From: Myxococcota bacterium
GTDB lineage: Bacteria > Myxococcota_A > UBA9160 > SZUA-336
Direction: 5' to 3'
DNA: 64,000 nucleotides
Assembly: GCA_040902485.1 (NCBI GenBank)
Contig: JBBDXF010000038.1
Span: 229,134 to 293,133, forward strand
Shown here: positions 1 through 64,000 of the stretch, in pieces
How the letters are laid out: every line of letters begins with the position of its first letter
How positions within the stretch are numbered: the stretch's first letter is position 1
Notes under the pieces: model-generated
Database searches by the model: none
Told to the model about the DNA's origin: nothing
Seen by the model: the letters and a program-made list of their open reading frames with translations, nothing else
Translations under genes and position numbers: made by a program

Positions 1-630
1 GTCGCGGTCGGTGGTGGCGTTCACGATCGGACGGACGAGCACGCCCGGGCTGTGCATGTCGATCAACAGGAAGCCGATCCCTTCGTGCTTCCTGGCGGCG
101 GGATCCGTGCGCACCAGGCAGAAGATCCAGTCGCCGTGCGTGCCGTTCGTGGTCCAGATCTTCTGGCCGTTCACGAGCCAGGCGTCGCCGCTGCGCTCGG
201 CGCGCGTCGCCAGGCTCGCGAGGTCCGAGCCCGAGCCCGGCTCGGAGTAGCCCTGCACCCAGATCTCGTCGGCCGACAGGATCTTGGCGAGAAAGCGCTG
301 CTTCTGCCGCTCGCTGCCGAACTCGAGCAGCGCGGGCGCGCACAGCGTGAGGCCCATGGTGTTGGCGAGCGGCGGGGCCTTGGCGCGCTGGAACTCCTCG
401 GCGCGGATCAGCTCGTGCTCGAGCGAGAGCCCCTGGCCGCCGTACTCGCGCGGCCAGCGCAGGCCCATGTAGCCGGCGCGGTACAGCACGCGCTGCCACT
501 CGCGCAGATCGGGGAAGCGCTCCTCCGCGACCTCGAACTGTGTCGCCCAGCGCGCCTCTCGCCACCAGCTCGGAACGTTCGCCTCGAGGAACGAGCGCAG
601 CTTGCCGCGAAACGCCTCGAGCTCCGGCAC
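1..630 (-). CDS. acyl-CoA dehydrogenase, N-terminal and middle domains only; the C-terminal part lies beyond the window's 5' edge
   Basis: Reverse-strand translation gives VPELEAFRGKLRSFLEANVP...GYSEPGSGSDLASL...NGQKIWTTNG, which is typical of the ACAD N-terminal and middle domains. AGGAGG lies 8 nt upstream of a GTG start near 630. This ORF is not in the supplied track because it runs off the edge. Confidence 0.8.
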   Translation of the reverse strand, partial: MPELEAFRGKLRSFLEANVPSWWREARWATQFEVAEERFPDLREWQRVLYRAGYMGLRWPREYGGQGLSLEHELIRAEEFQRAKAPPLANTMGLTLCAPALLEFGSERQKQRFLAKILSADEIWVQGYSEPGSGSDLASLATRAERSGDAWLVNGQKIWTTNGTHGDWIFCLVRTDPAARKHEGIGFLLIDMHSPGVLVRPIVNATTDRD

Positions 631-962
631 GCTAGCGTCCTCCTGTCTCGAGCTCCGGCACCTTGCCCGGGGGATCGAGCCGCGTGTACTCGGCCGAGCT
701 CTGGCCAGCCGGAGGCGTCACGATCTCGACCGACTTCGCGTAGATCGCGATGCGCACGCGCGAGGCGCAGGGTGACACGTTCGTGTCGTAGAGCTTCACG
801 GTCGGATCCTTCTGACGGGGCGTCGAACGGGCGCGCGCGTCGCGCTGGATCGTACACGAACGACGGCGCCGATGGCGCGCCTGACGTCTGCCGACGCGCG
901 TGGCTCGCCGCGTGCGATAGGCCTTCTCAATCCACGGGAATCCGCTTCCGATCGGGAGCGAA

Positions 963-3900
963 ATGCGCATTCCGCTACCCGTGGCGCGAGCCGAAGCTCT
1001 CGCAGTTGCGATCACTGCGATCAGCTGCCTGCAGGCATGGCCCGCCGTCGCGCAAGACGAGCCGCTGGCCGAGGCACCCTCCGAGGCGCAGGCGCTCGCC
1101 GAGACGCCGCGCGTGGCCGTCGCCCCGGCCACCTTCCCCGCCGAGCTCGGCTTCGCGCGCGAGCCGCTCGCGGAGCACGTGCGCATCCTGCTGCGCGAGG
1201 CCGCGGTCGAGGTGGCGCCCGCGGCGCAGCTGCGCACGCGGATCGCGGCGGCCGGCCCGAGCGACGTCGCCACGAGCTGCGCGCTGGTCGCGCTCGCAGC
1301 CGCCGACGGCGCGAGTCCGGTCGTGCTCGCGGACCTGCGCGCGACCGAGCGCGGCATCGACGTCGCGCTGCGCGTCTACGAGCCGACCGCCTGCACGCTC
1401 GAGAGCGCCGCGCGCGCGTCGGGCGGCGCGAAGACGCTCGGAGCCGCGCTCGACGCTTCGCTCGCGCGCGTGCTGCCCGCGCTGGGCGGCTCGGCGGATC
1501 TGCTGCCCGCCGCGAGCCTCGGCCTCTCGCAGCTCGCGGCCGAGAGCCGTGCGCTCGCGCTGCTCGAAGAAGCCGAGCTCGCGCGCGCCTGGCGCGCGCT
1601 CGAGGGCGACACCTCGCTGCTCGCGACCGCGCTGCGCAGCCGGATCGGGGCCATTGCCGCGTCGCGCGAGGCGCCACTGGCCGAGCGCGTGCGCTTGAAC
1701 ACCGCGCGCGGCGAGACGGCGCCGAACGACGTCCTCGCGCGGCAGATCCTGATCCAGGCCGCGCGCGCGCTGGACGGCGAGCCGGCCGACGCGCGGGTGC
1801 TGCTCGCGGCGGGCGAGCTCCAGCTCGGGCGCGGCGAAGCGGGCGAGGCGCGCCGCTATCTCGAGAAGGCCGCGGCGCTCGCGCCCGGCAACCCCGACGT
1901 CCACCAGAACCTGGGCCGTGCGTTCGCGCAGCTGGGCGACGACGTGGGCGCGCGCGCGAGCTTCGAGCGCGCCGCGCAGCTCGAGCCCGACTCCAGCCGC
2001 GCGCTCGAGGAGCTCGCGCAGCTCGAAGCGCACGAGCCGGCGCGCCAGGCTGCCGTGCTGCTGCGCGCCGGCGAACGCGCCGTCGGCGCCTACGACGAGC
2101 GCGCCGCGGAGCGCGCGTTCGCGAAGGTGCTGCTGCTCGATCCGCACAGCGTCCCCGCGGTGAAGGACCGCGCGGCGGTCCTGTACGCGCGCTTCGGCGA
2201 CGCCGAGCGCGCGCGCGCCACCTGGCAGGAGGCGATCGACGCCGGCGGCAGCTCGCCGGCGCGCGTGCTCGGCGCCGCGCAGGCGAGCCACGCGCTCGGC
2301 GATCGGGGCGCGGCCGAGACGGGCTTCCGCACGGCGCTCGAGCTCGACCCGACGAGCGTCGGCGCCGCGCTCGCCTTGGGTACGCTCTACACCGAGATGG
2401 GTCGCTTCGACGAGGCCCGCCCCTGGCTGGAGAAGGCCGTCGCGCTCGCGCCGCGCGATCCCGAGCCCAAGCGCGGGCTGGCCGTCGTGCTGCACCAGGC
2501 GGGCCAGTCGGACGCGGCACTCGAGCTGCTGCGCGCGGCCGAGCGCGCGAACGGCCCGACCACGAGCGTGCTGCGCATGCGCGCGACCATCCTGCGCGCG
2601 GGCGGCGACCCGGCCGGCGCGCTCGCGGTTCTCGAGCGCGCGATCGAGCTCGACCCGGTCGACGCCGGCCTGCGCGCCGAGCTCGCCGAAGCGCACGAGC
2701 TGCTCGGCGATCCGAGCGCGGCGGAGCGCGCGCGCGGCCATGCCACGCTGCTGACGCCGGCCCGTCCGCCGCCCCCGGAGGACGCCGCGACCGCGACCGC
2801 CGAGTCGTCGGGGGCGAGCGCGAGCGAGCTCGGCGACGTCGACGAGCGGCTGGCCGAGCTGATCCAGAGCTTCGTCGCGGTCGAGGCCGACACCGGCCGC
2901 GTCGCGCTGATCGGCGTGCGCGAGCGCAACGACTTCCTGGAGAATCCGCTGGCGTGCCTGAAGGCGCCGCTTCAGTGCCTGAAGCCGCGCGTTCCGAACC
3001 GCGACGCGCTCGATCGCGCGCTCGGTCGGGCGATCGGCGGCCAGTACGCGCTGATCCCGCGCGGCGAGATCGAAGAGGGCATGAAGAACAGCGCGAACCG
3101 CTCGCTGATCGCGGGGCTGCTCGCCTTCGAGCGCCAGGACTCGCTCGACGCGAACGCGCTGAGCGACATGAACCTGGCGCTGGGCAGCGACGCGCTGTTC
3201 CTGGCGCGCATCGAGCGCACGCCCGGCGGCGCCACCGCAGAGTCCGCTTCACGCTGCGGCGGCGAAACGCCCTGGCGGCTCGAGCTGCGCCAGCTCGCGG
3301 GCCGCTCGCCGGTGACGACGAAGATCCTGGGCAACGCGCTCTGCATCGACGCGCGCGGCGAATACTCGCGCTGGAATCGCCTGCTGCTCGGGCTGCTGGG
3401 CGCGGCCGGGCTCGCGCTCGCGTTTCAGCTGGTGCGCGGCTGGGGCAGCGTCTCGGTCACGGTCAACCTGCCGCCGCAGACGCGCGCGCTGTTCAGCATC
3501 AGCCTCTCGCGCCGGCCGCGGAAGGCGCGGGGCGCGAAGAGCCAGAAGAACAAGGAGCGCGCGAAGTCGCTGATCGAGGACGGCTTGCGCCGCTTGAACC
3601 GCTACGAGCGCGCGCTGCGCCAGGGCAGCCCCGTCGACTTCACGTGGATTCCCGCGCGCCGGCGTTCGTACTACGTGACGGTGCGCGGGCCGCTGATCAA
3701 CTCGGCGACCGGCGAGCTGATCGGCGATTTCCTCGAGGAGCAGCTCGTGCGCGTGCGGCGCGGCAAGGCCGAGGGCGTGAAGTTCGACCTGCGCCCGAAG
3801 GAGACGGTGCTCGAGATCACCGTCAGCGGCGCCGACAAGGCGGTCGGCGCGGTCGCGCTGGCGCTGCGCGGCGTGCCCTCGTCGCTGCGCTACGCCAACG

Positions 3901-5657
3901 ACGGCGGCGTATTCCTGTACCTGCAGCCGGGCAAGCACACGCTGCTGGTGGGCGCGGGCGATCGCCTGCTGGAGAAGCTGTTCGAGATCCGCTCCTACGA
4001 CACGATGCGGATGCAGATCGAGATTCCGCGCGTGCAGGAGTGGCTGTTCACGGGTTGCCCCGCGGCGGTCACCGCCTACCTCGAGGGCGACGTGCCGCGC
4101 GCCGCGGACGAGCTCGAGCGCGCGGGCGAGACCAAGGCGGCGAACAAGCTGCGCGCGAGGCTCGTGCGCGCGCAGGGCAAGACGGAGGTCGCGCAGAGCG
4201 CACCCGCCACGCCGAGCGATCCGCGCGCGGCCGCCGAGCTCGCGGAGTCCGCGCGCGATCCGCACAGCGCCGCGGCGCTGTTCGAAGCCGCCGGTGAATT
4301 CGCCGACGCCGCGGACGCGCATCGCGCCGCGGGCGATCTTGCCGCCGCAGCGCGCGCCTACGAGCGCGCGGGCGACCTCGCGAGCGCGATCGAGTGCGCG
4401 CAGCGGATGCCGGACGAGGAGTACCTGCTCGCGCTGTACGAGAAGCACGGCGACTCGTTCGAGGCCGGCGAGCTGGCCAAGCGGGCGCGCCAGACGCTGC
4501 GCGCGATCCACGCCTTCTCGCAGGTCGACCGGATCGACTCGAACTACCGCAAGGCGTGTCAGCGGCTGGTCGAGCTCCACAGCGAGCGCAACCAGTTCGC
4601 GCCCGCGCTCGAGAAGCTCGAGGAGCTGGTCGAGCTCGAGGGCGGCGAGCAGGCGCCGCTGCAGCTGCGCTCGCTGCTCGCGCGTCTGCTCGAGACGCTC
4701 GGCCGCGGCGTGGACGCGCTCACCGTCTGGGAGTCGATCGAGTCGCGCGACGCGGCCTTCCAGGACGCCTCCGCGCGCGTCGCGGGGCTGCGCGCCAAGC
4801 ACCGTCCACAGCCCGCGCCCGCCGCGAGCGCGCCGGCGAGTGCGCCCGCTGCCGGAGAGAGCCGCTACGAGATCCTCGAGGAGCTCGGCCGCGGCGCGAT
4901 GGGCGTGGTGTACAAGGCGCGCGATACGCGGCTCGGCCGCGTGGTCGCGCTGAAGCGCCTGACCGACAACCTGCGCGGCCACCCGACCGCGATCGCCTTC
5001 TTCGAGCGCGAGGCGCGCTCCGCGGCGGCGCTCTCGCACCCGAACATCGTGGTGGTCTACGACGCGGGCCAGGAGAACGGCCACTACTTCATCACCATGG
5101 AGCACCTGCAGGGCACGACGCTCGAGCAGATCCTGAAGCAGCGCGGGGCGATGAGCGCGCAGATCGTCGCTTCACTCGGCGTGCAGGTCTGCGCGGGCCT
5201 GCACTACGCGCACACCAACAAGATCATCCACCGCGACATCAAGACCGCGAACCTGTTCTTCACCCGCGAGCGGATCGTGAAGATCATGGACTTCGGTCTG
5301 GCCAAGATGGTCGAAGAAGTACGCAAGGGCGCGACCATGATCAGCGGCACACCCTACTACATGGCTCCGGAGCAGGCCCTGGGCGAGAACGTCGACCACC
5401 GCGCGGATCTGTACGCGCTCGGCGTCACCTTCTGGAACCTGCTGACCAACGCGTTCCCGTTCGAGACCGGGGACGTGACCTTCCATCACCGCAATACGCC
5501 CGCGCCCGACGTGCGCACGCGCGCGCCCGGCGCGCCCGCCGAGCTGGCTCTGCTCGTCGCGAAGCTGCTGGCCAAGCGGCCCGACGCGCGCTTCCAGAAC
5601 GCGGCGGAAGTCGCGCAGCTGCTGCAGCAGATCGCCGCCGCCGCGCCCGCCCCCTGA
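963..5657 (+). CDS. receptor-type Ser/Thr protein kinase with N-terminal signal peptide and TPR repeats, one TM helix, and a C-terminal Hanks-type kinase domain
   Basis: Signal peptide MRIPLPVARAEALAVAITAISCLQAWPAVAQ. Multiple TPR-like repeats around aa 260–560. Hydrophobic segment LLLGLLGAAGLALAFQLV near aa 815. Kinase motifs YEILEELGRGAMGVVYKA...ALKRL, HRDIKTANLFF, DFGLAK and APE lie in the last ~300 aa. Confidence 0.9.
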   Translation: MRIPLPVARAEALAVAITAISCLQAWPAVAQDEPLAEAPSEAQALAETPRVAVAPATFPAELGFAREPLAEHVRILLREAAVEVAPAAQLRTRIAAAGPSDVATSCALVALAAADGASPVVLADLRATERGIDVALRVYEPTACTLESAARASGGAKTLGAALDASLARVLPALGGSADLLPAASLGLSQLAAESRALALLEEAELARAWRALEGDTSLLATALRSRIGAIAASREAPLAERVRLNTARGETAPNDVLARQILIQAARALDGEPADARVLLAAGELQLGRGEAGEARRYLEKAAALAPGNPDVHQNLGRAFAQLGDDVGARASFERAAQLEPDSSRALEELAQLEAHEPARQAAVLLRAGERAVGAYDERAAERAFAKVLLLDPHSVPAVKDRAAVLYARFGDAERARATWQEAIDAGGSSPARVLGAAQASHALGDRGAAETGFRTALELDPTSVGAALALGTLYTEMGRFDEARPWLEKAVALAPRDPEPKRGLAVVLHQAGQSDAALELLRAAERANGPTTSVLRMRATILRAGGDPAGALAVLERAIELDPVDAGLRAELAEAHELLGDPSAAERARGHATLLTPARPPPPEDAATATAESSGASASELGDVDERLAELIQSFVAVEADTGRVALIGVRERNDFLENPLACLKAPLQCLKPRVPNRDALDRALGRAIGGQYALIPRGEIEEGMKNSANRSLIAGLLAFERQDSLDANALSDMNLALGSDALFLARIERTPGGATAESASRCGGETPWRLELRQLAGRSPVTTKILGNALCIDARGEYSRWNRLLLGLLGAAGLALAFQLVRGWGSVSVTVNLPPQTRALFSISLSRRPRKARGAKSQKNKERAKSLIEDGLRRLNRYERALRQGSPVDFTWIPARRRSYYVTVRGPLINSATGELIGDFLEEQLVRVRRGKAEGVKFDLRPKETVLEITVSGADKAVGAVALALRGVPSSLRYANDGGVFLYLQPGKHTLLVGAGDRLLEKLFEIRSYDTMRMQIEIPRVQEWLFTGCPAAVTAYLEGDVPRAADELERAGETKAANKLRARLVRAQGKTEVAQSAPATPSDPRAAAELAESARDPHSAAALFEAAGEFADAADAHRAAGDLAAAARAYERAGDLASAIECAQRMPDEEYLLALYEKHGDSFEAGELAKRARQTLRAIHAFSQVDRIDSNYRKACQRLVELHSERNQFAPALEKLEELVELEGGEQAPLQLRSLLARLLETLGRGVDALTVWESIESRDAAFQDASARVAGLRAKHRPQPAPAASAPASAPAAGESRYEILEELGRGAMGVVYKARDTRLGRVVALKRLTDNLRGHPTAIAFFEREARSAAALSHPNIVVVYDAGQENGHYFITMEHLQGTTLEQILKQRGAMSAQIVASLGVQVCAGLHYAHTNKIIHRDIKTANLFFTRERIVKIMDFGLAKMVEEVRKGATMISGTPYYMAPEQALGENVDHRADLYALGVTFWNLLTNAFPFETGDVTFHHRNTPAPDVRTRAPGAPAELALLVAKLLAKRPDARFQNAAEVAQLLQQIAAAAPAP

Positions 5658-5676
5658 CGCGGGCGCTTCGCGCGCG

Positions 5677-7392
5677 TCAGCCTCGCGGCGCCAGGTCGAG
5701 GGCGCGCAGCCGGCGCAGCAGGCCCGCGGGCAGCGCGAGGTTCGCCGCGCGATCCGTCACCAGGCAGACGACGTTCGGTCCGGGCGCGAGCCGCGCGGAG
5801 TGCAGCGCGGGCTCGAGCTGATCGAGCGCGCTCGCGCACACGCCGCGGCAGCCCAGGCCCTCCGCGATGATGTCCCAGCGCACGACCTCCGACTCGCCGT
5901 CGAAGGCGATGTCGCGCTTCGCGCGGCCGTGCTGCGCGTCGGACGTCGAAGCGCGCTCGGCGAACACGATGGTCGTCACCTTCAAGCCCTCGCGCGCGGC
6001 GGTCTGCATCTCCATGAAGCTCTGCTCCGCGGCGTCCTCGCTGGTCACGCACACGACCTCGCGCCCGGGGTCGGCGAGCTTGGCGCCGATCGCGACCGGG
6101 ATGCCCGAGCCGAGCACGCCGTGGCGGTCGACACAGCGGTGGTACGAGCGCGCGCGCGTCGGCGGCAGCGCCCAGTGCGCCCACAGTGCGGTGTGCACCC
6201 CGTCGACGGCGTAGATCGTGTCGGGCCCGAACACGCGGCCGATCTCCAGGATCGCCCTGCGCGGATGGATGTCCGGTCCGCTGGCGCGGTCGAGCGCCGC
6301 GAACTGCTCCGCGCGCCAGGCGCGCGCGGCGGCCGCGTAGCGCGCCAGGTCGTTCGAGTCGGCGCCGTGCACGCGCCGCGCGCGCAGCAACCCGAGCAGC
6401 TCGCCGAGACCCGTGCGCGCGTCCGCCGCGATGTCGAGCGCGAGCGGTCGCGTGCCGCCCAGACTGCGCGGCGAGGCGCCGATCTGGATCCACGACTGGC
6501 GCGCGCCGTCGCTCGTGTCCTCGTCCAGGACCGGATCGAGATCGCCCATCGGCGAGCCCACGACCAGCACGACGTCGGCCTCGCGCAGCGCCGCCTGCGC
6601 GCCGCTGCTGAAGCCGCACAGCGCGTGCGGGTGGTCGAGTGGAAACGCGGAGCGGCCGCCCAGGGTCGTGACGATCGGACAGGCGAGCCGCTCCACGAGC
6701 TCGAACAGCGCGGCGTTCGCGCCGTCTCGGTCGACGCCGCCGCCGGCGACGACGAGCGGTCGCTCCGCGCGCGCGAGCATCTGCGCGGCCTGCTCGAGCC
6801 GGGCGCGCACCGGCTCCGCCTGCGCGGGTCGCTGCGGAATCGACGACGCGAACGACTCGTCGCGCGGGTTGCCCAGCTCGTTCAGCGCAGCTTGCGACAG
6901 CTCCAAAAGAACCGGCCCGGGTCGGCCGAGCGTGAGCTCCTGGAAGACGCGGTGCACGAGCTCGGGAATGCGCTCGCGCTCGCGCACCGATGCGCTCCAC
7001 TTCACGGCCAGCCGGTACAGGTCGAGCGGGTCCTGACCCGCGAACGCGGCCGAGGCGGCCGGCATCACCGAGTCGCGGCGTTGCTCGGACGTGATCACCA
7101 CGACCGGTATGCCGCCGCGCTGCGCGCCGACGACGCCGGGCAGCAGGTTCGCCGAGCCGGAGCCGGGGCGTCCGATCACCGCCGCCACCTGCCCGCTCGT
7201 GCGGTACAGACCCTCCGCGAGCTGAGCCGCGGCGGCCCCGCTCCGCACCGGCACGAAGCGCATGCGATTCGCGTCGAGCGATTCGAGCAGGGGCGCGAGC
7301 TCGGGCGCGGGCAGCCCCGCGACCAGCCGCACGCCCTCGTTGGCCAAGCAGTGCGCGAGCAGCGCCCCGCCGCTGATCTCGGACCCGCTCAA
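5677..7392 (-). CDS. thiamine-pyrophosphate enzyme family protein (acetolactate-synthase/benzoylformate-decarboxylase-like), possibly catalytically degenerate
   Basis: Full-length similarity to TPP enzymes (SGSEISGGALLAHCLANEGVRLVAGLP...GRPGPVLLELS...). The canonical HEQ catalytic segment reads VRSGAAAAQLAEGLYR. The GDG(x25)NN motif reads TSEDAA...FAERA. Start assigned to a TTG that overlaps the stop of the upstream small ORF; the start is uncertain. Confidence 0.7.
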   Translation of the reverse strand: MSGSEISGGALLAHCLANEGVRLVAGLPAPELAPLLESLDANRMRFVPVRSGAAAAQLAEGLYRTSGQVAAVIGRPGSGSANLLPGVVGAQRGGIPVVVITSEQRRDSVMPAASAAFAGQDPLDLYRLAVKWSASVRERERIPELVHRVFQELTLGRPGPVLLELSQAALNELGNPRDESFASSIPQRPAQAEPVRARLEQAAQMLARAERPLVVAGGGVDRDGANAALFELVERLACPIVTTLGGRSAFPLDHPHALCGFSSGAQAALREADVVLVVGSPMGDLDPVLDEDTSDGARQSWIQIGASPRSLGGTRPLALDIAADARTGLGELLGLLRARRVHGADSNDLARYAAAARAWRAEQFAALDRASGPDIHPRRAILEIGRVFGPDTIYAVDGVHTALWAHWALPPTRARSYHRCVDRHGVLGSGIPVAIGAKLADPGREVVCVTSEDAAEQSFMEMQTAAREGLKVTTIVFAERASTSDAQHGRAKRDIAFDGESEVVRWDIIAEGLGCRGVCASALDQLEPALHSARLAPGPNVVCLVTDRAANLALPAGLLRRLRALDLAPRG

Positions 7393-7607
7393 TGTACGAC
7401 TCTCGCCGTGCGGGCGCCGGCGCGCTTGCACGGCTCTTCGAGTCCCGCGACGAGGCCGCGTGCGGGCTCGGCTGCGACGCCTTCCGGTGTCACTCCGTCG
7501 GCGACCGGGTCGAGCTCGAACGGGGTTGCCAGACTCGCCAGGTGGCCGGTCTGGGTTGGTGACTCGAGGGCGAGGAAGTTCGCCTCGAGCGGCTTCTGCT
7601 GTTTCAT
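7389..7607 (-). CDS. small hypothetical protein (72 aa)
   Basis: ATG..TGA ORF encoding MKQQKPLEANFLALESPTQTGHLASLATPFELDPVADGVTPEGVAAEPARGLVAGLEEPCKRAGARTARVVH. Its stop overlaps the TTG start of the TPP-family gene. Weak RBS. Coding status not certain. Confidence 0.35.
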   Translation of the reverse strand: MKQQKPLEANFLALESPTQTGHLASLATPFELDPVADGVTPEGVAAEPARGLVAGLEEPCKRAGARTARVVH

Positions 7608-7767
7608 CGGACCTGCTTCGCTTTGGTTTCTTGCGGTCGGGCGGGACCATCGGCCTCCGGGCTCGTTCGCGCTTGATCTTCCACGACAATCGCTTGACAC
7701 TCGGCGCCAACGGTCGGAGGACACGGCGACGCACGTCCCGCGGATTCGAGTCGGGGGCGCGGCAGGG

Positions 7768-8769
7768 GTGCTCGAGGCCATCGCCAAGCGCGGCGGCTCG
7801 GTCGCGAGCGTCTTGCGCAAGGCCGGACTGCGCCAGCGCGACCTCGCCGACCCCGAGCACTTCGTCGACCTCGAGAAGATGCTCGTGCTGCAAGACGAGG
7901 CCGCGCGCGAGGTCGGCGACGATACGCTCGGTCTGACCCTCGCCCTCACCTACAACCCGAGCCGTCTCGGCGTGCTCGCCTATGCGCTGTTCAATGCGCC
8001 CACGGTCGGCGTGGCGCTGCACAACCTCGAGCGCTACGCGCACACGCTGCTGCACGGCGTGCGGGTCGTGATCGAGATGCGCGGCTCGGAGTGCGTGTCC
8101 GGCTACGACATCCCGGTGGGCGACCGCGAGCTGCGGCGCCAGAACGCGGAGGGCGCGAGCGTGGTCGCGTTCGAGGTGATGCGCCGCCTGATCGGCCCCG
8201 ACTGGCGGCCCAAGCGCGTGGAGTTCGGCCACCGCCGGCCCGCCGACACGACCCAACACAGTCGCGTGTTCGGCGCCCCGCTGCGCTTCGAAGCCGAGCA
8301 CAGCTTCGCGCTGGTCTACGACCGGTCCGACGTCGATCGGGCGGTGCAGGGCGCGGACGCGGGGATCCTGCCGATCGTGCAGCGCTACCTGGACGAGCTC
8401 CCCGCGCCCGCGGCTCGCTCCGACGCCTGGCCTCGCGAGGTCCGCGCGCTGATCGCGCGCGACATCTGCAACGGTCACCCCGACATGGAGCGGATCGCGC
8501 GCGCGCTCGGCCTCAGCGGACGCACGCTGCAGCGCCGTCTGGCCGAGCGTGGGTTGGTCTGGAAGACGATGGTCGAGGAGGTCCGCCGCGAGCTCGCGCT
8601 CCGCTACCTGAAGGACGTGAGCACGTCGCTGACCGAGGTCGCCTTCCTGCTCGGCTACTCCGATCTCTCGGCGTTCGGTCGCGCCTTCCGCCGCTGGACG
8701 GGCACGACCCCGGCGGCGCAGCGCCGACGCCTGCGCTCCGAAGCGAGCGGCGCCGCGACTGTGGTATGA
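7768..8769 (+). CDS. AraC-family transcriptional regulator
   Basis: C-terminal HTH_AraC signature (ICNGHPDMERIARALGLSGRTLQRRLAERG...LTEVAFLLGYSDLSAFGRAFRRWTGTTP). N-terminal AraC-binding-like domain. GTG start chosen downstream of a GGAGGA; an ATT or other upstream start is possible. Confidence 0.8.
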   Translation: MLEAIAKRGGSVASVLRKAGLRQRDLADPEHFVDLEKMLVLQDEAAREVGDDTLGLTLALTYNPSRLGVLAYALFNAPTVGVALHNLERYAHTLLHGVRVVIEMRGSECVSGYDIPVGDRELRRQNAEGASVVAFEVMRRLIGPDWRPKRVEFGHRRPADTTQHSRVFGAPLRFEAEHSFALVYDRSDVDRAVQGADAGILPIVQRYLDELPAPAARSDAWPREVRALIARDICNGHPDMERIARALGLSGRTLQRRLAERGLVWKTMVEEVRRELALRYLKDVSTSLTEVAFLLGYSDLSAFGRAFRRWTGTTPAAQRRRLRSEASGAATVV

Positions 8770-8788
8770 GACTCCGCGAGGAGAATCC

Positions 8789-10450
8789 ATGCCCGAGCTC
8801 GATCTCTGCATCCGCAACGCGCGCATCGTGGACGGCACCGGGCGCCCGGCCTTCGCCGGCGACGTCGGCATCGCGGGCGACCGCATCGCAGTGCTGGGAC
8901 GCGTCGACGCCGGGGCGGCGCGCGTGATCGACGCGCGCGGGCTGGTGCTCGCGCCGGGCTTCATCGACATCCACACCCACTACGACCCGCAGATCTGCTG
9001 GGACCGGCTCGCGACGCCCTCGATCGAGCACGGCGTCACGACCGTGGTGATGGGCAACTGCTCGCTCACGCTCGCGCCCGTGAAGCCGGGCCAGTCGCAC
9101 AAGCTCGTGTCGATGTTCTCGCGCATCGAGGACATCAAGGAGCCGACCTTCGCGGCGGGGGTGCCGTTCACCTGGGAGAGCTTCGGCGAGTACCTCGACC
9201 ACATCCGCGCGGGGCTGGGCCTGAACATCGGCGCGCTGGTCGGCCACTCGGCGCTGCGCTGGTACGTGATGGGCGCCGACTCGCAGGAGCGCGTCGCGAC
9301 CGACGCCGAGATCGCGCAGATGTGCCGGCTCCTCGAAGAGGCGATGGCCGCTGGCGCGATCGGGCTCTCGACCTCGTACGTCGACATCGACGAGAACATG
9401 AAGCCGGTGCCGAGCCGCTTCGCCGACATGCGCGAGAAGATCGCGCTGTGCCAGGCGATGGCGAAGAGCGGCCGCGGCGTGCTGCAGACGGTGCCCTACT
9501 TCATCGACATCGCGGAGCAGCTCGAGAACATCGCCGAGCTCGGCGAGCTCTCGCGCGCGTCGGGCGTGCTGTGCTCGCTCGCGCCGATCGTGTCGAGCCC
9601 GCTCGGCGGCGATGGCTGGCGGCGCTCGCTCGCGGCGCTGGAGGCCGAGCGCGCGAAGGGCGGCCGCGTCTACGCGCAGTCGATGCCGCGCACCTTCGAT
9701 CTGAACATCCGGCTGTCCGAGACGAGCTTCCTGTTGTTCGGCCTGCCGACCTGGAACCGCTTCATGAGTCTTCCGCTGCCCGAGCGTGTGAAGGCGTTCG
9801 GCGACCCGGCGAACCGCGCGCAGCTGGTGCAGGAGGGCATGCTGATCGCGCCGCTCCTGCTGGCGTCGTCGGTCGGCGAGGTGTTCTCGCCGGCGAACCA
9901 GCCGTTCGCGGGCCGCTCGCTGCTGCAGATCGCGGGCGAACGGAAGCACAGCCTGCCCGAGGTCATGCTCGACCTCGCGCTCGCCGACGGGTTGCGCACC
10001 GAGTTCTGCATCCGCGGCGCGATCCACGCGGACGTCGAGTCGGTGTCCGAGATCCTCTCCCACCCGCTCGTGCACGTGGGCGCCTCCGACGCCGGCGCGC
10101 ACATCGCGCAGTTCTGCGGCGCGGGCGACACCTGCTACCTGATCGAGCGCTTCGTGCGCGAGCACAAGAAGATGAGCCTGGAGCGCGCGGTCGAGCGGCT
10201 CACCGGCGAGCTCGCGCGCGACTGGGGCATCGCCGAGCGCGGCGTGATCGCGGAAGGCAAGTTCGCCGATCTCGTGCTGTTCGATCCGGAAACGATCGCG
10301 CGCGGACCCGAGGTGTTCGTGGGCGACGTGCCCGGCGACGGCAACCGCTACCTGCGCAGCGCCAAGGGCATCGAGGCCGTGATCGTGAACGGCGCGCTCA
10401 CGTTGGAGCGTGGCACCTACACCGCGGAGCGCGCGGGCCGGATCGTGTGA
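8789..10450 (+). CDS. N-acyl-D-amino-acid deacylase (D-aminoacylase) family amidohydrolase
   Basis: MPELDLCIRNARIVDGTGRPAFAGDVGIAGDRIAVLG...APGFIDIHTHYD is diagnostic of D-aminoacylase/amidohydrolase_3. A GAGGAG RBS lies 6 nt upstream. The gene starts 19 bp after the AraC stop. Confidence 0.85.
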   Translation: MPELDLCIRNARIVDGTGRPAFAGDVGIAGDRIAVLGRVDAGAARVIDARGLVLAPGFIDIHTHYDPQICWDRLATPSIEHGVTTVVMGNCSLTLAPVKPGQSHKLVSMFSRIEDIKEPTFAAGVPFTWESFGEYLDHIRAGLGLNIGALVGHSALRWYVMGADSQERVATDAEIAQMCRLLEEAMAAGAIGLSTSYVDIDENMKPVPSRFADMREKIALCQAMAKSGRGVLQTVPYFIDIAEQLENIAELGELSRASGVLCSLAPIVSSPLGGDGWRRSLAALEAERAKGGRVYAQSMPRTFDLNIRLSETSFLLFGLPTWNRFMSLPLPERVKAFGDPANRAQLVQEGMLIAPLLLASSVGEVFSPANQPFAGRSLLQIAGERKHSLPEVMLDLALADGLRTEFCIRGAIHADVESVSEILSHPLVHVGASDAGAHIAQFCGAGDTCYLIERFVREHKKMSLERAVERLTGELARDWGIAERGVIAEGKFADLVLFDPETIARGPEVFVGDVPGDGNRYLRSAKGIEAVIVNGALTLERGTYTAERAGRIV

Positions 10451-10455
10451 GCGGG

Positions 10456-11244
10456 ATGCGCGCGCGCCAGCTCGCCCCGATCCTGGTCCTGCTCCTCGCG
10501 GCCTGCAACGGTCCGCTGCCGTTCCTCGCCGGAGGAAAACTCACCGGCGAGAGCGCGTCCGCGCCGACCGACTGGTCGTTCGCGGGGGACTCCGGGACCG
10601 CGCAGCTCGAGACCCGGCCCGAGGATCCGTATTCGGTGAACCTCGTCTACACCGTCGTCGACGGCCAGCTCTACATCAACGCCGGCGACACCGAGACGAA
10701 CTGGGTGAAGCACATCGCGGCGAACCCCGACATGCGGCTGCGCATCGACGGAACGGTCTACGACCTGCGCGCGGTGCGAGTCACGGACACCGCCGAGATC
10801 GCGTCGTTCGCCGCGGCGTGGACGAGTCAGTCGATGTTCCGCCGCGATCCCGCGAAGCTCGACCCCGTCTGGATCTACCGGCTGGTCGCGCGTCAGCGCG
10901 CGGCCTCGTCGAGCTGGCGGCTGGTCTCGAGCAGGAGCTCGGTCATCGAGATGTCGAGCCTGGGCTCGGGGAGCAACGCGTTCGCGTCGAAGCGGAAGCG
11001 GCCGCGGGTGGCGCCGACCAGCACGACCGCGGCCGCAAGGCCGTCGGCCTTCTCGGTCCGGGCGTGCAGCGGCTGGCCGTCGCCGAGCCAGACGCGTGCC
11101 GGGCCCTGCTCGGTCTCGACCTCGAGCAGGCCGGACTTGCGGCCCATCTCGAGCATCTGCAGCACCACGAAGACCGGCATCTCGGCCAGCTCGCCGCTGA
11201 ACGCGTCGCCCGCGCCCTGCTTCGCGAACAGCACGGTCTCCTGA
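10456..11244 (+). CDS. lipoprotein with a DUF385/PNPOx-like (deazaflavin-nitroreductase-like) domain; the functional protein probably ends near 10890
   Basis: Lipobox LLLAACNG. Domain ...NLVYTVVDGQLYINAGDTETNWVKHIAANPDMRLRIDGTVYDLRAVRVTD.... No in-frame stop occurs until 11244, so the ORF tail is antisense to the convergent FHA gene and looks non-protein-like. Confidence 0.55.
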   Translation: MRARQLAPILVLLLAACNGPLPFLAGGKLTGESASAPTDWSFAGDSGTAQLETRPEDPYSVNLVYTVVDGQLYINAGDTETNWVKHIAANPDMRLRIDGTVYDLRAVRVTDTAEIASFAAAWTSQSMFRRDPAKLDPVWIYRLVARQRAASSSWRLVSSRSSVIEMSSLGSGSNAFASKRKRPRVAPTSTTAAARPSAFSVRACSGWPSPSQTRAGPCSVSTSSRPDLRPISSICSTTKTGISASSPLNASPAPCFANSTVS

Positions 11245-11576
11245 CCGTCGGGATCGGACAAGAGCGCCTCGAGCGACGCACGCGCGATGCAGAAGGTGAT
11301 CGCCGCCGAGCCCACGCCGATCCGGTCGCCCGGCTCGAGCGCGCGCGGGCCACCGATCAGCTCGCCGTTCACGAACGTGCCGTTCCGGCTCGACAGGTCC
11401 CGCACCAGGTACAGGCCGTCGTCCGTGTACACCTCGGCGTGTCGGCGCGAGGCGTCGTCCGTGGCGACCGGGAAGTCGCAGTCGCGGCCGCGCCCGATCG
11501 CGACACGCCCGCCAGCGGGGATCTCGACGGGGGCGAACGGCGGGCAGAAGAGCAGCGCTTTGCGGTCGGCGGGCAT
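10893..11576 (-). CDS. FHA domain protein with C-terminal DUF4388-like domain
   Basis: FHA signature RVAIGRGRDCDFPVATDDASRRHAEVYTDDGLYLVRDLSSRNGTFVNG...GDRIGVG. C-terminal segment LAEMPVFVVLQMLEMGRKSGLLEV is typical of DUF4388. Confidence 0.85.
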   Translation of the reverse strand: MPADRKALLFCPPFAPVEIPAGGRVAIGRGRDCDFPVATDDASRRHAEVYTDDGLYLVRDLSSRNGTFVNGELIGGPRALEPGDRIGVGSAAITFCIARASLEALLSDPDGQETVLFAKQGAGDAFSGELAEMPVFVVLQMLEMGRKSGLLEVETEQGPARVWLGDGQPLHARTEKADGLAAAVVLVGATRGRFRFDANALLPEPRLDISMTELLLETSRQLDEAAR

Positions 11577-11622
11577 CGCCTTCGACTCGGCAGCGCGCGC
11601 TGCCCCCTTGAGCCGCGCGGGC

Positions 11623-13572
11623 TCACTTCGCGTCGGCGGTCCTCTCGGTCGCGCCGAGCCCCTCCATGAACGCGGCCTGCACCTGCGGCATGTACATGTT
11701 CCCGAGGTGCCCGCCGCCCGGGAACACGGTGATGCGGCCAGCGAAGACGCTCTCGAGCCAGCCGAGGTCGCTCGGCTGCAGGATGAAGTCGTCCTTGTTC
11801 GTGAACACCGCGATGCGCTCGTCTTCGCGCAGCCCGGCTTCCTGGCTGTACAGGTCGGCGGCGTCGAACAGCTGCGCGGTCGTGCGGGCGCCGCCCTCCT
11901 TCTCGACGAAGTATGGGATCGCCAGCTCGTCCATGTAGCGCTTCAGGGTATTGCTCTCGACCTCGACCGCGAACGGTCCGTGGAAGCCGCCGGCCGACCC
12001 GCCGGGAATCTCGCTGAGCGTCTTGCCGCCGCGCTCGCTGCTGGCGGCGATCGCCTGCATCGTCATCGCGCGCGAGGACAGGCCGATCAGGAACTCGGAG
12101 CCGTCGCGCGTGAACGGCAGTGTCTTGTACTTGCGGATCAGATCCTCGTCCTCGCCCTGCGCGAGCACGTAGGCCTTCTTGACCGTCTCGGTGGCCAGGT
12201 CGCGGCGCTGCGCATCAGGCCACTCGCGCGGCGCGTCGAAGTAGCTGTCGAACAGACCCGAGGCGTAGCCGAGGTTCACCGCGGGATTGATCGCGACGAT
12301 GCGCTCGAAGTGCAGCGCGCCCGGGGCCGTGTTCTTGCGCTCGAGCTGCGAGATGAACAGCGTCGCGATGCCGCCCAGCGAGTAGCCCATCAGCGACGAC
12401 GACGTGACCTTGCCGGGGTGGTTCGCCTCGATGTTGCCACGCATCTCGCCGAGCGCGCGGTACAGATCCTCGGCGTCGCTCGGCGTGTAGCCGGGATAGG
12501 TGGCGGAGAGCCCGCTCAGGATGAACTCGGGATTGAACGGGCTGCTCACGATCGCCGCCGAGTAGCCGCGCTGCCAGGCGGACTCCGCGAGCTTCACGGC
12601 GTTGGTGGTCGAGCGGTGCGAGCCGATGCCCGGAATGATGAACACGAGCGGCGCCGGCTTCTCCTGCATCCAGAGCGAGTACGGCACCGGCTTGCCCGTG
12701 GCTTGCGACGGCGCCTCGCCGCGCGCGTGCAGCGAGGGGAAGTTCGGATCGTCGAGCTTGGTCAGCATCACGCCGAGCGACGGATTCGGGTCGGCGTCGG
12801 TCCAGGCGATCTCCGGAATCTGATAGTCGCTGACCGCGATGTCGCGGTTGATCGCCCAGAGCGTGCGGACCGGCAGGTACAGGTCCATGCCGCTCTCGGT
12901 CATCATGTCGTAGGTGTTGATGCGCGAGCTGAAGCCGTTGACGGTGAACACGACGAACGGGATGCCGTAGGTCGCGACCCAGGTCGCCGGCGAGAGCGCG
13001 ACGTCGAACACCTTGCCCACGGTGTCGCGGCCGCTGCTCGGGCCGAGCATGGGGATGAAGAAGTAGAAGCCCGGCCCGATGCCCCACTTGCCGAACGCCT
13101 GGCCGACGTCCTCCTTGTAGGTCGGCACGCCGAGCGGCTTGGCGACGTCGAAGAAGCCCGCGACCCCGGCGGTGGTGTTGACCAGGAAGTTCCCCGTCTC
13201 GGTCCCCGCCTTGATCACCTCGCCCTGCAACAGCAGGCTCACGAAGCGGTCCGGGAAGTTCAAGTTGTAGGCGAAGTTGTCGATGCTCGTCCGCACCGCC
13301 CTGGGGAACACGGCGCGCCAGCCGAGCGCGACGGGCCGCACGCCGTAGTCGATCACGCCCTTGGTCGCGTGGTAGCTGCCGCGGTTGACCGGCTCGATCG
13401 GATCGTTCACGTACTGCACCAGCTCGTAGCTCTCGCCGGTGGTCTGGCGCCGGTGCTCCGACACGCCCATGACCGAGACCGTGTGCGGGCGCGCGTTGGA
13501 GTCGGGCGAAGCGCAACCGAACTGCAGCGAGCTCGCGATCGCCAACCCGATCGCGAGGAGTGTCCTGGGCAT
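11623..13572 (-). CDS. lipoprotein fusion: MlaA/VacJ-like domain plus alpha/beta-hydrolase (GxSxG) domain
   Basis: Lipobox LQFGCAS. N-terminal DPIEPVNRGSYHATKGVIDYGVRPVALGWRAV...NFAYNLNFPDRFVSLLLQG...NTTAGVAGFFDVA matches the MlaA/VacJ family. The C-terminal half contains GYSLGG nucleophile-elbow and alpha/beta-hydrolase-like segments. Confidence 0.8.
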   Translation of the reverse strand: MPRTLLAIGLAIASSLQFGCASPDSNARPHTVSVMGVSEHRRQTTGESYELVQYVNDPIEPVNRGSYHATKGVIDYGVRPVALGWRAVFPRAVRTSIDNFAYNLNFPDRFVSLLLQGEVIKAGTETGNFLVNTTAGVAGFFDVAKPLGVPTYKEDVGQAFGKWGIGPGFYFFIPMLGPSSGRDTVGKVFDVALSPATWVATYGIPFVVFTVNGFSSRINTYDMMTESGMDLYLPVRTLWAINRDIAVSDYQIPEIAWTDADPNPSLGVMLTKLDDPNFPSLHARGEAPSQATGKPVPYSLWMQEKPAPLVFIIPGIGSHRSTTNAVKLAESAWQRGYSAAIVSSPFNPEFILSGLSATYPGYTPSDAEDLYRALGEMRGNIEANHPGKVTSSSLMGYSLGGIATLFISQLERKNTAPGALHFERIVAINPAVNLGYASGLFDSYFDAPREWPDAQRRDLATETVKKAYVLAQGEDEDLIRKYKTLPFTRDGSEFLIGLSSRAMTMQAIAASSERGGKTLSEIPGGSAGGFHGPFAVEVESNTLKRYMDELAIPYFVEKEGGARTTAQLFDAADLYSQEAGLREDERIAVFTNKDDFILQPSDLGWLESVFAGRITVFPGGGHLGNMYMPQVQAAFMEGLGATERTADAK

Positions 13573-13607
13573 CGTGCGTGTCTCCTGGGCCGTTCGAGTC
13601 TTTGAAT

Positions 13608-13684
13608 TGGCGCGCCCGGCTGGACTCGAACCAGCGACCTGCGGATTAGAAGTCCGCTGCTCTATCCAGCTGAGCTACGGGCGC
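13608..13684 (-). tRNA. tRNA-Arg (anticodon TCT)
   Basis: The reverse complement folds as a cloverleaf: GCGCCCG/TA/GCTC-AGCTGGATA-GAGC/A/GCGGA-CTTCTAA-TCCGC/AGGTC/GCTGG-TTCGAGT-CCAGC/CGGGCGC-G-CCA. The anticodon loop CTTCTAA gives anticodon TCT. CCA is encoded. Confidence 0.9.
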
Positions 13685-13702
13685 ACGGGCGCCGAGAGTA
13701 GC

Positions 13703-15013
13703 CTAATTCGGGGCCGCGATCGGGCACGGGCTCTCCGGAAAGCAGTCGTCTCCGCGCCACTCCGCGAAGCCCGCGTAGGCGCGGATCTCGCTCGCGTCGA
13801 ACAGCCAATCGGCGTGCGCGAGGAGCCCCGGCGTGAGCACCAGCGCGCTGCGCCCGCGCACGACGACCGCCGGCGGGCCGGCGAGCTTCGCGTTCGCGGC
13901 GACCCCGTCCGCGATCGTGCGATAGGCCGAGGCAAACGCCTGCGCGGCGTCGGCGGAGTCCCAGCGCGTGAGCCAGACCAGCTCCCAGCTCTCGCCGCAG
14001 TCGAGCTGCGCGAAGCGGTCGCCGCGCCACGCGCGCAGCAGCGCGTCGCCGTCCGCCGCGGCGCCGTACTCGTCGAACAGCACTTGCAGCGTGAGCGCGC
14101 CCGCGACGTTGTCGTCGCCGGCCCGGCAGGAGGCGCCGCGAGCGAGGCGCGCGACCAGCTCCGCCACCGGCAGGCGCACGAACTCGACGGGATCGCCGTC
14201 CTCGGGGAACAGCACGCGGAGCGTCGAGAGCGGCGGCTCGCGCAGGCTCGCGTCGAGCCCCGCGCTGCCGTCGCGCGCGAAGCTCCGCGCCGCGAGCGGC
14301 GTGCCGTGCGCGTACGGAAAGATCAGCGACTCGCGCAGCAGCCGCGGCGCCTTGGCGAACGCGCCGCCTTCGCGCTCGAGCTCGCCGAGCATGCTGTCGC
14401 GCACGAAGGCGGCCGTCTCCTCGTTGCGCGCGTCGGCGCCGTCCACGTCCGCGCGCACGCCGAGCATGGTGAAGGTCGCGTCGCCCTCGAGCGCCGAGGA
14501 GAGCGCGCCGACCACGTCGTCCTGGCGGCGCAGACCGGTGAGCAGCGCGAGCGACTCCGGAAAGTGTTGGTGCTGGAGCGCGTGCACGAGCTCGTGCACG
14601 ACGATCAGCGACTGGCCGGCGTCGGCGCCCGACGCGTCGTCGCGCAGCGAGTCGAGCACGTAGAGCGTGTTGCGGCGCGGGCTGTACATGCCCGCGATCG
14701 CCTGCGACTGCAGCTCGAGCATGGTCTCGAGCAGGTCGAGCCCGGCCGGGAACACGCCGAGCGCCGCGTACGCGTCGCGGTAGCGCCGCGCGGACTCGGG
14801 TGTGTACACGCCCGCGAGCTCCTCGCGGATCACGTCCTTCACCTCGGCCTCGCCGAACCACTCGAGCCGCACCGGCGCCTGGAAGGCGAGGCCGCGCAGC
14901 GCGCTCGCCTGCGTGCGCCAGGCCGCGAGCCGCGGATCCTCGCGGCGCGCGAAGAAGGCAGGCGACGCCGCGCCCGCGGCCAGGACGAGCACAAGCCACC
15001 ACAGCCGGCGCAT
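13703..15013 (-). CDS. secreted putative zinc metallopeptidase (HEXXH)
   Basis: Signal peptide MRRLWWLVLVLAAGAASPA. HELVHALQHQH zincin-like motif. No closer family assignment is possible from sequence alone. Confidence 0.6.
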   Translation of the reverse strand: MRRLWWLVLVLAAGAASPAFFARREDPRLAAWRTQASALRGLAFQAPVRLEWFGEAEVKDVIREELAGVYTPESARRYRDAYAALGVFPAGLDLLETMLELQSQAIAGMYSPRRNTLYVLDSLRDDASGADAGQSLIVVHELVHALQHQHFPESLALLTGLRRQDDVVGALSSALEGDATFTMLGVRADVDGADARNEETAAFVRDSMLGELEREGGAFAKAPRLLRESLIFPYAHGTPLAARSFARDGSAGLDASLREPPLSTLRVLFPEDGDPVEFVRLPVAELVARLARGASCRAGDDNVAGALTLQVLFDEYGAAADGDALLRAWRGDRFAQLDCGESWELVWLTRWDSADAAQAFASAYRTIADGVAANAKLAGPPAVVVRGRSALVLTPGLLAHADWLFDASEIRAYAGFAEWRGDDCFPESPCPIAAPN

Positions 15014-15019
15014 CCGGGC

Positions 15020-16669
15020 CTACAGACCCCAGCCGCTGCGGTGGACGATCGGGATGCGCCGGCCGCTGCCGTACGCCTTCTGCGAGACCTTGAGCACGAC
15101 CGGCGCCTGCCGGCGCTTGTACTCGTTGCGGTCGATCTGGCGCAGGATCCAGGCCACGGTCTCGCGCGTCGCGCCGCGCGGCGCCTCGATCTCGTCGCCG
15201 GGCAGCCCCAGCTCGATCGCCTGGTGCAGCACCTCGTCGAGCACCGGGTACGGCGGCAGCGCATCCTCGTCGCGCTGATCGGGCGCGAGCTCGGCGGACG
15301 GCGGCTTCTCGATCGAGCCGATCGGAATGCGCGGGCCGTCGCGGTTCGAGTGGCGCGCGAGCGCATACACGTCGCGCTTCAGCACGTCGCCGATCACCGC
15401 CAGGCCGCCGACCAGGTCGCCGTACAGGGTGGTGTAGCCGACCGACAGCTCGCTCTTGTTGCCGGTCGCGAGGACGATCCGGTTCTCGAAGTTCGACACC
15501 GCCATCAAGAGCGCCCCGCGAATGCGCGCCTGGATGTTCTCCTGCGTGAGCCCGTAGCTCTCGCGCGCTCCGAACAGGCTCCGGAACTGCTCGAGGTAGT
15601 CCTTGTACAGCGTGTCGATGCGCACGGTGCGCGTCTCGACGCCGAGCGCGCGCGCGAGCGCTTCCGCGTCCGTGATGCTGTGCTCGGACGAGAACGGACC
15701 GGGCATCAGCACGCCGAGCACGTTCTCGGCGCCGAGCGCGCGCGCGGCGAGATGCGCGGTGACGGCGGAGTCGATCCCGCCCGAGAGGCCGATCACGGCC
15801 TGCTCCATACCGAGCTTGCCCAGGTAGTCGCGAATGCCGAGCACCAGCGCGCGCTCGAGCAGCTCGACGTCGGGCTCGAGCGCGGGCGCCTCGGCCTGGC
15901 CTGTCGCGAACGGATCGACCACCGCGAAGTCCTCGGCGAAGCGCGCGAGCCGCGTGGTGACGCGCGCGTCCGCGTCGACGCAGAAGCTCGTGCCGTCGAA
16001 GATCAGCTCGTCGTTGCCGCCCACCAGGTTCACGAACACGAACGGCACGCGGTGGCGGCGCGCGGCGTCGCGCACCATCGCCTCGCGCAGGCTCATCTTG
16101 CCCTGGTTCCAGGGCGAGGCGGAGATCGCGAGGATCACCTCGGCGCCCCTCCCGACCAGCTCCTCGATCGGATCGATCGGGTACGGCCGGCGCGGGCCCC
16201 AGAACCTCCCGCTCCACAGGTCCTCGCAGATCGCGATGCCGATCGCGCGCTCGCGGAAGCGGAACACGCGCCGCTCGCTCGCGGGCTGGAAGTAGCGCGA
16301 CTCGTCGAAGATGTCGTAGGTGGGAAGGAGGGTCTTCGCCTGCACGTGCACGATCTCGCCGCGGTCGAGCAGCACGGCGGAGTTCGAGATGCGCTTGGGA
16401 CCCCCGTCGGGCGCGGGCAGGATCGCGCCGGTCAGGATCGCGATGTCGCGCGACTCGGGCACGAGCTCCTCGAGCGCGCGCGTGTGGTCGCGCAGGAAGC
16501 TCGGGCGCTCCAGCAGGTCGCCGGGCGGATAGCCGGAGATGCCGAGCTCGGGGAGGATCAACAAGTCGGCGCGCTGGGTGCGTGCGCGGACGAGGGCTGC
16601 GCGGATCTTGCGGAGGTTTCCGGTGAAGTCGCCGATCGTGAGGTTCAGCTGCGCTAGCGCGATTCGCAT
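15020..16669 (-). CDS. nadE: glutamine-dependent NAD+ synthetase (nitrilase domain plus NAD synthetase domain)
   Basis: MRIALAQLNLTIGDFTGNLRKI... N-terminal CN-hydrolase domain. C-terminal LSGGIDSAV PP-loop ATPase motif. Full length ~550 aa. Confidence 0.9.
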   Translation of the reverse strand: MRIALAQLNLTIGDFTGNLRKIRAALVRARTQRADLLILPELGISGYPPGDLLERPSFLRDHTRALEELVPESRDIAILTGAILPAPDGGPKRISNSAVLLDRGEIVHVQAKTLLPTYDIFDESRYFQPASERRVFRFRERAIGIAICEDLWSGRFWGPRRPYPIDPIEELVGRGAEVILAISASPWNQGKMSLREAMVRDAARRHRVPFVFVNLVGGNDELIFDGTSFCVDADARVTTRLARFAEDFAVVDPFATGQAEAPALEPDVELLERALVLGIRDYLGKLGMEQAVIGLSGGIDSAVTAHLAARALGAENVLGVLMPGPFSSEHSITDAEALARALGVETRTVRIDTLYKDYLEQFRSLFGARESYGLTQENIQARIRGALLMAVSNFENRIVLATGNKSELSVGYTTLYGDLVGGLAVIGDVLKRDVYALARHSNRDGPRIPIGSIEKPPSAELAPDQRDEDALPPYPVLDEVLHQAIELGLPGDEIEAPRGATRETVAWILRQIDRNEYKRRQAPVVLKVSQKAYGSGRRIPIVHRSGWGL

Positions 16670-16877
16670 CGGTTTCCGCAGGGTAGCGGAGCGGCGATCC
16701 CGGAGCGCGGATCCAAGACAGGCGATGGACCCCGCGCTCCTCTGCGCGAGGTGGTGGCGGAGGGTCTTGCAAGCGAGCGCTTCGCGCTCGCGCGCAGCGA
16801 GGCGGAGCCGAGCGGAGTGCGGGTGGCGCGCGGCCGTCCGCGCGCCGGGTCCCGCTAAGACTCCCGCCCGGGTCCCG

Positions 16878-17312
16878 TCAGTAAGAGCCGCCGATGTACT
16901 TGCGTAGGGACTCGACGTCTTCGGAGCGCTCTTCGAGCTCGCCGAAGATGAGGTCGCGGATGGAGAGCATGTCGACCACGGCGCCGTGCAGGACGACGGG
17001 CAGGTGGCGGCAGCCGACGGCGTCCATCTTGCGCACGGCGAGCGCACGCTCGTCGCTGGGCGCGGCGGTGAGCGGGTTCGGCGTCATGACTTCGCCGATC
17101 TCGGTTTTCTCGGGCGCGCGGTTCACCCAGACGACGCGGCGTACGACGTCGCGCTCGCTGAAGATGCCGACCAGACGTCCGTCCTGGACGACCGGCACGG
17201 CGCCGATCTTGCGCGAGGACATGATCGCGACCGCCTCGGCGACGGTCTGGTGCGGGCTCACGATGTGCACCACCGGTGAGCGCTTCTGTAGGAGCTGAGC
17301 GATCAGGCCCAT
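16878..17312 (-). CDS. CBS-domain pair protein
   Basis: MGLIAQLLQKRSPVVHIVSPHQTVAEAVAIMSSRKIGAVPVVQDGRLVGIFSERDVVRRV... contains two CBS motifs. GAGGAGG RBS upstream. Confidence 0.8.
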   Translation of the reverse strand: MGLIAQLLQKRSPVVHIVSPHQTVAEAVAIMSSRKIGAVPVVQDGRLVGIFSERDVVRRVVWVNRAPEKTEIGEVMTPNPLTAAPSDERALAVRKMDAVGCRHLPVVLHGAVVDMLSIRDLIFGELEERSEDVESLRKYIGGSY

Positions 17313-17365
17313 GGGCAGCCTCCTCTTCGAGCTCGCCCCTAGTCTCCCCCGAGTCGCGCGAAACT

Positions 17366-18487
17366 TCAACGAATTCTTGAGAGGGCGGTGGCCAGCTCCG
17401 CGACCTCGACGGGCTCCAGCAGCTCGTGGAGCGGCTCGAGCGTGCCCGGGTCGAGCGCGAGCGAATCGACCGGCGCGGCCAGCGCGATCGACTCGATCTG
17501 CCGGTCCGAGAGCTCGACCAGCGCGGGCCGGAGCTGCGTGTCGAGGTCGAGCCGCGCGTCGCCGTTCGCGGCCCGGACCTGGATGCGCTTCCCGAGCTCG
17601 ATCTGCAGCGCGAACAGGTCGCGCAGCGCCGCCGGGTCGAGCCCGAGATCGATCGCGCGCTGGCGCACGGCCTCGAGCACGCGCGCCTCCTGGACGGTGT
17701 CCTCGATCGGCCGCTGGTGCGCGCGCTTCCAGGCTCCGATCGCGGGCGCCAGCGCGAGCCGCCGCGCGATCAGGTCGACCAGCCGATCCGCCTCGTCCTG
17801 GCGCTGCGGGCTGCCGAACCACTTCTCGCGCAGCTTCGCGAGCTCGGGCTCGCGCTGGCGGACCAGCGGATCGAGCACCGGACCGAGCTCGGCGGCGTGC
17901 GCGGGCGCCACCCACCAGACCTTGCGATCGCGCGCCGGCTCGCAGTGGATCGGGTCGCCGACCCGCGCGAAGCCTCCGAGCTCGAAGCTGTCGGTCACGA
18001 TCGCCTCGACCTCGCCGCTCGCGAGCCGCGCGGGCAGCGTGCGGTTCGCGTCGACCGCCTCGATGCGCGCGCCCGGAAAGTGCGCGCGCGCGAAGCGCTC
18101 GAGCACGCCGCCGTGGTTCACCGCGACACTCTTCGGTGACAGCGGCCCGATCCAGCACGGCCCGCCGATCGCGACCGCCAGGCTCATGCGCCCGACCACC
18201 GCGCGCTCCGGTCGCCAGGTGACGCCGCTCATGGCCACGTCGAAGTCGCCGTGCGCGACGCGCCGCTCGAGCTCCGGCCAGCGGAACGGCACGAACACCA
18301 GCTCGCGATCGAGCGCGTCGGCGAGCAAGCGCGCCGCGTCGACGTCGAAGCCCTGGCCTTCGTTCGAGAACGGCGCGTAGTCGCCGCTCGTGCCCACGCG
18401 CAGGACGGCGCGCGGCCCGTCGGCGCGCGCCAGACCGGAAGCGCAGATCAGCAGACCGGCGCCGAGCGCCCCGCAGAGACGAACCAT
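17366..18487 (-). CDS. periplasmic fusion protein: solute-binding-protein family 3 (cyclohexadienyl-dehydratase PheC-like) domain plus C-terminal AroQ chorismate mutase domain
   Basis: Signal peptide MVRLCGALGAGLLICASGLARA. LRVGTSGDYAPFS is the SBP_bac_3 signature. C-terminal ...DRLVDLIARRLALAPAIGAWKRAHQRPIEDTVQEARVLEAVRQRAIDLGLDPAALRDLFALQIELGKRIQ matches AroQ class II chorismate mutase. Confidence 0.75.
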   Translation of the reverse strand: MVRLCGALGAGLLICASGLARADGPRAVLRVGTSGDYAPFSNEGQGFDVDAARLLADALDRELVFVPFRWPELERRVAHGDFDVAMSGVTWRPERAVVGRMSLAVAIGGPCWIGPLSPKSVAVNHGGVLERFARAHFPGARIEAVDANRTLPARLASGEVEAIVTDSFELGGFARVGDPIHCEPARDRKVWWVAPAHAAELGPVLDPLVRQREPELAKLREKWFGSPQRQDEADRLVDLIARRLALAPAIGAWKRAHQRPIEDTVQEARVLEAVRQRAIDLGLDPAALRDLFALQIELGKRIQVRAANGDARLDLDTQLRPALVELSDRQIESIALAAPVDSLALDPGTLEPLHELLEPVEVAELATALSRIR

Positions 18488-19039
18488 CTACAGCTCCGAG
18501 GCGTCCAGCTCGAACCAGTACAGGGCCGCGATCACGAGCGCCGAGCTGATCCGGCCCTCGCGCGCGTGCGCGCGCAGCTCGGCGCGCGGCACGAGCTGCA
18601 CCACCGTCTCTTCGGTGTGGCCGTTCCGGATCTCGGCGACCTTCCGCACGCCGCGCGCCACGTAGGTCTCGGTGCGGTTCCCGAACAGGGCGGGGTTCGG
18701 GTTCACGGCTCCGAGCCGCACCACGCCTTCGGCGTGGTAGCCGGTCTCCTCGAGCAGCTCGCGGGCGGCGGCCTGGGCCGCGCTCTCGCCGGGGTCGACG
18801 ATCCCGCCCGGGATCTCGAGCGTCACGCCGCGCTCGCCGTGCCGGTACTGGCGCACCATCACCAGCTCCTCGCGCTCGGTGAGCGCCAGGATGTTCACCC
18901 AATCGGCGGCGTCGATCCGGTAGAATGGATGCGGCTCACCGGTGGTCGGCGAACGCGCGAGCGTGCGGCTCACCGTGAAGACCCGGCAGTCCTGCAGGAG
19001 CCGGCTCTCGAGCTCCGTCCAGGGCATCGGTTTTGACAT
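18488..19039 (-). CDS. NUDIX hydrolase (ADP-ribose pyrophosphatase-like)
   Basis: Nudix box GGIVDPGESAAQAAARELLEETG. Two alternative ATG starts (MSKPMPW or MPW). The stop abuts the start of the downstream fusion gene. Confidence 0.85.
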   Translation of the reverse strand: MSKPMPWTELESRLLQDCRVFTVSRTLARSPTTGEPHPFYRIDAADWVNILALTEREELVMVRQYRHGERGVTLEIPGGIVDPGESAAQAAARELLEETGYHAEGVVRLGAVNPNPALFGNRTETYVARGVRKVAEIRNGHTEETVVQLVPRAELRAHAREGRISSALVIAALYWFELDASEL

Positions 19040-19067
19040 TCCTGATCTTATCGCGAGGAGGCTGGCC

Positions 19068-20075
19068 ATGGACAGGCGCGGGCTGGGTCGAACGGGTGTA
19101 CGCGTGCCGAGCCTGTGCCTGGGCACGATGACCTTCGGATTGCAGTCGGACGAGGCCACCTCGTTCGCGATCCTCGATCGCGCCTTCGAGGCCGGCATCG
19201 ACTTCTTCGACACGGCCGACGTGTACCCGCTCGGCGCGGGCGCGGAGCAGGCCGGAGCGACCGAGCAGATCATCGGCCGCTGGCTCGAAGACAGGGGCAC
19301 GCGCTCGCGCGTGTTCCTGGCCAGCAAGTGCCGCGGCAAGATGGGCGCCGGCACGAACGACGTGGGGCTCTCGCGCTTCCACATCCAGCGCGCGGTGGAG
19401 GCGAGCCTGCGGCGGCTGCGCACGGACGTGATCGACCTGTACCAGACGCACTTCCCCGATCCGCACGTGCCGATCGACGAGACGCTGCGCGCGCTCGACG
19501 ACCTCGTGCGCAAAGGCTTGGTCCGCTACGTCGGCTGCTCGAACTACCCGCTGTTCCGACTCGCCGAGGCGAGCCAGACCGCGAACGCGCTCGCACTCAC
19601 GCGCTACGAGACGCTGCAGCCGCGCTTCAACCTGCTCTACCGCGAGATCGAGACGGAGCTCCTGCCCTACGCGCGCCAGGAGCAGCTCGGCGTGATCGTC
19701 TACAACCCGATCGCCGGCGGCCTGCTCTCGGGCAAGTACAAGTCGGGCGACGCGCCGCGCGCGGGCACGCGCTTCACGATCCAGCGCGCTGGCGAGCTGT
19801 ACCGCCAGCGCTACTGGGACGAGGCGCAGCTCGCCGCGGTCTCCGATCTCGCGAAGGAGGTCGAGGCGCGCGGCCTGGCGCTGGCTTCGGTCGCGGTCGC
19901 GTGGGTGCTCGCGCAGCCGGGCATCACGTCCGCGATCATCGGCGCGAGCCGGCCCGAGCAGCTCGACGCGACGCTCGCCGGCGCCGAGCTCACGCTCGAT
20001 GCCGAGCTGACCCGTCTGTGTGACGAGGTCTGGTGGCGGCTGCCGCGCCGGCCCGTGATCGAGGGCTATCGCTAG
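19068..20075 (+). CDS. aldo/keto reductase
   Basis: MDRRGLGRTGVRVPSLCLGTMTFG...IDFFDTADVYP...GCSNYP is the AKR family signature. GAGGAGG RBS upstream. Divergent from the NUDIX gene with only a ~30-bp intergenic region. Confidence 0.9.
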   Translation: MDRRGLGRTGVRVPSLCLGTMTFGLQSDEATSFAILDRAFEAGIDFFDTADVYPLGAGAEQAGATEQIIGRWLEDRGTRSRVFLASKCRGKMGAGTNDVGLSRFHIQRAVEASLRRLRTDVIDLYQTHFPDPHVPIDETLRALDDLVRKGLVRYVGCSNYPLFRLAEASQTANALALTRYETLQPRFNLLYREIETELLPYARQEQLGVIVYNPIAGGLLSGKYKSGDAPRAGTRFTIQRAGELYRQRYWDEAQLAAVSDLAKEVEARGLALASVAVAWVLAQPGITSAIIGASRPEQLDATLAGAELTLDAELTRLCDEVWWRLPRRPVIEGYR

Positions 20076-20163
20076 CCCGATCGCACCTGCCCAGTTTCTG
20101 TGCAGTCCCGCACCGGGAATGCGCACGCGTACGCGTGGCGCGCGCGTTCACGCCTGCTCTCCA

Positions 20164-20180
20164 TGGCACGGCGGTTGCTC
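20164..20180 (+). promoter_or_regulatory. putative sigma-54 (-24/-12) promoter upstream of amtB
   Basis: TGGCAC-ggcgg-TTGCT matches the sigma-54 consensus TGGCAC-N5-TTGC(A/T). It lies ~45 bp upstream of the amtB start. A CGCACCgggaaTGCGCA element ~30 bp further upstream resembles an NtrC half-site pair. Confidence 0.55.
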
Positions 20181-20223
20181 TAGGCCCGCTTGGCTTCGAC
20201 CACCCAAGGAGAGGGAGTATCCC

Positions 20224-21636
20224 ATGCGTAGTTCGATCGAGCCTTCAACCCTCGGTCGCTGGGCAGCGCGCTCAGCCGCCTTTCTCGTTCCCCTGATCGC
20301 GAGCGTCACCGCCTTCGCACAAGAAGCGGCAGAGGCCGCTCCGCCGACGGCCGACAGCGGTGACACCGCCTGGGTGCTCACGGCGACGGCGCTGGTGCTG
20401 ATGATGACCCTGCCGGGTCTGGCGCTGTTCTACGGCGGGCTCGTTCGCTCGAAGAACGTGCTGAACGTGTTCATGCAGTGCTTCATCGCGGCCGGTGCGG
20501 TCGGCGTGCTCTGGGTGCTGGTCGGCTACAGCATCGCGTTCTCGGGCAGCGAGGACGCGGCTTTCTTCGGGAACCTCGCGAAGGCGGGCTTGGCGGGAGT
20601 GACGATCGACTCTCTGACAGGAACGATCCCCGAGTACATCTTCGTCATGTTCCAGGGGATGTTCGCGGTCATCACGCCCGCGCTGATCCTTGGCGCGGTG
20701 GTCGAGCGCATGAAGTTCTCGAGCTTCCTGCTGTTCATCTCCGTGTGGCTTCTGGTCGTGTACTGCCCGCTCGCCTACATGGTCTGGGGCGGCGGCTGGA
20801 TCTTCGACTCGGGGGCGATCGACTTCGCCGGTGGCTTGGTCGTGCACATGTCCAGCGGATTCTCCGCGCTGGCCGCGGCGATCGTGCTCGGCAAGCGCAA
20901 GGGCTACGGCAAGGAGCCCATGCCACCCCACAGCTTGCCGCTGTGTCTGATCGGCGCCGGCCTGCTCTGGACGGGCTGGTTCGGCTTCAACGCGGGCAGC
21001 GCGCTGGGCGCGTCTCCGCTGGCAGCGCTCGCGTTCCTCAACACCAGCACGGCCGCCTCCACCGCGGTGCTCTCCTGGGCGATCATCGAGTGGATCCACC
21101 GGGGCAAGCCAACGGCACTCGGCGCCGCAACCGCGGCCGTCGCCGGCCTGGTGGCGATCACACCCGCGTGCGGCGCGGTGAGCCCGATGGGCGCGATCAT
21201 GGTCGGTCTTGGCGTCGCAATCGTGTGCTACGTGGCGCTGACGTTCCTCAAGCCGCTCGCGGGCTACGACGACTCGCTCGATGCGTTCGGCGTACACGGT
21301 CTCGGCGGGGCTTGGGGCGCTCTGGCCTCCGGCATCTTCGCGGTGACCCTCGGGTCCGGCATCGAGAGCAACGGCCAGCAGATCATGGTACAGATCAAGG
21401 GCATCCTGTTCACCGCGATCTACGCGCCCGCTGCGACCTTCGTGATCCTCTACGCGATCAAGATGGTGATGGGTCTGCGCGTGACCGACGAGGACGAGTA
21501 CGAGGGCCTCGACGTCTCGCAGCACAGCGAGAGCGCGTACTCGATGAGCACGGGCTCGAGCATGGGCGGCGTTTCCGGCTCGCACGCGATGAGCGCGGAA
21601 GGCTATGCAACCTCGACTCAAGCGCGACACGCCTGA
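20224..21636 (+). CDS. amtB: ammonium transporter (Amt family)
   Basis: Signal/TM-rich protein. ...DTAWVLTATALVLMMTLPGLALFYGGLVRSKNVLN... is the Amt signature. AAGGAGAGGGAG RBS. Confidence 0.9.
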   Translation: MRSSIEPSTLGRWAARSAAFLVPLIASVTAFAQEAAEAAPPTADSGDTAWVLTATALVLMMTLPGLALFYGGLVRSKNVLNVFMQCFIAAGAVGVLWVLVGYSIAFSGSEDAAFFGNLAKAGLAGVTIDSLTGTIPEYIFVMFQGMFAVITPALILGAVVERMKFSSFLLFISVWLLVVYCPLAYMVWGGGWIFDSGAIDFAGGLVVHMSSGFSALAAAIVLGKRKGYGKEPMPPHSLPLCLIGAGLLWTGWFGFNAGSALGASPLAALAFLNTSTAASTAVLSWAIIEWIHRGKPTALGAATAAVAGLVAITPACGAVSPMGAIMVGLGVAIVCYVALTFLKPLAGYDDSLDAFGVHGLGGAWGALASGIFAVTLGSGIESNGQQIMVQIKGILFTAIYAPAATFVILYAIKMVMGLRVTDEDEYEGLDVSQHSESAYSMSTGSSMGGVSGSHAMSAEGYATSTQARHA

Positions 21637-23234
<1,598 letters not shown>

Positions 23235-23249
23235 GCCGCGCAGCCTACC

Positions 23250-25412
23250 CTACTTCGCGGCTCCGCCGATCTGCTGCTGGATCCACATGCGCAGCTGCGC
23301 CTTCGAGAGCGGCGTCTTCTGCAGCGCGAACTCGAGCAGGCGGCGGCCCTCGGCTTGGTGGCCGCTCTGGAGCGCGACGCGCCCGAGCGCGATCAGCTCG
23401 TCGTAGCCGACGCCCGGCGCGTAGATGTCGGGGATCGCCCGGCGCGAGACGCGGTACGCCTCGTCGTACTGCTCGAGCTCGAGCAGGCACGCCCACAGCC
23501 GGCTCTCCAGATACGGGCGCTGCGCGAGGCTCTTCGGGTCGTCACCGAGCCGCGCGAGCGCGAGCCGGTAGGCCTGGGCGGCGTCGCCGTAGCGATCGGC
23601 GTCGAACAGCGCGTCGGCGCGCAGGCGGTTCGGCTCGGGCCGATCCGGGTGCAGCCGCAGCAGCTCGTCGGCGCGACGCAATGCGGTGTCGGTGTCGCCG
23701 CGCTGGAGCGCGAGCACGCCCGCGAACACGCCCGTGCGTCCCCCGCCCGGGTGGATCCGGTGGATGCGCTCGAGCTCCGCCTCGGCGTTCGCGTAGCTCT
23801 GCGGGTCGTCCGGCGCGCCCACGACCTCGAGCGTGAACGGATCGATCGCGCGCAGGCGATGCTGCGCGACCAGCTCCGGGTTGCGCGAGGCGCTCGCGTA
23901 CAGCACGGACGCGTCGTCCACGAACACCGGCGCGTAGTCGGGCAGGCTCGCGACGATCGAGGCGAAGCCGCGCAGCGGGTTCGGCACGACCAGGAATGCC
24001 GGCGAGTACGTGCCGACCAGCCCCGCCAGCACGGTCGGATCCTGGAACGCCTGATCCGCCGCGAAAATGGCGCTGTCCGGAAACAGGAACGGCGTCTGCA
24101 AGTCGACGAAGATCTTCTGGCGCGGGTAGAGCTCCCACTCCAGGTAGCCGCCCTGGTTGGGGTGGTTCAGCACGTCGCCGGTCGCGCCCACGTTGGCCAG
24201 GAACGCGACCGCGCCGTCGGGCAGACCGGCCGTGCAGACCGGGAAGCCGCAGCGCGCCGCGAAGATCTCCGCGAGATAGCGGAACGGCAGGACCGAGAGC
24301 AGCGCGACCAGCGCCAGCGCGAGCCCACGCGGCAGCGCGGCCGACGCGAGCGACGGCGGCCGGAACGCGCCGAGCAGCGGCAGCGCGAGCAGCGCGAACT
24401 CCATGGAGAAGCGCTGCATGCGCAGGAGCAGCACCGCCCCGCCCGCGAGCAGCACCAGATGCGCGGGGCGCAGCGCCGCGCGGCGCAGGCCCGCGAGCGC
24501 CGCGAGCGCGGCGATCACCAAAAGCAGCGTGCGCAGGCTCGGCTGCGAGATCAGCAGGCCGTTCAGCGAGAGCTGCAGGAGCGACCACGGATCGACCGGC
24601 CGCAGCTCCTCGATGTACTGGCCCGCGAACGAGACCTCGGCGAACGGCGTCACCAGCAGCCCGACACCGTGCGGCGTCACGAGCACGCAGAGCATCGCGA
24701 CGGCGACCGCCGCCATCTCGCGCGGGGTCGCGGTGCGGGCCGCCGGGAAGTACCCGGTCCGCGTGAGCGCCCACTCGCCGAGGTACGCGCCCAGGATCAG
24801 CAGCAGCACCGGGTACTCGATGCCGTGCAGGTTCACCCACAGGATCGCGAGCGCCGGCAGCGCGAGCAGCCCGCGCCGCGCTTCGAGCAGGTACAGGAAC
24901 ACCGCGATCAACAGGTACGTCGCCGCGTGCGGCCGGATCGCCGTGAAACGCTCGAGCAGATACAGACCGACCAGCGTGAAGACGAAGGCCGCCCAGGGCA
25001 GCCCCTCCAGCGCGCGGCCGCGAGACGTCGGGGCAGCCGAGACCCGCAGCACCGCCAGTGCGAAGCCGAGCGTCGCCAGCGCCAGCAGCGCGCGCAGCCC
25101 GACGAGCGCCACCGGGCCGCCGAGCGCGTGGCTGGCATAGAGCCCCAGCTGGGTGAGCCAGTAGTAGTCGAGGAAGGCCGGGCTCGGGCGCAGGAACGAG
25201 AAGAACGCCGAGTCCGGGATGGCCCCTTCCGCCACGATCTGCCGGCCGGCGTTCAGGTGGTACCAGAGGTCGGTGTCGACCGCGATGATCGGCCAGCGCG
25301 CGGCGAGCACCGCCACCGCCGCGAAGAACAGCGCCAGGTAGAGAAGCGCGAGCTCCCGGCCCGACGCCCGGCCGCGAGCCAGGTTCACGAGCCCGGCCCG
25401 CAGCTCGGTCAC
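23250..25412 (-). CDS. polytopic membrane protein (>=10 predicted TM helices; GT-C/O-antigen-ligase-like) with C-terminal TPR repeats
   Basis: Long hydrophobic N-terminal ~450 aa followed by TPR-like repeats (…[40 protein letters not shown]…). GTG start chosen after AAGGAAG; start uncertain. The family assignment is inferential. Confidence 0.6.
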
Positions 25413-25559
25413 GACGCTTGCGACTCGGGTGACGATCCGCGGAATGGCTCGGCTTCCTTTCAGCGCGGCGGAATGTACCAGAACAGGGGCATCCGCTTGA
25501 CAGCATCGAGGTCGGGTCCTACGCAGAGCCCGCAGTTTTCTGCAATAGGAGAGAGATCC

Positions 25560-25847
25560 GTGAAAGTTCGCCCCCTGCACGACCGGATCCTGGTCCGGCG
25601 TCTGGACGCCGAGACCAAGACCGCCGGCGGCATCATCATCCCCGACACCGCCAAGGAGAAACCCCAGGAAGCCAAAGTCGTGGCCGTGGGCGCCGGCAAG
25701 ATCGGCGACGACGGCAAGCGCCAGGCCATGGGCGTGAAGGCCGGGGATCGCGTCCTGTTCGGCAAGTACAGCGGCAGCGACGTGAAGATCGACGGCGACG
25801 ACCACCTGATCATCCGCGAGGAAGACGTCCTCGCGATTCTCGAATAG
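25560..25847 (+). CDS. groES: co-chaperonin GroES
   Basis: (M)[45 protein letters not shown].... GTG start with AGGAGAGAG RBS. Confidence 0.9.
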
Positions 25848-27503
<1,656 letters not shown>

Positions 27504-27530
27504 GCGCCGCGCCTACCCAAGCTCGAACGA

Positions 27531-27561
27531 ACGGGCCCCGGAGATTCCGTCTCCGGGGCCC
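27531..27561. terminator. GC-rich hairpin between convergent groEL and ackA (putative bidirectional terminator)
   Basis: Perfect inverted repeat GGGCCCCGGAGA-ttccg-TCTCCGGGGCCC. Confidence 0.55.
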
Positions 27562-27575
27562 GACTCGTTTCCGGC

Positions 27576-28718
27576 TCAGCGCGCGCGCGACGCGCGCACG
27601 GTCGCGAGCGTCTCGCGCGCGATCTGGAGCTCCTCGTCGGTGCGCACGACGAGCACGCGCACGGGCGAGCCGAGGCTCCCGATCTCGCAGGCCTCGCCCG
27701 CGCCTTCGCGGTTGCGCTGCGCGTCGAGCGCGATGCCGAGGCGCGCGAGGCCCGCGCAGGCGAGCTCGCGTACGCGCGCCGCGTTCTCGCCCACGCCCCC
27801 GGTGAAGACGAGCGCGTCCACCCGGTCGAGCACGGCGGTATAGGCGCCGATGCACTTGCGGATCCGATACGCGTAGATCTCGAGCGCGAGCCGCGCGCGC
27901 TCGTCTCCCCGCGTCTCGCGCGCGAGGATCTCGCGCACGTCGTTCGTGCCGCACAGCCCGCGCAGACCCGACTCCTGGTTCAACGTCGCCTCCAGCGCGT
28001 CCGCCGAAAGCCCCTGCGCTCGCTGCACGAAGAGGGGAACCGCGGGATCGAGATCGCCGCTGCGCGAGCCCATCACGAGGCCCTCGAGCGGGGTGAACCC
28101 CATCGACGTGTCGACGCAGCGACCGTTCTCGATCGCCGCGGCGCTCGCCCCGTTGCCGAGGTGCAGCGTGATCAGGTTGAGCGACGCGAGCGGGCGGCCG
28201 AGCAGCGCGGCGGCGCGCTCCGCCACGTAGCCGTGGGAGGTGCCGTGGAAGCCGTAGCGGCGCACGCCGAGCCGGTACCAGTCCTCGGGCACGGCGTAGC
28301 GAAAGGCGCGCGGTGCGAGCGTGTGGTGGAACGCGGTGTCGAAGACCGCGACCTGCGGCACGCCCGGATAGGCTTCGAGACAGGCCTCGATCCCGAGCAA
28401 GTTGGCCGGATTGTGAAGCGGTGCGAGCCGCGCGAGCTCGCCGATCGCGCGGCACACGCCGGCGTCGACCAGCGTGGGCTCGCGGAAGCGCTCGCCTCCG
28501 TGAACCACGCGGTGGCCGATCGCCCCGGGCGCGCCGCAGCCGCGCAGCGACACATCGATGTGTCGGAACGCTTCCGGGAGATCGCGGGCCGCGCCCTCCT
28601 CCCCGATCCGCTCGAGCAGGCCGGAGGCGAGGCGCCGCTCGCCGTCCATCGCGAGCAGGCGGTACTTCACCGACGAGCTCCCGCAGTTCACGACCAGGAC
28701 GCGGTCTGCTTCCGCCAC
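27576..28718 (-). CDS. ackA: acetate kinase
   Basis: VLVVNCGSSSVKYRL...HGTSHGYV...HLGNGASAAAIENG. Confidence 0.9.
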   Translation of the reverse strand: MAEADRVLVVNCGSSSVKYRLLAMDGERRLASGLLERIGEEGAARDLPEAFRHIDVSLRGCGAPGAIGHRVVHGGERFREPTLVDAGVCRAIGELARLAPLHNPANLLGIEACLEAYPGVPQVAVFDTAFHHTLAPRAFRYAVPEDWYRLGVRRYGFHGTSHGYVAERAAALLGRPLASLNLITLHLGNGASAAAIENGRCVDTSMGFTPLEGLVMGSRSGDLDPAVPLFVQRAQGLSADALEATLNQESGLRGLCGTNDVREILARETRGDERARLALEIYAYRIRKCIGAYTAVLDRVDALVFTGGVGENAARVRELACAGLARLGIALDAQRNREGAGEACEIGSLGSPVRVLVVRTDEELQIARETLATVRASRAR

Positions 28719-28728
28719 GCGCGTGATC

Positions 28729-31110
28729 CTAGCCGACCGCGGCGGCGCCCCAGCGCCAGTCGCGCACCTCCGGCATGTCCTCGCCGTAGCGCTCGATGTA
28801 GTGCTTGTGGTCGATCAGCTTGTCGCGGATCGCCTGCTTGGCGTAGGCCGCGCGCGCGCCGAGCTTCGGCACGCGGTCGATCACGTCGCCGACCAGGTGG
28901 AAGCGGTCCATGTCGTTCAGCACCACCATGTCGAAAGGCGTGGTGGTGGTGCCCTCCTCCTTGTATCCGCGGACGTGGAGGTTGTCGTGGTTGGTGCGCC
29001 GGTAGGTGAGGCGGTGGATCAGCCACGGGTAGCCGTGGAAGGCGAAGAGGATCGGCTTGTCCCGGGTGAAGAGAACGTCGAACTCCTGGTCGGAGAGGCC
29101 GTTCGGGTGCTCCTCCGGCGGCTGGAGCTTCATCAGATCCACCACGTTCACGACCCGCACCTTGAGCTCCGGCACTTGCGCGCGCAGCAGCTCGACCGCG
29201 GCCAGGGTCTCGAGCGTGGGCACGTCGCCGCAGCAGGCCATCACCACGTCGGGCTCGCCGCCCCGGTCGCTGCTCGCCCACTCCCAGATGCCGATCCCCG
29301 CACGGCAGTGCTTGATCGCCTCGTCCATCGACAGCCACTGCGGCGCGGGCTGCTTGCCCGCGACCACCACGTTCACCAGGTTGCGGCTGCGCAGGCATTC
29401 GTCGGTCACGTACAGCAGGCAGTTCGCGTCGGGCGGCAGATAGACGCGAATCACTTCGGCCTTCTTGTTCACCACGTGGTCGAGAAATCCGGGATCCTGG
29501 TGGCTGAAGCCGTTGTGGTCCTGGCGCCAGACATGACTCGAGAGCAGGTAGTTCAGCGACGCGATCGAGCGCCGCCAGGGGATCTGGTTGCAGACCTTCA
29601 ACCACTTCGCATGCTGGTTGAACATCGAGTCCACGATGTGGATGAAGGCCTCGTAACAGGAGAAGAAGCCGTGGCGGCCGGTCAGCAGGTAGCCCTCGAG
29701 CCAGCCCTGGCACTGGTGCTCCGAGAGCATCTCCATGACGCGGCCGTCGCGTGCGAGCCGATCGTCGCCGGGCAGCGTCTCTGCGTTCCAGGCGCGGTTC
29801 GTCACCTCGAGAACGTCCTGCCAGCGGTTCGAGTTGTTCTCGTCGGGGCTGAACAGCCGGAAGTTGCGAGCGGACAGGTTTCGCTCCATCACGTCGCGCA
29901 GGAAGCGGCCCATCACGCGCGTCGCCTCGGCGTCGCTCGCGCCCGGGCTCGGCACGGCGACGGCGTACTCGCGGAAGTCCGGCAGCTGCAGCTCGCGGAG
30001 CAAGAGGCCGCCGTTGGCGTTCGGATTGGCGCCCATGCGCCGCGCGCCTTTCGGCGCGAGCGCCGTGATCTCCGGCTTCGGACGCCCCGTCACGTCGAAC
30101 AGCTCCTCGGGGCGATAGCTCGCGAGCCACGCCTCGAGTTGGCGCACGTGCTCCGGGTTCTCGTGCAGCGCGCCGAGCGGAACCTGGTGCGAGCGCCAGC
30201 TGCCCTCGGTGCGCTTTCCGTCGACCTGCTCGGGGCCGGTCCAGCCCTTCGGCGAGCGCAGCACGATCATCGGCCAGCGCGGTCTGCCGGTCGCGCCTGC
30301 TTCGCGCGCCGCTCGCCAGATGCCGCGGATCCGCTCGATCACGGCATCGAGCGTGTCGGCCATGAGGCGGTGCATCGCCGCGGGCTCGGAGCCCTCGACG
30401 AAAAACGGTTCGTAGCCGTAGCCGCGGAGAAGCTGCTCGAGCTCTTCGTGCGGGATGCGCGCCAAAACGCTCGGGCTGGCGATCTTGTAGCCGTTCAGGT
30501 GCAGGATCGGCAGCACCGCTCCGTCGCTGGCCGGGTTCAGGAACTTGTTCGAATGCCAGCTCGTGGCCAGTGGCCCGGTCTCGGCCTCGCCGTCGCCGAC
30601 GACACAGGCGACGATCAATTCCGGGTTGTCGAACGCCGCGCCGTAGGCGTGCGAGAGCGCATAGCCGAGCTCACCGCCCTCGTGGATCGAGCCCGGTGTC
30701 TCGGGCGCGACGTGACTCGGAATTCCGCCCGGAAAGGAGAACTGCCTGAACAGGCGCTTCATGCCCGCCAGGTCCTGCGACACGGCGGGGTAGACCTCGC
30801 TGTACGTGCCCTCGAGCCAGGTGCTCGCCACGAGCGCGGGTCCGCCGTGGCCCGGACCGGTGAGGAAGAGCACGTCGAGATCGAACCGGTTGATCACGCG
30901 ATTCAGGTGCGCGTACAGGAAGTTCAGTCCCGGCGTCGTGCCCCAGTGACCGAGCAGACGCGGCTTCACGTGCTCCTTCGCGAGCGGAACGCGCAGCAGC
31001 GGGTTGTCGTAGAGGTAGATCTGACCGACCGCGAGGTAGTTGGCGGCGCGCCACCATGCATCGAGGCGGTCGAGATCGTCGTCGCTGGCGGTACCGGTCC
31101 GCGCGGACAT
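28729..31110 (-). CDS. xfp: xylulose-5-phosphate/fructose-6-phosphate phosphoketolase
   Basis: 793 aa. [24 protein letters not shown]...[11 protein letters not shown]...GPGHGGPA is the phosphoketolase signature. Immediately upstream of ackA. Confidence 0.9.
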
Positions 31111-31188
31111 CCTCGAAGCCTAGCCGTTGCGGGTACACTCGGGTGGTCGGAGGCGGAGAGGCTCGATGGCAAGGGCAGGAGGTTCGTC

Positions 31189-33711
31189 ATGGCCGCTCGC
31201 TCGTCGGCTAAGGCACCTGACATCGGGCTGGATACGCTCGCGGAGCTCGCGCTCGACCTGCGCTGGTCGTGGGACCACAGTAGCGATGACCTGTGGGAGG
31301 AGATGGATCGCGAGCTCTGGTCCCTGACGCACAATCCCTGGGTGATCCTGCAGACGGTGTCGAGGACCCGACTCGACGAGCTGATCGCGCAGCCGCAGTT
31401 CCGCAACCACGTGCAGCGCTTGCGGGACGACCGGCGCGCGTACCTGGGCGCGAAGGCCTGGTTCCAGCAGCAGCATCCTCGGCCGCCCCTGCACAGGGTC
31501 GCGTACTTCAGCATGGAGTTCGGGCTCAGCGAGGCGCTGCCCATCTACTCCGGCGGGCTCGGCAACGTGGCGGGCGACCAGCTCAAGGCGGCCAGCGACC
31601 TCGGCGTTCCGGTCGCCGGCATCGGGCTCCTGTTCCAGCAAGGCTATTTCCGCCAGACCATCAGCGCCGATGGTCGCCAGGAAGCGCTCTACCCGCACAA
31701 CGATCCGGGCCAGCTTCCGATCACGCCGGTCCGCGATGCGAACGGCGAGTGGCTCCGCCTGGAGTTCCAGCTTCCCGGCTACAAGCTCTGGCTTCGCGCC
31801 TGGCAGGTGCAGGTCGGCCGACTCACTCTGTATCTGCTCGACAGCAACGACCCGGCGAACCCTCCGGCGATCCGCGGCGTCACGAGCGAGCTGTATGGCG
31901 GCGGGCCGGAGCAGCGCCTGCGGCAGGAGATGGTGCTTGGGATCGGCGGCTGGCGCCTGATGTGGGCCCTCGGCCTGGAGCCCGAGGTCTGCCACTTGAA
32001 CGAAGGGCATGCCGCGCTGGCGGTGCTCGAGCGCGCCCGCTGCTTCATGGAGCAGAGCGGACAGCCCTTCGACGTCGCGCTGGCGGTCACGCGCGCCGGC
32101 AATCTCTTCACGACGCACACCCCGGTGGCCGCGGGCTTCGATCGCTTCGATCCGGCCCTCGTCGAGCAGTACCTGCGCCGCTATGCCGAGCAGTCTCTCG
32201 GAATCAGCGTGACCGAGCTTCTCGCGCTCGGTCGCGAGAATCCCGCGGACGCGAGCGAGCCCTTCAACATGGCGTATCTCGCCGTCCGCGGGAGCGGCGC
32301 CGTGAACGGCGTGAGCCGGCTCCATGGCGCCGTGAGCCGCCGGATCTTCCAGAACCTGTTTCCCCGCTGGCCCGAGCTCGAGGTGCCGGTCGGCCACGTG
32401 ACCAACGGCGTCCACACGCCGACGTGGGACTCACCAGAGGCGGATGCGCTCTGGACCACGGCGTGTGGCCGCGAACGGTGGCGCGGCGCGCTCGAAACGG
32501 TCGAGCGCGACATCCGTTGCGCGTCCGACGCCGAGCTGTGGGAGATGCGCGGGAAAGCGCGCGCACACCTGGTCGCCTACGCGCGAGAACGCGTCGCTCA
32601 GCAGCTCGCGTCGCTCGGTGCCCCGTCGCCGCGCGTGCCGGCGATGCACGAGTGCCTCGATCCCGAAGCGCTCACGCTCGTTTTCGCGCGCCGCTTCGCG
32701 ACGTACAAGCGCCCGACGCTGCTGCTCCACGACCCCGAGCGGCTGGTGCGGATCCTCGGCAACCGAGAGCGGCCGGTGCAGCTCATCATCGCCGGCAAGG
32801 CGCACCCTGCCGACGAGGCGGGTCAGGCGATGATCCGGGAGTGGTTCCACTTCATCCGGCGCCCCGAGGTTCGCGGGCGCGCGATCTTCATCCCCGACTA
32901 CGATCTGCTCCTGGCCGAACATCTCGTGCAAGGCGCCGACGTCTGGATCAATACGCCGCGCCGCCCGTGGGAGGCGAGCGGAACGAGCGGCATGAAGGTG
33001 CTGGTCAACGGCGGCCTCAATCTGTCGGAGCTCGACGGCTGGTGGGCGGAGGCCTACACGCCCGAAGTCGGCTGGGCCCTGGGGGATGGCCGCGAGCACG
33101 GTGACGACCCGGCGTGGGACGCGCTGGAGGCGCAAGCGCTCTACGCGTTGCTCGAGCGCGAGATCGTGCCCGCGTTCTTCGACCGCGACGCGCAGGGAAT
33201 TCCTCGACACTGGGTCGAGCGTGTTCGCGAGAGCATGGCGCGACTCACGCCCCGCTTCTCGGCCAACCGTGTCGTCCGCGAGTACACCGAGAAGCACTAC
33301 CTGCCGGCGGGGCTCGCCTATCGCGCGCGCGCGGCGGAGAAGGGTGCGATCGGCGCGGGCGTACGCGCTTGGCAGCAGCAGCTCGCACAGCACTGGACCG
33401 AGGCGCGCTTCGGCGCGGTGTCCGTCGAGACGCGTGGCGACCTGCATCACTTCGCAGTCGAGGTCTATCTCGGGGGTCTCGATAAAGGCTCGGTCCGCGT
33501 CGAGCTCTACGCCAGTCCGCTCGACGAGGGGGACCCGGTCCAGCGCGCGCTGGCGCACTTCCGGGATCTCGAGGGACCCGGCAGCGCGTGCGAGTACGTC
33601 GGCCAGGCGCCGGCAGCGCGCCCCGCCTCCGATTACACGCCGCGGCTCGTTCCTCATCACGAGGCAGCGATCGTCCCGCTCGAGGCGCCCTGGATCCTCT
33701 GGCAGCGCTGA
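31189..33711 (+). CDS. glgP: alpha-glucan (glycogen/maltodextrin) phosphorylase, GlgP/DUF3417-type
   Basis: MAARSSAKAPDIGLDTLAELALDLRWSWDHSSDDLWEEMDRELW...VAYFSMEFGLSEALPIYSGGLGNVAGDQLKAASDLGVPVAGIGLLFQQGYF. AGGAGG RBS. The 1717-aa track ORF is an upstream over-extension. Confidence 0.9.
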   Translation: MAARSSAKAPDIGLDTLAELALDLRWSWDHSSDDLWEEMDRELWSLTHNPWVILQTVSRTRLDELIAQPQFRNHVQRLRDDRRAYLGAKAWFQQQHPRPPLHRVAYFSMEFGLSEALPIYSGGLGNVAGDQLKAASDLGVPVAGIGLLFQQGYFRQTISADGRQEALYPHNDPGQLPITPVRDANGEWLRLEFQLPGYKLWLRAWQVQVGRLTLYLLDSNDPANPPAIRGVTSELYGGGPEQRLRQEMVLGIGGWRLMWALGLEPEVCHLNEGHAALAVLERARCFMEQSGQPFDVALAVTRAGNLFTTHTPVAAGFDRFDPALVEQYLRRYAEQSLGISVTELLALGRENPADASEPFNMAYLAVRGSGAVNGVSRLHGAVSRRIFQNLFPRWPELEVPVGHVTNGVHTPTWDSPEADALWTTACGRERWRGALETVERDIRCASDAELWEMRGKARAHLVAYARERVAQQLASLGAPSPRVPAMHECLDPEALTLVFARRFATYKRPTLLLHDPERLVRILGNRERPVQLIIAGKAHPADEAGQAMIREWFHFIRRPEVRGRAIFIPDYDLLLAEHLVQGADVWINTPRRPWEASGTSGMKVLVNGGLNLSELDGWWAEAYTPEVGWALGDGREHGDDPAWDALEAQALYALLEREIVPAFFDRDAQGIPRHWVERVRESMARLTPRFSANRVVREYTEKHYLPAGLAYRARAAEKGAIGAGVRAWQQQLAQHWTEARFGAVSVETRGDLHHFAVEVYLGGLDKGSVRVELYASPLDEGDPVQRALAHFRDLEGPGSACEYVGQAPAARPASDYTPRLVPHHEAAIVPLEAPWILWQR

Positions 33712-33723
33712 GCGCGAAAAACG

Positions 33724-33752
33724 GGCCCCGGAAGAGGGGTTTCCGGGGCCCG
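33724..33752. terminator. GC-rich hairpin between convergent glgP and small peptide A
   Basis: GGGCCCCGGAA-gagggg-TTTCCGGGGCCC. The stem sequence closely matches the hairpin after groEL. Confidence 0.5.
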
Positions 33753-33811
33753 TCGAGATCCGCGTCGGTTGGGGAGGGAGTCCCTGCCGGCGCGGACGGA
33801 TCTGAGATCGC

Positions 33812-33907
33812 CTACGAGAGTCCGAGGACCTGCAGCACGTACAAGCCGTGCATGACCATCCAGCCGCCCATCATCGTCCCGAACGCGACGTTTTCGAAGG
33901 TGCTCAT
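33812..33907 (-). CDS. small hydrophobic Met/His/Trp-rich peptide (31 aa), paralogue A
   Basis: MSTFENVAFGTMMGGWMVMHGLYVLQVLGLS. GAGGAGA RBS 5 nt upstream of the ATG. It is the paralogue of the 34-aa peptide at 34487..34591 and is below the track's length cutoff. Confidence 0.5.
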   Translation of the reverse strand: MSTFENVAFGTMMGGWMVMHGLYVLQVLGLS

Positions 33908-33983
33908 CGTCGTCTCCTCGGTGTCGGGTTCTCGCGTACGACGACAACATCGCGCTGCCCCCGGGGGCCAGCTGTGAAGCATT

Positions 33984-34436
33984 TCACTCTGCCGAGACGA
34001 TTTTCAGCGCGCGGTAGGGCTCGACCCGATGCAGCTGGTAGTTCAGCGTGGAGCCGATCTCCCGGCCGTCGCGGTCGAGCAGGCGAATCGTCTCGGCGTC
34101 GACCACGCGGAACACGCGCGGCGGCTCCCGGTCGCCGCGCAGGACCACGCGATCGCTGTCGGTCGCCAGCGTGAACGTGCCCATGGCCTCGTGGGTCGCG
34201 TGCTCGCCCTTTTCCAGGTACGTGCTGCGCATGAACCAGGCCCCGTTCGCGCGCAGGTCGAGCTCCGTACGGATGCCCGCGCAGTCCGCGCAGGGAAGCT
34301 CGCCGGTGAAGGCCGCGGGTGGCCGGATCAGGGTGGCGGCGATGGGGGGCTCGCGTTGCCACAGGGCGCAGGCGCCCAGCGCCAGCCCCAAGGCGAGCAG
34401 CCGGCACGTGATCGCCGTTCGATTCGTGGATTCCAA
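33984..34436 (-). CDS. lipoprotein with NlpE N-terminal-like domain
   Basis: Lipobox LALGACA. GELPCADCAGIRTELDLRANGAWFMRSTY matches the NlpE N-domain (CxDCxGI) signature. Confidence 0.7.
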   Translation of the reverse strand: MESTNRTAITCRLLALGLALGACALWQREPPIAATLIRPPAAFTGELPCADCAGIRTELDLRANGAWFMRSTYLEKGEHATHEAMGTFTLATDSDRVVLRGDREPPRVFRVVDAETIRLLDRDGREIGSTLNYQLHRVEPYRALKIVSAE

Positions 34437-34442
34437 AAGAGA

Positions 34443-34475
34443 CGGCCCCCGTAGACTCGGAGTCTACGGGGGCCG
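34443..34475. terminator. perfect GC-rich hairpin between small peptide B and the NlpE-like gene
   Basis: CGGCCCCCGTAGACTC-gga-GTCTACGGGGGCCG. Confidence 0.5.
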
Positions 34476-34486
34476 GACCGAAGCGA

Positions 34487-34591
34487 CTACGCGAGACCGA
34501 TGCCCCTCAGCACCTGCAGCATGTGCATCCCGTGCAGCATCATCCAGCTAGCCAGCATCAGCGACAGCATCCGATTCCGGAAGGTGCTCAT
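34487..34591 (-). CDS. small hydrophobic Met/His/Trp-rich peptide (34 aa), paralogue B
   Basis: MSTFRNRMLSLMLASWMMLHGMHMLQVLRGIGLA. GAGGAGA RBS 5 nt upstream. Shares MSTF-x-N...W-M-x-[ML]-H-G-[ML]-[HY]-x-L-Q-V-L with paralogue A. Confidence 0.5.
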   Translation of the reverse strand: MSTFRNRMLSLMLASWMMLHGMHMLQVLRGIGLA

Positions 34592-34689
34592 CGTGGTCTC
34601 CTCGATCGTGGTCCATCGACCACGACCGGAGCATCGCTCGCCGCCGTCGGCCGGGCCGTGAAGGTTTTCACTGGCGGATGGCGATTTTT

Positions 34690-35175
34690 TCAGTCGGCCG
34701 CGCGGCCCTGGAACGTGGCCAGGAGCGCTCCGGAAGCGTCGCGGAGCTCGAGCCGGTGGCCCTCGATGCGCAGCGACGTCGTCTGGCCGAGCGCGCTGCC
34801 GAGCGCGTCCTCGACCGGCATGCCCTCGGCGCAGAACATGCGCGTACCGGCGATCGGGCCGAAGTGGAGCTCGTCGCCCTTGCGCTCGTAGCTGCCCGCC
34901 AGACGGTTGCAGCCGCCCGAGCCGCTGACGCGCCCGGGCGGCTCGCCGAACAGCAGGAACGCCTCGGTCTGCGTCTTTGCGATCGGCGCCGCGGCCGCGC
35001 CGAGCGCCGTCAGGGTCCAGCGCGTGCGCTCGAGCCCGAGCGATGTCGCGGCCGAACGCGTGTCCGCGGCGGCGCAGGCGAGCGCGAGGCAGCCGAGCGC
35101 GAGCGAGCCGAATCCTGCGCGGAGCTTCGCTCGATCCATCGTCATGTCGCCGCTCTCCTGTCGCCTCTCGATCAT
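34690..35175 (-). CDS. lipoprotein with META/HslJ-like (DUF306) domain
   Basis: Lipobox LALGCLALACAA. ...GSGGCNRLAGSYERKGDELHFGPIAGTRMFC... is typical of the HslJ/META domain. Confidence 0.7.
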   Translation of the reverse strand: MIERRQESGDMTMDRAKLRAGFGSLALGCLALACAAADTRSAATSLGLERTRWTLTALGAAAAPIAKTQTEAFLLFGEPPGRVSGSGGCNRLAGSYERKGDELHFGPIAGTRMFCAEGMPVEDALGSALGQTTSLRIEGHRLELRDASGALLATFQGRAAD

Positions 35176-35295
35176 GCGAAGTGGATTGACGGACGTCGCG
35201 ATGGTGGATCACGCTACGCGGCATGTCGACCGACGTCGCCGTGCAGGCTTGAGCCGAGTGTGCCCCGAAAACGCCGCCCGCTGCCGCACGAGACG

Positions 35296-36285
35296 ATGCG
35301 CTCGATGCTCGCGATGTACTTCATCTCGCAGATGCTGTTCAGCGTCGCGAAGCTCGGCGTGGCCGACGCGCTGGCCGAGAAGCCGCTCGCGCCCGACGCG
35401 CTCGCGAAGCGCGTGGGCGCGCACGCACCGTTCCTGCGCCGCGTGCTGCGCGCGCTCGCGAGCGTGGGCGTGTTCGCGGAGGATTCGCGCGGCCGCTTCC
35501 GCCTGACGCCGATCGGTCAGACGCTGCGCGCCGATCGGCCCGGCTCGCTGCGCGACTTCGCGCTGATGCTGCCCGACGACTACAACTGGCAGGCGTTTGG
35601 CGCCCTGCCCTTCGCGCTCGAGGCCGGTGGGAGCGCGTTCGAGCACGTGCACGGCATGCCGACCTTCGACTACCTGAAGCAGCACCCCGAGAAGGAGCTC
35701 GCGTTCGCGGCCTCGATGGCGAGCATCTCCGACACCGACAACGCGGCGATCGCGCGCGCCTACGCGTTCGGCCGCTTCGCGAAGCTCGTCGACGTGGGCG
35801 GCGCGCACGGCCACCTGCTCGCCACGATCCTCCGCCGGCACAAGAAGCTGAACGGCGTGCTGTACGACCAGCCGCAAGTGGTCGGGGGCGCGAAGGCGTC
35901 CGGCTTCGTCGACGCGGCCGACGTGCGCGAGCGCATCGAACTCGCCGGCGGGAGCTTCTTCGAGTCCGTTCCGTCCGGCGCCGACGGCTACCTGATGAAG
36001 TACATCATCCACGACTGGGACGACGAGAAGGCGATGCGCATCCTCGGCCAGTGCCGCGACGCGATGACGCCGGAGGGGCGGGTGCTGGTCGTCGACCACG
36101 TGATCCCGCAGGGCAACTCCCCGGACTGGGGCAAGCTGCTCGACGTGATGATGATGGTCGGTCCCGGCGGCCAGGAGCGCACCCGCGAGGAGTTCCGCGC
36201 GCTGTTCGCGCGCGTCGGCCTGCGACTCGCGCGGGTGATCCCGACCGCGTGCCCGCTCTCGATCCTCGAGGCCGTGCGCGCCTGA
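35296..36285 (+). CDS. SAM-dependent O-methyltransferase (class I, COMT-like with dimerisation domain)
   Basis: ...LVDVGGAHGHLLATILRRH...YLMKYIIHDWDDEKAMRILGQCRDAM...VLVVDHVIP. ATG start; an upstream GTG alternative exists at ~35260. Confidence 0.8.
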   Translation: MRSMLAMYFISQMLFSVAKLGVADALAEKPLAPDALAKRVGAHAPFLRRVLRALASVGVFAEDSRGRFRLTPIGQTLRADRPGSLRDFALMLPDDYNWQAFGALPFALEAGGSAFEHVHGMPTFDYLKQHPEKELAFAASMASISDTDNAAIARAYAFGRFAKLVDVGGAHGHLLATILRRHKKLNGVLYDQPQVVGGAKASGFVDAADVRERIELAGGSFFESVPSGADGYLMKYIIHDWDDEKAMRILGQCRDAMTPEGRVLVVDHVIPQGNSPDWGKLLDVMMMVGPGGQERTREEFRALFARVGLRLARVIPTACPLSILEAVRA

Positions 36286-36810
36286 CTACTCGGCCTTGGC
36301 GGGCTCCTCGGCGGGCGGGGTCGCGGTCGCAGGCTGGAGCGCGGCGACCAGCTCCTCCGCGGTCGTCGGATACGAGATGGCGGTGACGCGGAGCTTGTCG
36401 AGCACGAGCACGGTCGGATAGGTCGCGCCGCCGGGAATGTCCGCGGTCTTCACGCCCTCGTCGTCGACCAAGAGCTTGTAGGGCCGGCGCCGCATGGCGG
36501 GCATCGCGAACAGGGTGCGGATGATTGCCGGCATGCCCTTCACGTCGACCACGTACACAGCGGAGTTTCGGTCGAAGAGGTCCGGACCCGCCTGCTCGAC
36601 GGCAGCCTTCACGACGTCCCCGGCCTTCATGTCGCGGCTGAACACCAGCGCGCGCACCGAGTCGTCGATCGTGCGCGCCTCGCCGTGCTGATCGGGCAGC
36701 TCGATCTTCGGCAGCGTGCTGCCCACGGCGTACGGCTCGGCGAGCGCAAGGGGCGCTGCGGAGAGGATGGCCGCGGCGACGGCGAGCGCGAAGGCGAGTG
36801 GGGTTCGCAT
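36286..36810 (-). CDS. secreted hypothetical protein
   Basis: Signal peptide MRTPLAFALAVAAAILSAAPLALA. No recognisable family. Confidence 0.5.
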   Translation of the reverse strand: MRTPLAFALAVAAAILSAAPLALAEPYAVGSTLPKIELPDQHGEARTIDDSVRALVFSRDMKAGDVVKAAVEQAGPDLFDRNSAVYVVDVKGMPAIIRTLFAMPAMRRRPYKLLVDDEGVKTADIPGGATYPTVLVLDKLRVTAISYPTTAEELVAALQPATATPPAEEPAKAE

Positions 36811-36836
36811 GCTCGGGTAGTAGTACACGCTCCGCG

Positions 36837-37805
36837 CTAGGGCGTCAGGATCACCTTGCCGGTGGTCGCGCGACCCTCGAGCGCGCGGTGCGCGGAGGCC
36901 GCGTCCGCGAGCGCGAAGCGCGCGCCGATCCTCACGTCGAGCTTGCGGGCCGCGATCGCGGCAAGCACCTCGCCGGCGCGCAGCTCGAGCTCCGCGCGAT
37001 CCGCGGTGTAGTGCGCGAGCGAGGGCCGCGTGATGTAGAGCGAGCCCAGGTCGTTCAGCTTGCGCAGCTCGAACGGCGGCACCGGCCCGCTCGCCTGTCC
37101 GTACAGCACGAGCATCCCGCGCGGCCGCAAGCTGCGCAGGCTGCCGTCGAAGGTGCTCTGGCCGACGCCGTCGTACACCACCTCGACCCCGCGCCCGTTC
37201 GTGAGCGCGCGAACCTGCTCCGCGAAATCGCCCTCCGTGTAGCGGATCACGTGCGCCGCCCCGGCCTCGCGCGCGAGCTTCTCCTTGTCCGCCGTCGAGC
37301 AGGTCGCGATCACGGTCGCCCCGAGCTCGCGCAGCATCTGCACCAGCAGGAGCCCCACCCCGCCCGCCGCCGCGTGAACCAGCGCGGTGTCACCGCGCTT
37401 CACCGCGTACGTCGACCGGCACAGGTAGTGCGCGGTCATGCCCTGCAGCATCGCGGCCGCGGCCACGTCGTCGCCGATCCCCGCGGGCACGCGCACCACG
37501 CGCTCCACCGGCGCGACCACCGCCTGCGCGTACGAGTTCGGCACCGACGACCACGCGACGTGGTCGCCGACTGCGAGCGTCGTCACGCCCGGCCCGAGCG
37601 CTTCGACCACGCCGGCCCCCTCGAGCCCCGCCACGAACGGCAGCGGCCTCGGGTACAGCCCGGTGCGGAAGTACACGTCGATGTAGTTGACCCCGACCGC
37701 GCCCACCCGCACGCGAACCTGCCCCACCCCGGGCGCGCCCGGATCGTGGTCCCGCAGCTCGAGCACCTCGGGTCCGCCGGTCTTGGAGATGAGGATGGCC
37801 TTCAT
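36837..37805 (-). CDS. qor: NADPH:quinone oxidoreductase (zinc-type ADH/MDR superfamily)
   Basis: MKAILISKTGGPEVLELRDHDPGAPGVGQVRVRVGAVGVNYIDVYFRTGLYP...AAGGVGLLLVQM. Confidence 0.85.
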   Translation of the reverse strand: MKAILISKTGGPEVLELRDHDPGAPGVGQVRVRVGAVGVNYIDVYFRTGLYPRPLPFVAGLEGAGVVEALGPGVTTLAVGDHVAWSSVPNSYAQAVVAPVERVVRVPAGIGDDVAAAAMLQGMTAHYLCRSTYAVKRGDTALVHAAAGGVGLLLVQMLRELGATVIATCSTADKEKLAREAGAAHVIRYTEGDFAEQVRALTNGRGVEVVYDGVGQSTFDGSLRSLRPRGMLVLYGQASGPVPPFELRKLNDLGSLYITRPSLAHYTADRAELELRAGEVLAAIAARKLDVRIGARFALADAASAHRALEGRATTGKVILTP

Positions 37806-38067
37806 GGCCGTGGATCGTACACCGACGAGGCGGCCGTCGTGAGCGGACGCCAGAACCAGCCGATCGCGGATCGGGTTCACTTGCGCGGATCGGTGAAAGT
37901 TGGGCGGCTCTCGATCCTTCCATAAGTGCGCGGCCGGACGACCCTTTCAGTCGCGCCTTTGCCGGATGCGCGCGACGCCGAACGGTGTTCCCAAGATAAT
38001 CCCAAGATGGCCGCGGCCGACTCGCGCAGACTGAGCTCCGCTTTAAGTCACTGTTGGAGGACGATCC

Positions 38068-38754
38068 ATGCGCACGTTTCTGCTCTCGAGTCTCGCTCTG
38101 GTCACGATGTCTCTTGGGGCTGCGGCTGATCAGCCTGTCCCGGTCGAGGAGTCGTCGCCGTGCACAACGACCGAAGGGGAAATGCTCTCGGCAAGCAGAG
38201 AGCGGGTCTTGCAGTGCTGGAGCGCGTGGAAACAGAAGTGGCCGACGGACGAGGCAGGCCAGAAACTCCGCGACCAGCTCCTGGACAAGCTCTTTCTCGA
38301 GCAGCCGGCTCTATCGGCGATCGCCACGTTCTTCGTCGAGAGTTTGAAGCTCAGCGCCGATGGAGGCGTTGCGAACATGACGGGTCGGAACGGAGGTCCA
38401 GGGCAGGATTCCAACACACCTGCTCGCTTCGACCACACTGAATGGGTCTACAGCTTGAAGCTCGGGTGGAAGGACAAGCCGATTCTCAAGGACTTCTATC
38501 TACTCACGGGCAATGAAGCGAGCCTCGACAAGTACAGGGCGATGGCGCGACGCAAGAGCGCATGGCGTTGGGCGCTTCTCGATGCGGTCACCGTGAACGC
38601 CTCATACTCGTTCGGGAGCACGATCACTGACCCGGATGGAGACGACAACTTCACGACCAAGGCCAAAGGTGGCTACGAGGTCAAGGCCGCATACACCCTT
38701 CCAATCGAGAGTCTGCTCGAGGGATCGCACTTCGCCGCCCCGCTCCGCGACTAG
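38068..38754 (+). CDS. secreted hypothetical protein encoded by a compositionally atypical (lower-GC) gene
   Basis: Signal peptide MRTFLLSSLALVTMSLGAAA. GGAGGA RBS. GC ~58–60% against ~70% in the flanks, with many A/T-ending codons. No family recognised. Confidence 0.6.
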   Translation: MRTFLLSSLALVTMSLGAAADQPVPVEESSPCTTTEGEMLSASRERVLQCWSAWKQKWPTDEAGQKLRDQLLDKLFLEQPALSAIATFFVESLKLSADGGVANMTGRNGGPGQDSNTPARFDHTEWVYSLKLGWKDKPILKDFYLLTGNEASLDKYRAMARRKSAWRWALLDAVTVNASYSFGSTITDPDGDDNFTTKAKGGYEVKAAYTLPIESLLEGSHFAAPLRD

Positions 38755-38789
38755 CCGCGAACGAGGCTCAGGACTCGAGCGGAGCCGAG

Positions 38790-39230
38790 CTATCGCGCAC
38801 GCATGAGCTGCCCGCGGATCTCGCCGGGTTGGTGCATGGCAGTGTGGATGTTCAGGTACCACAGACCCGCCTCGAGGTCGGCGGCCTGCGGCGCAGTGAG
38901 TGTCGCCTCGCCCGTCATCGGGCTCGCCAGGTTGGAGAGCGTGATCACCGGACCCGCATTCACTCCCGGCTTCGCCGGACCATGAAGGTGGGCCGCGGTC
39001 GGAGCGCCGCTCAGCCCGGAGTAGGTCACGGTCCACGAGAGCTTCTTCGAGCTAGTGTCGTACTTCGCCTCGATCATGCCGGTGCCCTTGCTGTCGTTCG
39101 GCGGGACCTCGCTCGCACCGTCGAGCGCGGCCTTGTACGTGACCGTCTCGGCACTTGCAGGGGCTCCCGCCGCGAGCAGGACGGCGGCGGTCAAGGCGGC
39201 GAGGGCGACTCTGGTGGGAAGTCTGCGCAT
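38790..39230 (-). CDS. secreted CHRD-domain protein
   Basis: Signal peptide MRRLPTRVALAALTAAVLLAAGAPASA. ...SEVPPNDSKGTGMIEAKYDTSSKKLSWTVTYSGLSGAPTAAHLHGPAKPGVNAGPV... matches CHRD. AGGAGG RBS. Confidence 0.75.
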   Translation of the reverse strand: MRRLPTRVALAALTAAVLLAAGAPASAETVTYKAALDGASEVPPNDSKGTGMIEAKYDTSSKKLSWTVTYSGLSGAPTAAHLHGPAKPGVNAGPVITLSNLASPMTGEATLTAPQAADLEAGLWYLNIHTAMHQPGEIRGQLMRAR

Positions 39231-39347
39231 GGCTGGATCCTCCTGCGGGATCGACTTGCAGAATTCGCGCCCGGTCGCGGGCACGGCTCGGCGCGGCGGC
39301 GGGCACTCGCGTTGAAGATTGTGCGAATTGCGCACGCCGCGCGGTTT

Positions 39348-39421
39348 TCGGGGCGGCCGGATTCGAACCGGCGACCTTCTGCTCCCAAAGCAGACGCGCT
39401 ACCGAGCTGCGCTACGCCCCG
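39348..39421 (-). tRNA. tRNA-Pro (anticodon TGG)
   Basis: The reverse complement folds as CGGGGCG/TA/GCGC-AGCTCGGTA-GCGC/G/TCTGC-TTTGGGA-GCAGA/AGGTC/GCCGG-TTCGAAT-CCGGC/CGCCCCG-A. Anticodon TGG. CCA is not encoded. Confidence 0.9.
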
Positions 39422-39467
39422 GTGGGAGATCGAGCGAACGATCGCGAACGATCGGACGAAGCGGAGG

Positions 39468-40073
39468 CTACCGAATCTCCGGCAGGTGCGCGCGCAGGAC
39501 GGGCAGGAAGGCGCGCAGCGCCTGGCCGCGGTGGCTGACGGCGTTCTTGTCGGGGCGGTCGAGCTCGGCCATGGTGGCCTCGGGGAGGACCAGCGGGACG
39601 AACACGGGGTCGTAGCCGAAGCCGCCCTGCCCGCGCGGCGCGGCGGCGATCGTGCCCTCGCACACGCCGTGGGCGGCCGCGACGATCTCGCCGTCGGGGC
39701 GGGCGAGCGCCATGGCGCACACGAAGCGGGCGCGGCGGTCGGTCTTGCCCTCGAGCTCGCGCAAGAGCTTGGCGGTGTTGGCGGCGTCGTCGCCGTGCAC
39801 GCCCGCGTAGCGGGCGGAGCGCACGCCGGGCTCGCCGCCGAGCACGTCGACCTCGAGGCCGGAGTCGTCGGCGATCGTCCACAGCTTGGTCGCGCGCGCG
39901 GCGGCGGCGGCCTTGATGCGCGCGTTCTCGTCGAAGGTGGCGCCGGACTCGAGCACGTCGGCGGATTCGGGGTGACTCGCGAGTGTCTCGAGGTGGAGGC
40001 CCGTGCCGTCGAGAAGCTGACGCAGCTCGCGGAGCTTCCCCTCGTTGCGGGTGGCGACGAGCAGGGGCCGCAC
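39468..40073 (-). CDS. rdgB: non-canonical purine NTP pyrophosphatase (RdgB/HAM1 family)
   Basis: (V)RPLLVATRNEGKLRELRQLL...FGYDPVF. GTG start (or the TTG 6 nt upstream) overlaps the rph stop. Confidence 0.85.
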   Translation of the reverse strand: MRPLLVATRNEGKLRELRQLLDGTGLHLETLASHPESADVLESGATFDENARIKAAAAARATKLWTIADDSGLEVDVLGGEPGVRSARYAGVHGDDAANTAKLLRELEGKTDRRARFVCAMALARPDGEIVAAAHGVCEGTIAAAPRGQGGFGYDPVFVPLVLPEATMAELDRPDKNAVSHRGQALRAFLPVLRAHLPEIR

Positions 40074-40075
40074 GC

Positions 40076-40795
40076 TCAAGCGCCGAGCACTCTCGACTGG
40101 ATGCGCGCGAGCTCGCCGATGCCGTGCTCGGCCAGGTCGAGCATGCGGTCGAGGAGCTTGCGGTCGAAGGTCCCGCTCTCGCCCGTGCCCTGCACCTCGA
40201 CCAGCCGGCCGCTGCCGAGCTGCACCACGTTCATGTCGACCTCGGCGCGCGAGTCCTCGGCGTAGGGCAGGTCGAGCAGGATCTCGCCGTCCACGATCCC
40301 GACCGAGACCGCCGCCACCGAATCGTGTAGCGGCACGGACTTCAGCATCCCGACTTCGACCATCCGGCGCAGCGCGGCGGCGAGCGCGACGTAGCCGCCG
40401 GTGATCGCGGCGGTGCGCGTGCCGCCGTCGGCCTGCAGCACGTCGCAGTCGATGTAGATCGCGCGCTCGCCGAGCGCGGCGAGATCCATGACCGCGCGCA
40501 GCGAGCGGCCGATCAGGCGCTGGATCTCCTGCGTGCGGCCGGACACCTTGCCCTTCGAAGACTCGCGCTCGGTGCGCGTGTCGGTGGCGCCGGGCAGCAT
40601 CGAGTACTCGCCGGTGACCCAGCCGCGGCCGGAGCCGCGCAGCCAGGCGGGCACGGACTTCTCGATCGTCGCGGTGCACAGCACGAGCGTGCGGCCCTGG
40701 CGGATCAGCGCGCTGCCGGTCGGGTTCTCGGTGAAGCCGAGCTCGATCTCGACCTTGCGCAGCTCGTCAGGTGCGCGGCCGTCGAGTCGTTTCAT
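40076..40795 (-). CDS. rph: ribonuclease PH
   Basis: [45 protein letters not shown]...[23 protein letters not shown]. Confidence 0.92.
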
Positions 40796-41616
40796 GGCTT
40801 CTCCTCCGCGGGTGTCGGCTCGGTCACGAGCCGCGCCGACGAATTCTGCATCATCGCTTCGCGGATCGCCGCCGCGAGCGCCTTGGCGATCGCGTCCTGG
40901 CGGTCGCGCTGGCCCATGCGCACGGCCTCGGACGGATTGGTGATGAAGCCGATCTCGACCAGCGCTGCGGGCATGTTCACCCCGGTCAGCACGACGAAGG
41001 GCGCCTGCTTCACGCCGCGGCTCTGCCCGGGCAGGCTCGCGAGCTGGCGCTGGATCATGGCCGCGAGCGCGCTCGACTCGCGCAGGTGCTCGGTGCGGAT
41101 CAGGTCGCCGAGGATCGCGCCCACCACGTCCGCGCCCTCGTCGGCCGTGCCCTCCTGCCCGAACACGTCGTTCTCGGTCATGGCCACGCGCATGGCCTCG
41201 TCGTCGCTCGCCTCCAAGGACAGGAAGTACGTCTCGGAGCCGGCGATCTCCGTCTCGGGCGCCGAGTTCGCGTGGATCGACACGAACAGCGTCGCTTGCG
41301 AGCGGTTCGCGATCTCGGTGCGCTCGGAGAGCGCGACGAACGCGTCGCTCGTGCGCGTGAGGACGACCTCGAAACCGCCCTGCGCGCGCAACAGCTTCGC
41401 GAGGCGCTTCGCGACCGCGAGCGTGAGCTCCTTCTCGAGCACGCCGTTGGGGCCACGCGCGCCGAGGTCCGCGCCGCCGTGACCCGGATCGATCACCACC
41501 GTCCCGGCGATCGCCGCGGCCGCCTGGGCCGCCTCGGCAGCAAACAGACGCGGCGCGACGAGCAGCGCGCACACGACGCCCCACGCGAGCACGGTGCCGA
41601 CACCGATCCGGCTCAC
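40792..41616 (-). CDS. N-acetylmuramoyl-L-alanine amidase (Amidase_3 family)
   Basis: Signal peptide then [32 protein letters not shown]...[10 protein letters not shown] is typical of AmiC/Amidase_3. GTG start overlaps the exonuclease stop (GTGA). Its stop overlaps the rph start (ATGA). Confidence 0.8.
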
Positions 41617-42386
41617 CCCGCGCTCTCCACCACGCGCACGCGCGAGCGCGCCGGCTTCGGCGGCGTCGCCTTCACCTGCGCGAGCTTGCGCAGCCGCTCG
41701 AGCGTGTGCACGCCGCCGAGCCTGGCGCGCGCGAGCAGCTCGATCCACAGGTCGGTGGTCATCTCCGCGTCGCCGAGCGCGCGGTGGCGCGCCCGCTCGG
41801 GAATCGACAGCTGCTCGACCAGCGCGTCGAGCCCGTAGCGGGGCGCGCGCACGAAGCGACGCGCCAGCCGCACCGAGCACAGGAAATCCGGCAGCGCCGG
41901 CACGCGCCCGTGCTCGCGCCACGCGCGCGCCAGGAAGCCGCGGTCGAAGCGCGCGTTGTGCGCGACCAGCACGTCGACACGATGCTCGGCCAGGAACGCG
42001 GCGAACGCAGCGAGCGCCTCGCCTTCGCAGGGTGCGCCTTCGAGACACGCGTCGTCGATGCCCGTGAGCGCGGTGATTCCCGACGGCACCGGCCCGCCCA
42101 CGTCGACGAGCGAGCCGAACGTGCCGAGCACGCGCCCGCCTTGCAGGGCGACGGCGCCGATCTCGAGGATGCGGCAGTCCGCCGGCGACAGACCGGTCGT
42201 CTCGAGATCGACGATCCCGAACACCGCGCGCTCGAGCGAGAGCCCGCTGCGCGCCTCGAGCTCGCACGCGACACGCGCGCCCAGGCCCGCCTCGGCCCAG
42301 CGCGGCAAGCCGAGCCCGTCGGGCACCCGCAGCCACGTCCGCACGTGGTCCGTGCGAAGGAGCGAGTCTTGCTCGCGTTCGCTCAC
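41613..42386 (-). CDS. 3'-5' exonuclease, DnaQ/DEDD family
   Basis: [25 protein letters not shown] (Exo I motif) ...[10 protein letters not shown]...[10 protein letters not shown] (Exo II/III motifs). GTG start. Confidence 0.8.
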
Positions 42387-42435
42387 GTTCTCCCCCCGGT
42401 GTCCACCGTAGCAGCGGTCTCTTCGATCCTCTACT

Positions 42436-43854
42436 GTGGCCCGAGATCCCCGAGGCATGATGCGCGCACCCCTCGCTGTCCTTCTCACCCTGCTCGGTGC
42501 GGTCGTGTGCGCGGATGCGTTCGCCGCCGATCCGCTCGCGAAGCCGAAGAGCGATCCCGCGACCAAGCCGAAGAAGACGGCCGAGAAGCCGCCCGAGCTC
42601 CTGCTCGAGATCGACTCACCCAGCAACGGCGCCGTGATCGGCGACCCGATGGGCTCGGCCTTCGTCTCGGGCAAGGCGCTCGCGCTGTTCGGCGAGTATC
42701 AGACCTTCGACATCGTGTTCGTGGTCGACACCTCGGACAGCACCGCCGCCCCGTCGGGCGCGGACATCGACGGCGACGGCGTGATCGGCGAACGGCGCGG
42801 CGAGAAATTCCTCTCGATCCTCGGACGCGTGCTGCCCCTGCCCAACAGCGACAAGGAGGACAGCATCCTCGCGGCCGAGGTCGCGGGCGTGCGCGAGCTG
42901 CTGAGGCAGCTCGACCCGCGCACCACGCGCGTGGGCATCGTCGCGTTCTCGGGCGACAACGACGCGCTCACCCCCGACGCCTACACGGAGGTGCCGCTCA
43001 CCACGGACTACGCCAAGGCCGAGGCCGGCCTCGACGACATCTTCCGGCGCGGCCCGAAGGGCCTCACGAACATGGTCTCGGCCGTGAACCTGGCGACCAT
43101 CGAGCTGCTCGGCTCACAGAGCGCGTACAGCACCAAACGCGAGGGCGCCAAGCGCGTGATCATGTTCCTGACCGACGGCCAGCCCACGCTGCCGCTCGAG
43201 AACTCGCAGCTCCAGAACGCGAAGATGGCGATCCAGCAGGCGGTGCGCGCGGCCAAGCTCGACGTGCGCATCGACACCTTCGCGATCGGCGAGGACGCGC
43301 TCTCCGAGCCCGTGGTGGTGGTCGAGATGGCGCGCGTCACGAGCGGCGTGTTCACGCCGGTGAAGAACCCGAAGGATCTGCGCGCGATCTTCGAGGACGT
43401 GAGCTTCTCCGACATCGACGAGCTCAGGGTGCGCAACAAGACCACCGACGTGCCCGCAGCCGAGCTGATCACGAATCCCGACGGCAGCTTCTCGGCGCTG
43501 CTCCCGATGAAGGTCGGCGAGAACGTGATCGAGGCCTACGCGCGCTCGACCGACGGCACGGCCGGACGGCGCGAGATCACGGTCAAGTTCCTGGAGGGCG
43601 CCGAGGCGCAGGCGCTCACGCCGCGCATGGTCGCGCAGCGCAACCGGCTGCTCGAGAACCGCCTGCTCGCGCTGCAGCGCCGCCGCGTCGAGATCAAGGC
43701 CGACGCCGACGAGGAAGTGCGGCGCGATCTTCAGGTCGAGATCGAGAAGGAGCGGGAACAGGCCCAGAAGGCCGCCGAGAAGATGCGCAAGGAGATCGAG
43801 CTCAGCGTCGAGAGGCAGGAGCAGGCCGAGAGGCAGCGCGCTCCCGCTCCCTGA
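42436..43854 (+). CDS. secreted von Willebrand factor A domain protein with charged coiled-coil C-terminal tail
   Basis: Signal peptide MMRAPLAVLLTLLGAVVCADA. MIDAS DIVFVVDTSDST. C-terminal ...RRVEIKADADEEVRRDLQVEIEKEREQAQKAAEKMRKEIE... Start at 42436 or 42457. Confidence 0.8.
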   Translation: MARDPRGMMRAPLAVLLTLLGAVVCADAFAADPLAKPKSDPATKPKKTAEKPPELLLEIDSPSNGAVIGDPMGSAFVSGKALALFGEYQTFDIVFVVDTSDSTAAPSGADIDGDGVIGERRGEKFLSILGRVLPLPNSDKEDSILAAEVAGVRELLRQLDPRTTRVGIVAFSGDNDALTPDAYTEVPLTTDYAKAEAGLDDIFRRGPKGLTNMVSAVNLATIELLGSQSAYSTKREGAKRVIMFLTDGQPTLPLENSQLQNAKMAIQQAVRAAKLDVRIDTFAIGEDALSEPVVVVEMARVTSGVFTPVKNPKDLRAIFEDVSFSDIDELRVRNKTTDVPAAELITNPDGSFSALLPMKVGENVIEAYARSTDGTAGRREITVKFLEGAEAQALTPRMVAQRNRLLENRLLALQRRRVEIKADADEEVRRDLQVEIEKEREQAQKAAEKMRKEIELSVERQEQAERQRAPAP

Positions 43855-44293
43855 GCAGCGCGCGGCGCCTCCTGGCGTAGCGCGCGAACGCCTTCGGGCG
43901 CTGGGCCTGCATGAAGCCGAGCAGGTCCTCGAAGGTGCGGAAGTAGTGCTTCCAGCCCTGCAGGCCCGAGCTCTTCTCGCAGTCCGTCCAGGAGAACTCC
44001 GAGCAGACCACCGGCCGGTCCACGTAGATCGCGCAGGTCTTGGCCTCGGTCAGGTTGCGGCAACGGGTCTGGAACTCCAGGTACCAGTCGCCCTCCCAGT
44101 CGATGTACACCGCGACGTTCTCGTGCGTCAGGTACCAGTAGACGTTCTCGTACTGCTTGAAGGTCGACGGGTCGTCGATCTGCGTGGCGATGTAGGTGCA
44201 GCACGCGCCGCAGCCCGAGCAGGGATGGGCGCCGGGCAGGCTCACGAGCGGCAGGTCGAGCGAGGCGGGCCGCGCTCCGGAATCGTCGGTCAA
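43802..44293 (-). CDS. YkgJ-family (CxxCxxCC) zinc/iron-chelating domain protein
   Basis: HPCSGCGACCTYI...CRNL...CAIYVDRPVVCSEF matches UPF0153/YkgJ. TTG start after GGAGAAA. The C-terminal 17 codons overlap the convergent VWA gene. Confidence 0.65.
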   Translation of the reverse strand: MTDDSGARPASLDLPLVSLPGAHPCSGCGACCTYIATQIDDPSTFKQYENVYWYLTHENVAVYIDWEGDWYLEFQTRCRNLTEAKTCAIYVDRPVVCSEFSWTDCEKSSGLQGWKHYFRTFEDLLGFMQAQRPKAFARYARRRRALLRERERAASRPAPASRR

Positions 44294-45168
44294 GGTTTCT
44301 CCAATTCGGGACGCGGCCGGCCCCAGAAGACCCGGGGCACATCGAACTTCGCGAACTGCTCGACCCGCTCCTGGCGGATCGCGGCGAGCTCGGTCCACTC
44401 GCTCGAGCCGTCGAGCACGGCGCGGATGCGCTCCTCGACCGTCAGGTAGGCGACCTGGCTCGGCGTCGCGAGCGTGCGCCGCGCGGCCAGCCGCACGCCG
44501 AGCTCCGCGACACAGCGCTGCTCGAGCGCGACCGCGGCGCGCAAGGCTGCATCGGGCTCGGCCTCGCCCACCAGGTACAGACGCTCGCCCAGCCAGGGCA
44601 GCAGGATCTCCGTCCAGGTGCGGTCGTCGAGCGGCCCGCGCGCGAGCTCGCCCGCGTCGAGGTCGCCGGGATCGAGCGAGGCCAGGCGCTCGAGCGCGCG
44701 CTCGCGCCGCTCGCAGGCGCGTTCGAAGCGGCGGTCCAGAGCCCCTGCGCGAAGCCGCGCGCGCAGCGCTTCGATCCGGTCGGGAACGCTGGCCAGGAAG
44801 CCCTGCGCCGGCTCGACCAGGTTCGGGTCGGGCACGTCGCCGGAGACGCGCGCGCGCATGCGCTCCCAGGCGTGCGCGTTCAGCGCGATGCGCCCGTAGT
44901 GGATCGCGACCCAGCGCGTCGGGCGCACGCGCGGCTGCAGGCCGAGCGTCTGCCAGATCTCGATCTGGGTCTGCTCGATCGGGTTGCCGAGCCGCGACCA
45001 CATCGACGGTGTGGCGATGCCGTCGAGCGGAGCGCCGAGCGGCTCGCGCGTCTGGCCGGGGTACATCGCGTCGGGCGGTGTCGAGATCGGGTACGCGGGG
45101 TCGTGCGCGCCTTCTGGCACGAGCTGTGGCAGGAACGGAGGATCGAGTCGCTCGTCGACCAGCGGCAT
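44290..45168 (-). CDS. hypothetical protein (292 aa)
   Basis: ATG start MPLVDERLDPPF.... No confident family. Its stop overlaps the YkgJ start (TTGA). Confidence 0.5.
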   Translation of the reverse strand: MPLVDERLDPPFLPQLVPEGAHDPAYPISTPPDAMYPGQTREPLGAPLDGIATPSMWSRLGNPIEQTQIEIWQTLGLQPRVRPTRWVAIHYGRIALNAHAWERMRARVSGDVPDPNLVEPAQGFLASVPDRIEALRARLRAGALDRRFERACERRERALERLASLDPGDLDAGELARGPLDDRTWTEILLPWLGERLYLVGEAEPDAALRAAVALEQRCVAELGVRLAARRTLATPSQVAYLTVEERIRAVLDGSSEWTELAAIRQERVEQFAKFDVPRVFWGRPRPELEKP

Positions 45169-45188
45169 GGCCCGAAAATAGCGGGGAC

Positions 45189-45848
45189 TCAGCGCTGTGC
45201 TACGGCCCCCGCTGTCGGAGTCTCTTCGACCCGGTAGTGGCGGGCCTCGTCGAAGATCTCGATCGGGCTCCAGGTCGGCACGTCGGAGAGCCGCACCAGC
45301 CGATCGGTGACCACGCCGGTCGGATCGAGCAGCCAGGGGTTGCTCTTGTCGCCGGCCTCGAACCAGAGCGTCACCATGTGGTGCTGGCCGCTGTCGCGCT
45401 CGACCACGATCGAGCGGAAGATCTCGTTCTGCGCGAAGCCGAGCTTGCGCAGCAGCATGAAGGTGAGCAGGTCGAGCCCGTCGCAGTCGTCGCCGTTGGT
45501 CGCGACCACATCCGAGTAGGTGGCCCAGTGATCGGTCTCGCCATCGGGGATGTAGTGCCGGTGGCTCTCGGACTGGATGAAGGCCACCGCGTCGGCCGCG
45601 ATCCTGCGCCGCATGTCGATCGTGAAGGCGTCGTAGGCCACGATCAGCTCCGACGCGGCGGCCGGCGCCTGGGCCGGGGCCTGCGCCTGGTCGAGCTTGT
45701 GGCGGCTCTGCCAGTTCCGAATCTTCGCGTTCCAGGGATCCTCGCGCGGGGCCGCGACGAAGAAATCGCGCGCAACACCCGGCAGGAAGCGCGCGTTCTG
45801 CGCGCAAGAGAGGAGCGTGAGGGCCGCGAGGGCGATGCCAAGACCCAT
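45189..45848 (-). CDS. lipoprotein, transglutaminase-like cysteine peptidase (BTLCP)-like
   Basis: Lipobox ALTLLSCAQ. GDDCDGLDLLTFMLLRKLGF resembles the BTLCP active-site Cys region (GDCEDYA-like). The assignment is tentative. Confidence 0.5.
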   Translation of the reverse strand: MGLGIALAALTLLSCAQNARFLPGVARDFFVAAPREDPWNAKIRNWQSRHKLDQAQAPAQAPAAASELIVAYDAFTIDMRRRIAADAVAFIQSESHRHYIPDGETDHWATYSDVVATNGDDCDGLDLLTFMLLRKLGFAQNEIFRSIVVERDSGQHHMVTLWFEAGDKSNPWLLDPTGVVTDRLVRLSDVPTWSPIEIFDEARHYRVEETPTAGAVAQR

Positions 45849-45945
45849 TCTGCGCAAGCCGCACTCTCCTCGACTCGCAGGCGCCGTCTGCGAATCGCCC
45901 CTCTCCAGTGCTGCAGATCGGCCCCGGAGGAAGCCGGCTTGAGAT

Positions 45946-47208
45946 TCAGAAGTAGACGTCGATCCGGGCGAAGTAGAGCGGGTCCAGGCCCCCGAAGTTG
46001 CCCTCCCCGTCCCGGCCGCCGAAGAACTGCGCGCCGACCGAGAGCTCGACACTTTGGAGCGCCGACCAGCTGACGACCGGGAAGAGCGCCTCGCTCGGGC
46101 CCTCCCAGTCGTGGATCCAGAGCAGGTCCAGCCGCACCAGCGGCGTCAGGTCGTAGCCAAGGTTCAGGCCCGTCTGGTTGCGCGAGACGGTCACCAGCTG
46201 CGAGGTCGGGACTACACCCGCCTGCGTCAGCAGCGCGAGGCCCTGGTCCGGGGTGAGCGGCGGCAGCGCGAAGAGCGTGTCGCGCAGCGCGTCGCGCGAG
46301 ACGGTGTTGCCGTTGTAGAAGTGCTCGACCAGCGCGTACAGGCCCGCGCCGAGGTCGAAGGTGTAGTCGAGCGAGGCCACCGCTTGCGTGGTGTGGCCGC
46401 CGTGCTCGTGGAAGGTCCACGTGCCCTCGCCGCGCAGCGCTGCGTCGCCGAGGTTCGTCGCGAAGTCGAAGCCGTACACGGAGTCGGTCTGGATGCGCGC
46501 GAACATCAGCGCCGCGTCCAGGCTGCGGCGCGAGAGCTCGAGCCGCAGCGCGCTGCGGTACAGGTCGTCGCGGTCCTGCGGCGCCACGATCGCGCTCGCC
46601 CAGAGCTCGCCCGCGACGCGCACGCGCGTGACCACCGAGTCGACGCCGATGCGCTGGTCGCCTTCGAGCGCGAGCGGCGGGATCGGGTTGAACAGGTCCG
46701 TCGGGTTCCACAGCCGCGCGCGTCCGAGCGCGATGCGCTGCCGGCCCACGGTGATCTCGACGTCGTCGCCCTCGTAGCGCACCCAGCCGCGGTACAAGAG
46801 GTGCTGCCAGGTGGCGTTGTGCGTGTCGGAGAGCGTGCGGTCGAGGTCGAGCCAGGTCTCGTGGCCGCGCTCTTCGGCGAGCGAGAAGCCGAGCGACTTG
46901 CGGCCCGTGCCGGTGAAGACCTCGTTGTCGTAGGAGAGCTGCGCGGAGAAGCGCTCGCGGTAGCGGGCCTGCAGGTCGACGCGCACGCGCGTCTGCGCGA
47001 GCAGGCTCGGCGAGACGCCGAGCGAGAACGTGCCGTCGGGCGCGGGGAAGACCTCGTCCGTGCGCATTTCCCGGGTCATGGCGACGAGCTCGCGCAGGCT
47101 CGCCGTGAGGTCGAGCTTCAAGTCGCCCGTGTCGAACTCGGCCGCGCGCGCCGCGCCGGCTTCGAGCAGCGCGGCGAGCGCGAGCGCCGCGCGGGCGGCG
47201 AACCTCAC
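45946..47208 (-). CDS. outer-membrane beta-barrel protein (hypothetical)
   Basis: Signal peptide VRFAARAALALAALLEAGAARAA. Alternating amphipathic strands. C-terminal ...YFARIDVYF ends in an aromatic residue. GTG start overlaps the upstream ABC ATPase stop. Confidence 0.65.
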   Translation of the reverse strand: MRFAARAALALAALLEAGAARAAEFDTGDLKLDLTASLRELVAMTREMRTDEVFPAPDGTFSLGVSPSLLAQTRVRVDLQARYRERFSAQLSYDNEVFTGTGRKSLGFSLAEERGHETWLDLDRTLSDTHNATWQHLLYRGWVRYEGDDVEITVGRQRIALGRARLWNPTDLFNPIPPLALEGDQRIGVDSVVTRVRVAGELWASAIVAPQDRDDLYRSALRLELSRRSLDAALMFARIQTDSVYGFDFATNLGDAALRGEGTWTFHEHGGHTTQAVASLDYTFDLGAGLYALVEHFYNGNTVSRDALRDTLFALPPLTPDQGLALLTQAGVVPTSQLVTVSRNQTGLNLGYDLTPLVRLDLLWIHDWEGPSEALFPVVSWSALQSVELSVGAQFFGGRDGEGNFGGLDPLYFARIDVYF

Positions 47209-47903
47209 GGGGTGCGCCGCTCGTCGCTCGCGATGCAGCCATCGACGAGCCGCACGATGCGCCGCGCGTGCGCCATCACGCGCGGGTCGTGCGTGCTGAA
47301 CAGGAACGTGACGCCGCGGTCCTGGTTCATCTGCAGCATGAGCGCCAGCAGGTCCTCGGCGGTCTTCGAGTCGAGGTTCGCGGTCGGCTCGTCGGCCAGC
47401 ACGATCTCGGGCTCGGACGCGATGGCGCGCGCGACCGCGACCCGCTGCTGCTGGCCGCCGCTCATCTCGCCCGGGCGCTTGTGCGCGAGCTCGCCGAGCC
47501 CGAGCTCTTCCAGGAACCGCAGCGCGCGCGCACGGCGCTCCGCGCGCGGCACGCCCTGCAGCAGCAGCACGAACTCGACGTTCTCCACCGCCGAGAGCAC
47601 CGGCACCAGGTTGTAGGACTGGAACACGAAGCCGAGCTTGCGCAGGCGCAGCTCCGCGCGCGCGGCCTCGCCCATGTCGGTGGTGTCCTCGCCGTCGACC
47701 AGGATCCGGCCCTCGGTCGGCCGGTCGAGCGTGCCGAGCAGGTTCAAGAGCGTCGTCTTGCCCGAGCCCGAAGGCCCGCACAGCGCCGAGAACTCGCCGC
47801 CCTCGATCCCGATCGACACGGCGTCGAGCGCGCGCGTCTCGAGCGCGCCCGCGCGGTAGATCTTCGTCGCCTCGACCGCTGCCAGGATGGGGCGCGCCAA
47901 CAT
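47205..47903 (-). CDS. ABC transporter ATP-binding protein (LolD/MacB-ATPase-like)
   Basis: Walker A GPSGSGKTT. Signature LSGGQQQRVAVARA. Walker B ILLADEP. Confidence 0.9.
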   Translation of the reverse strand: MLARPILAAVEATKIYRAGALETRALDAVSIGIEGGEFSALCGPSGSGKTTLLNLLGTLDRPTEGRILVDGEDTTDMGEAARAELRLRKLGFVFQSYNLVPVLSAVENVEFVLLLQGVPRAERRARALRFLEELGLGELAHKRPGEMSGGQQQRVAVARAIASEPEIVLADEPTANLDSKTAEDLLALMLQMNQDRGVTFLFSTHDPRVMAHARRIVRLVDGCIASDERRTP

Positions 47904-47909
47904 CGTCTC

Positions 47910-49157
47910 CTAAATGTGTCGGATCGCTTCGGCCGGGCGCAGGCGCACGGCCTTCCAGGCCGGCCAGAGCGCGGCCAGCACCGCGGTGATCAGCGCGACC
48001 ACGACCGGCAGGATCAGGTCGCGCCGCTCGATGCGCGTGTACACGGTCGTGCCGATGCCGAACTCGGTCAGGCCGTCGGCGAAGCGGGTCAGGTCGATGC
48101 CGACCTCGCCGAGCCAGAGCACGATCGGAACCCCGACCGCCAGCCCGATCAGCGTCCCGGCCACCGTCATCACGATCGACTCGAGCAGCACCAGCGCCAG
48201 CAGCCGGCTCGACTGCAGGCCGAGCGCGCGCAGCATGCCGAACTCGCGGATGCGCTCGTAGACCATCATCAAGAGCGCGTTCGCGATCCCGAACGCCATC
48301 GCCACGAAGACCGCGCCGTAGATGACCCAGGTCATGTCGGCCATCAGGCCGAGCAGCGCCGCCATGCGCGGCTCGCGCTCCTTCCAGGTCAGCACGTCGA
48401 GCGCGGCGTCGGGCAACGCGGCGGCGAGCGCGGCCCGGGCCGTGGCGTGCAGCTCCGGCAGGCGGTCGGGATCGTCGAGCAGCACCGCGACCTCGGTCAC
48501 GCGGTCGGGCACGGACAGGAGCCGCTGCGCGTCCTCGAGGCGCAGGTACGCGTGGCTGCGGTCGAACTCCGACGACGAGCTGCGGAAGATGCCCGACACG
48601 CGGAACGCGCCGAGCCCGACCTCGCCGGGCGCGTGCACCACCACCTTGTCGCCGAGCTTCACGCGCAGCCGCTCGGCCATGGCCGCGCCGATGGCGATGC
48701 CCGGAAGGCGCCGCGAGCCGGTCGTCACGAGCGGCACCGGCAGCTTGCCCTCGACCAGCGCGCGAGAGAGGATCGAGACGCGTTGCTCGCGCAGCGGATC
48801 GACGCCGACCAGCACGACCCGCGAGCTGCGCCGCGCGCTCTGCAGCAGGCCGTCGCCGACCAGGCGCGGAGAAGCGTGCGCGCCGGGGAAGCGCTCCAGC
48901 GCCTCGACGATCGCGCGCCCGCTGTCGGGCAGGTTGCGCTGCACGTCGGGGTTCTTCTGGTAGCCCGACGCGAGCACGGCCAGGTGCCCGAGCCGCGTCG
49001 AGACGGCGTTGTCGACCATCTGGCGCACGAGCCCGTTGCTCCAGCCGACCAGCAGGAGACACGCCGAGAGCCCGACCGTGATCGCGACCAGCACGACGGC
49101 GCTGCGCCGCCAGCCGCGCAGCAGGTTCCGCCAGGCGATCACGAACAGCGTCGTCAC
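47910..49157 (-). CDS. ABC transporter permease, FtsX-like (LolC/E-type)
   Basis: N-terminal TM, large periplasmic domain, then three C-terminal TM helices of FtsX topology (…LRALGLQSSRLLALVLLESIVMTVAG…). Confidence 0.8.
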   Translation of the reverse strand: MTTLFVIAWRNLLRGWRRSAVVLVAITVGLSACLLLVGWSNGLVRQMVDNAVSTRLGHLAVLASGYQKNPDVQRNLPDSGRAIVEALERFPGAHASPRLVGDGLLQSARRSSRVVLVGVDPLREQRVSILSRALVEGKLPVPLVTTGSRRLPGIAIGAAMAERLRVKLGDKVVVHAPGEVGLGAFRVSGIFRSSSSEFDRSHAYLRLEDAQRLLSVPDRVTEVAVLLDDPDRLPELHATARAALAAALPDAALDVLTWKEREPRMAALLGLMADMTWVIYGAVFVAMAFGIANALLMMVYERIREFGMLRALGLQSSRLLALVLLESIVMTVAGTLIGLAVGVPIVLWLGEVGIDLTRFADGLTEFGIGTTVYTRIERRDLILPVVVALITAVLAALWPAWKAVRLRPAEAIRHI

Positions 49158-49159
49158 GT

Positions 49160-50401
49160 TCAGGTCGCCCGCAGCGCGTCGACGGGCCGGCCGCGACTCG
49201 CGCGGATGGCCGGCGGGATGGCGGCGACGAGGCCCACCGCAACCAGCAGCAGTGGCAGCGTCACGAGCTGATTGCGGCCGAGCGCGAACATGATCAGCGG
49301 CTCCAGGTCGAACAGCTCGATCGACGCGCGCGCGCCCTCGCCGGTGATCGGGATCGGGTGCTGCGCGAGCCAGAGCACGAGCGGAATGCCGATCGCGAAG
49401 CCGATCGCGATCCCGAGCAGGGTCAGCTGCACGGATTCGATCAGCACCAGCGCGAACACCGCGCGCGGGCGCAGCCCCAGCGCGCGCAGCACGCCGAACT
49501 CGCGCACGCGCTCGAACACCGACATCAGGATCGTGTTCAGGAGCCCGAAGCCGACCACCACGATCAGCACCGCATTGCCGATCCAGTTGCCGACGTCGTC
49601 GAGCATCATGAACTGCAGCAGGTCGGGCATGAGCTCCTGCCAGGGCAACACCTCGTAGTCTGCGCCGGGGAAGTCGGCGTCGAGCTCGCGGCCCACGCTC
49701 GCCAGACTGCCGCTCTCGGGCAGGAACACCGCGACGTGCGAAACGGCGCTGCCCGCCTCGAGGAACGCGCGCAGCTCGTCCAGGTCGACCAGTGCGCCGA
49801 AGCCGTCGAACTCGTCGTCGCCGACCGCGAACGTGCCGACCACCGTGAAGCGATCGGCCGACTGCGAGCCGAAGGCGTCGGCGGAGAGCACGATCACCGC
49901 GTCGCCGAGCGAGACGCCGAGGTTTCTCGCGAGCAGTGCGCCGAGCGTGATCTCGCGCGCGCCGTTCGCGGGCTCCGCCATGCGGCCGGCCTCGATCGAG
50001 CCGACCAGCTTCGACAGGCGCCGCTCGCGCGCCAGGTCGATGCCGAACAGCTGCACGCCGCGGCCGGTCGCGTCGTCGCGGTCGGCCGAGATCAGCCCCC
50101 AGGCCTCGAGCCGCGGCGCCCAGCCCTCCGCGCCGCTGAGCGCGTCGAGCTTGCGCTCCGCGGCGGCGTCGAGCGGCAGCGCGTAGTCGAGCGTGCGGTA
50201 CTCGCGGTAGCCGGCCAGGCTCACCTGGAAGTGGCCGGGATAGAGCCTCACCGCGTGCTCGATCCAGCGCTCGTGACTGCCGTCGCCCACGGCCAGGTTC
50301 AGCATCGAGAGCACGGTCGCGAACACGCCCGCCGCGACCGTGAGCGCGGTGCGGCGCTTGTTGCGGCCGAGGTTCCGCCAGGCGAGCCGCAACAGCATCA
50401 T
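49160..50401 (-). CDS. ABC transporter permease, FtsX-like (second copy)
   Basis: MMLLRLAWRNLGRNKRRTALTVAAGVFATVLSM... C-terminal FtsX helices (…LRALGLRPRAVFALVLIESVQLTLLG…). Its start overlaps the stop of the LolA-like gene (ATGA). Confidence 0.8.
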   Translation of the reverse strand: MMLLRLAWRNLGRNKRRTALTVAAGVFATVLSMLNLAVGDGSHERWIEHAVRLYPGHFQVSLAGYREYRTLDYALPLDAAAERKLDALSGAEGWAPRLEAWGLISADRDDATGRGVQLFGIDLARERRLSKLVGSIEAGRMAEPANGAREITLGALLARNLGVSLGDAVIVLSADAFGSQSADRFTVVGTFAVGDDEFDGFGALVDLDELRAFLEAGSAVSHVAVFLPESGSLASVGRELDADFPGADYEVLPWQELMPDLLQFMMLDDVGNWIGNAVLIVVVGFGLLNTILMSVFERVREFGVLRALGLRPRAVFALVLIESVQLTLLGIAIGFAIGIPLVLWLAQHPIPITGEGARASIELFDLEPLIMFALGRNQLVTLPLLLVAVGLVAAIPPAIRASRGRPVDALRAT

Positions 50402-51186
50402 CAGCGCGCGGCCTCGGACTGGCGCAGGTTCTTCTGCGTGAAGATCGCGTCGTCGAGCTTCACGTCGAAGGCGGCTTCCTCGAGCACGACGCGCGTCGAG
50501 TGGCCGGGCTTGTCGTTCGGCAGCATCAGCCACAGGTGCGGCAGCGGCCGGCCCGCCACCGTGCGCACGTCCGAGAAGCGCAGCTCGCGGATCGCCTCGA
50601 AGCGGCCCGGCTCGGGCTCGTCGTAGTACACGAACAGGATCGGCGCGAGCCGCTCCTTCTCGATCCACAGCTCCATGCGCGCCCAGACCACGGGCGCCTC
50701 CGGCAAGGGCGTGAGCTCGATGCCCAGCGCCGCGACGCCGTCGATCGCCTTCTCGTCGAGCAGCTTCGGCTCGTAGTCCTTCTGCAGCGACGACTCGCGC
50801 GCGAGGTCGTCGTTGGTGAAGTCGCTGCCCATCCACGGCTGCAGCATCATCGACGGCGGAATGCGCATGGCGCGCTCGACCTTCGGCAGCCAGGTCCAGA
50901 ACGCGTCGTGGTCGCGCAGGAAGCCGGTGCCCTTGTCCTTGGGCGGCTCGAGCACGCGCGAGAAGCTGCGATCGCCGAGCTGGTCGTCCCAGCTGCGGAT
51001 CACCAGCTCGCGCGTCCAGCGCGGCGTGGTGATGGTCATGCGCAGCTTCATCTCGCTGGTGTTGCCGCGCAGCGCGTCCTCGGCGCGGCGCACGAGCTCC
51101 TTCACGTCGAGCTCCTCCGCATGCGGCGCGGAGCTCGTGAAGCCGAGCAGCACGAGCACGAGCCCGACGACACCGATCCGCGTCAT
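50401..51186 (-). CDS. periplasmic outer-membrane-lipoprotein-sorting (LolA-like) protein
   Basis: Signal peptide MTRIGVVGLVLVLLGFTSSAPHA. ~260-aa beta-rich protein of the LolA-like family commonly paired with FtsX permeases. Confidence 0.6.
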   Translation of the reverse strand: MTRIGVVGLVLVLLGFTSSAPHAEELDVKELVRRAEDALRGNTSEMKLRMTITTPRWTRELVIRSWDDQLGDRSFSRVLEPPKDKGTGFLRDHDAFWTWLPKVERAMRIPPSMMLQPWMGSDFTNDDLARESSLQKDYEPKLLDEKAIDGVAALGIELTPLPEAPVVWARMELWIEKERLAPILFVYYDEPEPGRFEAIRELRFSDVRTVAGRPLPHLWLMLPNDKPGHSTRVVLEEAAFDVKLDDAIFTQKNLRQSEAAR

Positions 51187-51779
51187 GCGCTGATCCCCCG
51201 CCAAAAGACCTCCTCCGCCGCGCGAAACGGCCCCTCCAGGTCGAGCTCGGGCCGCATCAGCTTGGCGAGCATCAAGCCGTCGATGGTGGCGTCGATCAGC
51301 AGCCCCACGTCCGCCGCCGCGACCGGCCGCAGCGTTCCGTCCGCCACGCCGCGCGCGATCTGCTTTTCCACGGCGGCCTTCCACACCCCGTGCGCGCGGT
51401 CGGCCCGCACGCGGATCTCGTCGTCGCGCGCGCTCTGCGCGATGTACTCGAGCGCGAGCTTGAAGAACGGCAGGCCGGCGTCGAACTGCTGGCGCACGCG
51501 CGCGAACACCTCGTGCAGGGCGCTGCGCCAGTCCGGGGCGTCGGCCACGGCCTCGAGCTCCTGCAGCGCGCGCTCCGAGAAGCGGTCGACCAGCGCCAGG
51601 AAGAGCTCGCGCTTGCCCGCGAAGTGCCAGTAGATCGCGCCCTTGGAGAGCCCGGCCCGGGCCGCGATGTCGTCGACCGAGGTCTCGTGGTAGCCGCGGG
51701 CCGCGAAGCCGGCGAGCGCCGCGTCGAGGATCTCGCCCCGGCTGATCTCGGGCTTCCTGCGCGCCGCTCGCCGCGCCAT
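51183..51779 (-). CDS. TetR-family transcriptional regulator
   Basis: N-terminal HTH ILDAALAGFAARGYHETSVDDIAARAGLSKGAIYWHF. Divergent from ileS. Confidence 0.85.
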   Translation of the reverse strand: MARRAARRKPEISRGEILDAALAGFAARGYHETSVDDIAARAGLSKGAIYWHFAGKRELFLALVDRFSERALQELEAVADAPDWRSALHEVFARVRQQFDAGLPFFKLALEYIAQSARDDEIRVRADRAHGVWKAAVEKQIARGVADGTLRPVAAADVGLLIDATIDGLMLAKLMRPELDLEGPFRAAEEVFWRGISA

Positions 51780-51917
51780 CGCTCCCCGCTCCGTAACCGA
51801 CTGACCAGTCGGTACGCTACCGGGCCGATTCGCCGCCGGCAAGCCCCGGCCGGTATGTCCCGAGGATCGCAGGACTTTTTTGCGCGGCCCCGGACCCGCC
51901 GGTAGCATCCCCCGGTC

Positions 51918-55097
<3,180 letters not shown>

Positions 55098-55117
55098 GGA
55101 CGCTCAGCCGGTCACGC

Positions 55118-58100
55118 TCAGGGCTTGCCCGAGTCCGACGGTCCCTTGGCCTCGCCCGCGGCCGGCGGGCGCTCGACGGCGGCCGCGCGTTTCGCGTGCT
55201 CGTCGAGCAGGCGCACGACCGGCGCGTACTTCCGCTCCTCCGCGAGGCTGCGCGCGGTGACTCCGCCGCGACCCGTGACCGCCGGATTCGCACCGCGCAG
55301 CAGGAGATACTCGACCACCTCTGTGTAGCCGCCCATCGCTGCGACCATCAGCGGAGTGAGTGAGCGCTCGTCGCGCGCCTCGATGTCAGCCCCGCCCTTC
55401 TCCACCAGGAGCGCGGTGCTGGGCAGGTTTCCGGCGGCCGCGGAGAAGGTGAGCGCGGTCATGCCGTCGCGGTCGCGCATGTCCGGATCGACCTTCATCG
55501 CCAGCAGGACCGCCACGACGTCGGCGTGGTCGTTGCTGGCCGCGGCCATCAGCGGCGTGCCGCCCAGATCGTTGGCCTCGTTGCCGTCGGCACCCGCCCG
55601 GAGGAGCTCGACGACGATCTCCGTCTTGCCGGCGAGCGCAGCGTAGAGCAGCGCGTTCCAGCCTCGGAAGTCGCGAGCCGAGGCCGGCACGCCGCGGCCG
55701 AGCACCTGCTTCACCTCGTCGAGATTGCCGCTGCGCGCGGCCTCGATCAGCTCGCGTTCGTCGCGCATCGCCGCGCGGCTCGCACCGCCGGGCAAGCTGT
55801 CGCCATCGCCCTCGGCGAGCTTCGCCCAGGCGGCCGCGCTCGCCCGGTCGATCGTCGCGAACACGCGCGCCATGCCCCGATCGTAGGCCTCCATCAGCGC
55901 GGTCCGACCCTTGAGATCACGCGCGAGCGGATCGACCTTCGCCTCCACCAGCAGCTCGACCACCCGAACGCTGCCGCTGCGCGCGGCCAGGTGCAGCGCG
56001 GTCTGACCGGCGGAATTCGCCGCGTTCGGATCGGCGCCCGAGGACAGCAGGCGCGAGGCGATCTCGGACTGACCCGCGGCCGCCGCGCGCATCAGCGCCG
56101 TCCAGCCGTCGCGATCGGCGGTGTTCGGCTGCGCGCCGACTTCGAGCAGGAGCGTGACGAGCGCGTAGTCGCCGCGCCGCGCCGCCTGCTGCAGCGCCGT
56201 CTCACCCGCGAGCGACGCCGTGCTCGGGTCGGCGCCCTTCGCGATCAGCTTCCGCGCGATTTCGGTCTGGCTCGACGCCGCGGCCTGCAGCAGCGCGCTG
56301 CGGCCCGATGGGTCGCGCAGGGCCGGGTCCGCTCCGCGCGCGAGCAGCAGGTCGACCATCGGCGCGTGCCCCTTGCCGACCGCGTACATGAGCGGCGTCT
56401 GACCGTTGCGGCTGGCCGCGTCGACGTTGGCACCCGCGCCCGCGAGCAGCTCGACCAGCTCGAGGTGGCCGTTCGCGACGGCGGCGCGCAGCGCGGTGGC
56501 GCCCCCGTCGTCCTTGATCTCGAGCTCGGCGCCGGCTTCGACCAGCAGCTTCGCACTGTTCAGACGGCCCGCCGACGCCGCGAACATCAGCGCGGTGCGG
56601 CCGTCGGCATTGCGCGCGTCGACGCTCGCCCCGCCCTTCAGCTCGGCGACCACGGTGGCGTCGTTGCCGCGCCAGGCCGCGTCCATCAGGATCGTGTGCT
56701 CGCCGCGCGACGCGCTGGTGCGCGCGAACGCGGGATCGCTCTCCGCCTGCTGCAGCAGCGCGGCGACGCGCGAGAAGCCGGCGCGCGCGGCCAGCTCGCG
56801 AGCCGTCGAGCCGCTCGCGTCGGTCTTCTTCGCGTCGGCGCCGGCCGAGAGCAGGAACTTCACCACCTCGAGGTTGCCCGTGGTCGCGCCGGCCATCAGC
56901 GGCGTCAGTCGCTGCTTGCCGAGCTCGAAGTCGAGGTTGGCGCCCGCCGTGGTGAGCTGCTTCAGCGCCTTCAGCTGTCCGCGCGCGGCGGCGTGCGCGA
57001 GCGCGTTCGCTCCGGTCCTGTCGGCGAGCTCGAGGTTCGCGCCCGCCTCCACCAGCTGGGTGATCACGTCGTTGCGATTGCCGCGCACCGCGAGGATCAG
57101 CGCGGTCGTGCCCTCGGCGTCCTGCTCGTCGAGCTCCGCGCCCGCCTCGATCAGCGAGCGCACGAAGTTCGCGAGGCCCATCGAGGCGCCGAACATCAGC
57201 GCCGTGCGGCCGTCCTCGCCGCGCATCGTCAGCATCGCGCTGCCGATGGTCGGATCGCCGGATCCGACGCCGGAGAACACGCGCGCCACCGCGTCGTGTC
57301 TCGCCTCGAGCGCGATCACGAGCGGCGTCAGCCCGAGGGCATTGCGCCGCTTGATGTCTCCGCCCGCGTCGACCAGGCGCAGGGCGATCTCCGGATCGCC
57401 TCGGCTCGCGGCCAGGTGCAGCGGGGTATCACCGTTCGCCGACGGCTGGTCGGGATCGGCGCCGGCGACGACCAGCTCGTCGACCTGGTCGCGGTCGCCG
57501 TTGCGCACGGCGTAGAACAGCGCGGTAGCCCCGTCCGACGCGGCCGCGTTCACTTCGGCTTTGGCCTCGATCAGCTCGGTCACGACCTTCCTGCGCCTCT
57601 GCTTGGCGGCGACCACCAGCGCGGTGGCGCCGTCGCGGCGTCGCATCTCGGTGTCGGCGCCGGCCTTGGCGAGCTCGCGCACCACGTCCACGTGCCCTTC
57701 GATCGCTGCCAGCATCAGCGCCGTCGAGCCGCCGCGATCGGTGAGATCGAGCGACGCTTTGCGCCCGACCAGCACGTAGACGACCGCGGCGCTGCCGCGC
57801 ACGGCCGCCTTCATCAGCGCGGTCTCTCCACTCGCGTCGGCTGCGTCGATCGGCGCGCCCGCGTCGAGCAACGCCTGCGCGAGCGTCGAGTCGTCGTGCG
57901 AGGCCGCCAGCTGGAGCGCCGTGTCGCCCTGCTCGCTGCGCGAGGTCGGGCTCGCCCCCCGCTCCAGCAGCAGCTTGACCGTCTCGGTCTGGCCGGTGGA
58001 CGCAGCGTGCATGAGCGCGGTCCAGCCGTCCCGGTCGGCCGAGTCCACCGGAACCTCGCGCGACAGCAGCGCCCCGACCGCCAGGCGGTCGCCCACGCGG

Positions 58101-58231
58101 GCCGCTTCGCGCAGCAGCTCCGCCTCCCGCTCCAGGTTTTCCGCGGGATCCGGCAGGTTCTGCGCATGGCCGGGCCGCGCCGCCGCGAGCAGCAGCATGA
58201 GCGAGCCGGCGACCAGCAGGAGGCGACGCAT
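55118..58231 (-). CDS. secreted ankyrin-repeat protein (~30 ANK repeats, 1037 aa)
   Basis: Signal peptide MRRLLLVAGSLMLLLAAARPGHA. Continuous 33-aa ANK repeats (DGWTALMHAASTGQTETVKLLLERGA...). Same strand as, and 52 bp downstream of, the PqiC-like gene. Confidence 0.85.
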   Translation of the reverse strand: MRRLLLVAGSLMLLLAAARPGHAQNLPDPAENLEREAELLREAARVGDRLAVGALLSREVPVDSADRDGWTALMHAASTGQTETVKLLLERGASPTSRSEQGDTALQLAASHDDSTLAQALLDAGAPIDAADASGETALMKAAVRGSAAVVYVLVGRKASLDLTDRGGSTALMLAAIEGHVDVVRELAKAGADTEMRRRDGATALVVAAKQRRRKVVTELIEAKAEVNAAASDGATALFYAVRNGDRDQVDELVVAGADPDQPSANGDTPLHLAASRGDPEIALRLVDAGGDIKRRNALGLTPLVIALEARHDAVARVFSGVGSGDPTIGSAMLTMRGEDGRTALMFGASMGLANFVRSLIEAGAELDEQDAEGTTALILAVRGNRNDVITQLVEAGANLELADRTGANALAHAAARGQLKALKQLTTAGANLDFELGKQRLTPLMAGATTGNLEVVKFLLSAGADAKKTDASGSTARELAARAGFSRVAALLQQAESDPAFARTSASRGEHTILMDAAWRGNDATVVAELKGGASVDARNADGRTALMFAASAGRLNSAKLLVEAGAELEIKDDGGATALRAAVANGHLELVELLAGAGANVDAASRNGQTPLMYAVGKGHAPMVDLLLARGADPALRDPSGRSALLQAAASSQTEIARKLIAKGADPSTASLAGETALQQAARRGDYALVTLLLEVGAQPNTADRDGWTALMRAAAAGQSEIASRLLSSGADPNAANSAGQTALHLAARSGSVRVVELLVEAKVDPLARDLKGRTALMEAYDRGMARVFATIDRASAAAWAKLAEGDGDSLPGGASRAAMRDERELIEAARSGNLDEVKQVLGRGVPASARDFRGWNALLYAALAGKTEIVVELLRAGADGNEANDLGGTPLMAAASNDHADVVAVLLAMKVDPDMRDRDGMTALTFSAAAGNLPSTALLVEKGGADIEARDERSLTPLMVAAMGGYTEVVEYLLLRGANPAVTGRGGVTARSLAEERKYAPVVRLLDEHAKRAAAVERPPAAGEAKGPSDSGKP

Positions 58232-58282
58232 GCGCTCAGAGTATCGGCCGGGCCGGAGTCCCGCTGCCGGCCGGCCCTGGCC

Positions 58283-58876
58283 CTAGCGGGGCGCTTCACC
58301 GAGCGCGCTCGCGGCCGCCGCGCCGGCCTGGTCGATCGCTTCGTCGAGTGCCTCGCCGAGCGCGCGTGCGACCGCGTCCGGGGTGTCGCCCGCGACGGGC
58401 CGCCTGGTGATGAACGTGCGATCGAGCAGCGCCTGCTGGGACGCGTCGGCCAGGCGCACCGCGAGCGCGACCACGCCCTCGTGCGCCGGCTCGAGCACGT
58501 CGTCGAAGGTGAGCAGCTCGACGGTAAGCGAGGGCGCGTCCGGCCGGGTCGCGCGGCGCAGGCCGCGCTTCTCGAACAGCTCGTGCGCGAGGCGCGCCTC
58601 GACGTAGCTCGCCGGTGGCTGCGTCCAGCGCAAGAGATCGTAGAAGCCGACCTCGACGCCGCGCCGCCACACGATGCGCCGGCGCAGGTAGTCGGCCGCC
58701 GTCACGCGGCGCAGGCGGAGCTCCGGAGCGCTCGCGCTGATCGACACGGCGTTGCCGTTCGCGGCGCTCGCCGAAGGCGCGAAGCCCGGCGAGAAGTAGC
58801 GCGGCTCGGCGGGCTGGCGCGGCGCCAGACACGCGGCCAGCAGGAGAGCTGCGGCGATCCCCAGGCGACCACTCAC
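58283..58876 (-). CDS. lipoprotein, PqiC/YmbA-like ABC-transport auxiliary component
   Basis: Lipobox LLAACLAP. ~190-aa DUF330-like protein immediately after an MCE gene. Confidence 0.65.
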   Translation of the reverse strand: MSGRLGIAAALLLAACLAPRQPAEPRYFSPGFAPSASAANGNAVSISASAPELRLRRVTAADYLRRRIVWRRGVEVGFYDLLRWTQPPASYVEARLAHELFEKRGLRRATRPDAPSLTVELLTFDDVLEPAHEGVVALAVRLADASQQALLDRTFITRRPVAGDTPDAVARALGEALDEAIDQAGAAAASALGEAPR

Positions 58877-59796
58877 GGACGCGGGCTTTCCTCGTTCGCG
58901 CGAACGGCGCGGCCGCGCACGATCGACGCCGGATCGCGCTCCAGGTAGTCGGCCAGCGTGCGCACCGACTCGAGCGTGTCCTGGAGCTCCGTCAAGCTGC
59001 TGCGCGCGTCCTCGGCCAGCGCGCTGCCGTCGGCGGTGAGCGCCGCGAACGCCGACGCCGCGTCGCGCACCGCGCCGGTCGTCTCGGCGAGCTGCGCGTC
59101 GCGCACGGCCGCGTCGAGCGAGCGCGCGGTCTGCTCGAACTGCGCGCCGGTGCGCTCGTACTGCGCGAGCACCTGCGAGACCGCGCCGCCCTCCGCGACC
59201 AGCGGCCGGATCGTCGCCTCGAAGTTCTCCACCACCGTCGTGAGGCGCGCGAGCGTCTCGCTCGCCTGCACGGTCAGCATCGGCAGCTTCATGCCCACCT
59301 CGACCACGGCCTCCTCGATGCTCTTCAGCGTCGACGGCGTCGCGGGCATGTAGTCCGGACCCGGATCGAAGGGCAGCTCTTGCACCGGGAAGCGCTTGGG
59401 ATCGAAGTAGTCGACCAGCAGGAACTTGACGCCGGTGATGCCGGCCGAGGCTACCTGGATGCGCAGCGGCGTGCGGGTCTCCTCCATCTCGCGCAGCACC
59501 GGACCCTTGCCCGCCAGGCCGAGCTTCTGCAGCACGTCCTCGTAGACCTGGCTCGTCACCTTCACGTGTCGCAGGTCGGGCGCGATCGTGATCGAAGAGA
59601 CCGAGCCCACGGGCACGCCGCGAAACTTCAGCGCCGCGCCGACCTCGAGGCCCTGCACCGACTCGTCGAAGTAGGTGACGATCGTGCGCGTCTTGCGGTT
59701 CCAGTCACCCGCGCCCAGCCAGACCAGCGCCGCGAAGGCGAGCGCGAGACCGCCCAGCACGAATGCCCCGAGCTTCCAGTAGTTGGTCGAGTTCAC
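58873..59796 (-). CDS. MCE (MlaD/PqiB-like) family protein
   Basis: N-terminal TM WKLGAFVLGGLALAFAALVWL. MCE domain ...GLEVGAALKFRGVPVGSVSSI.... Confidence 0.8.
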   Translation of the reverse strand: MNSTNYWKLGAFVLGGLALAFAALVWLGAGDWNRKTRTIVTYFDESVQGLEVGAALKFRGVPVGSVSSITIAPDLRHVKVTSQVYEDVLQKLGLAGKGPVLREMEETRTPLRIQVASAGITGVKFLLVDYFDPKRFPVQELPFDPGPDYMPATPSTLKSIEEAVVEVGMKLPMLTVQASETLARLTTVVENFEATIRPLVAEGGAVSQVLAQYERTGAQFEQTARSLDAAVRDAQLAETTGAVRDAASAFAALTADGSALAEDARSSLTELQDTLESVRTLADYLERDPASIVRGRAVRANEESPRP

Positions 59797-60551
59797 GCTC
59801 TCACTCCGCCTTCCGGCACCCGGCGATTGAAGAAGGCCGCGACGGTCGGATGGGTGCTGTGATCGCGCAGCTCGCGCGGGTCGCCCAGAGCGATCATACC
59901 TTTCGCTTCGCGGTCGAGCATCACGCAGCGGTGTCCGATCGCGAAGATGCTGGCCAGCTCGTGGGTCACGATCACCAGCGTGGTGCCGAGATTGCGCGAG
60001 AGCGTCAGGATCAGCTCGTCGAGCTCGACCGAGGTGATCGGGTCGAGGCCCGCGCCGGGCTCGTCCAGGAACACCAGCGGCGGGTCGAGCGCGAGCGCGC
60101 GCGCGATGCCCGCGCGCTTCTTCATGCCGCCCGAGAGCTCCGCGGGCAGGTGGTTCTCGAAGCCGCCCAGGCCCACCAGCCGCAGCTTGCTGCGCACCAC
60201 CTCGGCGACGTCGGCGCGCGAGAGGTCGGTCCAGGTCTCGAGCGGCAGCGCCACGTTCTGGCCCAGCGTCATCGAGCCGAACAGCGCGCCGGCCTGGAAC
60301 AGCACGCCGAAGCCCGGCATGCCGCTGCCCACGCGCGGCGGCTCGCCGTCGACCCGGATCTCGCCCTGCAGGGGCTCGTCGAAGCCGATCATGTGGCGCA
60401 TCAGCGTCGACTTGCCGCAGCCGCTGCCGCCCAGGATCACGAAGATCTCCCCGCGCATGACCTCGAAATCGAGCTGCTCGAGCAGCACGCGATCGCCGAA
60501 GCCGATCGCGACGTTCGACACCGTGATGTGTGGCTCAGAGGTCCCAGGCAT
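59793..60551 (-). CDS. ABC transporter ATP-binding protein (MlaF-like)
   Basis: Walker A GGSGCGKST. Signature LSGGMKKRAGIARA. Walker B LVFLDEP. Confidence 0.9.
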   Translation of the reverse strand: MPGTSEPHITVSNVAIGFGDRVLLEQLDFEVMRGEIFVILGGSGCGKSTLMRHMIGFDEPLQGEIRVDGEPPRVGSGMPGFGVLFQAGALFGSMTLGQNVALPLETWTDLSRADVAEVVRSKLRLVGLGGFENHLPAELSGGMKKRAGIARALALDPPLVFLDEPGAGLDPITSVELDELILTLSRNLGTTLVIVTHELASIFAIGHRCVMLDREAKGMIALGDPRELRDHSTHPTVAAFFNRRVPEGGVRA

Positions 60552-61707
60552 GGAACAGCACCGTGAAGGCCGAGTCGATCACGACCAGGAAGAACAGCGA
60601 GCTCACCACCGCCGAGGTGGTCGAGCGGCCGACGCCCTCGGCGCCGCCGCGCGTCGAGAGACCCCACTGGCAAGCGACCAGCGCGATCGCCAGGCCGAAC
60701 GCGACCGACTTCACCAGGCCCGAGCACACGTACCAGACGTCGAGCGCGTTGTGGGTCTGCCGCGCCCAGGCGGTGAACGGAACGTCGAGCGAGGCGACGC
60801 CCACCACCGCGCCGCCGGCGATCGCGAACGCGTCGCCGAGCAGCGTCAGGATCGGCAGCATCAGGGCGAGCGCGAGGATGCGCGGCAGCACCAGGTAGCG
60901 GTAGGGATCGAGCCCGATCGTGCGCAGGGCGTCGACCTCGTCGGACACGCGCATGCTGCCGAGCTCGGCGGCGAACGCCGCGCCGGAGCGTCCGGCCGCG
61001 ACCACCGCCACCATCAGCGGGCCGAGCTCGCGCGTCACGCCGATCGCGACGCCGTCCGCGACGAAGATGTCGGCGCCGTACTTGTGCAGCGTGATCGCGC
61101 CCTGGAAGGCGGTGACCAGGCCCACCAGGAACGTGATCAGGCCGATGATCGGCAGCGCGTCCGCGCCGGTGCGCTCCATGATGCGCCAGACCGAGCGCCA
61201 CGGCACGCTGCGCGGATCGCGCGCCGCGCGGCCGAACGCGACCACCGTGCTGCCGGTGAAGTCCAGGACCTGACGCGTGAACTCCCACAGCTCGAAGGTC
61301 GCGCGGCCGGCCTGCTCGAGCACCCCGGGTGCGCGCGGCGCGGGGCGCGCCTCTATCCCGCGCGGGGTGGTCGCGACCAGCTCCAGGATCTCGCGCACGC
61401 GGCCGTCCGCGCCCGCGAGCTCGGCCTCGGAGCCGCGCGCGCGCAGCTCGTCGCACAGCCCGAGCACGAGCGAGGCGGCCGCTGCGTCCAGCGAGCGCAG
61501 ACCCGCGAGATCGATGCGCACGCTCGCTGCCGGCGGCTCGAGCAGCTCGCGCATGCGCGCGAGCGCCGCCGGCGCGTCGCGCACCGCCAGGCGTCCGGAA
61601 AGGCGGAGCTCCGCGCGACCCGCCCGCGGATCGCTGCGCTCGATGCCGAAGCTCGACTCGTGCCTGGTCGCGTCTCTCACGCTGTTTCGCGTTTCCCCGA
61701 CGCGCAA
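60535..61707 (-). CDS. MlaE-like ABC permease with N-terminal STAS (MlaB-like) domain
   Basis: N-terminal ~110-aa STAS-like region (…RIDLAGLRSLDAAAASLVLGLCDELRARG…) fused to an MlaE/DUF140 permease (…ITFLVGLVTAFQGAITLHKYGADIFVADGVAIGVTRELGPLMVAVVAAGRSGAAFAAELGSM…). Confidence 0.75.
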   Translation of the reverse strand: MRVGETRNSVRDATRHESSFGIERSDPRAGRAELRLSGRLAVRDAPAALARMRELLEPPAASVRIDLAGLRSLDAAAASLVLGLCDELRARGSEAELAGADGRVREILELVATTPRGIEARPAPRAPGVLEQAGRATFELWEFTRQVLDFTGSTVVAFGRAARDPRSVPWRSVWRIMERTGADALPIIGLITFLVGLVTAFQGAITLHKYGADIFVADGVAIGVTRELGPLMVAVVAAGRSGAAFAAELGSMRVSDEVDALRTIGLDPYRYLVLPRILALALMLPILTLLGDAFAIAGGAVVGVASLDVPFTAWARQTHNALDVWYVCSGLVKSVAFGLAIALVACQWGLSTRGGAEGVGRSTTSAVVSSLFFLVVIDSAFTVLFHAWDL

Positions 61708-61747
61708 GGTAGCATGGCCCGGCGCTTAGCCGCGAAGGAGTGAGCCG

Positions 61748-62584
61748 ATGTCGGAACGCCTGTCGGAACGCCTGTCGGAACGAGTACAGATCGATCTCAA
61801 GGATGGCGTCGCGGACGTGCGCATGATCCGCACCGACAAAATGAACGCGATCGACAATGCGATGTTCGAGGCGCTGGTCGAGGCAGGCAAGCTGCTGTGC
61901 GCCGATCCGTCCGTGCGCGCGGTCGTGCTCTCGGGCGAGGGCCGCGCCTTCTGCGCTGGCCTCGACATGACGAGCTTCGCGGCCATGGCCGGCCCCCCGC
62001 GTTCGGGCGAGGCGCCTGTGCAGAACCTGTTCGAGCGCGGCCCGAGCGGCGCCAACCGCGCGCAGCTGGCCGCCTGGATCTGGCAGGAAGTGCCCGTACC
62101 GGTGATCGCTGCCGTACACGGCGTGGCGTATGGCGGCGGCCTGCAGATCGCGCTCGGCGCCGACCTGCGCATCGTCGCGCCCGACGCGCGCATGTCCGTC
62201 ATGGAAGTGAAGTGGGGCCTGATCCCCGACATGTCCGCGAGCCAGACACTGCGCCGGCTGGTGCCGATCGACGTGGCGATGGAGCTGACCTTCACCGGCC
62301 GCGTGTTCTCGGGCACCGAGGCGAAGGAGCTCGGCCTCGCGACGCGGCTCTCCGAGACCCCGCTCCAGGACGCGCTGGCGCTGGCCGCCGACATCGCCAG
62401 CAAGAGCCCCGACGCGATCCGCGCCGCCAAGCGCCTGTTCGAGGAGAGCTGGCACGCGCCGACCCCGGACGGCCTGCGCCTCGAAGAGGGCCTGCAGCGC
62501 AGCCTGATCGGCAAGCCCAACCAGGTCGAGTCGGTGAAGGCGAACTTCGAGAAGCGCGCGGCGAGGTTTCAGGATCGTTCCTAG
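61748..62584 (+). CDS. enoyl-CoA hydratase/isomerase (crotonase) family protein
   Basis: ...AVVLSGEGRAFCAGLDM...AAVHGVAYGGGLQIALGADLRIV.... The N-terminus carries a SERL-SERL-SER tandem repeat. Confidence 0.85.
   Translation: MSERLSERLSERVQIDLKDGVADVRMIRTDKMNAIDNAMFEALVEAGKLLCADPSVRAVVLSGEGRAFCAGLDMTSFAAMAGPPRSGEAPVQNLFERGPSGANRAQLAAWIWQEVPVPVIAAVHGVAYGGGLQIALGADLRIVAPDARMSVMEVKWGLIPDMSASQTLRRLVPIDVAMELTFTGRVFSGTEAKELGLATRLSETPLQDALALAADIASKSPDAIRAAKRLFEESWHAPTPDGLRLEEGLQRSLIGKPNQVESVKANFEKRAARFQDRS
61751..61785 (+). repeat. 12-nt tandem repeat GTCGGAACGCCT x ~2.8 inside the crotonase N-terminus
   Basis: tcggaacgcctgtcggaacgcctgtcggaacga encodes SERLSERLSER. Confidence 0.7.
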
Positions 62585-62689
62585 CCGCATCCGAGCGAGC
62601 TTCCTCGTGCATGCCTTCCGCGCCGGCCAATACTTCGTCGCCGAACAGTTTCACGCTCGAGCCGCCGTATCGGGTGCCCGTGGAGCGGA

Positions 62690-64000
62690 TGAGATGCGCC
62701 TCTTCGCTGATCGCACTGCTCGCGCTGATACTGCCGGCCTGCGGCTGCGGTAGCGGCGGCGGCGGGTCGTCGTCGAACTCCACGCCGAACATCTTGTTCG
62801 TGATCATGGACGACGTCGGCATGGATCAGATGGAGGTATTCGGCTACGGCGGCGAAACCGCCGCGAGCACACCGAACATCGCCGACATCGCGCAGGCCGG
62901 GATCCGCTTCCGGAATACCTGGTCGATGCCGGCCTGCTCGACCAGTCGCGCGGTCTTCTTCGAGGCGCGCTATCCGCTGCGCACGAACGTGAAGGGCGCG
63001 CTCGGCCCCGACGACCTGGCCAACTCGATGGTGTCTCCGTACGAAGTGACCGTGCCGAAGCTGCTGGCGCAGCAGGGCTACGACAACGCGATCTTCGGAA
63101 AATTTCACCTCGGGCTGCAGGGGCACGACCCCGCCGGCTACGGGATGCCGTACCAGCTGGGCTGGGACTTCTTCGCGGGCTGGCTCGACGCGACGGGAGA
63201 TCCGTCGTCGATCGACAAGACGGCCGGCGGTGTGGCACCGGTCGGTGTCTCCTACGAGTGTGGCTTCGTGCCCGCAGCGAGTGAGGGCGGCGCCGACTCC
63301 GGCGCATGCTATCTCGCCGACGCCTCGTGCCTCGAGCTCGGCAGCAGCGGACTCGTCCCGCCGGGCCGCAGCTGCCGGGATCAGGGCGGAATCCTCGACC
63401 CGAATCAAAGCTGCCAGACGCCGATGCCCGACGACCTCGACTTCGACGTGCTGAGCGGACACTTCGTCTCGCCGCTGGTCTACAACCGTCCGGACGGCTC
63501 GATCGAGGTGGTGCCGGCGTCCGACCCGCGCGCGCGCCGCTTCCGCGCCACGTTCGCCGTCGACGAGGCAATCGGCTGGATCAACGCGCGACCGGCGGGT
63601 CGACCCTGGATGGCGACGGTCAGCTTCGCGTCGGGTCACACGCCCCTCATGCAGCCGCCGGTCGACGATGCGCTGCCGGATAGCCGGGAGATCAGCTCGC
63701 TCGACTGCGCAGACCCGCTCGCGCAACGCATCCTGTCTGACAAGATGATCGAGTCACTCGATCTCGAGATCGGCCGCTTGCTGGTCGACACCGGGCTCGC
63801 CGAAGGCGGCCCGGACGGCCGCCTCCTGTACCTCCCGAGCCAGAGCGACACGATGGTGATCCTGCTCGGCGACAACGGCAGTCTCGGCAACACCGTGAAG
63901 CTGCCCTTCCAGCCCTCGCGCGCGAAGGGCACGGCCTACCAGACGGGCGTCTGGGTCCCGCTGGTGATCGCCGGGCCGCTCGTCCAGCAGCCCGGCCGTG
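62690..64000 (+). CDS. sulfatase-like (alkaline-phosphatase superfamily) lipoprotein, 3'-truncated by the window edge
   Basis: MRCASSLIALLALILPACGCGS lipobox. ...NILFVIMDDVGMDQMEVFGYGG...MPACSTSRAVFFEARYP... is sulfatase-like, although position 3 of the C-x-P-x-R motif is Thr. Confidence 0.7.

What the first reader, a model, noticed from the sequence alone, without database searches (positions are those of the whole stretch)
963..5657. Receptor Ser/Thr kinase with inverted domain order: periplasmic TPR sensor, single TM, long cytoplasmic linker, C-terminal Hanks kinase
**Seen in the sequence**
- The 1564-aa protein has a cleavable signal peptide, TPR-like repeats in the first ~600 aa, and one strong hydrophobic helix near aa ~815.
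- Further TPR-like helices follow in the cytoplasmic part, and the complete kinase catalytic domain sits only at the extreme C-terminus (YEILEELGRGAMGVVYKA ... HRDIKTANLFF ... DFGLAK).

**Established knowledge**
- Most bacterial eSTKs (PknB-like) place the kinase N-terminally and the sensor C-terminally and extracytoplasmically.

**Inference**
- The reverse arrangement implies a different topology and signalling logic.
- An FHA/DUF4388 protein, a likely phospho-Thr reader, lies ~5 kb away at 10893–11576.
Basis: partly seen in the sequence, partly recalled or inferred. Interest (0 to 1): 0.5.

Follow-up and report, generated by a model that had tools for sequence, protein, structure and literature searches.

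The report
Bacterial receptor kinase, eukaryote-like membrane orientation
This is a real 1564-residue membrane protein whose sensor lies outside the cell at the front of the chain and whose Ser/Thr kinase lies inside at the very end, the reverse of the usual bacterial order; it belongs to a sizeable, uncharacterised family seen so far only in uncultured Myxococcota-type bacteria.

Summary
ORF 963-5657 (+) is one uninterrupted coding frame. Its parts, in order:
- a conserved Sec-type signal peptide;
- an unannotated N-domain;
- Pfam TPRs (aa ~260-600);
- a Cys-paired juxtamembrane module;
- one TM helix (aa 806-826);
- two transthyretin-like beta-sandwiches;
- a TPR-like solenoid;
- a short Pro/Ala tether;
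- a complete PknB-like kinase (aa 1300-1560).

Four full-length colinear orthologs (55-83% identity) exclude a fusion or frameshift artefact. A profile of the cytoplasmic spacer finds 455 cluster representatives at E<=1e-30. Of the 161 proteins inspected, 116 have a complete kinase, and in all 116 it is C-terminal. The ectodomain ranges from almost nothing to ~800 aa.

The protein therefore has type I topology: N-terminus out, C-terminus in, like plant and animal receptor kinases. The kinase itself is bacterial-type. A 2025 atlas of bacterial kinases reports a TM N-terminal to the kinase in only 1 of 42 families.

Sensor outside and kinase inside is the same logic as PknB; only chain polarity and insertion route differ. 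The FHA/DUF4388 gene is real and syntenic in close orthologs (adjacent in one), but the whole block is syntenic, so a functional link is unproven.

I rate it a new variant of a known kind, of moderate interest.

The parts
954..958 (+). Shine-Dalgarno-like GGGAG, 4 nt (positions 959-962) before the ATG at 963
   Evidence: Read directly from the sequence. The peptide-level conservation just upstream of the start in orthologs reflects the same DNA motif.
963..5657 (+). Whole gene, 1564 aa plus stop. It is monocistronic: the upstream neighbour is divergent and the downstream neighbour is convergent.
   Evidence: ORF list and translation. GC3 ~0.95 in one frame throughout. Neighbour frames and identities.
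963..1052 (+). Sec-type signal peptide, aa 1-30, with predicted cleavage at AVA|QD
   Evidence: Hydropathy 1.72 over aa 12-30. An n-region Arg, a hydrophobic core and AxA|Q are conserved at the same position in 5 orthologs. SP-like N-termini occur in most full-length family members. The lipobox-like AIS-C22 is not conserved.
1053..1742 (+). Periplasmic N-domain, aa 31-260; no known family; contains the Cys106/Cys144 pair
   Evidence: No Pfam hit even at E<=10. A home-made HMM finds it in about 19 of the ~1500-aa family representatives inspected. The Cys pair is also present in P0001.
1743..2762 (+). Periplasmic TPR array, aa ~261-600
   Evidence: Pfam TPR_19 (1.4e-24), TPR_17, TPR_2, TPR_8 and others above their cut-offs.
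2928..3377 (+). Periplasmic juxtamembrane module, aa ~656-805. It holds Cys765/Cys794 (spacing 29) plus a query-specific Cys665/Cys672 pair, and ends in the W-N motif at the membrane.
   Evidence: Alignment A1. Six of the 8 aligned proteins have both Cys with spacing 29. P0007 lacks both residues, and P0008 lacks the module altogether. No Pfam hit.
3378..3440 (+). Single transmembrane helix, aa 806-826, followed by invariant R825 and G828 (RGWG)
   Evidence: KD 1.86. Hydrophobic in all 8 homologs, with positive charge on the C-terminal side. Invariant columns in A1.
3441..4052 (+). Two cytoplasmic transthyretin-like beta-sandwich domains, aa 827-1030. The first carries a basic, low-confidence insert at about aa 850-885.
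4053..4817 (+). Cytoplasmic TPR-like alpha-solenoid, aa ~1031-1285
   Evidence: AlphaFold model m14b8e993926d has pLDDT 87-96 over this part. Foldseek hits consensus TPR and OGT TPR proteins at E 7e-8, probability 1.0. Weak Pfam TPR_19/TPR_14 hits at 5e-4.
4800..4862 (+). Pro/Ala-rich flexible tether, aa 1280-1300 (HRPQPAPAASAPASAPAAGES)
   Evidence: Read from the sequence. Poorly conserved in orthologs (28-71%). Low pLDDT at the end of the model.
4860..5642 (+). Hanks-type Ser/Thr kinase domain, aa 1300-1560. Key residues are K1331, D1425, N1430 and D1443; the activation loop is KGATMISGTPYYMAPE (1455-1470).
   Evidence: Pfam Pkinase E 5.2e-50. The closest solved structure is M. tuberculosis PknB 1mru, E 1e-51. 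Each catalytic motif is found in 93-111 of 114 family kinases (82-97%).
10893..11576 (-). FHA + DUF4388 protein (227 aa), a candidate phospho-Thr reader. The link to the kinase is unproven.
   Evidence: Pfam FHA 1.7e-17 and DUF4388 3.2e-19. Syntenic with the kinase in L006 (adjacent), L007 and L009. Absent near the distant members L001-L003.

Best explanation
The gene encodes a single-pass, type I (N-out, C-in) receptor Ser/Thr kinase.

**Shown by sequence and comparison**
- A Sec signal peptide exports about 775 residues to the periplasm: an unannotated N-domain, a TPR array, and a juxtamembrane module probably held by a disulfide.
- One TM helix follows. Within two or three residues (RGWG) it runs into a cytoplasmic stalk of two transthyretin-like beta-sandwiches and a TPR-like solenoid, about 460 aa in all.
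- A roughly 20-residue Pro/Ala tether then carries a catalytically complete PknB-like kinase at the extreme C-terminus.

**Inferred mechanism**
- The periplasmic TPR/N-domain binds a protein or peptide ligand, or an envelope component.
- Binding changes the oligomeric state or clustering of the receptor. A single TM helix is not expected to pass on much else.
- Clustering brings the tethered kinase domains together, allowing trans-autophosphorylation of the activation loop (T1458/S1461/T1463).
- The active kinase then phosphorylates cytoplasmic substrates. The cytoplasmic TPR-like solenoid may serve as a docking or autoinhibitory scaffold.
- pThr sites would be read by FHA proteins, of which the syntenic FHA/DUF4388 protein is one candidate.

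**Family pattern**
- The cytoplasmic stalk-plus-kinase core is constant across the family, while the ectodomain is swapped or lost. This is what one expects of a modular receptor family.
For: **The gene is real and complete**
- One coding frame throughout.
- Start and signal peptide conserved in 5 orthologs.
- Full-length colinear orthologs of 1537-1562 aa in four MAGs.

**Topology**
- A hydrophobic N-terminal segment and one internal hydrophobic segment.
- Charge bias of 4-9 K/R after the TM helix against 0-3 before it, in 8 homologs.
- Mature pre-TM cysteines are even in number. The 765/794 pair is present in the 6 homologs that have it and absent together in P0007, as expected of a periplasmic disulfide.
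- No other hydrophobic segment lies between aa 827 and the kinase.

**Domains**
- Pfam TPR and Pkinase.
- AlphaFold models with pLDDT 80.6 and 88.2.
- The kinase has all catalytic motifs and is closest to PknB.

**Family**
- A profile of the cytoplasmic spacer finds 455 representatives at E<=1e-30.
- In all 116 inspected proteins with a complete kinase, the kinase is C-terminal, with a median tail of 5 aa.
- In 88 of them a hydrophobic segment lies just upstream of the first cytoplasmic domain, at positions ranging from residue 1 to ~800.

**Conservation gradient**
- Kinase 77-95% > beta-sandwich 61-90% > solenoid 55-83% > ectodomain 41-80%, as is typical of receptors.
Against: - No dedicated signal-peptide or TM predictor, and no experiment. 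Topology rests on hydropathy, charge bias, cysteine pairing and conservation.
- Nothing identifies a ligand. The N-domain and the juxtamembrane module have no known relatives.
- Activation by oligomerisation is carried over from PknB and receptor kinases; it was not tested.
- Gene context is metabolic and gives no functional clue.
- The FHA link could be plain synteny.
Confidence: 0.7

Rival explanations
1. The topology is the same, but the periplasmic TPR region is not a ligand sensor. It is a scaffold that docks the protein onto an envelope machine such as secretion, pilus, polysaccharide export or outer-membrane biogenesis. The kinase would then be localised, not switched, and would act constitutively on nearby cytoplasmic components.
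For: - TPRs are protein-protein interaction modules.
- The best NCBIfam TPR matches are envelope-assembly TPR proteins (PrsT, PilW, PgaA), though all fall below their cut-offs.
- Many family members have almost no ectodomain yet keep the stalk and kinase. The cytoplasmic core can therefore work without a large sensor.
Against: - No envelope-machine genes lie beside the gene here or in orthologous loci.
- The NCBIfam hits are generic TPR similarity well under threshold.
- The ectodomain, at 41-80% identity, is under clear constraint across orthologs. That fits either role.
Confidence: 0.2
2. The long ORF is an artefact: two genes (an exported TPR protein and a kinase) joined by an assembly or frameshift error, or a wrong start codon that creates a false signal peptide.
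For: In one MAG (L002) the TPR part and the kinase part are called as two overlapping genes. P0006 looks broken.
Against: - In L002 the split is a single frameshift inside an otherwise colinear ortholog: query aa 112-526 align in frame 3, then aa 530-1560 in frame 2. The tail of the upstream ORF reads as out-of-frame sequence.
- The window ORF has uniform GC3 in one frame.
- L004, L005, L006 and L009 carry uninterrupted orthologs of 1537-1562 aa, and about 45 further representatives are 1450-1630 aa long.
- No start codon exists upstream of 963, and the orthologs start at the same place.
Confidence: 0.02
3. The topology is reversed or the protein is soluble. Either the N-terminal 800 aa are cytoplasmic and the kinase is exported, or the internal hydrophobic stretch is a buried helix and the whole mature protein is periplasmic or secreted.
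For: - The transthyretin-like beta-sandwiches resemble domains that are usually extracytoplasmic, such as the carboxypeptidase regulatory domain, pilins and a PpkA fragment.
- No dedicated predictor was run.
Against: - The kinase has a complete ATP-dependent catalytic core, and the periplasm lacks ATP (a point also made in PMC11032199).
- Basic residues cluster strongly on the C-terminal side of the helix in all homologs.
- The TM segment is conserved in hydrophobicity but not in sequence (33-85% identity), which is typical of a lipid-facing helix.
- Paired cysteines occur only on the N-terminal side.
- Family members with only an N-terminal TM helix have their basic residues after it.
Confidence: 0.03
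4. The N-terminus is a lipoprotein signal, with cleavage before Cys22 at the lipobox-like A-I-S-C. The ectodomain would then be lipid-anchored at its N-terminus as well as held by the TM helix at its C-terminus.
For: TAIS-C22 fits my reading, from memory, of the permissive PROSITE lipobox pattern. L006 has a canonical LVA-C at the same place.
Against: Cys is absent or in a non-lipobox context in L004, L005, L009 and P0001. AxA|Q is present in all five orthologs.
Confidence: 0.05

Closest known systems
PknB / PrkC / StkP-type bacterial receptor Ser/Thr kinases (Hanks-type, PASTA sensors)
   Same: - The kinase domain is closest to M. tuberculosis PknB (E 1e-51) and has all Hanks motifs.
- Both have a single TM helix, an extracytoplasmic sensor and a cytoplasmic kinase.
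   Different: - The order is reversed. PknB runs kinase, disordered juxtamembrane linker, TM, sensor (type II, no signal peptide). This protein runs signal peptide, sensor, TM, folded stalk, kinase (type I).
- There are no PASTA domains. The NF033483 score is 279, below the cut-off of 450.
CCM1 family of the bacterial STK atlas (bioRxiv 10.1101/2025.01.12.632604)
   Same: [quoted passage not shown]
   Different: - CCM1 is described as Chloroflexota plus Cyanobacteria and other phyla. It has an N-terminal TM or FHA domain and sometimes a C-terminal PQQ domain.
- Neither a beta-sandwich/TPR stalk nor a large TPR ectodomain is mentioned for it.
- The atlas's two Myxococcota families have an N-terminal kinase.
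- Membership could not be tested because the profiles are not available.
Eukaryotic type I receptor Ser/Thr kinases (plant receptor-like kinases, TGF-beta receptors)
   Same: The layout is the same: signal peptide, ectodomain of repeats, one TM helix, cytoplasmic juxtamembrane region, C-terminal kinase. (The comparison rests on my own knowledge; the atlas notes the eukaryotic TM-then-kinase order.)
   Different: - The kinase is bacterial-type. PknB scores 1e-51, while the best eukaryotic kinase-domain hit, NEK1, scores 1e-30; an EGFR chain at 1.5e-32 had no stretch passing the threshold on its own. The layout is therefore convergent, not inherited.
- The ectodomain is TPR.
- The cytoplasmic spacer is a folded module of about 460 aa.
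Planctomycetota and Sorangium STKs with periplasmic TPR or WD40 arrays (PMC11032199)
   Same: These are single-pass membrane STKs with periplasmic TPR arrays and a cytoplasmic kinase.
   Different: There the TPR/WD40 arrays are at the C-terminal end and the kinase is N-terminal.
PknG (kinase + TPR) and the PpkA T6SS kinase
   Same: - A TPR domain is attached to a Hanks kinase, as in PknG.
   Different: [quoted passage not shown]
- PpkA has an N-terminal kinase. RtkS, its partner in 9k1u, is periplasmic (PMC6082577), so that sandwich is probably periplasmic, whereas here it is on the kinase side of the membrane.

Membership tests
Hanks-type (eukaryote-like) Ser/Thr protein kinases | Pfam Pkinase match above the gathering score | tested here: met
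   PF00069 scores 170.7 bits against a cut-off of 31.7, over aa 1302-1547.
Hanks-type (eukaryote-like) Ser/Thr protein kinases | Complete catalytic motifs: GxGxxG, VAIK Lys, HRD..N, DFG, APE | tested here: met
   GRGAMG 1309, K1331, HRDIKTAN 1423, DFG 1443 and APE 1468.
Hanks-type (eukaryote-like) Ser/Thr protein kinases | Phosphotransfer activity on Ser/Thr | not testable with these tools
   Needs an in vitro kinase assay.
Stk1/PknB PASTA-domain kinases (NF033483) | Whole-protein score above the curated cut-off, with PASTA repeats C-terminal to the TM helix | tested here: not met
   279 bits against a cut-off of 450. The match covers the kinase domain only, and there is no PASTA hit in Pfam.
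Type I single-pass receptor topology (N-out, C-in) | Cleavable N-terminal signal peptide | tested here: met
   Heuristic test only. The n-region, h-region and AxA|Q are conserved in 5 orthologs and in most full-length family members. SignalP was not available.
Type I single-pass receptor topology (N-out, C-in) | Exactly one further membrane-spanning helix, with positive charge on the C-terminal side | tested here: met
   KD 1.86 at aa 806-824. The only other 19-mers above 1.6 are the signal-peptide core and aa 105-123 in the ectodomain, and no segment downstream of aa 827 exceeds 1.39. There are 4-9 K/R after the helix and 0-3 before it in 8 homologs.
Type I single-pass receptor topology (N-out, C-in) | Experimentally determined orientation | not testable with these tools
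   Needs PhoA/LacZ or protease-accessibility mapping.
TPR repeat proteins | Pfam TPR models above their gathering scores | tested here: met
   TPR_19 scores 86.6 bits (cut-off 25), and TPR_17, TPR_2, TPR_8 and others match within aa 260-600. The cytoplasmic solenoid (aa 1031-1285) is TPR-like by fold only.
CCM1 family (bacterial STK atlas) | [quoted passage not shown] | tested here: met
   The TM helix is at aa 806-826 and the kinase at aa 1300-1560.
CCM1 family (bacterial STK atlas) | Family-specific co-conserved residues in the kinase domain (omcBPPS constraints) | not testable with these tools
   The profiles and supplementary tables are not held. The taxa described for CCM1 differ from this Myxococcota-type lineage.
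Transthyretin-like / carboxypeptidase regulatory-like beta-sandwich | Fold match to solved members | tested here: met
Transthyretin-like / carboxypeptidase regulatory-like beta-sandwich | Sequence-family membership (Pfam CarboxypepD_reg, PEGA and similar) | tested here: not met
   No Pfam family matches at E<=10 for aa 827-1032.
Kinase-FHA signalling pair | An FHA-domain protein genetically linked to the kinase across lineages | tested here: inconclusive
   FHA/DUF4388 is confirmed. It is syntenic in L006 (adjacent), L007 and L009, but so are the flanking genes. It is absent near the distant members L001-L003.

The most novel reading that the evidence does not exclude
This gene represents a large, so far undescribed family of bacterial receptor Ser/Thr kinases that converged on the eukaryotic type I receptor-kinase layout. 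The family has a constant cytoplasmic core: TM helix, two transthyretin-like beta-sandwiches, a TPR-like solenoid and a tethered PknB-like kinase. It also has an interchangeable ectodomain, ranging from none to ~800 aa of N-domain plus TPR. The folded stalk that begins right at the membrane would make signal transfer mechanistically different from the disordered juxtamembrane linkers of PknB, PrkC and StkP.
Probability: 0.45. Interest if true: 0.6.

Novelty: new variant of a known kind. Interest (0 to 1): 0.45.

Why it matters
Almost everything known about bacterial receptor Ser/Thr kinases comes from the PknB layout: kinase first, sensor last, with a disordered juxtamembrane linker.

This family has the opposite polarity, needs Sec export of a large ectodomain, and replaces the linker with a folded stalk that starts two residues after the membrane. 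It therefore offers an independent natural test of how a single-pass bacterial kinase carries information across the membrane.

It also shows that the 'eukaryotic' receptor-kinase layout arose separately in bacteria around a bacterial-type kinase.

In practical terms, members are currently labelled only 'TPR repeat protein', 'protein kinase' or 'Bud32'. The cytoplasmic spacer profile built here could define a family for annotation.

Tried and rejected
**Searches that gave little or nothing**
- An exact look-up of the protein found nothing in the collection.
- The word-indexed homology search with aa 600-1300 found only 12 relatives. With the beta-domain alignment it returned only fragments. 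The exhaustive profile search was the one that revealed the family.
- The first genome-contig scan, using query-specific peptides, found no relative, and alignment A2 was too diverse to seed a scan. The second scan, with A3, gave 7 MAG loci.
- Pfam at E<=10 finds nothing for the N-domain, the juxtamembrane module or the beta region.
- A profile of the beta region against PDB sequences gave only a marginal hit to a PpkA fragment (E 0.007).
- Foldseek on the whole cytoplasmic spacer was swamped by TPR hits, so the beta region was modelled separately.
- The afdb50 library was unavailable.
- Perez et al. 2008 (myxobacterial kinome) is not held, and no supplement of the atlas is held. Two literature searches for prior descriptions of C-terminal-kinase bacterial receptors returned nothing relevant.
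- The promoter and terminator scan was empty or at chance level.

**Ideas considered and dropped**
- Short homologs as evidence for a separate 'kinase-only' gene. They are cut by contig ends or by a frameshift.
- Lower-ranked representatives as N-terminal-kinase proteins sharing the solenoid. They too have C-terminal kinases.
- Membership of an antiphage kinase family. MAD6 and PglW score far below their cut-offs.
Full report
**1. The ORF is real and complete**

The ORF at 963..5657 (+) translates to 1564 aa. The window is about 72% G+C, where long spurious ORFs are common, so I checked codon-position composition. GC3 is 0.89-0.99 and GC2 is 0.37-0.62 in this one frame in every 100-codon block from start to stop. 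There is no frame switch.

ATG 963 is the first possible start after the in-frame stop, and GGGAG lies at 954-958. The upstream neighbour (acyl-CoA dehydrogenase-like) is divergent. The downstream neighbour (a thiamine-pyrophosphate enzyme, 5677..~7350) is convergent. The gene therefore stands alone. It is the only kinase in the 64-kb window.

**2. Anatomy**

Pfam places TPR models above threshold within aa ~260-600 and Pkinase at aa 1302-1547 (E 5e-50). Hydropathy gives two strong segments: aa 12-30 (1.72) and aa 806-824 (1.86). Nothing between 827 and the kinase comes close to TM strength.

The kinase carries every catalytic motif:
- GRGAMG at 1309;
- K1331;
- HRDIKTAN at 1423;
- DFG at 1443;
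- APE at 1468;
- Thr/Ser residues in the activation loop.

Its closest solved relative is M. tuberculosis PknB (E 1e-51). The best eukaryotic kinase-domain match, NEK1, is 21 orders of magnitude weaker in E-value.

No Pfam model, even at E<=10, matches aa 31-260, aa 620-805 or aa 827-1032.

The first strand of the first sandwich starts at W827, two residues after invariant R825. The stalk is therefore joined almost directly to the TM helix. A 21-residue Pro/Ala stretch (aa 1280-1300) links the solenoid to the kinase. It is poorly conserved.

**3. Topology**

No dedicated predictor was available, so I used four independent lines of evidence.

- *Signal peptide.* The five orthologs with intact 5' ends all start at the same place. 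Each has MR, a hydrophobic core and AxA|Q: AVA|Q, AFA|Q, ARA|Q, AVA|Q and ALA|Q. Most full-length family representatives also begin with textbook signal peptides.
- *TM helix.* The internal hydrophobic segment is present in all eight aligned homologs. There are 4-9 Lys/Arg in the 30 residues after it and 0-3 in the 20 before it. Its sequence is poorly conserved (33-85%) while its hydrophobicity is kept.
- *Cysteines.* Those in the mature N-terminal part come in pairs: 106/144, 665/672 and 765/794. The 765/794 pair keeps a spacing of 29 in six homologs, and both residues are missing together in P0007. This is the pattern of periplasmic disulfides.
- *ATP.* A complete ATP-dependent kinase has to be cytoplasmic.

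Together these give N-out, C-in: a type I single-pass protein. A lipobox-like AIS-C22 is not conserved, so I prefer cleavage by signal peptidase I.

**4. Not an artefact**

tblastn finds uninterrupted, colinear orthologs in MAGs that represent species in GTDB:

| Locus | Identity | Length |
|---|---|---|
| L004 | 82.6% | 1562 aa |
| L005 | 65% | 1559 aa |
| L006 | 64.5% | 1537 aa |
| L009 | 54.6% | 1551 aa |

All are labelled Myxococcota, Myxococcales or 'delta proteobacterium'.

The apparently short homologs are explained:
- P0005 and P0003 start at contig edges.
- P0007 is separated from an upstream signal-peptide-plus-TPR ORF by a single frameshift near L002:4925.
- P0008 is genuinely short: signal peptide, a stub of about 45 aa, the TM helix, then the same cytoplasmic core.

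**5. The family**

The word-indexed search found only 12 relatives. An exhaustive profile search with the cytoplasmic spacer (alignment A2) against 1.84 billion cluster representatives gave far more: 8329 hits at E<=1e-3 and 455 at E<=1e-30.

I annotated the best 150, together with the first 12, using home-made HMMs for each module. The results were as follows.
- All 116 proteins with a complete kinase domain have it at the C-terminus, with a median of 5 residues after it.
- 88 of them have a hydrophobic 19-mer just upstream of the first cytoplasmic module.
- About 45 representatives are 1450-1630 aa long and have the query's full layout.
- Others carry ectodomains of about 150-420 aa, or a signal peptide plus a stub of 40-80 aa.
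- In a more distant group that lacks the beta-sandwiches, there is only an N-terminal TM helix followed by basic residues.

The cytoplasmic core is thus constant and the ectodomain is modular. Among orthologs the kinase is most conserved (77-95%), then the sandwiches (61-90%), the solenoid (55-83%) and the ectodomain (41-80%). Public sources give these proteins only generic names, and every sequence looked up is metagenomic.

**6. Comparison with what is known**

The 2025 atlas of bacterial Ser/Thr kinases (bioRxiv 10.1101/2025.01.12.632604) states that the commonest layout is a kinase followed by a C-terminal TM helix (25 of 42 families). The eukaryotic order, TM before kinase, occurs in only one family, CCM1. 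The atlas describes CCM1 as Chloroflexota plus Cyanobacteria and others. Its two Myxococcota families have C-terminal TM, TPR or peptidase-like domains.

In Planctomycetota and Sorangium the periplasmic TPR arrays are likewise C-terminal (PMC11032199).

I could not test whether this family is CCM1 or falls in the atlas's unclassified third, because no profiles or supplements are held.

**7. How it probably works**

*Shown:* a type I membrane protein with a periplasmic TPR-containing ectodomain, a folded cytoplasmic stalk and an intact, tethered kinase.

*Inferred, by analogy with PknB-type and eukaryotic receptor kinases:*
- Ligand or partner binding to the ectodomain changes oligomerisation or clustering.
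- The tethered kinases then trans-autophosphorylate their activation loops and phosphorylate cytoplasmic targets.
- The cytoplasmic TPR-like solenoid is a likely docking or autoinhibitory surface.
- The basic insert in the first sandwich (aa ~850-885, low confidence in the models) may lie against the inner leaflet.

The main rival is that the ectodomain is a localisation scaffold and not a switch. The data do not separate the two.

**8. The FHA neighbour**

The 227-aa FHA + DUF4388 protein at 10893-11576 (-) is real. In L006 its ortholog sits immediately downstream of the kinase gene, convergent and overlapping the stop. In L007 and L009 one amidohydrolase gene intervenes. In the window three genes intervene.

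However, the flanking genes are syntenic too: acyl-CoA dehydrogenase upstream, and the MlaA-fusion, the 436-aa hypothetical protein and NadE beyond. The FHA gene is the last gene of that minus-strand run and not a partner in an operon with the kinase. The three distant family members examined have unrelated downstream genes. The FHA protein is a reasonable first candidate to test, nothing more.

**9. Verdict**

It is a new variant of a known kind, namely a bacterial Hanks-type receptor kinase. It stands for a sizeable uncharacterised family with a distinctive folded cytoplasmic stalk. Interest is moderate. It is surprising mainly to kinase specialists, and no function or ligand can yet be named.

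Noticed in passing
window 55118-58231 (-): A 1037-aa protein made almost entirely of ankyrin repeats (Pfam Ank_2 E 1e-178, 16 stretches). This is unusually large for a bacterial ankyrin protein.
   Followed up: no
window 11623-13572 (-): An MlaA lipoprotein domain (aa 56-244, E 3e-52) is fused to a long C-terminal half with weak alpha/beta-hydrolase similarity. It lies in a minus-strand gene run of NadE, a 436-aa protein with no Pfam hit, this MlaA fusion and FHA/DUF4388. The run is syntenic in L006.
   Followed up: partly
L002 ~4925; P0006: In one MAG the ortholog is split into two called genes by a single frameshift. Another close relative (P0006, on a 260-kb ENA contig) looks frameshifted several times. 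These may be assembly errors or pseudogenes; which was not resolved.
   Followed up: partly
window 5677-10450 versus L004, L006, L007, L009: The content between the kinase gene and the FHA gene varies among orthologous loci: nothing in L006; an amidohydrolase in L007 and L009; a TPP enzyme plus amidohydrolase in L004, where the contig ends before any FHA gene; and a TPP enzyme, an AraC regulator and an amidohydrolase in the window. This looks like a small insertion hotspot.
   Followed up: partly
window 1053-1742 (aa 31-260): The periplasmic N-domain begins right after the signal peptide with a 'VAVAP..FP' strand, as in many orthologs ('IAVLP', 'VIIAPFP'). From memory only, it resembles the TolB-N/LpoB-like periplasmic domains often fused to TPRs. 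There is no Pfam hit, and its structure was not modelled.
   Followed up: no
P0102, P0114, P0125, P0133, P0144 (representatives, ~1600-1630 aa): Some full-length family members have Lys/Ile/Phe-rich, low-GC-style sequences. This suggests the family extends beyond high-GC Myxococcota. Their taxonomy could not be looked up.
   Followed up: no

What the first reader, a model, noticed from the sequence alone, without database searches (positions are those of the whole stretch)
5677..10450. TPP-enzyme homologue with apparently degenerate catalytic and cofactor-binding motifs, coupled to a 72-aa ORF and flanked by an AraC regulator and a D-aminoacylase
**Seen in the sequence**
- The minus-strand gene at 5677–7392 is clearly TPP-enzyme-like along its whole length.
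- Where ALS/BFDC-type enzymes carry the conserved 'V-R-H-E-Q-G-A..A-E-G-Y-A-R' segment, this protein reads V-R-S-G-A-A-A-A-Q-L-A-E-G-L-Y-R. The catalytic Glu that activates the cofactor N1' is missing.
- The C-terminal GDG-x(24–27)-NN Mg-PPi motif is replaced by TSEDAA...FAERA.
- Its assigned start codon overlaps the stop of a 72-aa ORF (MKQQKPLEANFLALESPTQTGHLAS...), which is divergent from an AraC regulator. The AraC regulator is followed 19 bp later by an N-acyl-D-amino-acid deacylase.

**Inference**
- This could be a non-catalytic TPP-fold protein (a pseudoenzyme or binding protein), or one that uses a different cofactor chemistry.
- The motif comparison was done by eye, not by formal alignment.
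Basis: partly seen in the sequence, partly recalled or inferred. Interest (0 to 1): 0.5.

Follow-up and report, generated by a model that had tools for sequence, protein, structure and literature searches.

The report
Degenerate thiamine-enzyme homologue in a decaying operon
This gene encodes a full-length thiamine-diphosphate-enzyme look-alike that has lost the catalytic glutamate and rewritten its cofactor motif, and the 72-aa ORF in front of it is the in-frame stump of a deleted wax-ester-synthase gene, so it is an evolutionary relic story, not a new biochemical system.

Summary
Window 5677-7392 (-) encodes a 571-aa protein with all three TPP-enzyme domains. Formal alignments put Gly52 at the catalytic Glu, Ser451-Glu452-Asp453 at GDG, and Ala478-Glu479 at NN.

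Two corrections:
- The 'AE' is not a degeneration. The whole, otherwise canonical, parent family has it, and Asp is common at that position elsewhere.
- Asp-to-Glu in GDG occurs in a few percent of active relatives.

The loss of Glu is real and rare. It was seen in 0 of 125 diverse representatives and only in a clade of six orthologues from one Myxococcota lineage. In that clade, 71 of 257 near-invariant parent positions changed. The clade diverges as fast within one lineage as the parent family does across phyla, yet dN/dS stays at 0.23-0.39.

In every relative the gene is translationally coupled to an upstream 500-aa WS/DGAT acyltransferase gene. The window's 72-aa ORF consists of four collinear in-frame fragments of that gene. 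Close relatives show further decay: a WS/DGAT with a dead motif, a 1.6-kb deletion, and a premature stop.

Best reading: a catalytically degenerate ThDP-fold protein in a two-gene, probably AraC-controlled module that is being lost. Whether it still binds cofactor is untested.

The parts
5677..7392 (-). ThDP-enzyme-fold gene (571 aa, TTG start) with degenerate catalytic and cofactor motifs
   Evidence: Pfam N/M/C domains. AF2 model pLDDT 80.7, pTM 0.86. Foldseek TM 0.81-0.82 to 2-hydroxyacyl-CoA lyases/synthases and 0.77 to AHAS. GC3 93.5%, like the neighbouring genes.
7237..7239 (-). Codon for Gly52, at the position of the cofactor-activating Glu (standard position 51; yeast AHAS Glu139)
   Evidence: HMMER alignments. 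Clade: G/A/A/A/A/A; parent family: 100% Glu. 0 of 125 representatives lack an acidic residue here.
6034..6042 (-). Codons for Ser451-Glu452-Asp453, in place of Gly-Asp-Gly of the ThDP-Mg motif
   Evidence: SED or GED in all six clade members; GDG in the parent family.
5956..5961 (-). Codons for Ala478-Glu479, at the NN position, 27 residues after Glu452
   Evidence: 'AE' is also the state of the canonical parent family, so this is not a clade-specific loss.
7389..7607 (-). 72-aa ORF: in-frame relic of a WS/DGAT (wax-ester synthase / diacylglycerol acyltransferase) gene. The HHxxxDG catalytic motif is deleted. The stop overlaps the TTG start of the downstream gene.
   Evidence: tblastn and blastn against intact orthologues: pieces correspond to WS/DGAT aa 1-27, 64-70, about 153-166 and about 478-502. 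No Pfam hit. GC3 78% versus 83-95% for the same segments in intact genes.
7608..7767 (.). Divergent intergenic control region, conserved across five orthologous loci
   Evidence: MAFFT alignment of five loci with long invariant blocks. 89.8% identity to L001 over 225 nt including the intergenic part. No sigma-70 consensus was found.
7670..7697 (-). Direct repeat TCAAGCG-N14-TCAAGCG (21-bp register), a candidate AraC-type operator
   Evidence: A single occurrence in the window, 0 expected in shuffles. Conserved in the five-locus alignment. The operator role is an inference.
7768..8769 (+). AraC-family regulator (Arabinose_bd + HTH_18); the start codon is uncertain (7768, 7801 or 7810)
   Evidence: Pfam E 2e-39 and 9e-19. 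Nearest NCBIfam is QhpR, 228 bits, below its cut-off of 250. Syntenic in L001, L002, L004 and L007.
8789..10450 (+). D-aminoacylase-like amidohydrolase; a neighbour, probably not part of the module
   Evidence: Amidohydro_3. Best solved relative 1m7j D-aminoacylase, E 2.6e-43. Absent at this position in L001. 89-92% aa identity between loci, dN/dS 0.13-0.18.

Best explanation
The gene encodes a ThDP-enzyme-fold protein descended from a canonical, slowly evolving, uncharacterised carboligase/lyase-like family. It has most probably lost ThDP-dependent catalysis.

**History of the module.** In the ancestor of one narrow Myxococcota lineage the gene became the second cistron of an operon, wsdgat followed by the tpp-like gene, with a 4-nt stop/start overlap. 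The operon is divergent from an araC gene and probably controlled by it. Constraint on the active site was then released. One branch (P0007) lost two active-site loops. The branch that includes the window replaced the catalytic Glu, GDG and about 70 other near-invariant residues. The protein nevertheless stayed under purifying selection as a folded protein. That implies a residual non-catalytic role, possibly with the WS/DGAT partner (inferred).

**Recent decay.** In the window's own sub-lineage the module is now being dismantled. The WS/DGAT gene is a 72-aa in-frame stump here, carries a dead motif in L010, is deleted together with araC and the tpp-like 5' end in L012, and the tpp-like gene has a premature stop in L021. 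The stump keeps the reading frame through to the overlapping TTGA, so it may now act only as a leader ORF that maintains translational coupling (inferred).

**Shown versus inferred.** Shown: motif states, clade distribution, synteny, the relic origin of the ORF, rate acceleration, dN/dS below 1, and disruptions in relatives. Inferred: loss of ThDP binding and catalysis, a non-catalytic role, AraC control, and a translational-coupling role for the stump.
For: **Motifs**
- Motif positions come from formal alignments.
- Loss of Glu is unique among 125 diverse representatives.

**Relaxed active-site constraint**
- 71 of 257 parent columns that are at least 95% conserved are changed in the clade. 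They cluster at positions 52, 75, 89-93, 103-104, 420-426, 452-457, 480-502 and 562-568.
- The changed sites are no more conserved within the clade (39% invariant) than weakly conserved parent sites (33-47%). So there is no sign of a new specific constraint.
- The six clade members are only 75% identical to each other, although their neighbouring amidohydrolases are 89-92% identical. Parent-family members from several phyla are 76% identical to each other.
- The syntenic orthologue P0007 keeps Glu and most parent residues but has deleted two active-site loops.

**Retention as a protein**
- NG86 dN/dS is 0.23-0.39, within the range of the flanking genes.
- There is no rate excess in the window lineage: 17 versus 21 lineage-specific changes.
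- GC3 is 93.5%.

**Operon and relic**
- WS/DGAT followed by the tpp-like gene, with a 4-nt overlap, occurs in L001, L002, L003, L004, L007, L010 and L011.
- The relic is composed of four collinear in-frame pieces.

**Decay in close relatives**
- L010: HHxxxDG has become HQAALGG. Both His residues are reported essential (Stoveken 2009, as cited in PMC5407786).
- L012: a 1.6-kb deletion plus a 93-nt deletion plus a frameshift.
- L021: a TAG stop after about residue 483.
Against: - Loss of cofactor binding is not demonstrated. Acidic residues remain at both Mg-ligand positions (Glu452, Glu479).
- Gly425 and Leu427, the V-conformation position, are retained.
- Glyoxylate carboligase is active with Val at the Glu position, and 7% of the superfamily has Glu in GDG (PMC3534367).
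- dN/dS below 1 and the absence of indels in six lineages argue for some function, which this explanation does not identify.
- NG86 is crude at 93% GC3.
- The stop, frameshift and deletions in L012 and L021 come from single metagenome contigs and could in part be assembly errors.
- No direct evidence links the protein physically to WS/DGAT.
Confidence: 0.55

Rival explanations
1. It is still a ThDP-dependent enzyme that activates the cofactor without the canonical Glu, as glyoxylate carboligase does. It would bind Mg-PPi through Glu452/Asp453 and Glu479 and act in a lipid-related pathway with the WS/DGAT, for example by making a hydroxy-ketone or alcohol acceptor.
For: - Gcl precedent (Val at position 51), and Glu in GDG in 7% of the superfamily and in 3 of 125 representatives.
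- Acidic residues sit at both ligand positions with the canonical 27-residue spacing.
- Gly425 and Leu427 are retained.
- Purifying selection.
- Operon with an acyltransferase.
Against: - The three Glu-in-GDG representatives all keep the catalytic Glu.
- Gly443 (98% conserved in the superfamily) is Ser here. The next Gly is Asp and Gly456 is Glu, which puts negative charge where the diphosphate sits.
- 71 of 257 near-invariant sites are replaced and now vary.
- The active-site loops and the C-terminal lid are variable within the clade and have low pLDDT.
- The sister orthologue deleted those loops.
- The gene is repeatedly disrupted in close relatives.
- NCBIfam Gcl model: 169 bits against a cut-off of 791.
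Confidence: 0.15
2. It is simply a not-yet-broken pseudogene. The whole module is functionless in this genome and the intact frame is a matter of time and high G+C.
For: - The partner gene is deleted in the window.
- Two of the four members of the closest sub-lineage carry disrupted copies.
- The L010 partner has a dead motif.
- Long spurious ORFs are common at 72% G+C; for example, the 1099-aa ORF in this same frame.
Against: - dN/dS is 0.23 between the window and L010, no higher than for older pairs or for neighbouring genes.
- No indels in 571 codons across six lineages at 75% identity.
- GC3 is at the genomic coding level.
- The upstream control region is conserved.
- All three junctions of the stump are in frame (chance about 1/27 if independent), which keeps the overlap with the start codon.
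Confidence: 0.2
3. The motif differences are an alignment or annotation artefact and a canonical Glu and GDG..N lie elsewhere in the protein.
For: None found.
Against: - Three independent alignments agree: HMMER to two solved structures, and MAFFT to homologues 50% identical that have unambiguous flanks (VRHEAAG.HMAEGLYK versus VRSGAAAAQLAEGLYR; VTGDGAAGF versus VTSEDAAEQ).
- The alignment of 125 representatives gives the same columns.
Confidence: 0.01

Closest known systems
ThDP-dependent decarboxylase-type superfamily (AHAS/ALS, pyruvate oxidase, benzoylformate decarboxylase, oxalyl-CoA decarboxylase / 2-hydroxyacyl-CoA lyase)
   Same: - Same three-domain PYR-TH3-PP architecture over the full length.
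- Foldseek TM 0.77-0.82.
- 21-23% identity to solved members.
   Different: - Gly at the cofactor-activating Glu.
- Ser-Glu-Asp for Gly-Asp-Gly.
- Below every NCBIfam cut-off (best 218 bits against 538 for TIGR00118).
Uncharacterised 567-571-aa 'thiamine pyrophosphate-binding protein' family of Binatia, Myxococcota, Acidobacteriota and others (P0008-P0120). Its nearest solved relative is BbmA, described in PDB entry 8x3x as a ThDP-dependent HKA synthase.
   Same: - About 50% identity over the full length.
- Shares the family-specific 'AE' at the NN position and many family motifs.
   Different: - The parent has RHE and GDG and is 76% identical across phyla.
- The window clade changed 71 of 257 near-invariant columns, evolves much faster, and is the only part of the family linked to WS/DGAT.
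Glyoxylate carboligase (Gcl)
   Same: A ThDP-fold protein without the canonical Glu (Val51), as described in PMC3534367.
   Different: Gcl keeps GDG..N and the other cofactor contacts and is a well-conserved active family. Here the PP-domain motif and the surrounding residues are also rewritten. The match to the Gcl model is far below its cut-off.
WS/DGAT acyltransferases (AtfA type; solved relatives 6chj and 7nxg)
   Same: The 72-aa ORF derives from such a gene. The orthologous 499-502-aa genes match PF03007 + PF06974, and match 6chj at E 5e-60.
   Different: Only about 73 of about 500 codons remain. HHxxxDG and both domains are gone.
Pseudoenzymes derived from cofactor-dependent enzymes (general concept; transketolase-like proteins are the ThDP example I recall from memory, not tested here)
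   Same: Fold retained, catalytic and cofactor residues lost, purifying selection retained.
   Different: No function, partner or binding activity has been shown here, and the gene is being lost in close relatives.

Membership tests
ThDP-dependent decarboxylase-type superfamily | Three-domain architecture (TPP_enzyme_N / _M / _C) and fold | tested here: met
   Pfam hits above the gathering scores. AF2 model pTM 0.86. Foldseek TM 0.77-0.82.
ThDP-dependent decarboxylase-type superfamily | Cofactor-activating Glu at standard position 51 (94% Glu, 3% Val; PMC3534367) | tested here: not met
   Gly52 in the window and Ala in the five other clade members. 123 Glu + 2 Asp in 125 representatives.
ThDP-dependent decarboxylase-type superfamily | GDG-X(24-27)-N(N/D) Mg-diphosphate motif | tested here: inconclusive
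   Ser451-Glu452-Asp453 ... Glu479 with 27-residue spacing. Gly443 and Gly445 are lost. Asp-to-Glu and an acidic residue at the second ligand position occur in active relatives.
ThDP-dependent decarboxylase-type superfamily | Gly plus a large hydrophobic residue that holds the cofactor in the V conformation (yeast AHAS G523/M525) | tested here: met
   Gly425 (invariant) and Leu427 align there. This rests on sequence alignment only.
ThDP-dependent decarboxylase-type superfamily | Binds ThDP-Mg2+ and catalyses C-C bond cleavage or formation | not testable with these tools
Uncharacterised 568-aa parent family (P0008-P0120) | Retention of the family's near-invariant columns (257 columns at least 95% conserved) | tested here: not met
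   71 of 257 are replaced, and 32% of the remainder vary within the clade. 50% identity to the family, versus 76% within it.
Glyoxylate carboligase | Match to the equivalog model, with Val at position 51 and an intact GDG..N | tested here: not met
   NF008431: 169 bits against a cut-off of 791. Gly, not Val; GDG not intact.
WS/DGAT acyltransferase (for the 72-aa ORF) | WS_DGAT_cat and WS_DGAT_C domains with the HHxxxDG catalytic motif | tested here: not met
   No Pfam or NCBIfam hit. Only fragments homologous to aa 1-27, 64-70, about 153-166 and about 478-502 remain; the motif at about aa 137-143 is deleted.
AraC/XylS regulators with an Arabinose_bd sensor domain | N-terminal PF12625 domain plus a C-terminal double HTH | tested here: met
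   PF12625 E 2e-39, PF12833 E 9e-19. No equivalog was reached (QhpR 228 bits against 250).
D-aminoacylase-type amidohydrolases | Amidohydro_3 fold with similarity to solved N-acyl-D-amino-acid deacylases | tested here: met
   PF07969. 1m7j E 2.6e-43, 3gip E 3e-36. Substrate not testable.

The most novel reading that the evidence does not exclude
The clade is a genuine bacterial pseudoenzyme family derived from a ThDP enzyme. The fold would be kept for a non-catalytic job, for example binding acyl-CoA or another ligand, or scaffolding or regulating the co-translated WS/DGAT acyltransferase. The former cofactor pocket would be filled by the newly fixed Arg/Glu/Asp residues (N75R, H92R, L423R, G480R, G453D, G456E).
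Probability: 0.2. Interest if true: 0.55.

Novelty: new variant of a known kind. Interest (0 to 1): 0.3.

Why it matters
Databases label this protein 'thiamine pyrophosphate-binding protein' or 'acetolactate synthase', and both labels are probably wrong for this clade.

The locus is a compact, datable example of how a cofactor enzyme decays. Active-site constraint is released first. The protein then persists for a long time as a folded product. Finally the operon is dismantled piece by piece in sister lineages, which leaves an in-frame stump ORF that could be mistaken for a small gene.

If the protein has a non-catalytic role with WS/DGAT, it would be a rare bacterial pseudoenzyme derived from a ThDP enzyme. 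If not, the value is mainly cautionary, for annotation and for small-ORF discovery.

Tried and rejected
- **Literature.** Searches for ThDP pseudoenzymes, for BbmA, and for WS/DGAT + ThDP operons returned nothing usable.
- **Parent-family context.** Three loci (L005/L006, L008, L009) were examined to infer the ancestral function. Contexts differ and none has WS/DGAT.
- **NCBIfam.** No model reaches its cut-off for the window protein, the parent family or P0007.
- **More clade members.** Genome and metagenome scans added only two, both damaged. The clade is rare.
- **Second copies in the window.** tblastn found no second copy of a canonical TPP paralogue or of WS/DGAT in the 64-kb window.
- **Promoters and terminators.** The sigma-70 scan found nothing in the control region. 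The two terminator-like hits lie inside the gene and are taken as chance.
- **Rate after loss of WS/DGAT.** Faster evolution of the window copy was tested and rejected (17 versus 21 changes, chi-square 0.4).
- **New constraint on replaced residues.** The idea that the replaced residues form a newly constrained motif was rejected as unsupported. They are no more conserved than background.
- **Amidohydrolase as part of the module.** Considered and rejected on synteny and rate.
- **Pocket geometry and docking.** Could not be done because model coordinates are not exposed.

Full report
**1. What is at the coordinates**

The window is about 72% G+C, so long spurious ORFs abound. The real gene on the minus strand runs from a TTG at 7392 to the stop at 5677 (571 aa). 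Its TTG overlaps the TGA of a 72-aa ORF (7389-7607) as TTGA.

An AraC-family gene lies divergently upstream (about 7768-8769; the start codon is uncertain). Nineteen bp after its stop an amidohydrolase gene begins (8789-10450).

Pfam gives TPP_enzyme_N, _M and _C for the 571-aa protein, Arabinose_bd + HTH_18 for the regulator, Amidohydro_3 for the hydrolase, and nothing for the 72-aa ORF. The hydrolase's best solved relatives are D-aminoacylases (1m7j, E 2.6e-43).

**2. The motifs, by formal alignment**

phmmer against PDB sequences aligns the protein end to end with BbmA (8x3x, E 2e-40) and yeast AHAS (1jsc, E 4e-39). Counting along the printed AHAS alignment (chain index + 57 = yeast numbering) gives these correspondences:

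| Window residue | Yeast AHAS residue | Role |
|---|---|---|
| Gly52 | Glu139 | cofactor-activating Glu |
| Ser451-Glu452-Asp453 | Gly549-Asp550-Ala551 | GDG motif |
| Glu479 | Asn577 | Mg ligand |

The canonical 27-residue spacing is retained. The catalytic Glu is absent.

The metal site is altered but not obviously destroyed. Both ligand positions carry Glu. In the standard-numbering survey of this superfamily, Glu51 is 94% conserved (3% Val, the glyoxylate carboligases), Asp444 is 91% conserved with 7% Glu, and Gly443 is 98% conserved (PMC3534367).

**3. It is a clade trait, derived from a canonical family**

A search of 5.8 billion protein clusters found the window protein itself (P0001, labelled as a Myxococcota MAG protein). 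It also found five relatives at 74-85% identity (P0002-P0006), one at 60% (P0007), and over a hundred relatives about 50% identical and 567-571 aa long, from Binatia, Myxococcota, Acidobacteriota-type and other MAGs.

The alignment shows the following:

| Group | Glu region | GDG region | NN region |
|---|---|---|---|
| Large 'parent' family | VRHEAAG.HMAEGLYK | VTGDGAAGF | VVFAEGSWT |
| P0001-P0006 | SG / SA / HA for HE | SED or GED for GDG | FAER. |

Only the Glu and GDG changes are clade-specific.

In an exhaustive HMMER search of 1.84 billion 50%-identity representatives, I aligned the 125 full-length hits among the best 150. Of these, 123 have Glu and 2 have Asp at position 52. GDG or GDS occurs in 120. 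Three have Glu in the middle position, and all three keep the catalytic Glu. Position 479 is N or D in nearly all. The Glu loss is thus real and rare.

The parent family reaches no NCBIfam cut-off. Its nearest solved relative is BbmA, described in the PDB as a 'ThDP-dependent HKA synthase', followed by formolase/benzaldehyde lyase and catabolic ALS. The parent is therefore an uncharacterised carboligase/lyase-like family.

**4. Relaxed active site, retained protein**

- Of 257 alignment columns that are at least 95% conserved in the parent family, 71 are replaced in the clade. They cluster at positions 52, 64, 75, 89-93, 103-104, 420-426 (with a one-residue insertion), 452-457, 480-502 and the C-terminal tail 562-568.
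- These replaced sites are invariant among the six clade members in only 39% of cases. That matches sites that are poorly conserved in the parent family (33-47%). Even the 186 retained sites are invariant in only 68%.
- The six clade proteins are 75% identical to one another, although they come from syntenic loci whose amidohydrolases are 89-92% identical. Parent-family proteins from different phyla are 76% identical. The clade therefore evolves much faster than its ancestors did.
- Nei-Gojobori dN/dS within the clade is nevertheless 0.23-0.39. Comparison values are AraC 0.24-0.46, the TPR-kinase 0.33-0.47, WS/DGAT 0.29-0.52 and the FHA protein 0.20-0.35. The amidohydrolase is lower, at 0.13-0.18.
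- There is a single one-residue length difference among six lineages. GC3 is 93.5%, the genomic coding level.
- The AF2 model is confident (pLDDT 80.7, pTM 0.86) except in loops 105-120, 182-191, 282-294, 308-314 and 482-500, which largely coincide with the rewritten regions.
- The fold matches 2-hydroxyacyl-CoA lyases/synthases (TM 0.81-0.82) and AHAS (0.77).

Together this is the signature of lost catalytic constraint with retention of a folded product.

**5. Context: the 72-aa ORF is a gene stump**

The orthologous loci L001 (P0006), L002/L003 (P0005), L004 (P0003) and L007 (P0007) share the window's gene order: MlaA-like, FHA protein, amidohydrolase (absent in L001), AraC, then divergently the module, then a convergent TPR Ser/Thr kinase. 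Between AraC and the TPP-like gene they carry a 499-502-aa WS/DGAT gene whose stop overlaps the TPP-like start by 4 nt. The WS/DGAT gene has PF03007 + PF06974 and matches 6chj at E 5e-60. The short contigs L010 (P0002) and L011 (P0004) show the same overlap.

tblastn and blastn show that the window ORF consists of collinear, in-frame pieces of that gene:
- aa 1-27, together with the upstream intergenic DNA: 89.8% identity to L001 over 225 nt, E 5e-69;
- aa 64-70 (PFELD; a 16-nt exact match in two loci);
- aa about 153-166 (ADGxTPxGV; 90% over 30 nt to L010 and L007);
- aa about 478-502 (GLEE.CKRA.ARTARVVH).

The HHxxxDG catalytic motif (about aa 137-143) is gone. All three junctions are in frame, so translation still runs to the TTGA overlap. 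This is weak evidence (about 1/27 by chance if the junctions are independent) that translational coupling to the downstream gene was preserved. The stump's GC3 is 78%, against 83-95% for the same segments in intact genes.

The intergenic region is strongly conserved in all five loci. It contains a unique direct repeat, TCAAGCG-N14-TCAAGCG, at 7670-7697. The 21-bp register is what AraC-type activators often use. Assigning it as an operator is an inference.

**6. The module is decaying in the window's nearest relatives**

- In L010 (85% identical TPP-like protein) the WS/DGAT motif reads HQAALGG. Both His residues are reported essential (Stoveken et al. 2009, as cited in PMC5407786).
- In L012 (a GTDB species-representative MAG, about 87% DNA identity) a 1.6-kb deletion joins the start of the amidohydrolase region to codon about 100 of the TPP-like gene. 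It removes AraC, WS/DGAT and the 5' end. There is also a 93-nt internal deletion and a frameshift.
- In L021 (86%) a TAG replaces the codon after about residue 483.
- dN/dS for these pairs (0.22-0.24) is not elevated, so the disruptions are recent.
- The window copy has not evolved faster than L010: 17 versus 21 lineage-specific changes.
- The sister orthologue P0007 keeps Glu, GD(C) and most parent residues but has deleted residues about 103-117 and about 482-500. This suggests that active-site constraint was already released when the gene joined WS/DGAT.
- Parent-family genes elsewhere are not linked to WS/DGAT.

**7. Interpretation**

Most likely (about 0.55) the protein no longer performs ThDP chemistry. 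It persisted as a folded, probably non-catalytic product of an AraC-linked wsdgat/tpp-like operon, and that operon is now being lost in this sub-lineage. The window represents the stage 'partner gene whittled to a leader ORF, TPP-like gene still intact'.

Three alternatives were weighed:
- A Gcl-like, still-active enzyme cannot be excluded from sequence alone (0.15).
- A functionless gene that is not yet broken is also possible (0.2).
- An alignment artefact is excluded.

**8. Limits**

- NG86 underestimates dS at 93% GC3, so the ratios are only comparable between genes.
- All relatives are metagenome contigs, so single-base lesions may be errors.
- No experiment links the protein to WS/DGAT or to AraC.

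**9. Verdict**

The main new fact is that the '72-aa ORF' is a relic of a WS/DGAT gene and that the whole module is decaying. This is a degenerate variant of a known enzyme superfamily, of modest interest (0.3). The interest would rise only if a non-catalytic function were demonstrated.

Noticed in passing
window 7670-7697 (-): Direct repeat TCAAGCG-N14-TCAAGCG (21-bp register) inside an intergenic region that is strongly conserved across five orthologous loci. It is a candidate operator for the divergent AraC regulator.
   Followed up: partly
L012:1-2100 (JANNLG010000021.1): A close relative carries a 1.6-kb deletion that removes AraC, WS/DGAT and about 100 codons of the TPP-like gene. It also has a 93-nt internal deletion and a frameshift, so it is a clear pseudogene copy.
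   Followed up: yes
L021:1-1434 (Ga0137458_1009149): An 86%-identical copy has an in-frame TAG after about residue 483 (FAERATA*), where the window has TCC (Ser).
   Followed up: partly
L010:1-1176: The WS/DGAT of the nearest intact relative has HQAALGG instead of HHxxxDG. The acyltransferase appears to be catalytically dead there, before any deletion.
   Followed up: partly
L007:6131-7774 (P0007): The syntenic orthologue in a more distant relative keeps the catalytic Glu and GD(C) but lacks two active-site loops (about residues 103-117 and 482-500 of the window protein). This is a different route of degeneration in the same operon.
   Followed up: partly
P0008-P0120 (parent family), e.g. L008:8001-9704: A widespread, highly conserved (76% identity across phyla) uncharacterised ThDP enzyme family. 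It has Glu instead of Asn/Asp at the second Mg-ligand position (VVFAEGSWT) and reaches no NCBIfam cut-off. Its genomic contexts vary.
   Followed up: partly
window 963-5657 (+): A 1564-aa TPR-repeat Ser/Thr protein kinase, convergent with the TPP-like gene (19-bp gap between the stops) and syntenic in all related loci.
   Followed up: no
window 10893-13572 (-): An FHA + DUF4388 (PatA_N-like) protein and a 649-aa MlaA-domain lipoprotein with a weak alpha/beta-hydrolase-like C-terminal half. Both are conserved neighbours in the related loci.
   Followed up: no
window 5677-8976 (-) and many others: At 72% G+C the mechanical ORF list is dominated by spurious long ORFs (for example, a 1099-aa ORF that extends the TPP-like frame through the relic and antisense to AraC). 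Gene starts had to be set by homology.
   Followed up: yes

What the first reader, a model, noticed from the sequence alone, without database searches (positions are those of the whole stretch)
11623..13572. MlaA/VacJ-like lipoprotein domain fused to an alpha/beta-hydrolase (GYSLGG) domain
**Seen in the sequence**
- One 649-aa lipoprotein has an N-terminal half matching the MlaA/VacJ outer-membrane lipoprotein family (DPIEPVNRGSYHATKGV...NFAYNLNFPDRFVSLLLQG...NTTAGVAGFFDVA).
- Its C-terminal half contains a GxSxG nucleophile elbow and an alpha/beta-hydrolase-like sequence.

**Established knowledge**
- MlaA acts with OmpC/F to extract mislocalised outer-leaflet phospholipids.

**Inference**
- A covalently attached lipase/esterase-like domain would suggest direct phospholipid turnover at the outer membrane, PldA-like in logic.
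- A separate STAS-MlaE/MlaF/MCE/PqiC-like system lies at 58283–61707.
Basis: partly seen in the sequence, partly recalled or inferred. Interest (0 to 1): 0.55.

Follow-up and report, generated by a model that had tools for sequence, protein, structure and literature searches.

The report
Fused MlaA channel and MlaY-type lipase
This gene encodes one protein that joins an outer-membrane lipid channel (MlaA family) to a lipase-like enzyme related to Pseudomonas MlaY, a fusion architecture already reported in 2023 as support for the two-protein MlaYZ pathway, so it is a real but expected member of a known kind.

Summary
Window 11623-13572 (minus strand) is one intact 649-aa ORF. It has a signal peptide with a near-lipobox, a strong MlaA/VacJ domain (residues 56-244) and a C-terminal alpha/beta-hydrolase domain with GYSLGG.

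The hydrolase half is homologous to P. aeruginosa MlaY (PA3238): 31% identity over 345 aa, E=6e-38. Ser398, Asp595 and His622 align exactly with MlaY S187, D388 and H415. H415 is experimentally required in MlaY. The triad is conserved in 144-145 of 145 fused and stand-alone relatives.

The fusion is not an artefact. 246 of 308 fetched homologues are fused, always MlaA first. Two related metagenome-assembled genomes (88% and 72% identity) carry the intact gene in the same gene neighbourhood.

Two details are new here. The fused MlaA domains form their own clade, separate from MlaZ. Split operons in the order mlaA-like then hydrolase also exist.

Enzyme activity and substrate remain inferred. 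This is a new member of a known kind, of low to moderate interest.

The parts
11623..13572 (-). Complete gene for the 649-aa MlaA-domain / MlaY-like hydrolase fusion protein, stop codon included
   Evidence: ORF list. Full-length homologues of 630-680 aa reach down to 34% identity. The intact gene sits in the same gene neighbourhood in L001 and L002.
13513..13572 (-). Signal peptide with a near-lipobox (residues 1-20, MPRTLLAIGLAIASSLQFGC); Cys20 is the probable lipidation site
   Evidence: Translation. The Cys column is shared by close relatives. The strict lipobox pattern is not met here (Q at -3) but is met in 110 of 211 fused homologues.
12841..13407 (-). MlaA/VacJ domain (residues 56-244), the predicted outer-membrane phospholipid channel module
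   Evidence: Pfam PF04333 E=3.2e-52. PDB MlaA by sequence and by fold.
12694..12840 (-). Conserved connecting segment (residues 245-293) between the MlaA domain and the hydrolase core; contains near-invariant P262 and invariant F278
   Evidence: Alignment A1. Modelled with pLDDT of about 85-93.
11695..12693 (-). MlaY-like alpha/beta-hydrolase domain (residues 294-626) as aligned to P. aeruginosa MlaY residues 86-419
12379..12381 (-). Codon of Ser398, the nucleophile in G-Y-S-L-G; aligns with MlaY S187
   Evidence: Ser in 145 of 145 relatives.
11788..11790 (-). Codon of Asp595 (N-K-D-D-F-I-L); aligns with MlaY D388
   Evidence: Asp in 144 of 145 relatives, one Glu.
11707..11709 (-). Codon of His622 (G-G-H-L-G-N); aligns with MlaY H415, whose H415A mutant is non-functional
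   Evidence: His in 144 of 145 relatives. H415A phenotype in PMC10374164.
11824..12273 (-). All-helical insertion of about 150 residues (residues 434-583) between two core strands of the hydrolase fold; a likely cap/lid over the active site
   Evidence: Secondary structure of the AlphaFold2 model. Pfam aligns residues 356-622 to only 165 profile positions. The lid role is an inference.
13608..13684 (-). tRNA-Arg(TCT) gene 35 nt upstream of the start codon on the same strand; a conserved neighbour, not a functional part
   Evidence: ARAGORN. Same position in L001 and L002.

Best explanation
The gene encodes a single-chain version of the MlaZ/MlaY type of outer-membrane lipid-asymmetry system. 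The N-terminal MlaA-family domain is anchored by a signal peptide and a probable lipid anchor. It sits in the inner leaflet of the outer membrane and forms a channel through which glycerophospholipids that have strayed into the outer leaflet are pulled inward. The covalently attached MlaY-like alpha/beta-hydrolase domain hangs on the periplasmic side under the channel. It receives the lipid and cleaves its acyl ester bonds with the Ser398-Asp595-His622 triad, so degradation products are released inside the cell rather than at the surface. Shown here: the domain identities, homology to MlaY, conservation of the triad, and integrity and conservation of the fusion. Inferred: the channel-to-enzyme hand-off, the lipase chemistry, and the substrate.
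For: - **Homology to MlaY.** The C-terminal half is homologous to the P. aeruginosa alpha/beta-fold hydrolase that lies directly upstream of a VacJ lipoprotein in the actP / DUF485 / betaine-binding-protein neighbourhood, i.e. the mlaYZ locus. BLASTP gives E=6e-38 over residues 294-626 against 86-419.
- **Same gene pair elsewhere.** A hydrolase-then-VacJ pair also occurs in Skermanella and Fusobacterium.
- **Catalytic triad.** S398, D595 and H622 align residue for residue with MlaY S187, D388 and H415. They are invariant in 30 fused proteins of 33-72% identity. They are conserved in 144-145 of 145 fused plus stand-alone relatives.
- **Fusion is the norm.** 246 of 308 fetched homologues are fused, always MlaA then hydrolase. 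The fused gene is intact, with the same neighbours, in two independent metagenome-assembled genomes.
- **Model quality.** The full-length AlphaFold2 model has pTM 0.82, which is consistent with, though not proof of, a defined arrangement of the two domains.
- **Published function of the split system.** MlaY and MlaZ act in one pathway, redundant with MlaA-MlaBCDEF. E. coli PldA substitutes for them. [quoted passage not shown] The authors cite MlaA-MlaY fusion proteins as evidence of direct hand-off (PMC10374164).
- **Later work.** MlaY-dependent cardiolipin loss was reported in cells (PMC11977310).
Against: - No biochemical activity has been measured for this protein or for any fused homologue. 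MlaY itself is called a 'putative lipase' in the source paper.
- The Pfam alpha/beta-hydrolase hit is below the gathering threshold. The same is true of MlaY itself.
- In a limited neighbour-joining tree the fused MlaA domains do not group with MlaZ. Support for fused plus MlaZ is 0%, the fused clade has 93% and the MlaZ clade 92%. The channel half is therefore not demonstrably an MlaZ orthologue.
- The lipobox is atypical.
- I could not inspect model coordinates, so the active site facing the channel exit is unverified.
- Only 64 kb of the genome is visible, so redundancy with a canonical MlaA/MlaC pathway or with PldA is unknown.
Confidence: 0.75

Rival explanations
1. The same architecture, but the C-terminal domain works as an acyltransferase or lipid-remodelling enzyme. 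It would move an acyl chain from the extracted phospholipid to another acceptor instead of hydrolysing it.
For: The Ser-Asp-His alpha/beta-hydrolase fold supports both hydrolysis and acyl transfer. Fold hits include acyltransferases and thioesterases, such as deacetylcephalosporin C acetyltransferase 2vat and thioesterase DcsB 7d78. The reaction products of MlaY are explicitly unknown (PMC10374164).
Against: E. coli PldA, a pure phospholipase, substitutes for MlaYZ, and MlaYZ substitutes for PldA. MlaY-dependent loss of cardiolipin is reported. The top fold hits are mostly esterases and lipases.
Confidence: 0.1
2. The hydrolase acts on a substrate other than diacyl glycerophospholipids, with the MlaA domain serving as membrane anchor or delivery device. 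Candidates are lysophospholipids, lipoprotein acyl chains, and lineage-specific outer-membrane lipids such as ether lipids, sphingolipids or ornithine lipids.
For: The fused MlaA domains form their own clade, distinct from MlaZ and from canonical MlaA. The family is common in Myxococcota, Planctomycetota and Verrucomicrobiota (names). From general knowledge, not tested here, the envelope lipids of these groups differ from those of Pseudomonas. A large helical cap of about 150 aa could confer a different specificity.
Against: The catalytic and flanking motifs are shared with MlaY. MlaA-family channels are known only for glycerophospholipids. No evidence here points to another substrate.
Confidence: 0.1
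3. The hydrolase-like domain is a non-catalytic lipid receiver, a tethered stand-in for MlaC, that passes intact phospholipids to the MCE/ABC transporter encoded at 58283-61707.
For: The window has a STAS-MlaE / MlaF / MlaD / PqiC-like operon with no recognisable MlaC. The hydrolase domain sits where MlaC would dock.
Against: Near-perfect conservation of Ser, Asp, His and the GxSxG elbow across 145 diverged relatives implies selection for catalysis. MlaY H415A is non-functional. The transporter operon is 45 kb away, and nothing links it to this gene.
Confidence: 0.04
4. The fusion is an artefact: two adjacent genes joined by a frameshift, a lost stop codon or a mis-assembly in this sequence.
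For: Split versions exist. In L015 a 264-aa MlaA gene ends 3 nt before, and in frame with, a 441-aa hydrolase gene. Y-then-Z operons occur in Pseudomonas, Skermanella and Fusobacterium.
Against: 246 fused homologues from many independent assemblies share the same architecture and length. The connecting segment is conserved. Two syntenic metagenome-assembled genomes carry the intact fusion. The split L015 hydrolase has its own signal peptide, which the fused proteins lack at that position. The one apparent close 'stand-alone' copy, P0052, is simply cut by a contig end.
Confidence: 0.01

Closest known systems
P. aeruginosa MlaY (PA3238) and MlaZ (PA3239) two-protein lipid-asymmetry pathway (Guest et al. 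2023, PMC10374164)
   Same: It pairs a MlaA-family outer-membrane protein with a MlaY-type alpha/beta-hydrolase. The hydrolase half is 31% identical to MlaY (E=6e-38), and the Ser/Asp/His triad aligns with S187/D388/H415. The likely mechanism is the same: extract outer-leaflet phospholipid, then degrade it in the periplasm.
   Different: Here the two parts form one polypeptide with MlaA first, the opposite of the mlaY-then-mlaZ gene order. There is one leader peptide instead of two. The MlaA domain does not cluster with MlaZ in the tree. It matches canonical MlaA over its whole length, whereas MlaZ proteins match the fusion-domain profile only over positions of about 3-150 of 196.
MlaA-family proteins fused to a MlaY homologue, e.g. 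UniProt A0A3A4W9L3 from an unclassified Desulfobacteraceae (described in PMC10374164, Fig. 6B-C)
   Same: The architecture class is the same: a MlaA domain plus an AB_hydrolase domain homologous to MlaY. In that paper the predicted structure shows the MlaA domain sitting on top of the hydrolase.
   Different: I could not retrieve that sequence, so direct identity to the window protein is untested. The window protein comes from a 71% G+C lineage, and its nearest relatives are MAGs labelled 'Deltaproteobacteria bacterium'. No fused member has been studied experimentally.
Canonical MlaA (VacJ) of E. coli and Klebsiella, acting with OmpC/F, MlaC and MlaFEDB
   Different: Canonical MlaA is about 250 aa, has no enzyme domain, and hands intact lipid to soluble MlaC. 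The NCBIfam MlaA equivalog score is 83.7, far below its 375 cut-off.
PldA/OMPLA outer-membrane phospholipase A
   Same: The analogy is functional only: both would destroy phospholipids mislocalised to the outer leaflet. PldA and MlaYZ substitute for each other genetically.
   Different: The two are unrelated in sequence and fold. PldA is a beta-barrel with a Ser-His-Asn site that acts within the outer leaflet. Here the enzyme is a periplasmic alpha/beta-hydrolase fed by a channel. The protein has no PldA-family Pfam hit.

Membership tests
MlaA/VacJ family (Pfam PF04333) | Match to the family profile above the curated threshold, over the whole domain | tested here: met
   177.5 bits vs cut-off 25; profile positions 2-193 of 195
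MlaA/VacJ family (Pfam PF04333) | MlaA fold as seen in solved structures | tested here: met
MlaA/VacJ family (Pfam PF04333) | Lipoprotein signal peptide with a lipobox cysteine | tested here: inconclusive
   The leader ends in LQFGC. The strict PROSITE-type pattern fails at -3 (Q). The Cys is conserved in close relatives, and 110 of 211 fused homologues have a strict lipobox.
MlaA/VacJ family (Pfam PF04333) | Orthologue-level identity with enterobacterial MlaA (NCBIfam equivalog NF011672) | tested here: not met
   83.7 bits vs cut-off 375. It is a family member, not an equivalog.
MlaA/VacJ family (Pfam PF04333) | Complex with a trimeric porin; phospholipid channel activity | not testable with these tools
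   Needs biochemistry or structure determination.
MlaY (PA3238-type periplasmic alpha/beta-hydrolase) | Sequence homology to P. aeruginosa MlaY across the catalytic domain | tested here: met
   BLASTP E=6e-38, 31% identity, residues 294-626 vs 86-419 of 453. The MlaY gene was identified by its position upstream of the VacJ gene in the PA3234-PA3239-like neighbourhood.
MlaY (PA3238-type periplasmic alpha/beta-hydrolase) | Ser-Asp-His triad equivalent to S187/D388/H415 | tested here: met
   S398, D595 and H622 align exactly. Conserved in 145/145, 144/145 and 144/145 relatives.
MlaY (PA3238-type periplasmic alpha/beta-hydrolase) | Genetic or physical coupling to a MlaA-family partner | tested here: met
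   Covalent fusion here. Adjacent genes in Pseudomonas, Skermanella, Fusobacterium and L015.
MlaY (PA3238-type periplasmic alpha/beta-hydrolase) | Phospholipid-degrading activity that maintains outer-membrane asymmetry | not testable with these tools
   Needs enzyme assays and complementation.
MlaZ clade of the MlaA family (sensu Guest et al. 2023) | MlaA domain clusters phylogenetically with P. aeruginosa MlaZ rather than with canonical MlaA | tested here: not met
   Neighbour-joining tree with 42 sequences, 203 columns and 100 bootstraps: fused clade 93%, MlaZ clade (Pseudomonas, Fusobacterium, Skermanella) 92%, fused plus MlaZ 0%. Sampling is limited and no maximum-likelihood tree was made, so this is a weak negative.
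Alpha/beta-hydrolase fold superfamily | Pfam alpha/beta-hydrolase profile above the gathering threshold | tested here: not met
   Abhydrolase_6 gives 23.0 bits vs 26.3. MlaY itself also scores below threshold.
Alpha/beta-hydrolase fold superfamily | Canonical fold with a GxSxG nucleophile elbow | tested here: met
PldA/OMPLA | Sequence or fold similarity to the beta-barrel phospholipase A1 | tested here: not met
   No such Pfam, PDB or fold hit. The resemblance is functional analogy only.

The most novel reading that the evidence does not exclude
The fused proteins may not be merely joined mlaYZ operons. They may be a separate, ancient lineage of hydrolase-coupled MlaA modules. Three observations point that way. 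Their MlaA domains form their own clade. The domain order matches a second operon type, mlaA-like then hydrolase. More than 1,000 clusters at 50% identity are related to the hydrolase half. In Myxococcota, Planctomycetota and Verrucomicrobiota this lineage could be the principal, self-contained system for clearing outer-leaflet phospholipids, working without MlaC, an ABC transporter or PldA.
Probability: 0.25. Interest if true: 0.45.

Novelty: new member of a known kind. Interest (0 to 1): 0.27.

Why it matters
A covalent MlaA-lipase fusion is the strongest comparative argument that MlaA-family channels can hand lipids directly to an enzyme rather than to a carrier. That point is already made in the literature. 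The window protein adds one more uncharacterised example from a high-G+C deltaproteobacterial or Myxococcota-like lineage.

Its practical value is as a single-gene, self-contained candidate for two kinds of work. One is biochemical reconstitution with one polypeptide and no partner stoichiometry problem. The other is structural study of how lipid leaves the MlaA pore and enters a hydrolase active site, which is unresolved even for MlaYZ.

The survey here also shows that the hydrolase-coupled form is far more widespread than the four genera discussed in the original paper. Fused forms predominate among the relatives nearest to this protein.

Tried and rejected
- **AlphaFold database search.** Foldseek against afdb50, meant to recover MlaY and A0A3A4W9L3 by fold, could not run because the library was unavailable.
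- **Genome scan.** The single genome-contig scan used patterns from the query alone, so it found only two close relatives. It gave synteny but no broad taxonomy.
- **Origin of the fusion.** A neighbour-joining tree of the hydrolase domains was meant to test for a single origin. It was uninformative because many 'stand-alone' entries are fragments cut at contig ends. I draw no conclusion from it.
- **P0052.** This 422-aa protein, 68% identical to the C-terminal half, looked like a split relative. It starts at base 3 of its contig, so it is a truncation and was rejected as evidence of a split gene.
- **Reverse-order fusions.** Longer stand-alone homologues (535-657 aa) were checked for a C-terminal MlaA domain. 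None has one.
- **Pairwise scores.** Scores of the MlaA domain do not discriminate between families: P. aeruginosa MlaZ 85.5 bits, E. coli MlaA 85.1 bits, Ralstonia VacJ about 120 bits. I therefore relied on the tree.
- **Solved structures.** A profile search of the PDB found no solved homologue of the hydrolase half.
- **Transcription signals.** Promoter and terminator scans around the gene found nothing.
- **Mla-like ABC operon.** Nothing beyond co-occurrence in the same 64 kb supports it.
Full report
**1. The observation**

The window is about 71% G+C throughout, with no compositional break at the gene.

Pfam places a complete MlaA domain at residues 56-244: E=3.2e-52, 177.5 bits against a 25-bit cut-off, profile positions 2-193 of 195. 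Solved MlaA chains match the same residues by sequence (8i8r_D E=8e-20, 5nuo_D 1e-18). With a 30-sequence profile the E-value reaches 1e-33.

The C-terminal half gives only a sub-threshold Abhydrolase_6 hit (23.0 bits vs 26.3), so I tested it further. An AlphaFold2 model built on a 30-sequence alignment is confident (pLDDT 83.7, pTM 0.82). Only the post-signal linker (residues 16-51) and the last six residues are disordered.

'Lipoprotein' is probable but not proven, because the leader ends in LQFGC and Q at -3 breaks the strict lipobox pattern. Close relatives have canonical LxGC or LxAC boxes, and 110 of 211 fused homologues with leaders satisfy the strict pattern.

**2. The fusion is not an artefact**

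A full-length search returned 186 proteins. More than 100 clusters of 630-680 aa cover at least 90% of the query, down to 34% identity. Several are annotated by their sources as 'MlaA / pimeloyl-ACP methyl ester carboxylesterase'.

Two independent metagenome-assembled genomes carry the intact gene: L001 at 88% identity and L002 at 72%. Both share the same neighbourhood: NadE, a 436-aa unknown protein, tRNA-Arg(TCT), the fusion gene, and an FHA/DUF4388 protein. L001 also retains the amidohydrolase gene that follows.

The segment joining the domains (residues 245-293) is itself conserved. The one close 'hydrolase-only' relative, P0052, is cut by a contig end.

**3. Identity of the C-terminal domain**

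A tblastn search of residues 260-649 against annotated plasmid records hit an 'alpha/beta fold hydrolase' in P. aeruginosa, Skermanella and Fusobacterium. In P. aeruginosa this 453-aa gene lies 3 nt upstream of a 267-aa 'VacJ family lipoprotein'. The pair follows cation/acetate symporter, DUF485 and glycine-betaine-binding protein genes. From my own knowledge of the PAO1 map, that is the PA3234-PA3239 region.

Counting residues in the translated sequence places GYS187LG, NAD-D388 and GG-H415, which are exactly the residues published for MlaY (PMC10374164).

BLASTP of the window protein against this MlaY gives 31% identity over 345 aa with E=6e-38, aligning residues 294-626 to 86-419. In that alignment S398, D595 and H622 sit on S187, D388 and H415.

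The hydrolase-then-VacJ gene pair recurs in Skermanella and Fusobacterium.

In an alignment of 95 fused and 50 stand-alone relatives, the Ser is present in 145 of 145, the Asp in 144 of 145 (one Glu) and the His in 144 of 145. The GxSxG glycines and a PGxG motif after the third core strand are also near-invariant. The PGxG motif is a likely oxyanion-hole region, which is an inference.

A HMMER scan of 1.84 billion representative proteins with the C-terminal half found 1029 clusters at E<=1e-3 and 202 at E<=1e-30. They are a mixture of fused proteins of about 600-680 aa and stand-alone proteins of about 410-480 aa.

MlaY itself also scores below Pfam thresholds, so the weak Pfam hit is a property of the family and not a sign of decay.

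**4. What is already known**

Guest, Lee, Wang and Silhavy (PNAS 2023, PMC10374164) established the following:
- P. aeruginosa MlaZ (PA3239, MlaA-like) and MlaY (PA3238) form a second lipid-asymmetry pathway, redundant with MlaA-MlaBCDEF.
- E. coli PldA suppresses the double-mutant defects.
- From InterPro, some MlaA homologues carry an alpha/beta-hydrolase domain homologous to MlaY. Their example is A0A3A4W9L3 from a Desulfobacteraceae, with 40.46% identity to MlaY.

They proposed that outer-leaflet glycerophospholipids are funnelled through the MlaZ channel to MlaY and degraded.

Later work reports MlaY-dependent cardiolipin loss on sphingosine treatment (PMC11977310). It also reports an effect of mlaYZ overexpression on the CtpA protease (PMC12569750). 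A 2024 MlaA review repeats the model (PMC11131202).

**5. Most likely mechanism**

Shown here:
- a secreted, probably lipid-anchored protein;
- a complete MlaA fold;
- a MlaY-homologous hydrolase with an intact, conserved triad;
- an all-helical insertion of about 150 residues (434-583) between core strands, as in lipase caps;
- a confidently modelled two-domain assembly.

Inferred:
- the MlaA domain forms the inner-leaflet channel;
- the hydrolase sits beneath it in the periplasm;
- lipids leaving the pore enter the capped active site and are deacylated;
- the products are released into the periplasm for recycling.

I put 0.75 on this mechanism and about 0.97 on the domain identities. The rival explanations section lists the rivals: acyl transfer, another lipid substrate, a non-catalytic MlaC surrogate, and an artefact.

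**6. Nuances found here that are not in the paper as far as I could read**

(a) The domain order in all 246 fusions is MlaA then hydrolase, the reverse of the mlaY-then-mlaZ operon order.

(b) A split operon in the fusion's order exists. In L015 a 264-aa MlaA gene is followed after 3 nt by a 441-aa homologue that has its own Sec signal peptide and an intact Ser/Asp/His. So both gene orders occur in nature, and the fusion plausibly arose from the Z-then-Y type.

(c) In a neighbour-joining tree of MlaA domains (42 sequences, 203 columns, 100 bootstraps), the fused domains are monophyletic at 93% and the three MlaZ proteins at 92%. The two groups are never sisters. MlaZ proteins match the fused-domain profile only over its first ~150 of 196 positions, whereas canonical MlaAs match end to end. 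With this limited sampling, I do not file the N-terminal half as an MlaZ orthologue. It is a MlaA-family domain of its own clade, coupled to a MlaY-type enzyme.

(d) Named sources place fused members in Myxococcota, Planctomycetota and Verrucomicrobiota (Limisphaerales), in addition to 'Deltaproteobacteria' MAGs.

**7. Context**

The window holds only one MlaA-domain ORF and one MlaY-like ORF.

The operon at 58283-61707 encodes a PqiC-like ABC_trans_aux lipoprotein, a MlaD/MCE protein, an ABC ATPase and a STAS-MlaE fusion. It is real, but it is 45 kb away. No MlaC is evident next to it, and I have no evidence that it cooperates with the fusion protein.

No sigma-70-like promoter or intrinsic terminator was detected around the gene. 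The start codon lies 35 nt downstream of the tRNA-Arg gene.

**8. Verdict**

This is a genuine, intact MlaA-domain / MlaY-type lipase fusion. However, the architecture and its mechanistic reading were published in 2023. I class it as a new member of a known kind. Interest is low to moderate (0.27), mainly as a convenient single-polypeptide target for the still-missing biochemistry and structure of the MlaA-to-lipase hand-off.

Noticed in passing
window 13703-15013 (-): A 436-aa ORF just upstream of the tRNA-Arg gene has an N-terminal hydrophobic leader and an HExxH motif (VVHELVHALQH) but no Pfam hit at E<=1e-3. It is conserved at the same position in L001 (79% identity) and L002. It may be an uncharacterised secreted metalloprotease.
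   Followed up: partly
window 13608-13684 (-) and 13573-13607: tRNA-Arg(TCT) ends only 35 nt upstream of the fusion gene's start codon on the same strand, and this is conserved in L001 and L002. No sigma-70-like promoter was found in between, so the gene's promoter is unknown and it may be co-transcribed with the tRNA.
   Followed up: partly
window 10893-11576 (-): An FHA plus DUF4388 (PATAN-like) protein is encoded 46 nt downstream of the fusion gene on the same strand, with conserved synteny in L001 and L002. It may be an operon partner with no obvious lipid function.
   Followed up: partly
window 58283-61707 (-): A Mla/Pqi-like transporter operon encodes a PqiC-like ABC_trans_aux lipoprotein (197 aa), a single-MCE MlaD protein (307 aa), an ABC ATPase (252 aa) and a MlaE permease with an N-terminal STAS (MlaB-like) domain fused to it (390 aa). 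No MlaC gene is evident beside it. The two ORFs upstream (61726-62520 and 62581-63726) have no Pfam hits.
   Followed up: partly
L015 3203-5326: A split version in the fusion's order: a 264-aa MlaA gene is followed after 3 nt, in the same reading frame, by a 441-aa MlaY-like gene with its own Sec signal peptide and no lipobox Cys. This is the opposite gene order to Pseudomonas mlaY-mlaZ.
   Followed up: yes
proteins P0237, P0251, P0261, P0262, P0263, P0271, P0192: These stand-alone MlaY-like hydrolases of 535-657 aa carry a C-terminal extension of 100-250 residues with no Pfam match. The extension is not a MlaA domain, and its nature is unknown.
   Followed up: partly
L003 (NZ_CP137508.1 46505-53506): A P. 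aeruginosa record deposited as a 96-kb 'plasmid' carries what looks like the chromosomal actP-to-mlaYZ region next to a recombinase-family gene. The same appears in two other P. aeruginosa 'plasmid' records (H2, H7). These may be excised or mobilised chromosomal segments, or mis-assigned replicons.
   Followed up: no
window 24001-28000 and 48001-50000: AT skew is unusually high in 2-kb bins (0.31 and 0.20 at 24-28 kb; 0.20 at 48-50 kb) against about 0 elsewhere. Long overlapping ORFs lie on both strands at 22.6-27.5 kb. I did not examine these regions further.
   Followed up: no

What the first reader, a model, noticed from the sequence alone, without database searches (positions are those of the whole stretch)
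16878..19039. Periplasmic PheC-like binding-protein–chorismate mutase fusion inside a NUDIX / fusion / CBS / nadE gene run
**Seen in the sequence**
- The gene at 17366–18487 encodes a signal peptide, an SBP_bac_3 domain (LRVGTSGDYAPFS) and a C-terminal AroQ-class chorismate mutase domain.
- Its start abuts the NUDIX gene stop. It is followed by a CBS-pair protein and then nadE.

**Established knowledge**
- Periplasmic cyclohexadienyl dehydratase (PheC, SBP_bac_3 fold) and periplasmic chorismate mutase (*AroQ) exist as separate proteins in, for example, Pseudomonas aeruginosa.

**Inference**
- Here the two appear fused (dehydratase-like N-terminus, mutase C-terminus), giving an exported two-step chorismate-to-phenylpyruvate module.
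- The N-domain could instead be a plain amino-acid-binding protein.
Basis: partly seen in the sequence, partly recalled or inferred. Interest (0 to 1): 0.5.

Follow-up and report, generated by a model that had tools for sequence, protein, structure and literature searches.

The report
Exported dehydratase-like/chorismate mutase fusion, variant clade
The gene really encodes an exported protein joining a PheC-like (cyclohexadienyl-dehydratase-like) domain to a chorismate mutase; such fusions were described in 2023 as extremely rare, but this one belongs to a large, unstudied clade from uncultured soil and water bacteria in which three dehydratase pocket residues are always replaced.

Summary
Window 17366-18487 (-) encodes a 373-aa protein with a Sec-type signal peptide, an SBP_bac_3 domain and a C-terminal AroQ chorismate mutase (CM) domain. 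Its ATG directly follows the NUDIX stop codon, and a CBS-pair gene and then nadE lie downstream.

The architecture is not new. Stocker et al. 2023 (PMC10520331) solved and assayed exported CDT-CM fusions (cyclohexadienyl dehydratase, CDT, plus CM), and these are the best sequence and fold matches.

The CM site looks intact: R243, K254, D263, E267 and R320 are invariant in 118 homologs. The N-domain descends from catalytic CDTs, not from transporter binding proteins. It keeps the general acid (E169) and 12 of 15 pocket positions I tracked. However, K100, T132 and N133 are P110, V128 and L129 throughout its clade.

The clade sits inside a much larger His132/Leu133 family, found only in metagenomes and metagenome-assembled genomes (MAGs): 133 of the best 150 cluster representatives and at least 543 species genomes. 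The published count is nine species.

The NUDIX/CBS/nadE run is lineage synteny, not a functional unit.

Best reading: an exported chorismate-to-prephenate enzyme whose partner domain probably still processes prephenate. That second step is unproven. I rate it a new variant of a known kind, of moderate interest.

The parts
17366..18487 (-). Gene for the 373-aa exported CDT-like/AroQ chorismate mutase fusion protein (stop codon 17366-17368)
   Evidence: ORF. Pfam SBP_bac_3 + CM_2. Best PDB matches 8CQ6/8CQ4. AF2 pLDDT 93.5. An identical protein, P0001, is annotated in an NCBI Myxococcota MAG.
18422..18487 (-). Signal peptide, residues 1-22 (MVR / LCGALGAGLLICASGL / ARA, predicted cleavage before D23)
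   Evidence: Sequence pattern. Modelled as a lone low-confidence helix, residues 2-19, pLDDT about 68. Full-length homologs listed carry either an AxA-type signal or a lipobox-like motif (44/118); a few entries are N-terminally truncated.
17810..18412 (-). CDT-like (SBP_bac_3 fold) domain, residues 26-226
   Evidence: Kept, with PaCDT numbering in brackets: S34 (T19), G35 (G20), D36 (D21), Y37 (Y22), W70 (W60), T90 (S80), R95 (R85), N124 (N128), G127 (G131), N148 (N152), T165 (T169), D166 (D170), E169 (E173), K189 (K198). The invariant Cys pair is C111/C182.
17981..17983 (-). Codon of Glu169, the counterpart of the CDT general acid Glu173 (JbCDTCM Glu200)
   Evidence: Invariant in 118/118 homologs and in 92/92 H-type representatives. 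E173Q in PaCDT and E200Q in JbCDTCM abolish activity (10.1101/157495; PMC10520331).
18158..18160 (-). Codon of Pro110, which replaces the CDT active-site Lys100. It is followed by Cys111 and a 14-residue deletion relative to JbCDTCM.
   Evidence: P in 118/118 homologs. The H-type relatives have Ala at this position.
18101..18106 (-). Codons of Val128-Leu129, which replace the CDT active-site Thr132-Asn133 (motif NHGGVLE instead of NPGGTNE)
   Evidence: Position 132 is V/I/A/F and position 133 is L in 118/118 homologs. The H-type relatives have H/Y at 132 and L/M at 133.
17453..17794 (-). AroQ (gamma-like) chorismate mutase domain, residues 232-345. It is followed by a helical C-terminal tail, residues 346-373 (17369-17452).
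   Evidence: Pfam CM_2. NCBIfam gamma-subclass models score best but below their cutoffs. R243, K254, D263, E267 and R320 are invariant in 118 homologs.
17726..17728 (-). Codon of Lys254, the counterpart of the catalytic Lys60 of MtCM, Lys39 of EcCM and Lys287 of JbCDTCM
   Evidence: Invariant in 118/118 homologs. K287A abolishes CM activity in JbCDTCM (PMC10520331).
18488..19039 (-). Context: NUDIX hydrolase gene (alternative start 19027). Its stop codon abuts the fusion ATG.
   Evidence: Pfam NUDIX 3e-16. The best NCBIfam model is NudE-like, below its cutoff. Sequence read.
16878..17312 (-). Context: stand-alone CBS-pair protein gene
   Evidence: Pfam CBS x2, 1.8e-21. GGAGG Shine-Dalgarno sequence and a 53-nt gap.
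15020..16669 (-). Context: glutamine-dependent NAD+ synthase (nadE)
   Evidence: Pfam CN_hydrolase + NAD_synthase. NF010588 scores 601 bits against a cutoff of 479.

Best explanation
The gene encodes a Sec-exported, two-domain protein of the CDT-CM type. An N-terminal domain descends from catalytic cyclohexadienyl dehydratases (the PheC lineage of solute-binding-protein fold). It is fused to a C-terminal AroQ-gamma-like chorismate mutase.

**Proposed mechanism**
- After cleavage at ARA|DG the protein sits in the periplasm. Many homologs are lipid-anchored instead.
- The CM domain binds chorismate through R243, R320, K254 and a relocated Arg269, and rearranges it to prephenate.
- The CDT-like domain binds the pyruvyl carboxylate of prephenate through T90, R95, K189 and the backbone at the helix start (residues 127-129).
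- It stacks the ring between Y37 and W70.
- It uses E169, held by D36 and N148, to protonate the leaving hydroxyl, giving phenylpyruvate + CO2 + H2O.
- The polar residues that flank the leaving groups in PheC (K100, T132, N133) are replaced by P110, V128 and L129. This step therefore probably runs with altered kinetics or specificity.

**Shown:** the architecture, homology, residue states, their conservation, and the distribution of the clade.

**Inferred:** export, both activities, and the physiological role. The likeliest role is scavenging or sensing chorismate/prephenate released outside cells, as proposed for the published fusions.

The protein belongs to a monophyletic 'V/I132' clade found in Myxococcota and Acidobacteriota. 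That clade is nested in a much larger 'H132-L133' family of the same architecture, known only from metagenomes and MAGs.
For: **Architecture and homology**
- Pfam SBP_bac_3 + CM_2.
- PDB phmmer best hits are 8CQ6 (5e-25, query 18-368 against chain 20-391), 8CQ4 and 8CQ3.
- Foldseek best hits are 8CQ6, 8PNH and 8CQ4 at E about 3e-22 over roughly 385 columns.

**The N-domain derives from catalytic CDTs**
- Alone, it matches AncCDT-3 at 3.7e-21 and PaCDT at 1.8e-19. It matches AncCDT-1 at 4e-15, the best transporter SBP at 9e-8 and Pu1068 at 5e-7.
- It carries the derived states G20, E173, N128, G131 and K198 (plus S for T19) that Clifton et al. tie to the emergence of activity.

**Purifying selection on both domains**
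- The CDT-like domain has 63% mean pairwise identity and 18% invariant columns. The CM core has 56% and 7%.
- E169 and K254, the two residues whose mutation kills each activity in JbCDTCM, are invariant.

**CM active site**
- R49, K60, D69, E73 and R134 equivalents are invariant.
- The R72 equivalent is Gln in 60/118 homologs, and all 60 have Arg three residues later. This perfect covariation keeps a guanidinium in the site.
- V76, K106 and Q109 are the same fusion-specific substitutions reported by Stocker et al..

**Export**
- Signal peptides or lipoboxes occur in the full-length homologs.
- There is an invariant Cys pair.

**Experimental precedent**
- Six of the seven tested published fusions showed both CM and CDT activity.
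Against: - Three of the nine PaCDT active-site residues that are fully conserved in every published active fusion (K100, T132, N133) are replaced by non-polar residues.
- Clifton et al. assign K100 and N133 to the hydrogen-bond network that positions Glu173 and stabilises the leaving groups.
- A 14-residue segment of the small domain is deleted.
- Position 177 is aromatic (F173 here). In AncCDT-3 an aromatic residue there holds Glu173 in a non-productive rotamer.
- Pocket identity is a poor predictor of rate. AncCDT-3 and PaCDT share 14 of 15 inner-shell residues, yet the paper puts the difference in their catalytic efficiency at about 10^5. AncCDT-2 and Pu1068 have Glu173 but no activity.
- All NCBIfam CM models score below their curated cutoffs.
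- There is no enzymatic data for any member of this clade.
- The predicted inter-domain arrangement differs from the crystal structures (TM 0.47, rmsd 23 A).
- No signal-peptide predictor was available.
Confidence: 0.55

Rival explanations
1. Active exported chorismate mutase whose CDT-like domain has become, or reverted to, a non-catalytic ligand-binding module. It would hold prephenate, phenylpyruvate or a related aromatic acid, for example as a sensor or as a chaperone for the CM domain.
For: - The polar residues K100, T132 and N133 are lost.
- Members of the CDT lineage can keep Glu173 and still be pure binders: Pu1068 and AncCDT-2.
- Stocker et al. found that the CDT domain is stabilised by the fused CM domain, and they proposed a sensing role.
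- F173 lies at the position where an aromatic residue misplaces Glu173 in AncCDT-3.
Against: - G131 and K198, which arose at the step where catalysis appeared, are invariant, as are E169, D36 and N148.
- No transporter, chemoreceptor or sensor-kinase partner gene appeared in the neighbourhoods for which gene calls were available or among the window genes I annotated.
- The domain is more conserved than the CM domain, but that fits a binder as well as an enzyme.
Confidence: 0.25
2. Both domains are catalytic, but the remodelled pocket gives the N-domain a different substrate or reaction from PheC. Examples are arogenate-only specificity after loss of the Lys100 shield of Asp170, a non-aromatising decarboxylation, or action on another cyclohexadienyl acid.
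For: - The change at positions 100, 132 and 133 is coordinated and clade-wide: P/V/L here and A/H/L in the larger sister diversity. It clusters in one sub-pocket.
- The V-type clade is monophyletic in 57 of 60 bootstrap replicates. That pattern looks like a specificity switch rather than decay.
- Clifton et al. link K100 to acceptance of keto acids as opposed to amino acids.
Against: - The fused CM makes prephenate, the canonical CDT substrate.
- No aminotransferase or other enzyme that would supply an alternative periplasmic substrate is evident.
- There is no structural or biochemical data for any member of the clade.
Confidence: 0.12
3. The N-domain is an ordinary amino-acid-binding protein of an ABC importer that happens to be fused to a mutase.
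For: - Pfam sees only SBP_bac_3, and NCBI names the protein 'transporter substrate-binding domain-containing protein'.
- The alpha-carboxylate and alpha-amino binding residues (T90, R95, D166) are present.
Against: - Matches to CDTs are at least 11 orders of magnitude better than to any transporter SBP.
- CDT-specific derived states are present at positions 20, 128, 131, 173 and 198, with Ser for Thr at 19.
- No ABC permease or ATPase genes lie next to it in the window or in the related loci for which gene calls were available.
Confidence: 0.03

Closest known systems
Exported CDT-CM fusion enzymes of beta-Proteobacteria: JbCDTCM (PDB 8CQ4/8PNH), DsCDTCM (8CQ6) and MpCDTCM; Stocker et al., J Biol Chem 2023, PMC10520331
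   Same: - Same domain order, with a signal peptide, a CDT-fold domain and then an AroQ-gamma-type CM.
- Best sequence and fold matches over nearly the full length.
- General acid Glu and catalytic Lys conserved.
- The same CM substitutions relative to MtCM (Q76V, E106K, E109Q, small residue at 105).
   Different: - Only 27-29% identity.
- K100, T132 and N133 are P, V and L.
- 14-residue deletion in the small domain, and the Cys pair is in a different register.
- The linker WLxxxW motif is WFGSPQ here.
- R72 is relocated to position 75.
- The hosts are uncultured Myxococcota and Acidobacteriota rather than beta-Proteobacteria.
- The predicted domain packing differs.
- The clade is abundant rather than 'nine species'.
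Exported CM-CDT fusions of gamma-Proteobacteria: AfCMCDT (8CQ3/8PNJ), SbCMCDT and others; same paper
   Same: The same two domain types, also exported. The match is E 1e-22 in two stretches. Two such clusters (P0186, P0267) appear among the 150 best representatives.
   Different: Opposite domain order, and a canonical NPGGTNE pocket.
Monofunctional periplasmic cyclohexadienyl dehydratase PheC/PaCDT (PDB 3KBR, 5HPQ) and the reconstructed AncCDT-3/-5; Clifton et al. (10.1101/157495), Kaczmarski et al. (PMC7683729)
   Same: Same fold. It shares 12 of the 15 pocket positions I tracked, including E173, D21, Y22, W60, R85, N128, G131, N152, T169, D170 and K198. E-values are 1e-19 to 1e-21.
   Different: No K100, T132 or N133. 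A shortened small domain. Fused to a CM.
Secreted AroQ-gamma chorismate mutase *MtCM (Rv1885c; PDB 2FP2) and relatives (6CNZ)
   Same: Helical AroQ fold, exported. R49, K60, D69 and R134 equivalents are present.
   Different: Q76V, E106K and E109Q. R72 is replaced by Q with Arg at +3. No MtCM-type C-terminal disulfide. NCBIfam scores are below the cutoffs.
Pu1068 (SAR11_1068; PDB 5KKW), the non-catalytic binding protein of the CDT lineage
   Same: Shows that a CDT-lineage protein with Glu173 can be a pure binder, which makes it the model for the main rival.
   Different: A far weaker match (5e-7). It is encoded next to ABC importer genes and is not fused to a CM.

Membership tests
Exported bifunctional CDT-CM fusion enzymes (Stocker et al. 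2023) | N-terminal secretion signal | tested here: met
   The n/h/c regions and the ARA|D site were read from the sequence. Full-length homologs listed carry AxA or lipobox signals. No dedicated predictor or experiment was available.
Exported bifunctional CDT-CM fusion enzymes (Stocker et al. 2023) | CDT-fold domain followed by an AroQ-gamma CM domain in one polypeptide | tested here: met
   Pfam. Near full-length alignment to 8CQ6. Foldseek.
Exported bifunctional CDT-CM fusion enzymes (Stocker et al. 2023) | [quoted passage not shown] | tested here: not met
   Six of nine are conserved. K100 is P110, T132 is V128 and N133 is L129. This holds across 118 homologs.
Exported bifunctional CDT-CM fusion enzymes (Stocker et al. 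2023) | WLxxxW inter-domain linker motif of the CDT-CM class | tested here: not met
   The linker is W-F-G-S-P-Q. The first Trp is kept and the second is not.
Exported bifunctional CDT-CM fusion enzymes (Stocker et al. 2023) | Measured CM and CDT activities | not testable with these tools
   This needs enzyme assays or complementation.
Cyclohexadienyl dehydratase (PheC/CDT) lineage of SBP_bac_3 | General acid Glu173 with its Asp21/Asn152 network | tested here: met
   E169, D36 and N148 are invariant.
Cyclohexadienyl dehydratase (PheC/CDT) lineage of SBP_bac_3 | Derived states that accompanied the gain of catalysis (T19, G20, N128, G131, K198) | tested here: met
   S34 (conservative for T19), G35, N124, G127 and K189.
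Cyclohexadienyl dehydratase (PheC/CDT) lineage of SBP_bac_3 | Lys100/Asn133 hydrogen-bond network and Thr132 around the leaving groups | tested here: not met
   These positions are P110, L129 and V128.
Cyclohexadienyl dehydratase (PheC/CDT) lineage of SBP_bac_3 | Closer to CDTs than to transporter binding proteins | tested here: met
   E-values rank AncCDT-3, PaCDT and AncCDT-5 first, then AncCDT-1, and far ahead of transporter SBPs and Pu1068. A tree with transporter outgroups was not built.
AroQ chorismate mutase, gamma (exported) subclass | Catalytic Arg49, Lys60, Asp69, Arg72 and Arg134 (MtCM numbering) | tested here: met
   R243, K254, D263 and R320 are invariant. R72 is Q266 with a compensating R269: 60 of 60 Gln-72 sequences have Arg-75. 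The R72 position itself is not met in this subclade.
AroQ chorismate mutase, gamma (exported) subclass | Score above the curated family cutoff (TIGR01806 / PRK09269) | tested here: not met
   49.6 bits against 74.15, and 56.5 bits against 158. Pfam CM_2 is above its cutoff.
Amino-acid ABC-transporter substrate-binding protein | Encoded with ABC permease/ATPase genes, and most similar to characterised binding proteins | tested here: not met
   No adjacent transporter genes. Matches to transporter SBPs are no better than 9e-8.

The most novel reading that the evidence does not exclude
The V/I132-L133 clade, and the larger H132-L133 family around it, may be a distinct and environmentally abundant class of exported two-domain enzymes. 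Their remodelled leaving-group pocket would give chemistry or specificity different from PheC. Uncultured Myxococcota, Acidobacteriota and other soil and water bacteria would use them to capture or sense chorismate and prephenate leaking from lysed cells. That would turn the 'why export a chorismate mutase?' puzzle from a nine-species curiosity into a widespread trait.
Probability: 0.2. Interest if true: 0.7.

Novelty: new variant of a known kind. Interest (0 to 1): 0.5.

Why it matters
Exported chorismate mutases and PheC have no agreed biological role. The 2023 paper called the fused form 'extremely rare' because it considered only hits with species-level taxonomy.

This locus shows that the same architecture is common in uncultured Myxococcota, Acidobacteriota and other phyla. 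At least 133 clusters at 50% identity and at least 543 species-level genomes carry it.

In these lineages three supposedly essential dehydratase residues are systematically replaced, while the general acid and the substrate anchors stay invariant. This offers two things:
- A natural experiment on which CDT pocket residues are really needed, which bears on the Jackson-lab work on how an enzyme evolved from a binding protein.
- Many new candidates for testing the chorismate-sensing or scavenging hypothesis, including in lineages related to predatory bacteria.

For genome annotation, 'transporter substrate-binding domain-containing protein' is a misleading name for these genes.

Tried and rejected
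- **Operon reading of NUDIX-fusion-CBS-nadE.** Rejected as a functional unit.
  - The run is kept only in the 16 or so closest Myxococcota loci.
  - In sister genomes it is split by inserted genes: a TPP enzyme plus a CLC channel, or RecQ.
  - It is absent from the Acidobacteriota relatives.
- **Regulatory elements.** The promoter/terminator scan and Rfam found nothing in 16500-19300.
- **Gene calling on the 87 fetched loci.** My first two GC-frame gene callers picked antisense ORFs. All-vs-all ORF clustering was noisy in this 70% GC DNA. I fell back on tblastn with defined queries.
- **Neighbour clues.**
  - The TPP enzyme in the sister Myxococcota loci is indolepyruvate/phenylpyruvate-decarboxylase-like, but scores below its cutoff and is absent from the window.
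  - The Acidobacteriota TPP enzyme is a PRK07586 type and is not a close homolog of the Myxococcota one.
  - I treat both as lineage synteny.
- **Cultured or characterised members.**
  - The listing of cluster members, a second homolog search seeded with an H-type protein and three literature searches found none.
  - No paper beyond Stocker et al. turned up.
  - The afdb50 fold library was not available.
  - One context look-up failed.
  - Model coordinates are not exposed, so pocket geometry could not be measured.
- **Cytoplasmic P-protein (PheA-like) reading.** Rejected. The protein has a signal peptide, no PDT or ACT domain, and an SBP fold.
- **Other aromatic-pathway genes.** None was found among the window genes I annotated.
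Full report
**1. What is there**

On the minus strand of a window with about 70% GC, four genes run head to tail:
- NUDIX hydrolase, 18488-19039. An alternative start at 19027 matches the 179-aa product called on another assembly.
- A 373-aa ORF, 17366-18487.
- A stand-alone CBS-pair protein, 16878-17312.
- Glutamine-dependent NAD+ synthase, 15020-16669.

The NUDIX stop TAG is followed immediately by the ATG of the 373-aa ORF, with GGAG 7-10 nt upstream. The CBS gene follows after 53 nt and has a GGAGG Shine-Dalgarno sequence. nadE follows after 208 nt. No Rfam family, sigma-70-like promoter or intrinsic terminator was detected in the region.

The 373-aa protein has Pfam SBP_bac_3 (residues 29-105) and CM_2 (residues 234-303), both above their gathering scores. 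Its N-terminus is MVR / LCGALGAGLLICASGL / ARA|DG, which has the layout of a Sec/SPase I signal peptide. The coding signature, the many homologs and the AF2 model (mean pLDDT 93.5, pTM 0.88) show that the gene is real.

**2. The architecture is already known**

A sequence search of the PDB gives these best hits:
- 8CQ6, E 5e-25, aligned over residues 18-368.
- 8CQ4, named 'Bifunctional cyclohexadienyl dehydratase/chorismate mutase from Janthinobacterium sp. HH01'.
- 8CQ3, which has the opposite domain order.
- PaCDT (PheC) and the reconstructed ancestral CDTs.

Foldseek with the AF2 model gives the same ranking. Both domains match, but TM 0.47 and rmsd 23 A show that the predicted domain packing differs.

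These structures come from Stocker et al. 2023 (PMC10520331). That paper reported:
- Exported CM-CDT fusions in gamma-Proteobacteria and CDT-CM fusions in beta-Proteobacteria.
- Both activities in six of the seven enzymes tested.
- Loss of each activity on K287A (CM) and E200Q (CDT) in JbCDTCM.
- No substrate channelling.
- A proposed role in sensing rather than biosynthesis.
- A claim that the fusions are 'extremely rare', found in nine species. Only hits with species-level taxonomy were considered.

**3. The mutase domain looks competent**

I aligned 118 homologs (50-100% identity) with the Jb and Ds sequences. In MtCM numbering:
- R49, K60, D69, E73 and R134 are invariant. They correspond to R243, K254, D263, E267 and R320.
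- Q76 is V, E106 is K and E109 is Q. Position 105 is A, S or G. These are the same departures from MtCM that Stocker et al. found in all active fusions.
- The R72 position is Gln in 60 of 118 sequences, including the window protein (Q266).
- Every one of those 60 has Arg three residues on, one helical turn (R269). Sequences that keep R72 have varied residues at that position.

This perfect covariation argues that selection keeps a guanidinium in the site, and so that the CM is active.

**4. The N-domain is a CDT derivative, not a transporter SBP, but its pocket is remodelled**

Searched alone against the PDB, the N-domain matches:

| Target | E-value |
|---|---|
| AncCDT-3(P188L) | 3.7e-21 |
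| PaCDT | 1.8e-19 |
| AncCDT-5 | 2.5e-19 |
| AncCDT-1 (amino-acid binder) | 4e-15 |
| Best true transporter SBP | 9e-8 |
| Pu1068 (non-catalytic) | 5e-7 |

It carries the derived character states that Clifton et al. (10.1101/157495) associate with the path from binder to enzyme:
- S34/G35/D36, for T19/G20/D21.
- E169, the general acid E173. The E173Q mutant is dead.
- N124, for N128.
- G127, for G131, which removes a clash with the leaving carboxylate.
- K189, for K198.

It also keeps Y37, W70, T90, R95, N148, T165 and D166. All of these are invariant or nearly so in 118 homologs.

Against this, K100, T132 and N133 are P110, V128 and L129. These three belong to the nine residues that Stocker et al. 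found fully conserved in every fusion.
- Position 100 is P in 118/118 homologs.
- Position 132 is V, I, A or F.
- Position 133 is L in 118/118.

A 14-residue segment after position 100 is deleted. An invariant Cys pair (C111/C182) replaces the canonical one in a different register.

The domain is not decaying. It has 63% mean pairwise identity and 18% invariant columns, against 56% and 7% for the CM core.

**5. Can the second step be predicted?**

Only partly.

For activity:
- In the JbCDTCM-MES complex the carboxylate mimic is held by Ser107, Thr159 (side chain and backbone), Arg112 and Lys225.
- The window protein keeps three of these side chains and the backbone amide.
- The general-acid network is intact.

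Against activity:
- K100 and N133 are assigned to the network that positions Glu173 and stabilises the leaving groups.
- F173 sits where a Tyr misplaces Glu173 in AncCDT-3.

Pocket identity is also a poor predictor of rate. AncCDT-3 and PaCDT share 14 of 15 inner-shell residues, yet the paper puts the difference in their catalytic efficiency at about 10^5.

I therefore put the two-step enzyme reading at about 0.55. A non-catalytic binder gets 0.25, altered chemistry or specificity 0.12, and a plain transporter SBP 0.03.

**6. The clade is large and undescribed**

- An exhaustive phmmer search of 1.84 billion cluster representatives found 113 clusters at E <= 1e-30.
- Of the best 150 representatives, 133 have the order CDT-like then CM. 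Two are canonical CM-CDT and the rest are fragments.
- Their pocket motif N-x-G-G-x-x-E reads HL, HM or YL in 97. It reads V/I/A/F/L followed by L or M in 38. It reads the canonical TN in only 2.
- In the H-type sequences K100 is Ala, while E173, N128, G131, N152 and K198 stay conserved.
The best 80 are all MAGs: Myxococcota, Acidobacteriota (Thermoanaerobaculia, Ca. Multivorans, Holophagales, Vicinamibacteraceae), Binatia and others.
- A search seeded with an H-type member found 1055 further 90%-identity clusters. Again all came from metagenomes or MAGs.

In a neighbour-joining analysis of the CDT-like domain with 60 bootstrap replicates:
- The V/I-type clade, which includes the window protein, is a supported split (57/60).
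- The canonical sequences are a supported split (60/60).
- The H-type is never a single split.

The V/I-type is therefore a monophyletic offshoot of H-type diversity. No transporter outgroup was available, so the root is not fixed.

Three literature searches found no description of this clade. Automated names are 'transporter substrate-binding domain-containing protein' (NCBI) or 'cyclohexadienyl dehydratase' / 'chorismate mutase-like protein' (JGI).

**7. The gene run**

- amtB - AKR - NUDIX - fusion - CBS - nadE - DUF8575 is conserved only in the closest Myxococcota genomes (fusion at least 53% identical).
- In 10 of these loci an indolepyruvate/phenylpyruvate-decarboxylase-like TPP enzyme lies between NUDIX and the fusion, joined in 8 by a CLC channel. 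In others RecQ lies between the fusion and CBS.
- The Acidobacteriota relatives and a 51%-identical relative (L007) have unrelated neighbours.
- The run is therefore synteny, not a pathway. The stop/start abutment suggests only that the fusion is co-transcribed with NUDIX and possibly translationally coupled to it in this genome.

One oddity remains. nadE also lies 1-3 kb from the fusion in three H-type contigs that share only 37-39% identity with the window protein. This may reflect deep positional orthology.

**8. Verdict**

The kind of protein is known, but this is a distinct and abundant variant clade with a remodelled dehydratase pocket and no experimental data. I rate it a new variant of a known kind, with interest 0.5.

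Noticed in passing
L002:3002-4639 (+) and L002:4646-5962 (-); also L005, L006, L010-L014 and L073: In sister Myxococcota genomes a TPP-dependent enzyme lies between the NUDIX gene and the fusion gene, and in 8 of these 10 loci a CLC channel gene lies there too (L013 has only the TPP enzyme). The enzyme's best NCBIfam model is indolepyruvate/phenylpyruvate decarboxylase (TIGR03394, 398 bits, below the 554 cutoff). Neither gene is present at this position in the window. A phenylpyruvate-decarboxylase-like neighbour would fit phenylpyruvate as the product, but it could equally be coincidence.
   Followed up: partly
L088:2453-4159, L089:1900-3555 and L090:2643-4271, compared with window 15020-16669: nadE lies 1-3 kb from the fusion gene in three H132-type contigs whose fusion is only 37-39% identical to the window protein. 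The arrangement differs (nadE - CSD - fusion). Other H-type loci and the Acidobacteriota loci lack it. This is either deep positional orthology or an unexplained link.
   Followed up: partly
window 17680-17692 (residues Q266-R269) and the homolog alignment: Within the mutase domain, the conserved active-site Arg (MtCM R72) is Gln in 60 of 118 homologs. All 60 carry Arg three residues later. This is an apparent one-turn relocation of a catalytic arginine.
   Followed up: yes
L007:1-2374: A contig carrying a 51%-identical fusion gene also has a copper membrane monooxygenase cluster (Pfam AmoC, AMO and Monooxygenase_B) about 4 kb upstream. Its phylum is not known. The cluster is unrelated to the finding.
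   Followed up: no
L021-L078 (28 Acidobacteriota loci), about 2-5 kb downstream of the fusion: These loci share a conserved PRK07586-type TPP enzyme on the opposite strand. Most also have a MocR-like/class-I aminotransferase downstream and a PQQ-like beta-propeller upstream. These genes are 80-100% identical among the loci, so this is lineage synteny.
   Followed up: partly
window 55118-58231 (-): A 1037-aa protein with a hydrophobic N-terminus and very many ankyrin repeats (16 matched Pfam Ank_2 stretches). That is unusually long for a bacterial ankyrin protein.
   Followed up: no
window 963-5657 (+): A 1564-aa protein with N-terminal TPR repeats and a C-terminal Ser/Thr protein kinase domain.
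   Followed up: no
window 19028-19067: The aldo/keto reductase gene (+; probable start about 19068) and the NUDIX gene (-) diverge with only about 28-40 nt between their start codons. The same tight divergent arrangement is seen in L002 (27 nt).
   Followed up: no
window 20119-22005 (+): An ammonium transporter gene followed by a PII (GlnB/GlnK-type) gene lies upstream of the run. amtB is part of the conserved synteny block in the Myxococcota relatives, and PII was detected in two of the loci. The PII identification rests on my own reading of the sequence.
   Followed up: no
window 16670-16877: A 208-nt gap lies between the CBS gene and nadE. The gap is only 33 nt in L002. No Rfam hit and no promoter or terminator match was found.
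   Followed up: partly
L076 (CAMBZJ010000020.1): A contig labelled 'MAG: Klebsiella pneumoniae' carries an H-type (HM) fusion homolog at 39% identity. It is probably a mis-binned or mislabelled contig.
   Followed up: no
window 13611-13684 (-) and 39348-39421 (-): Two tRNA genes, the only Rfam hits in the window.
   Followed up: no
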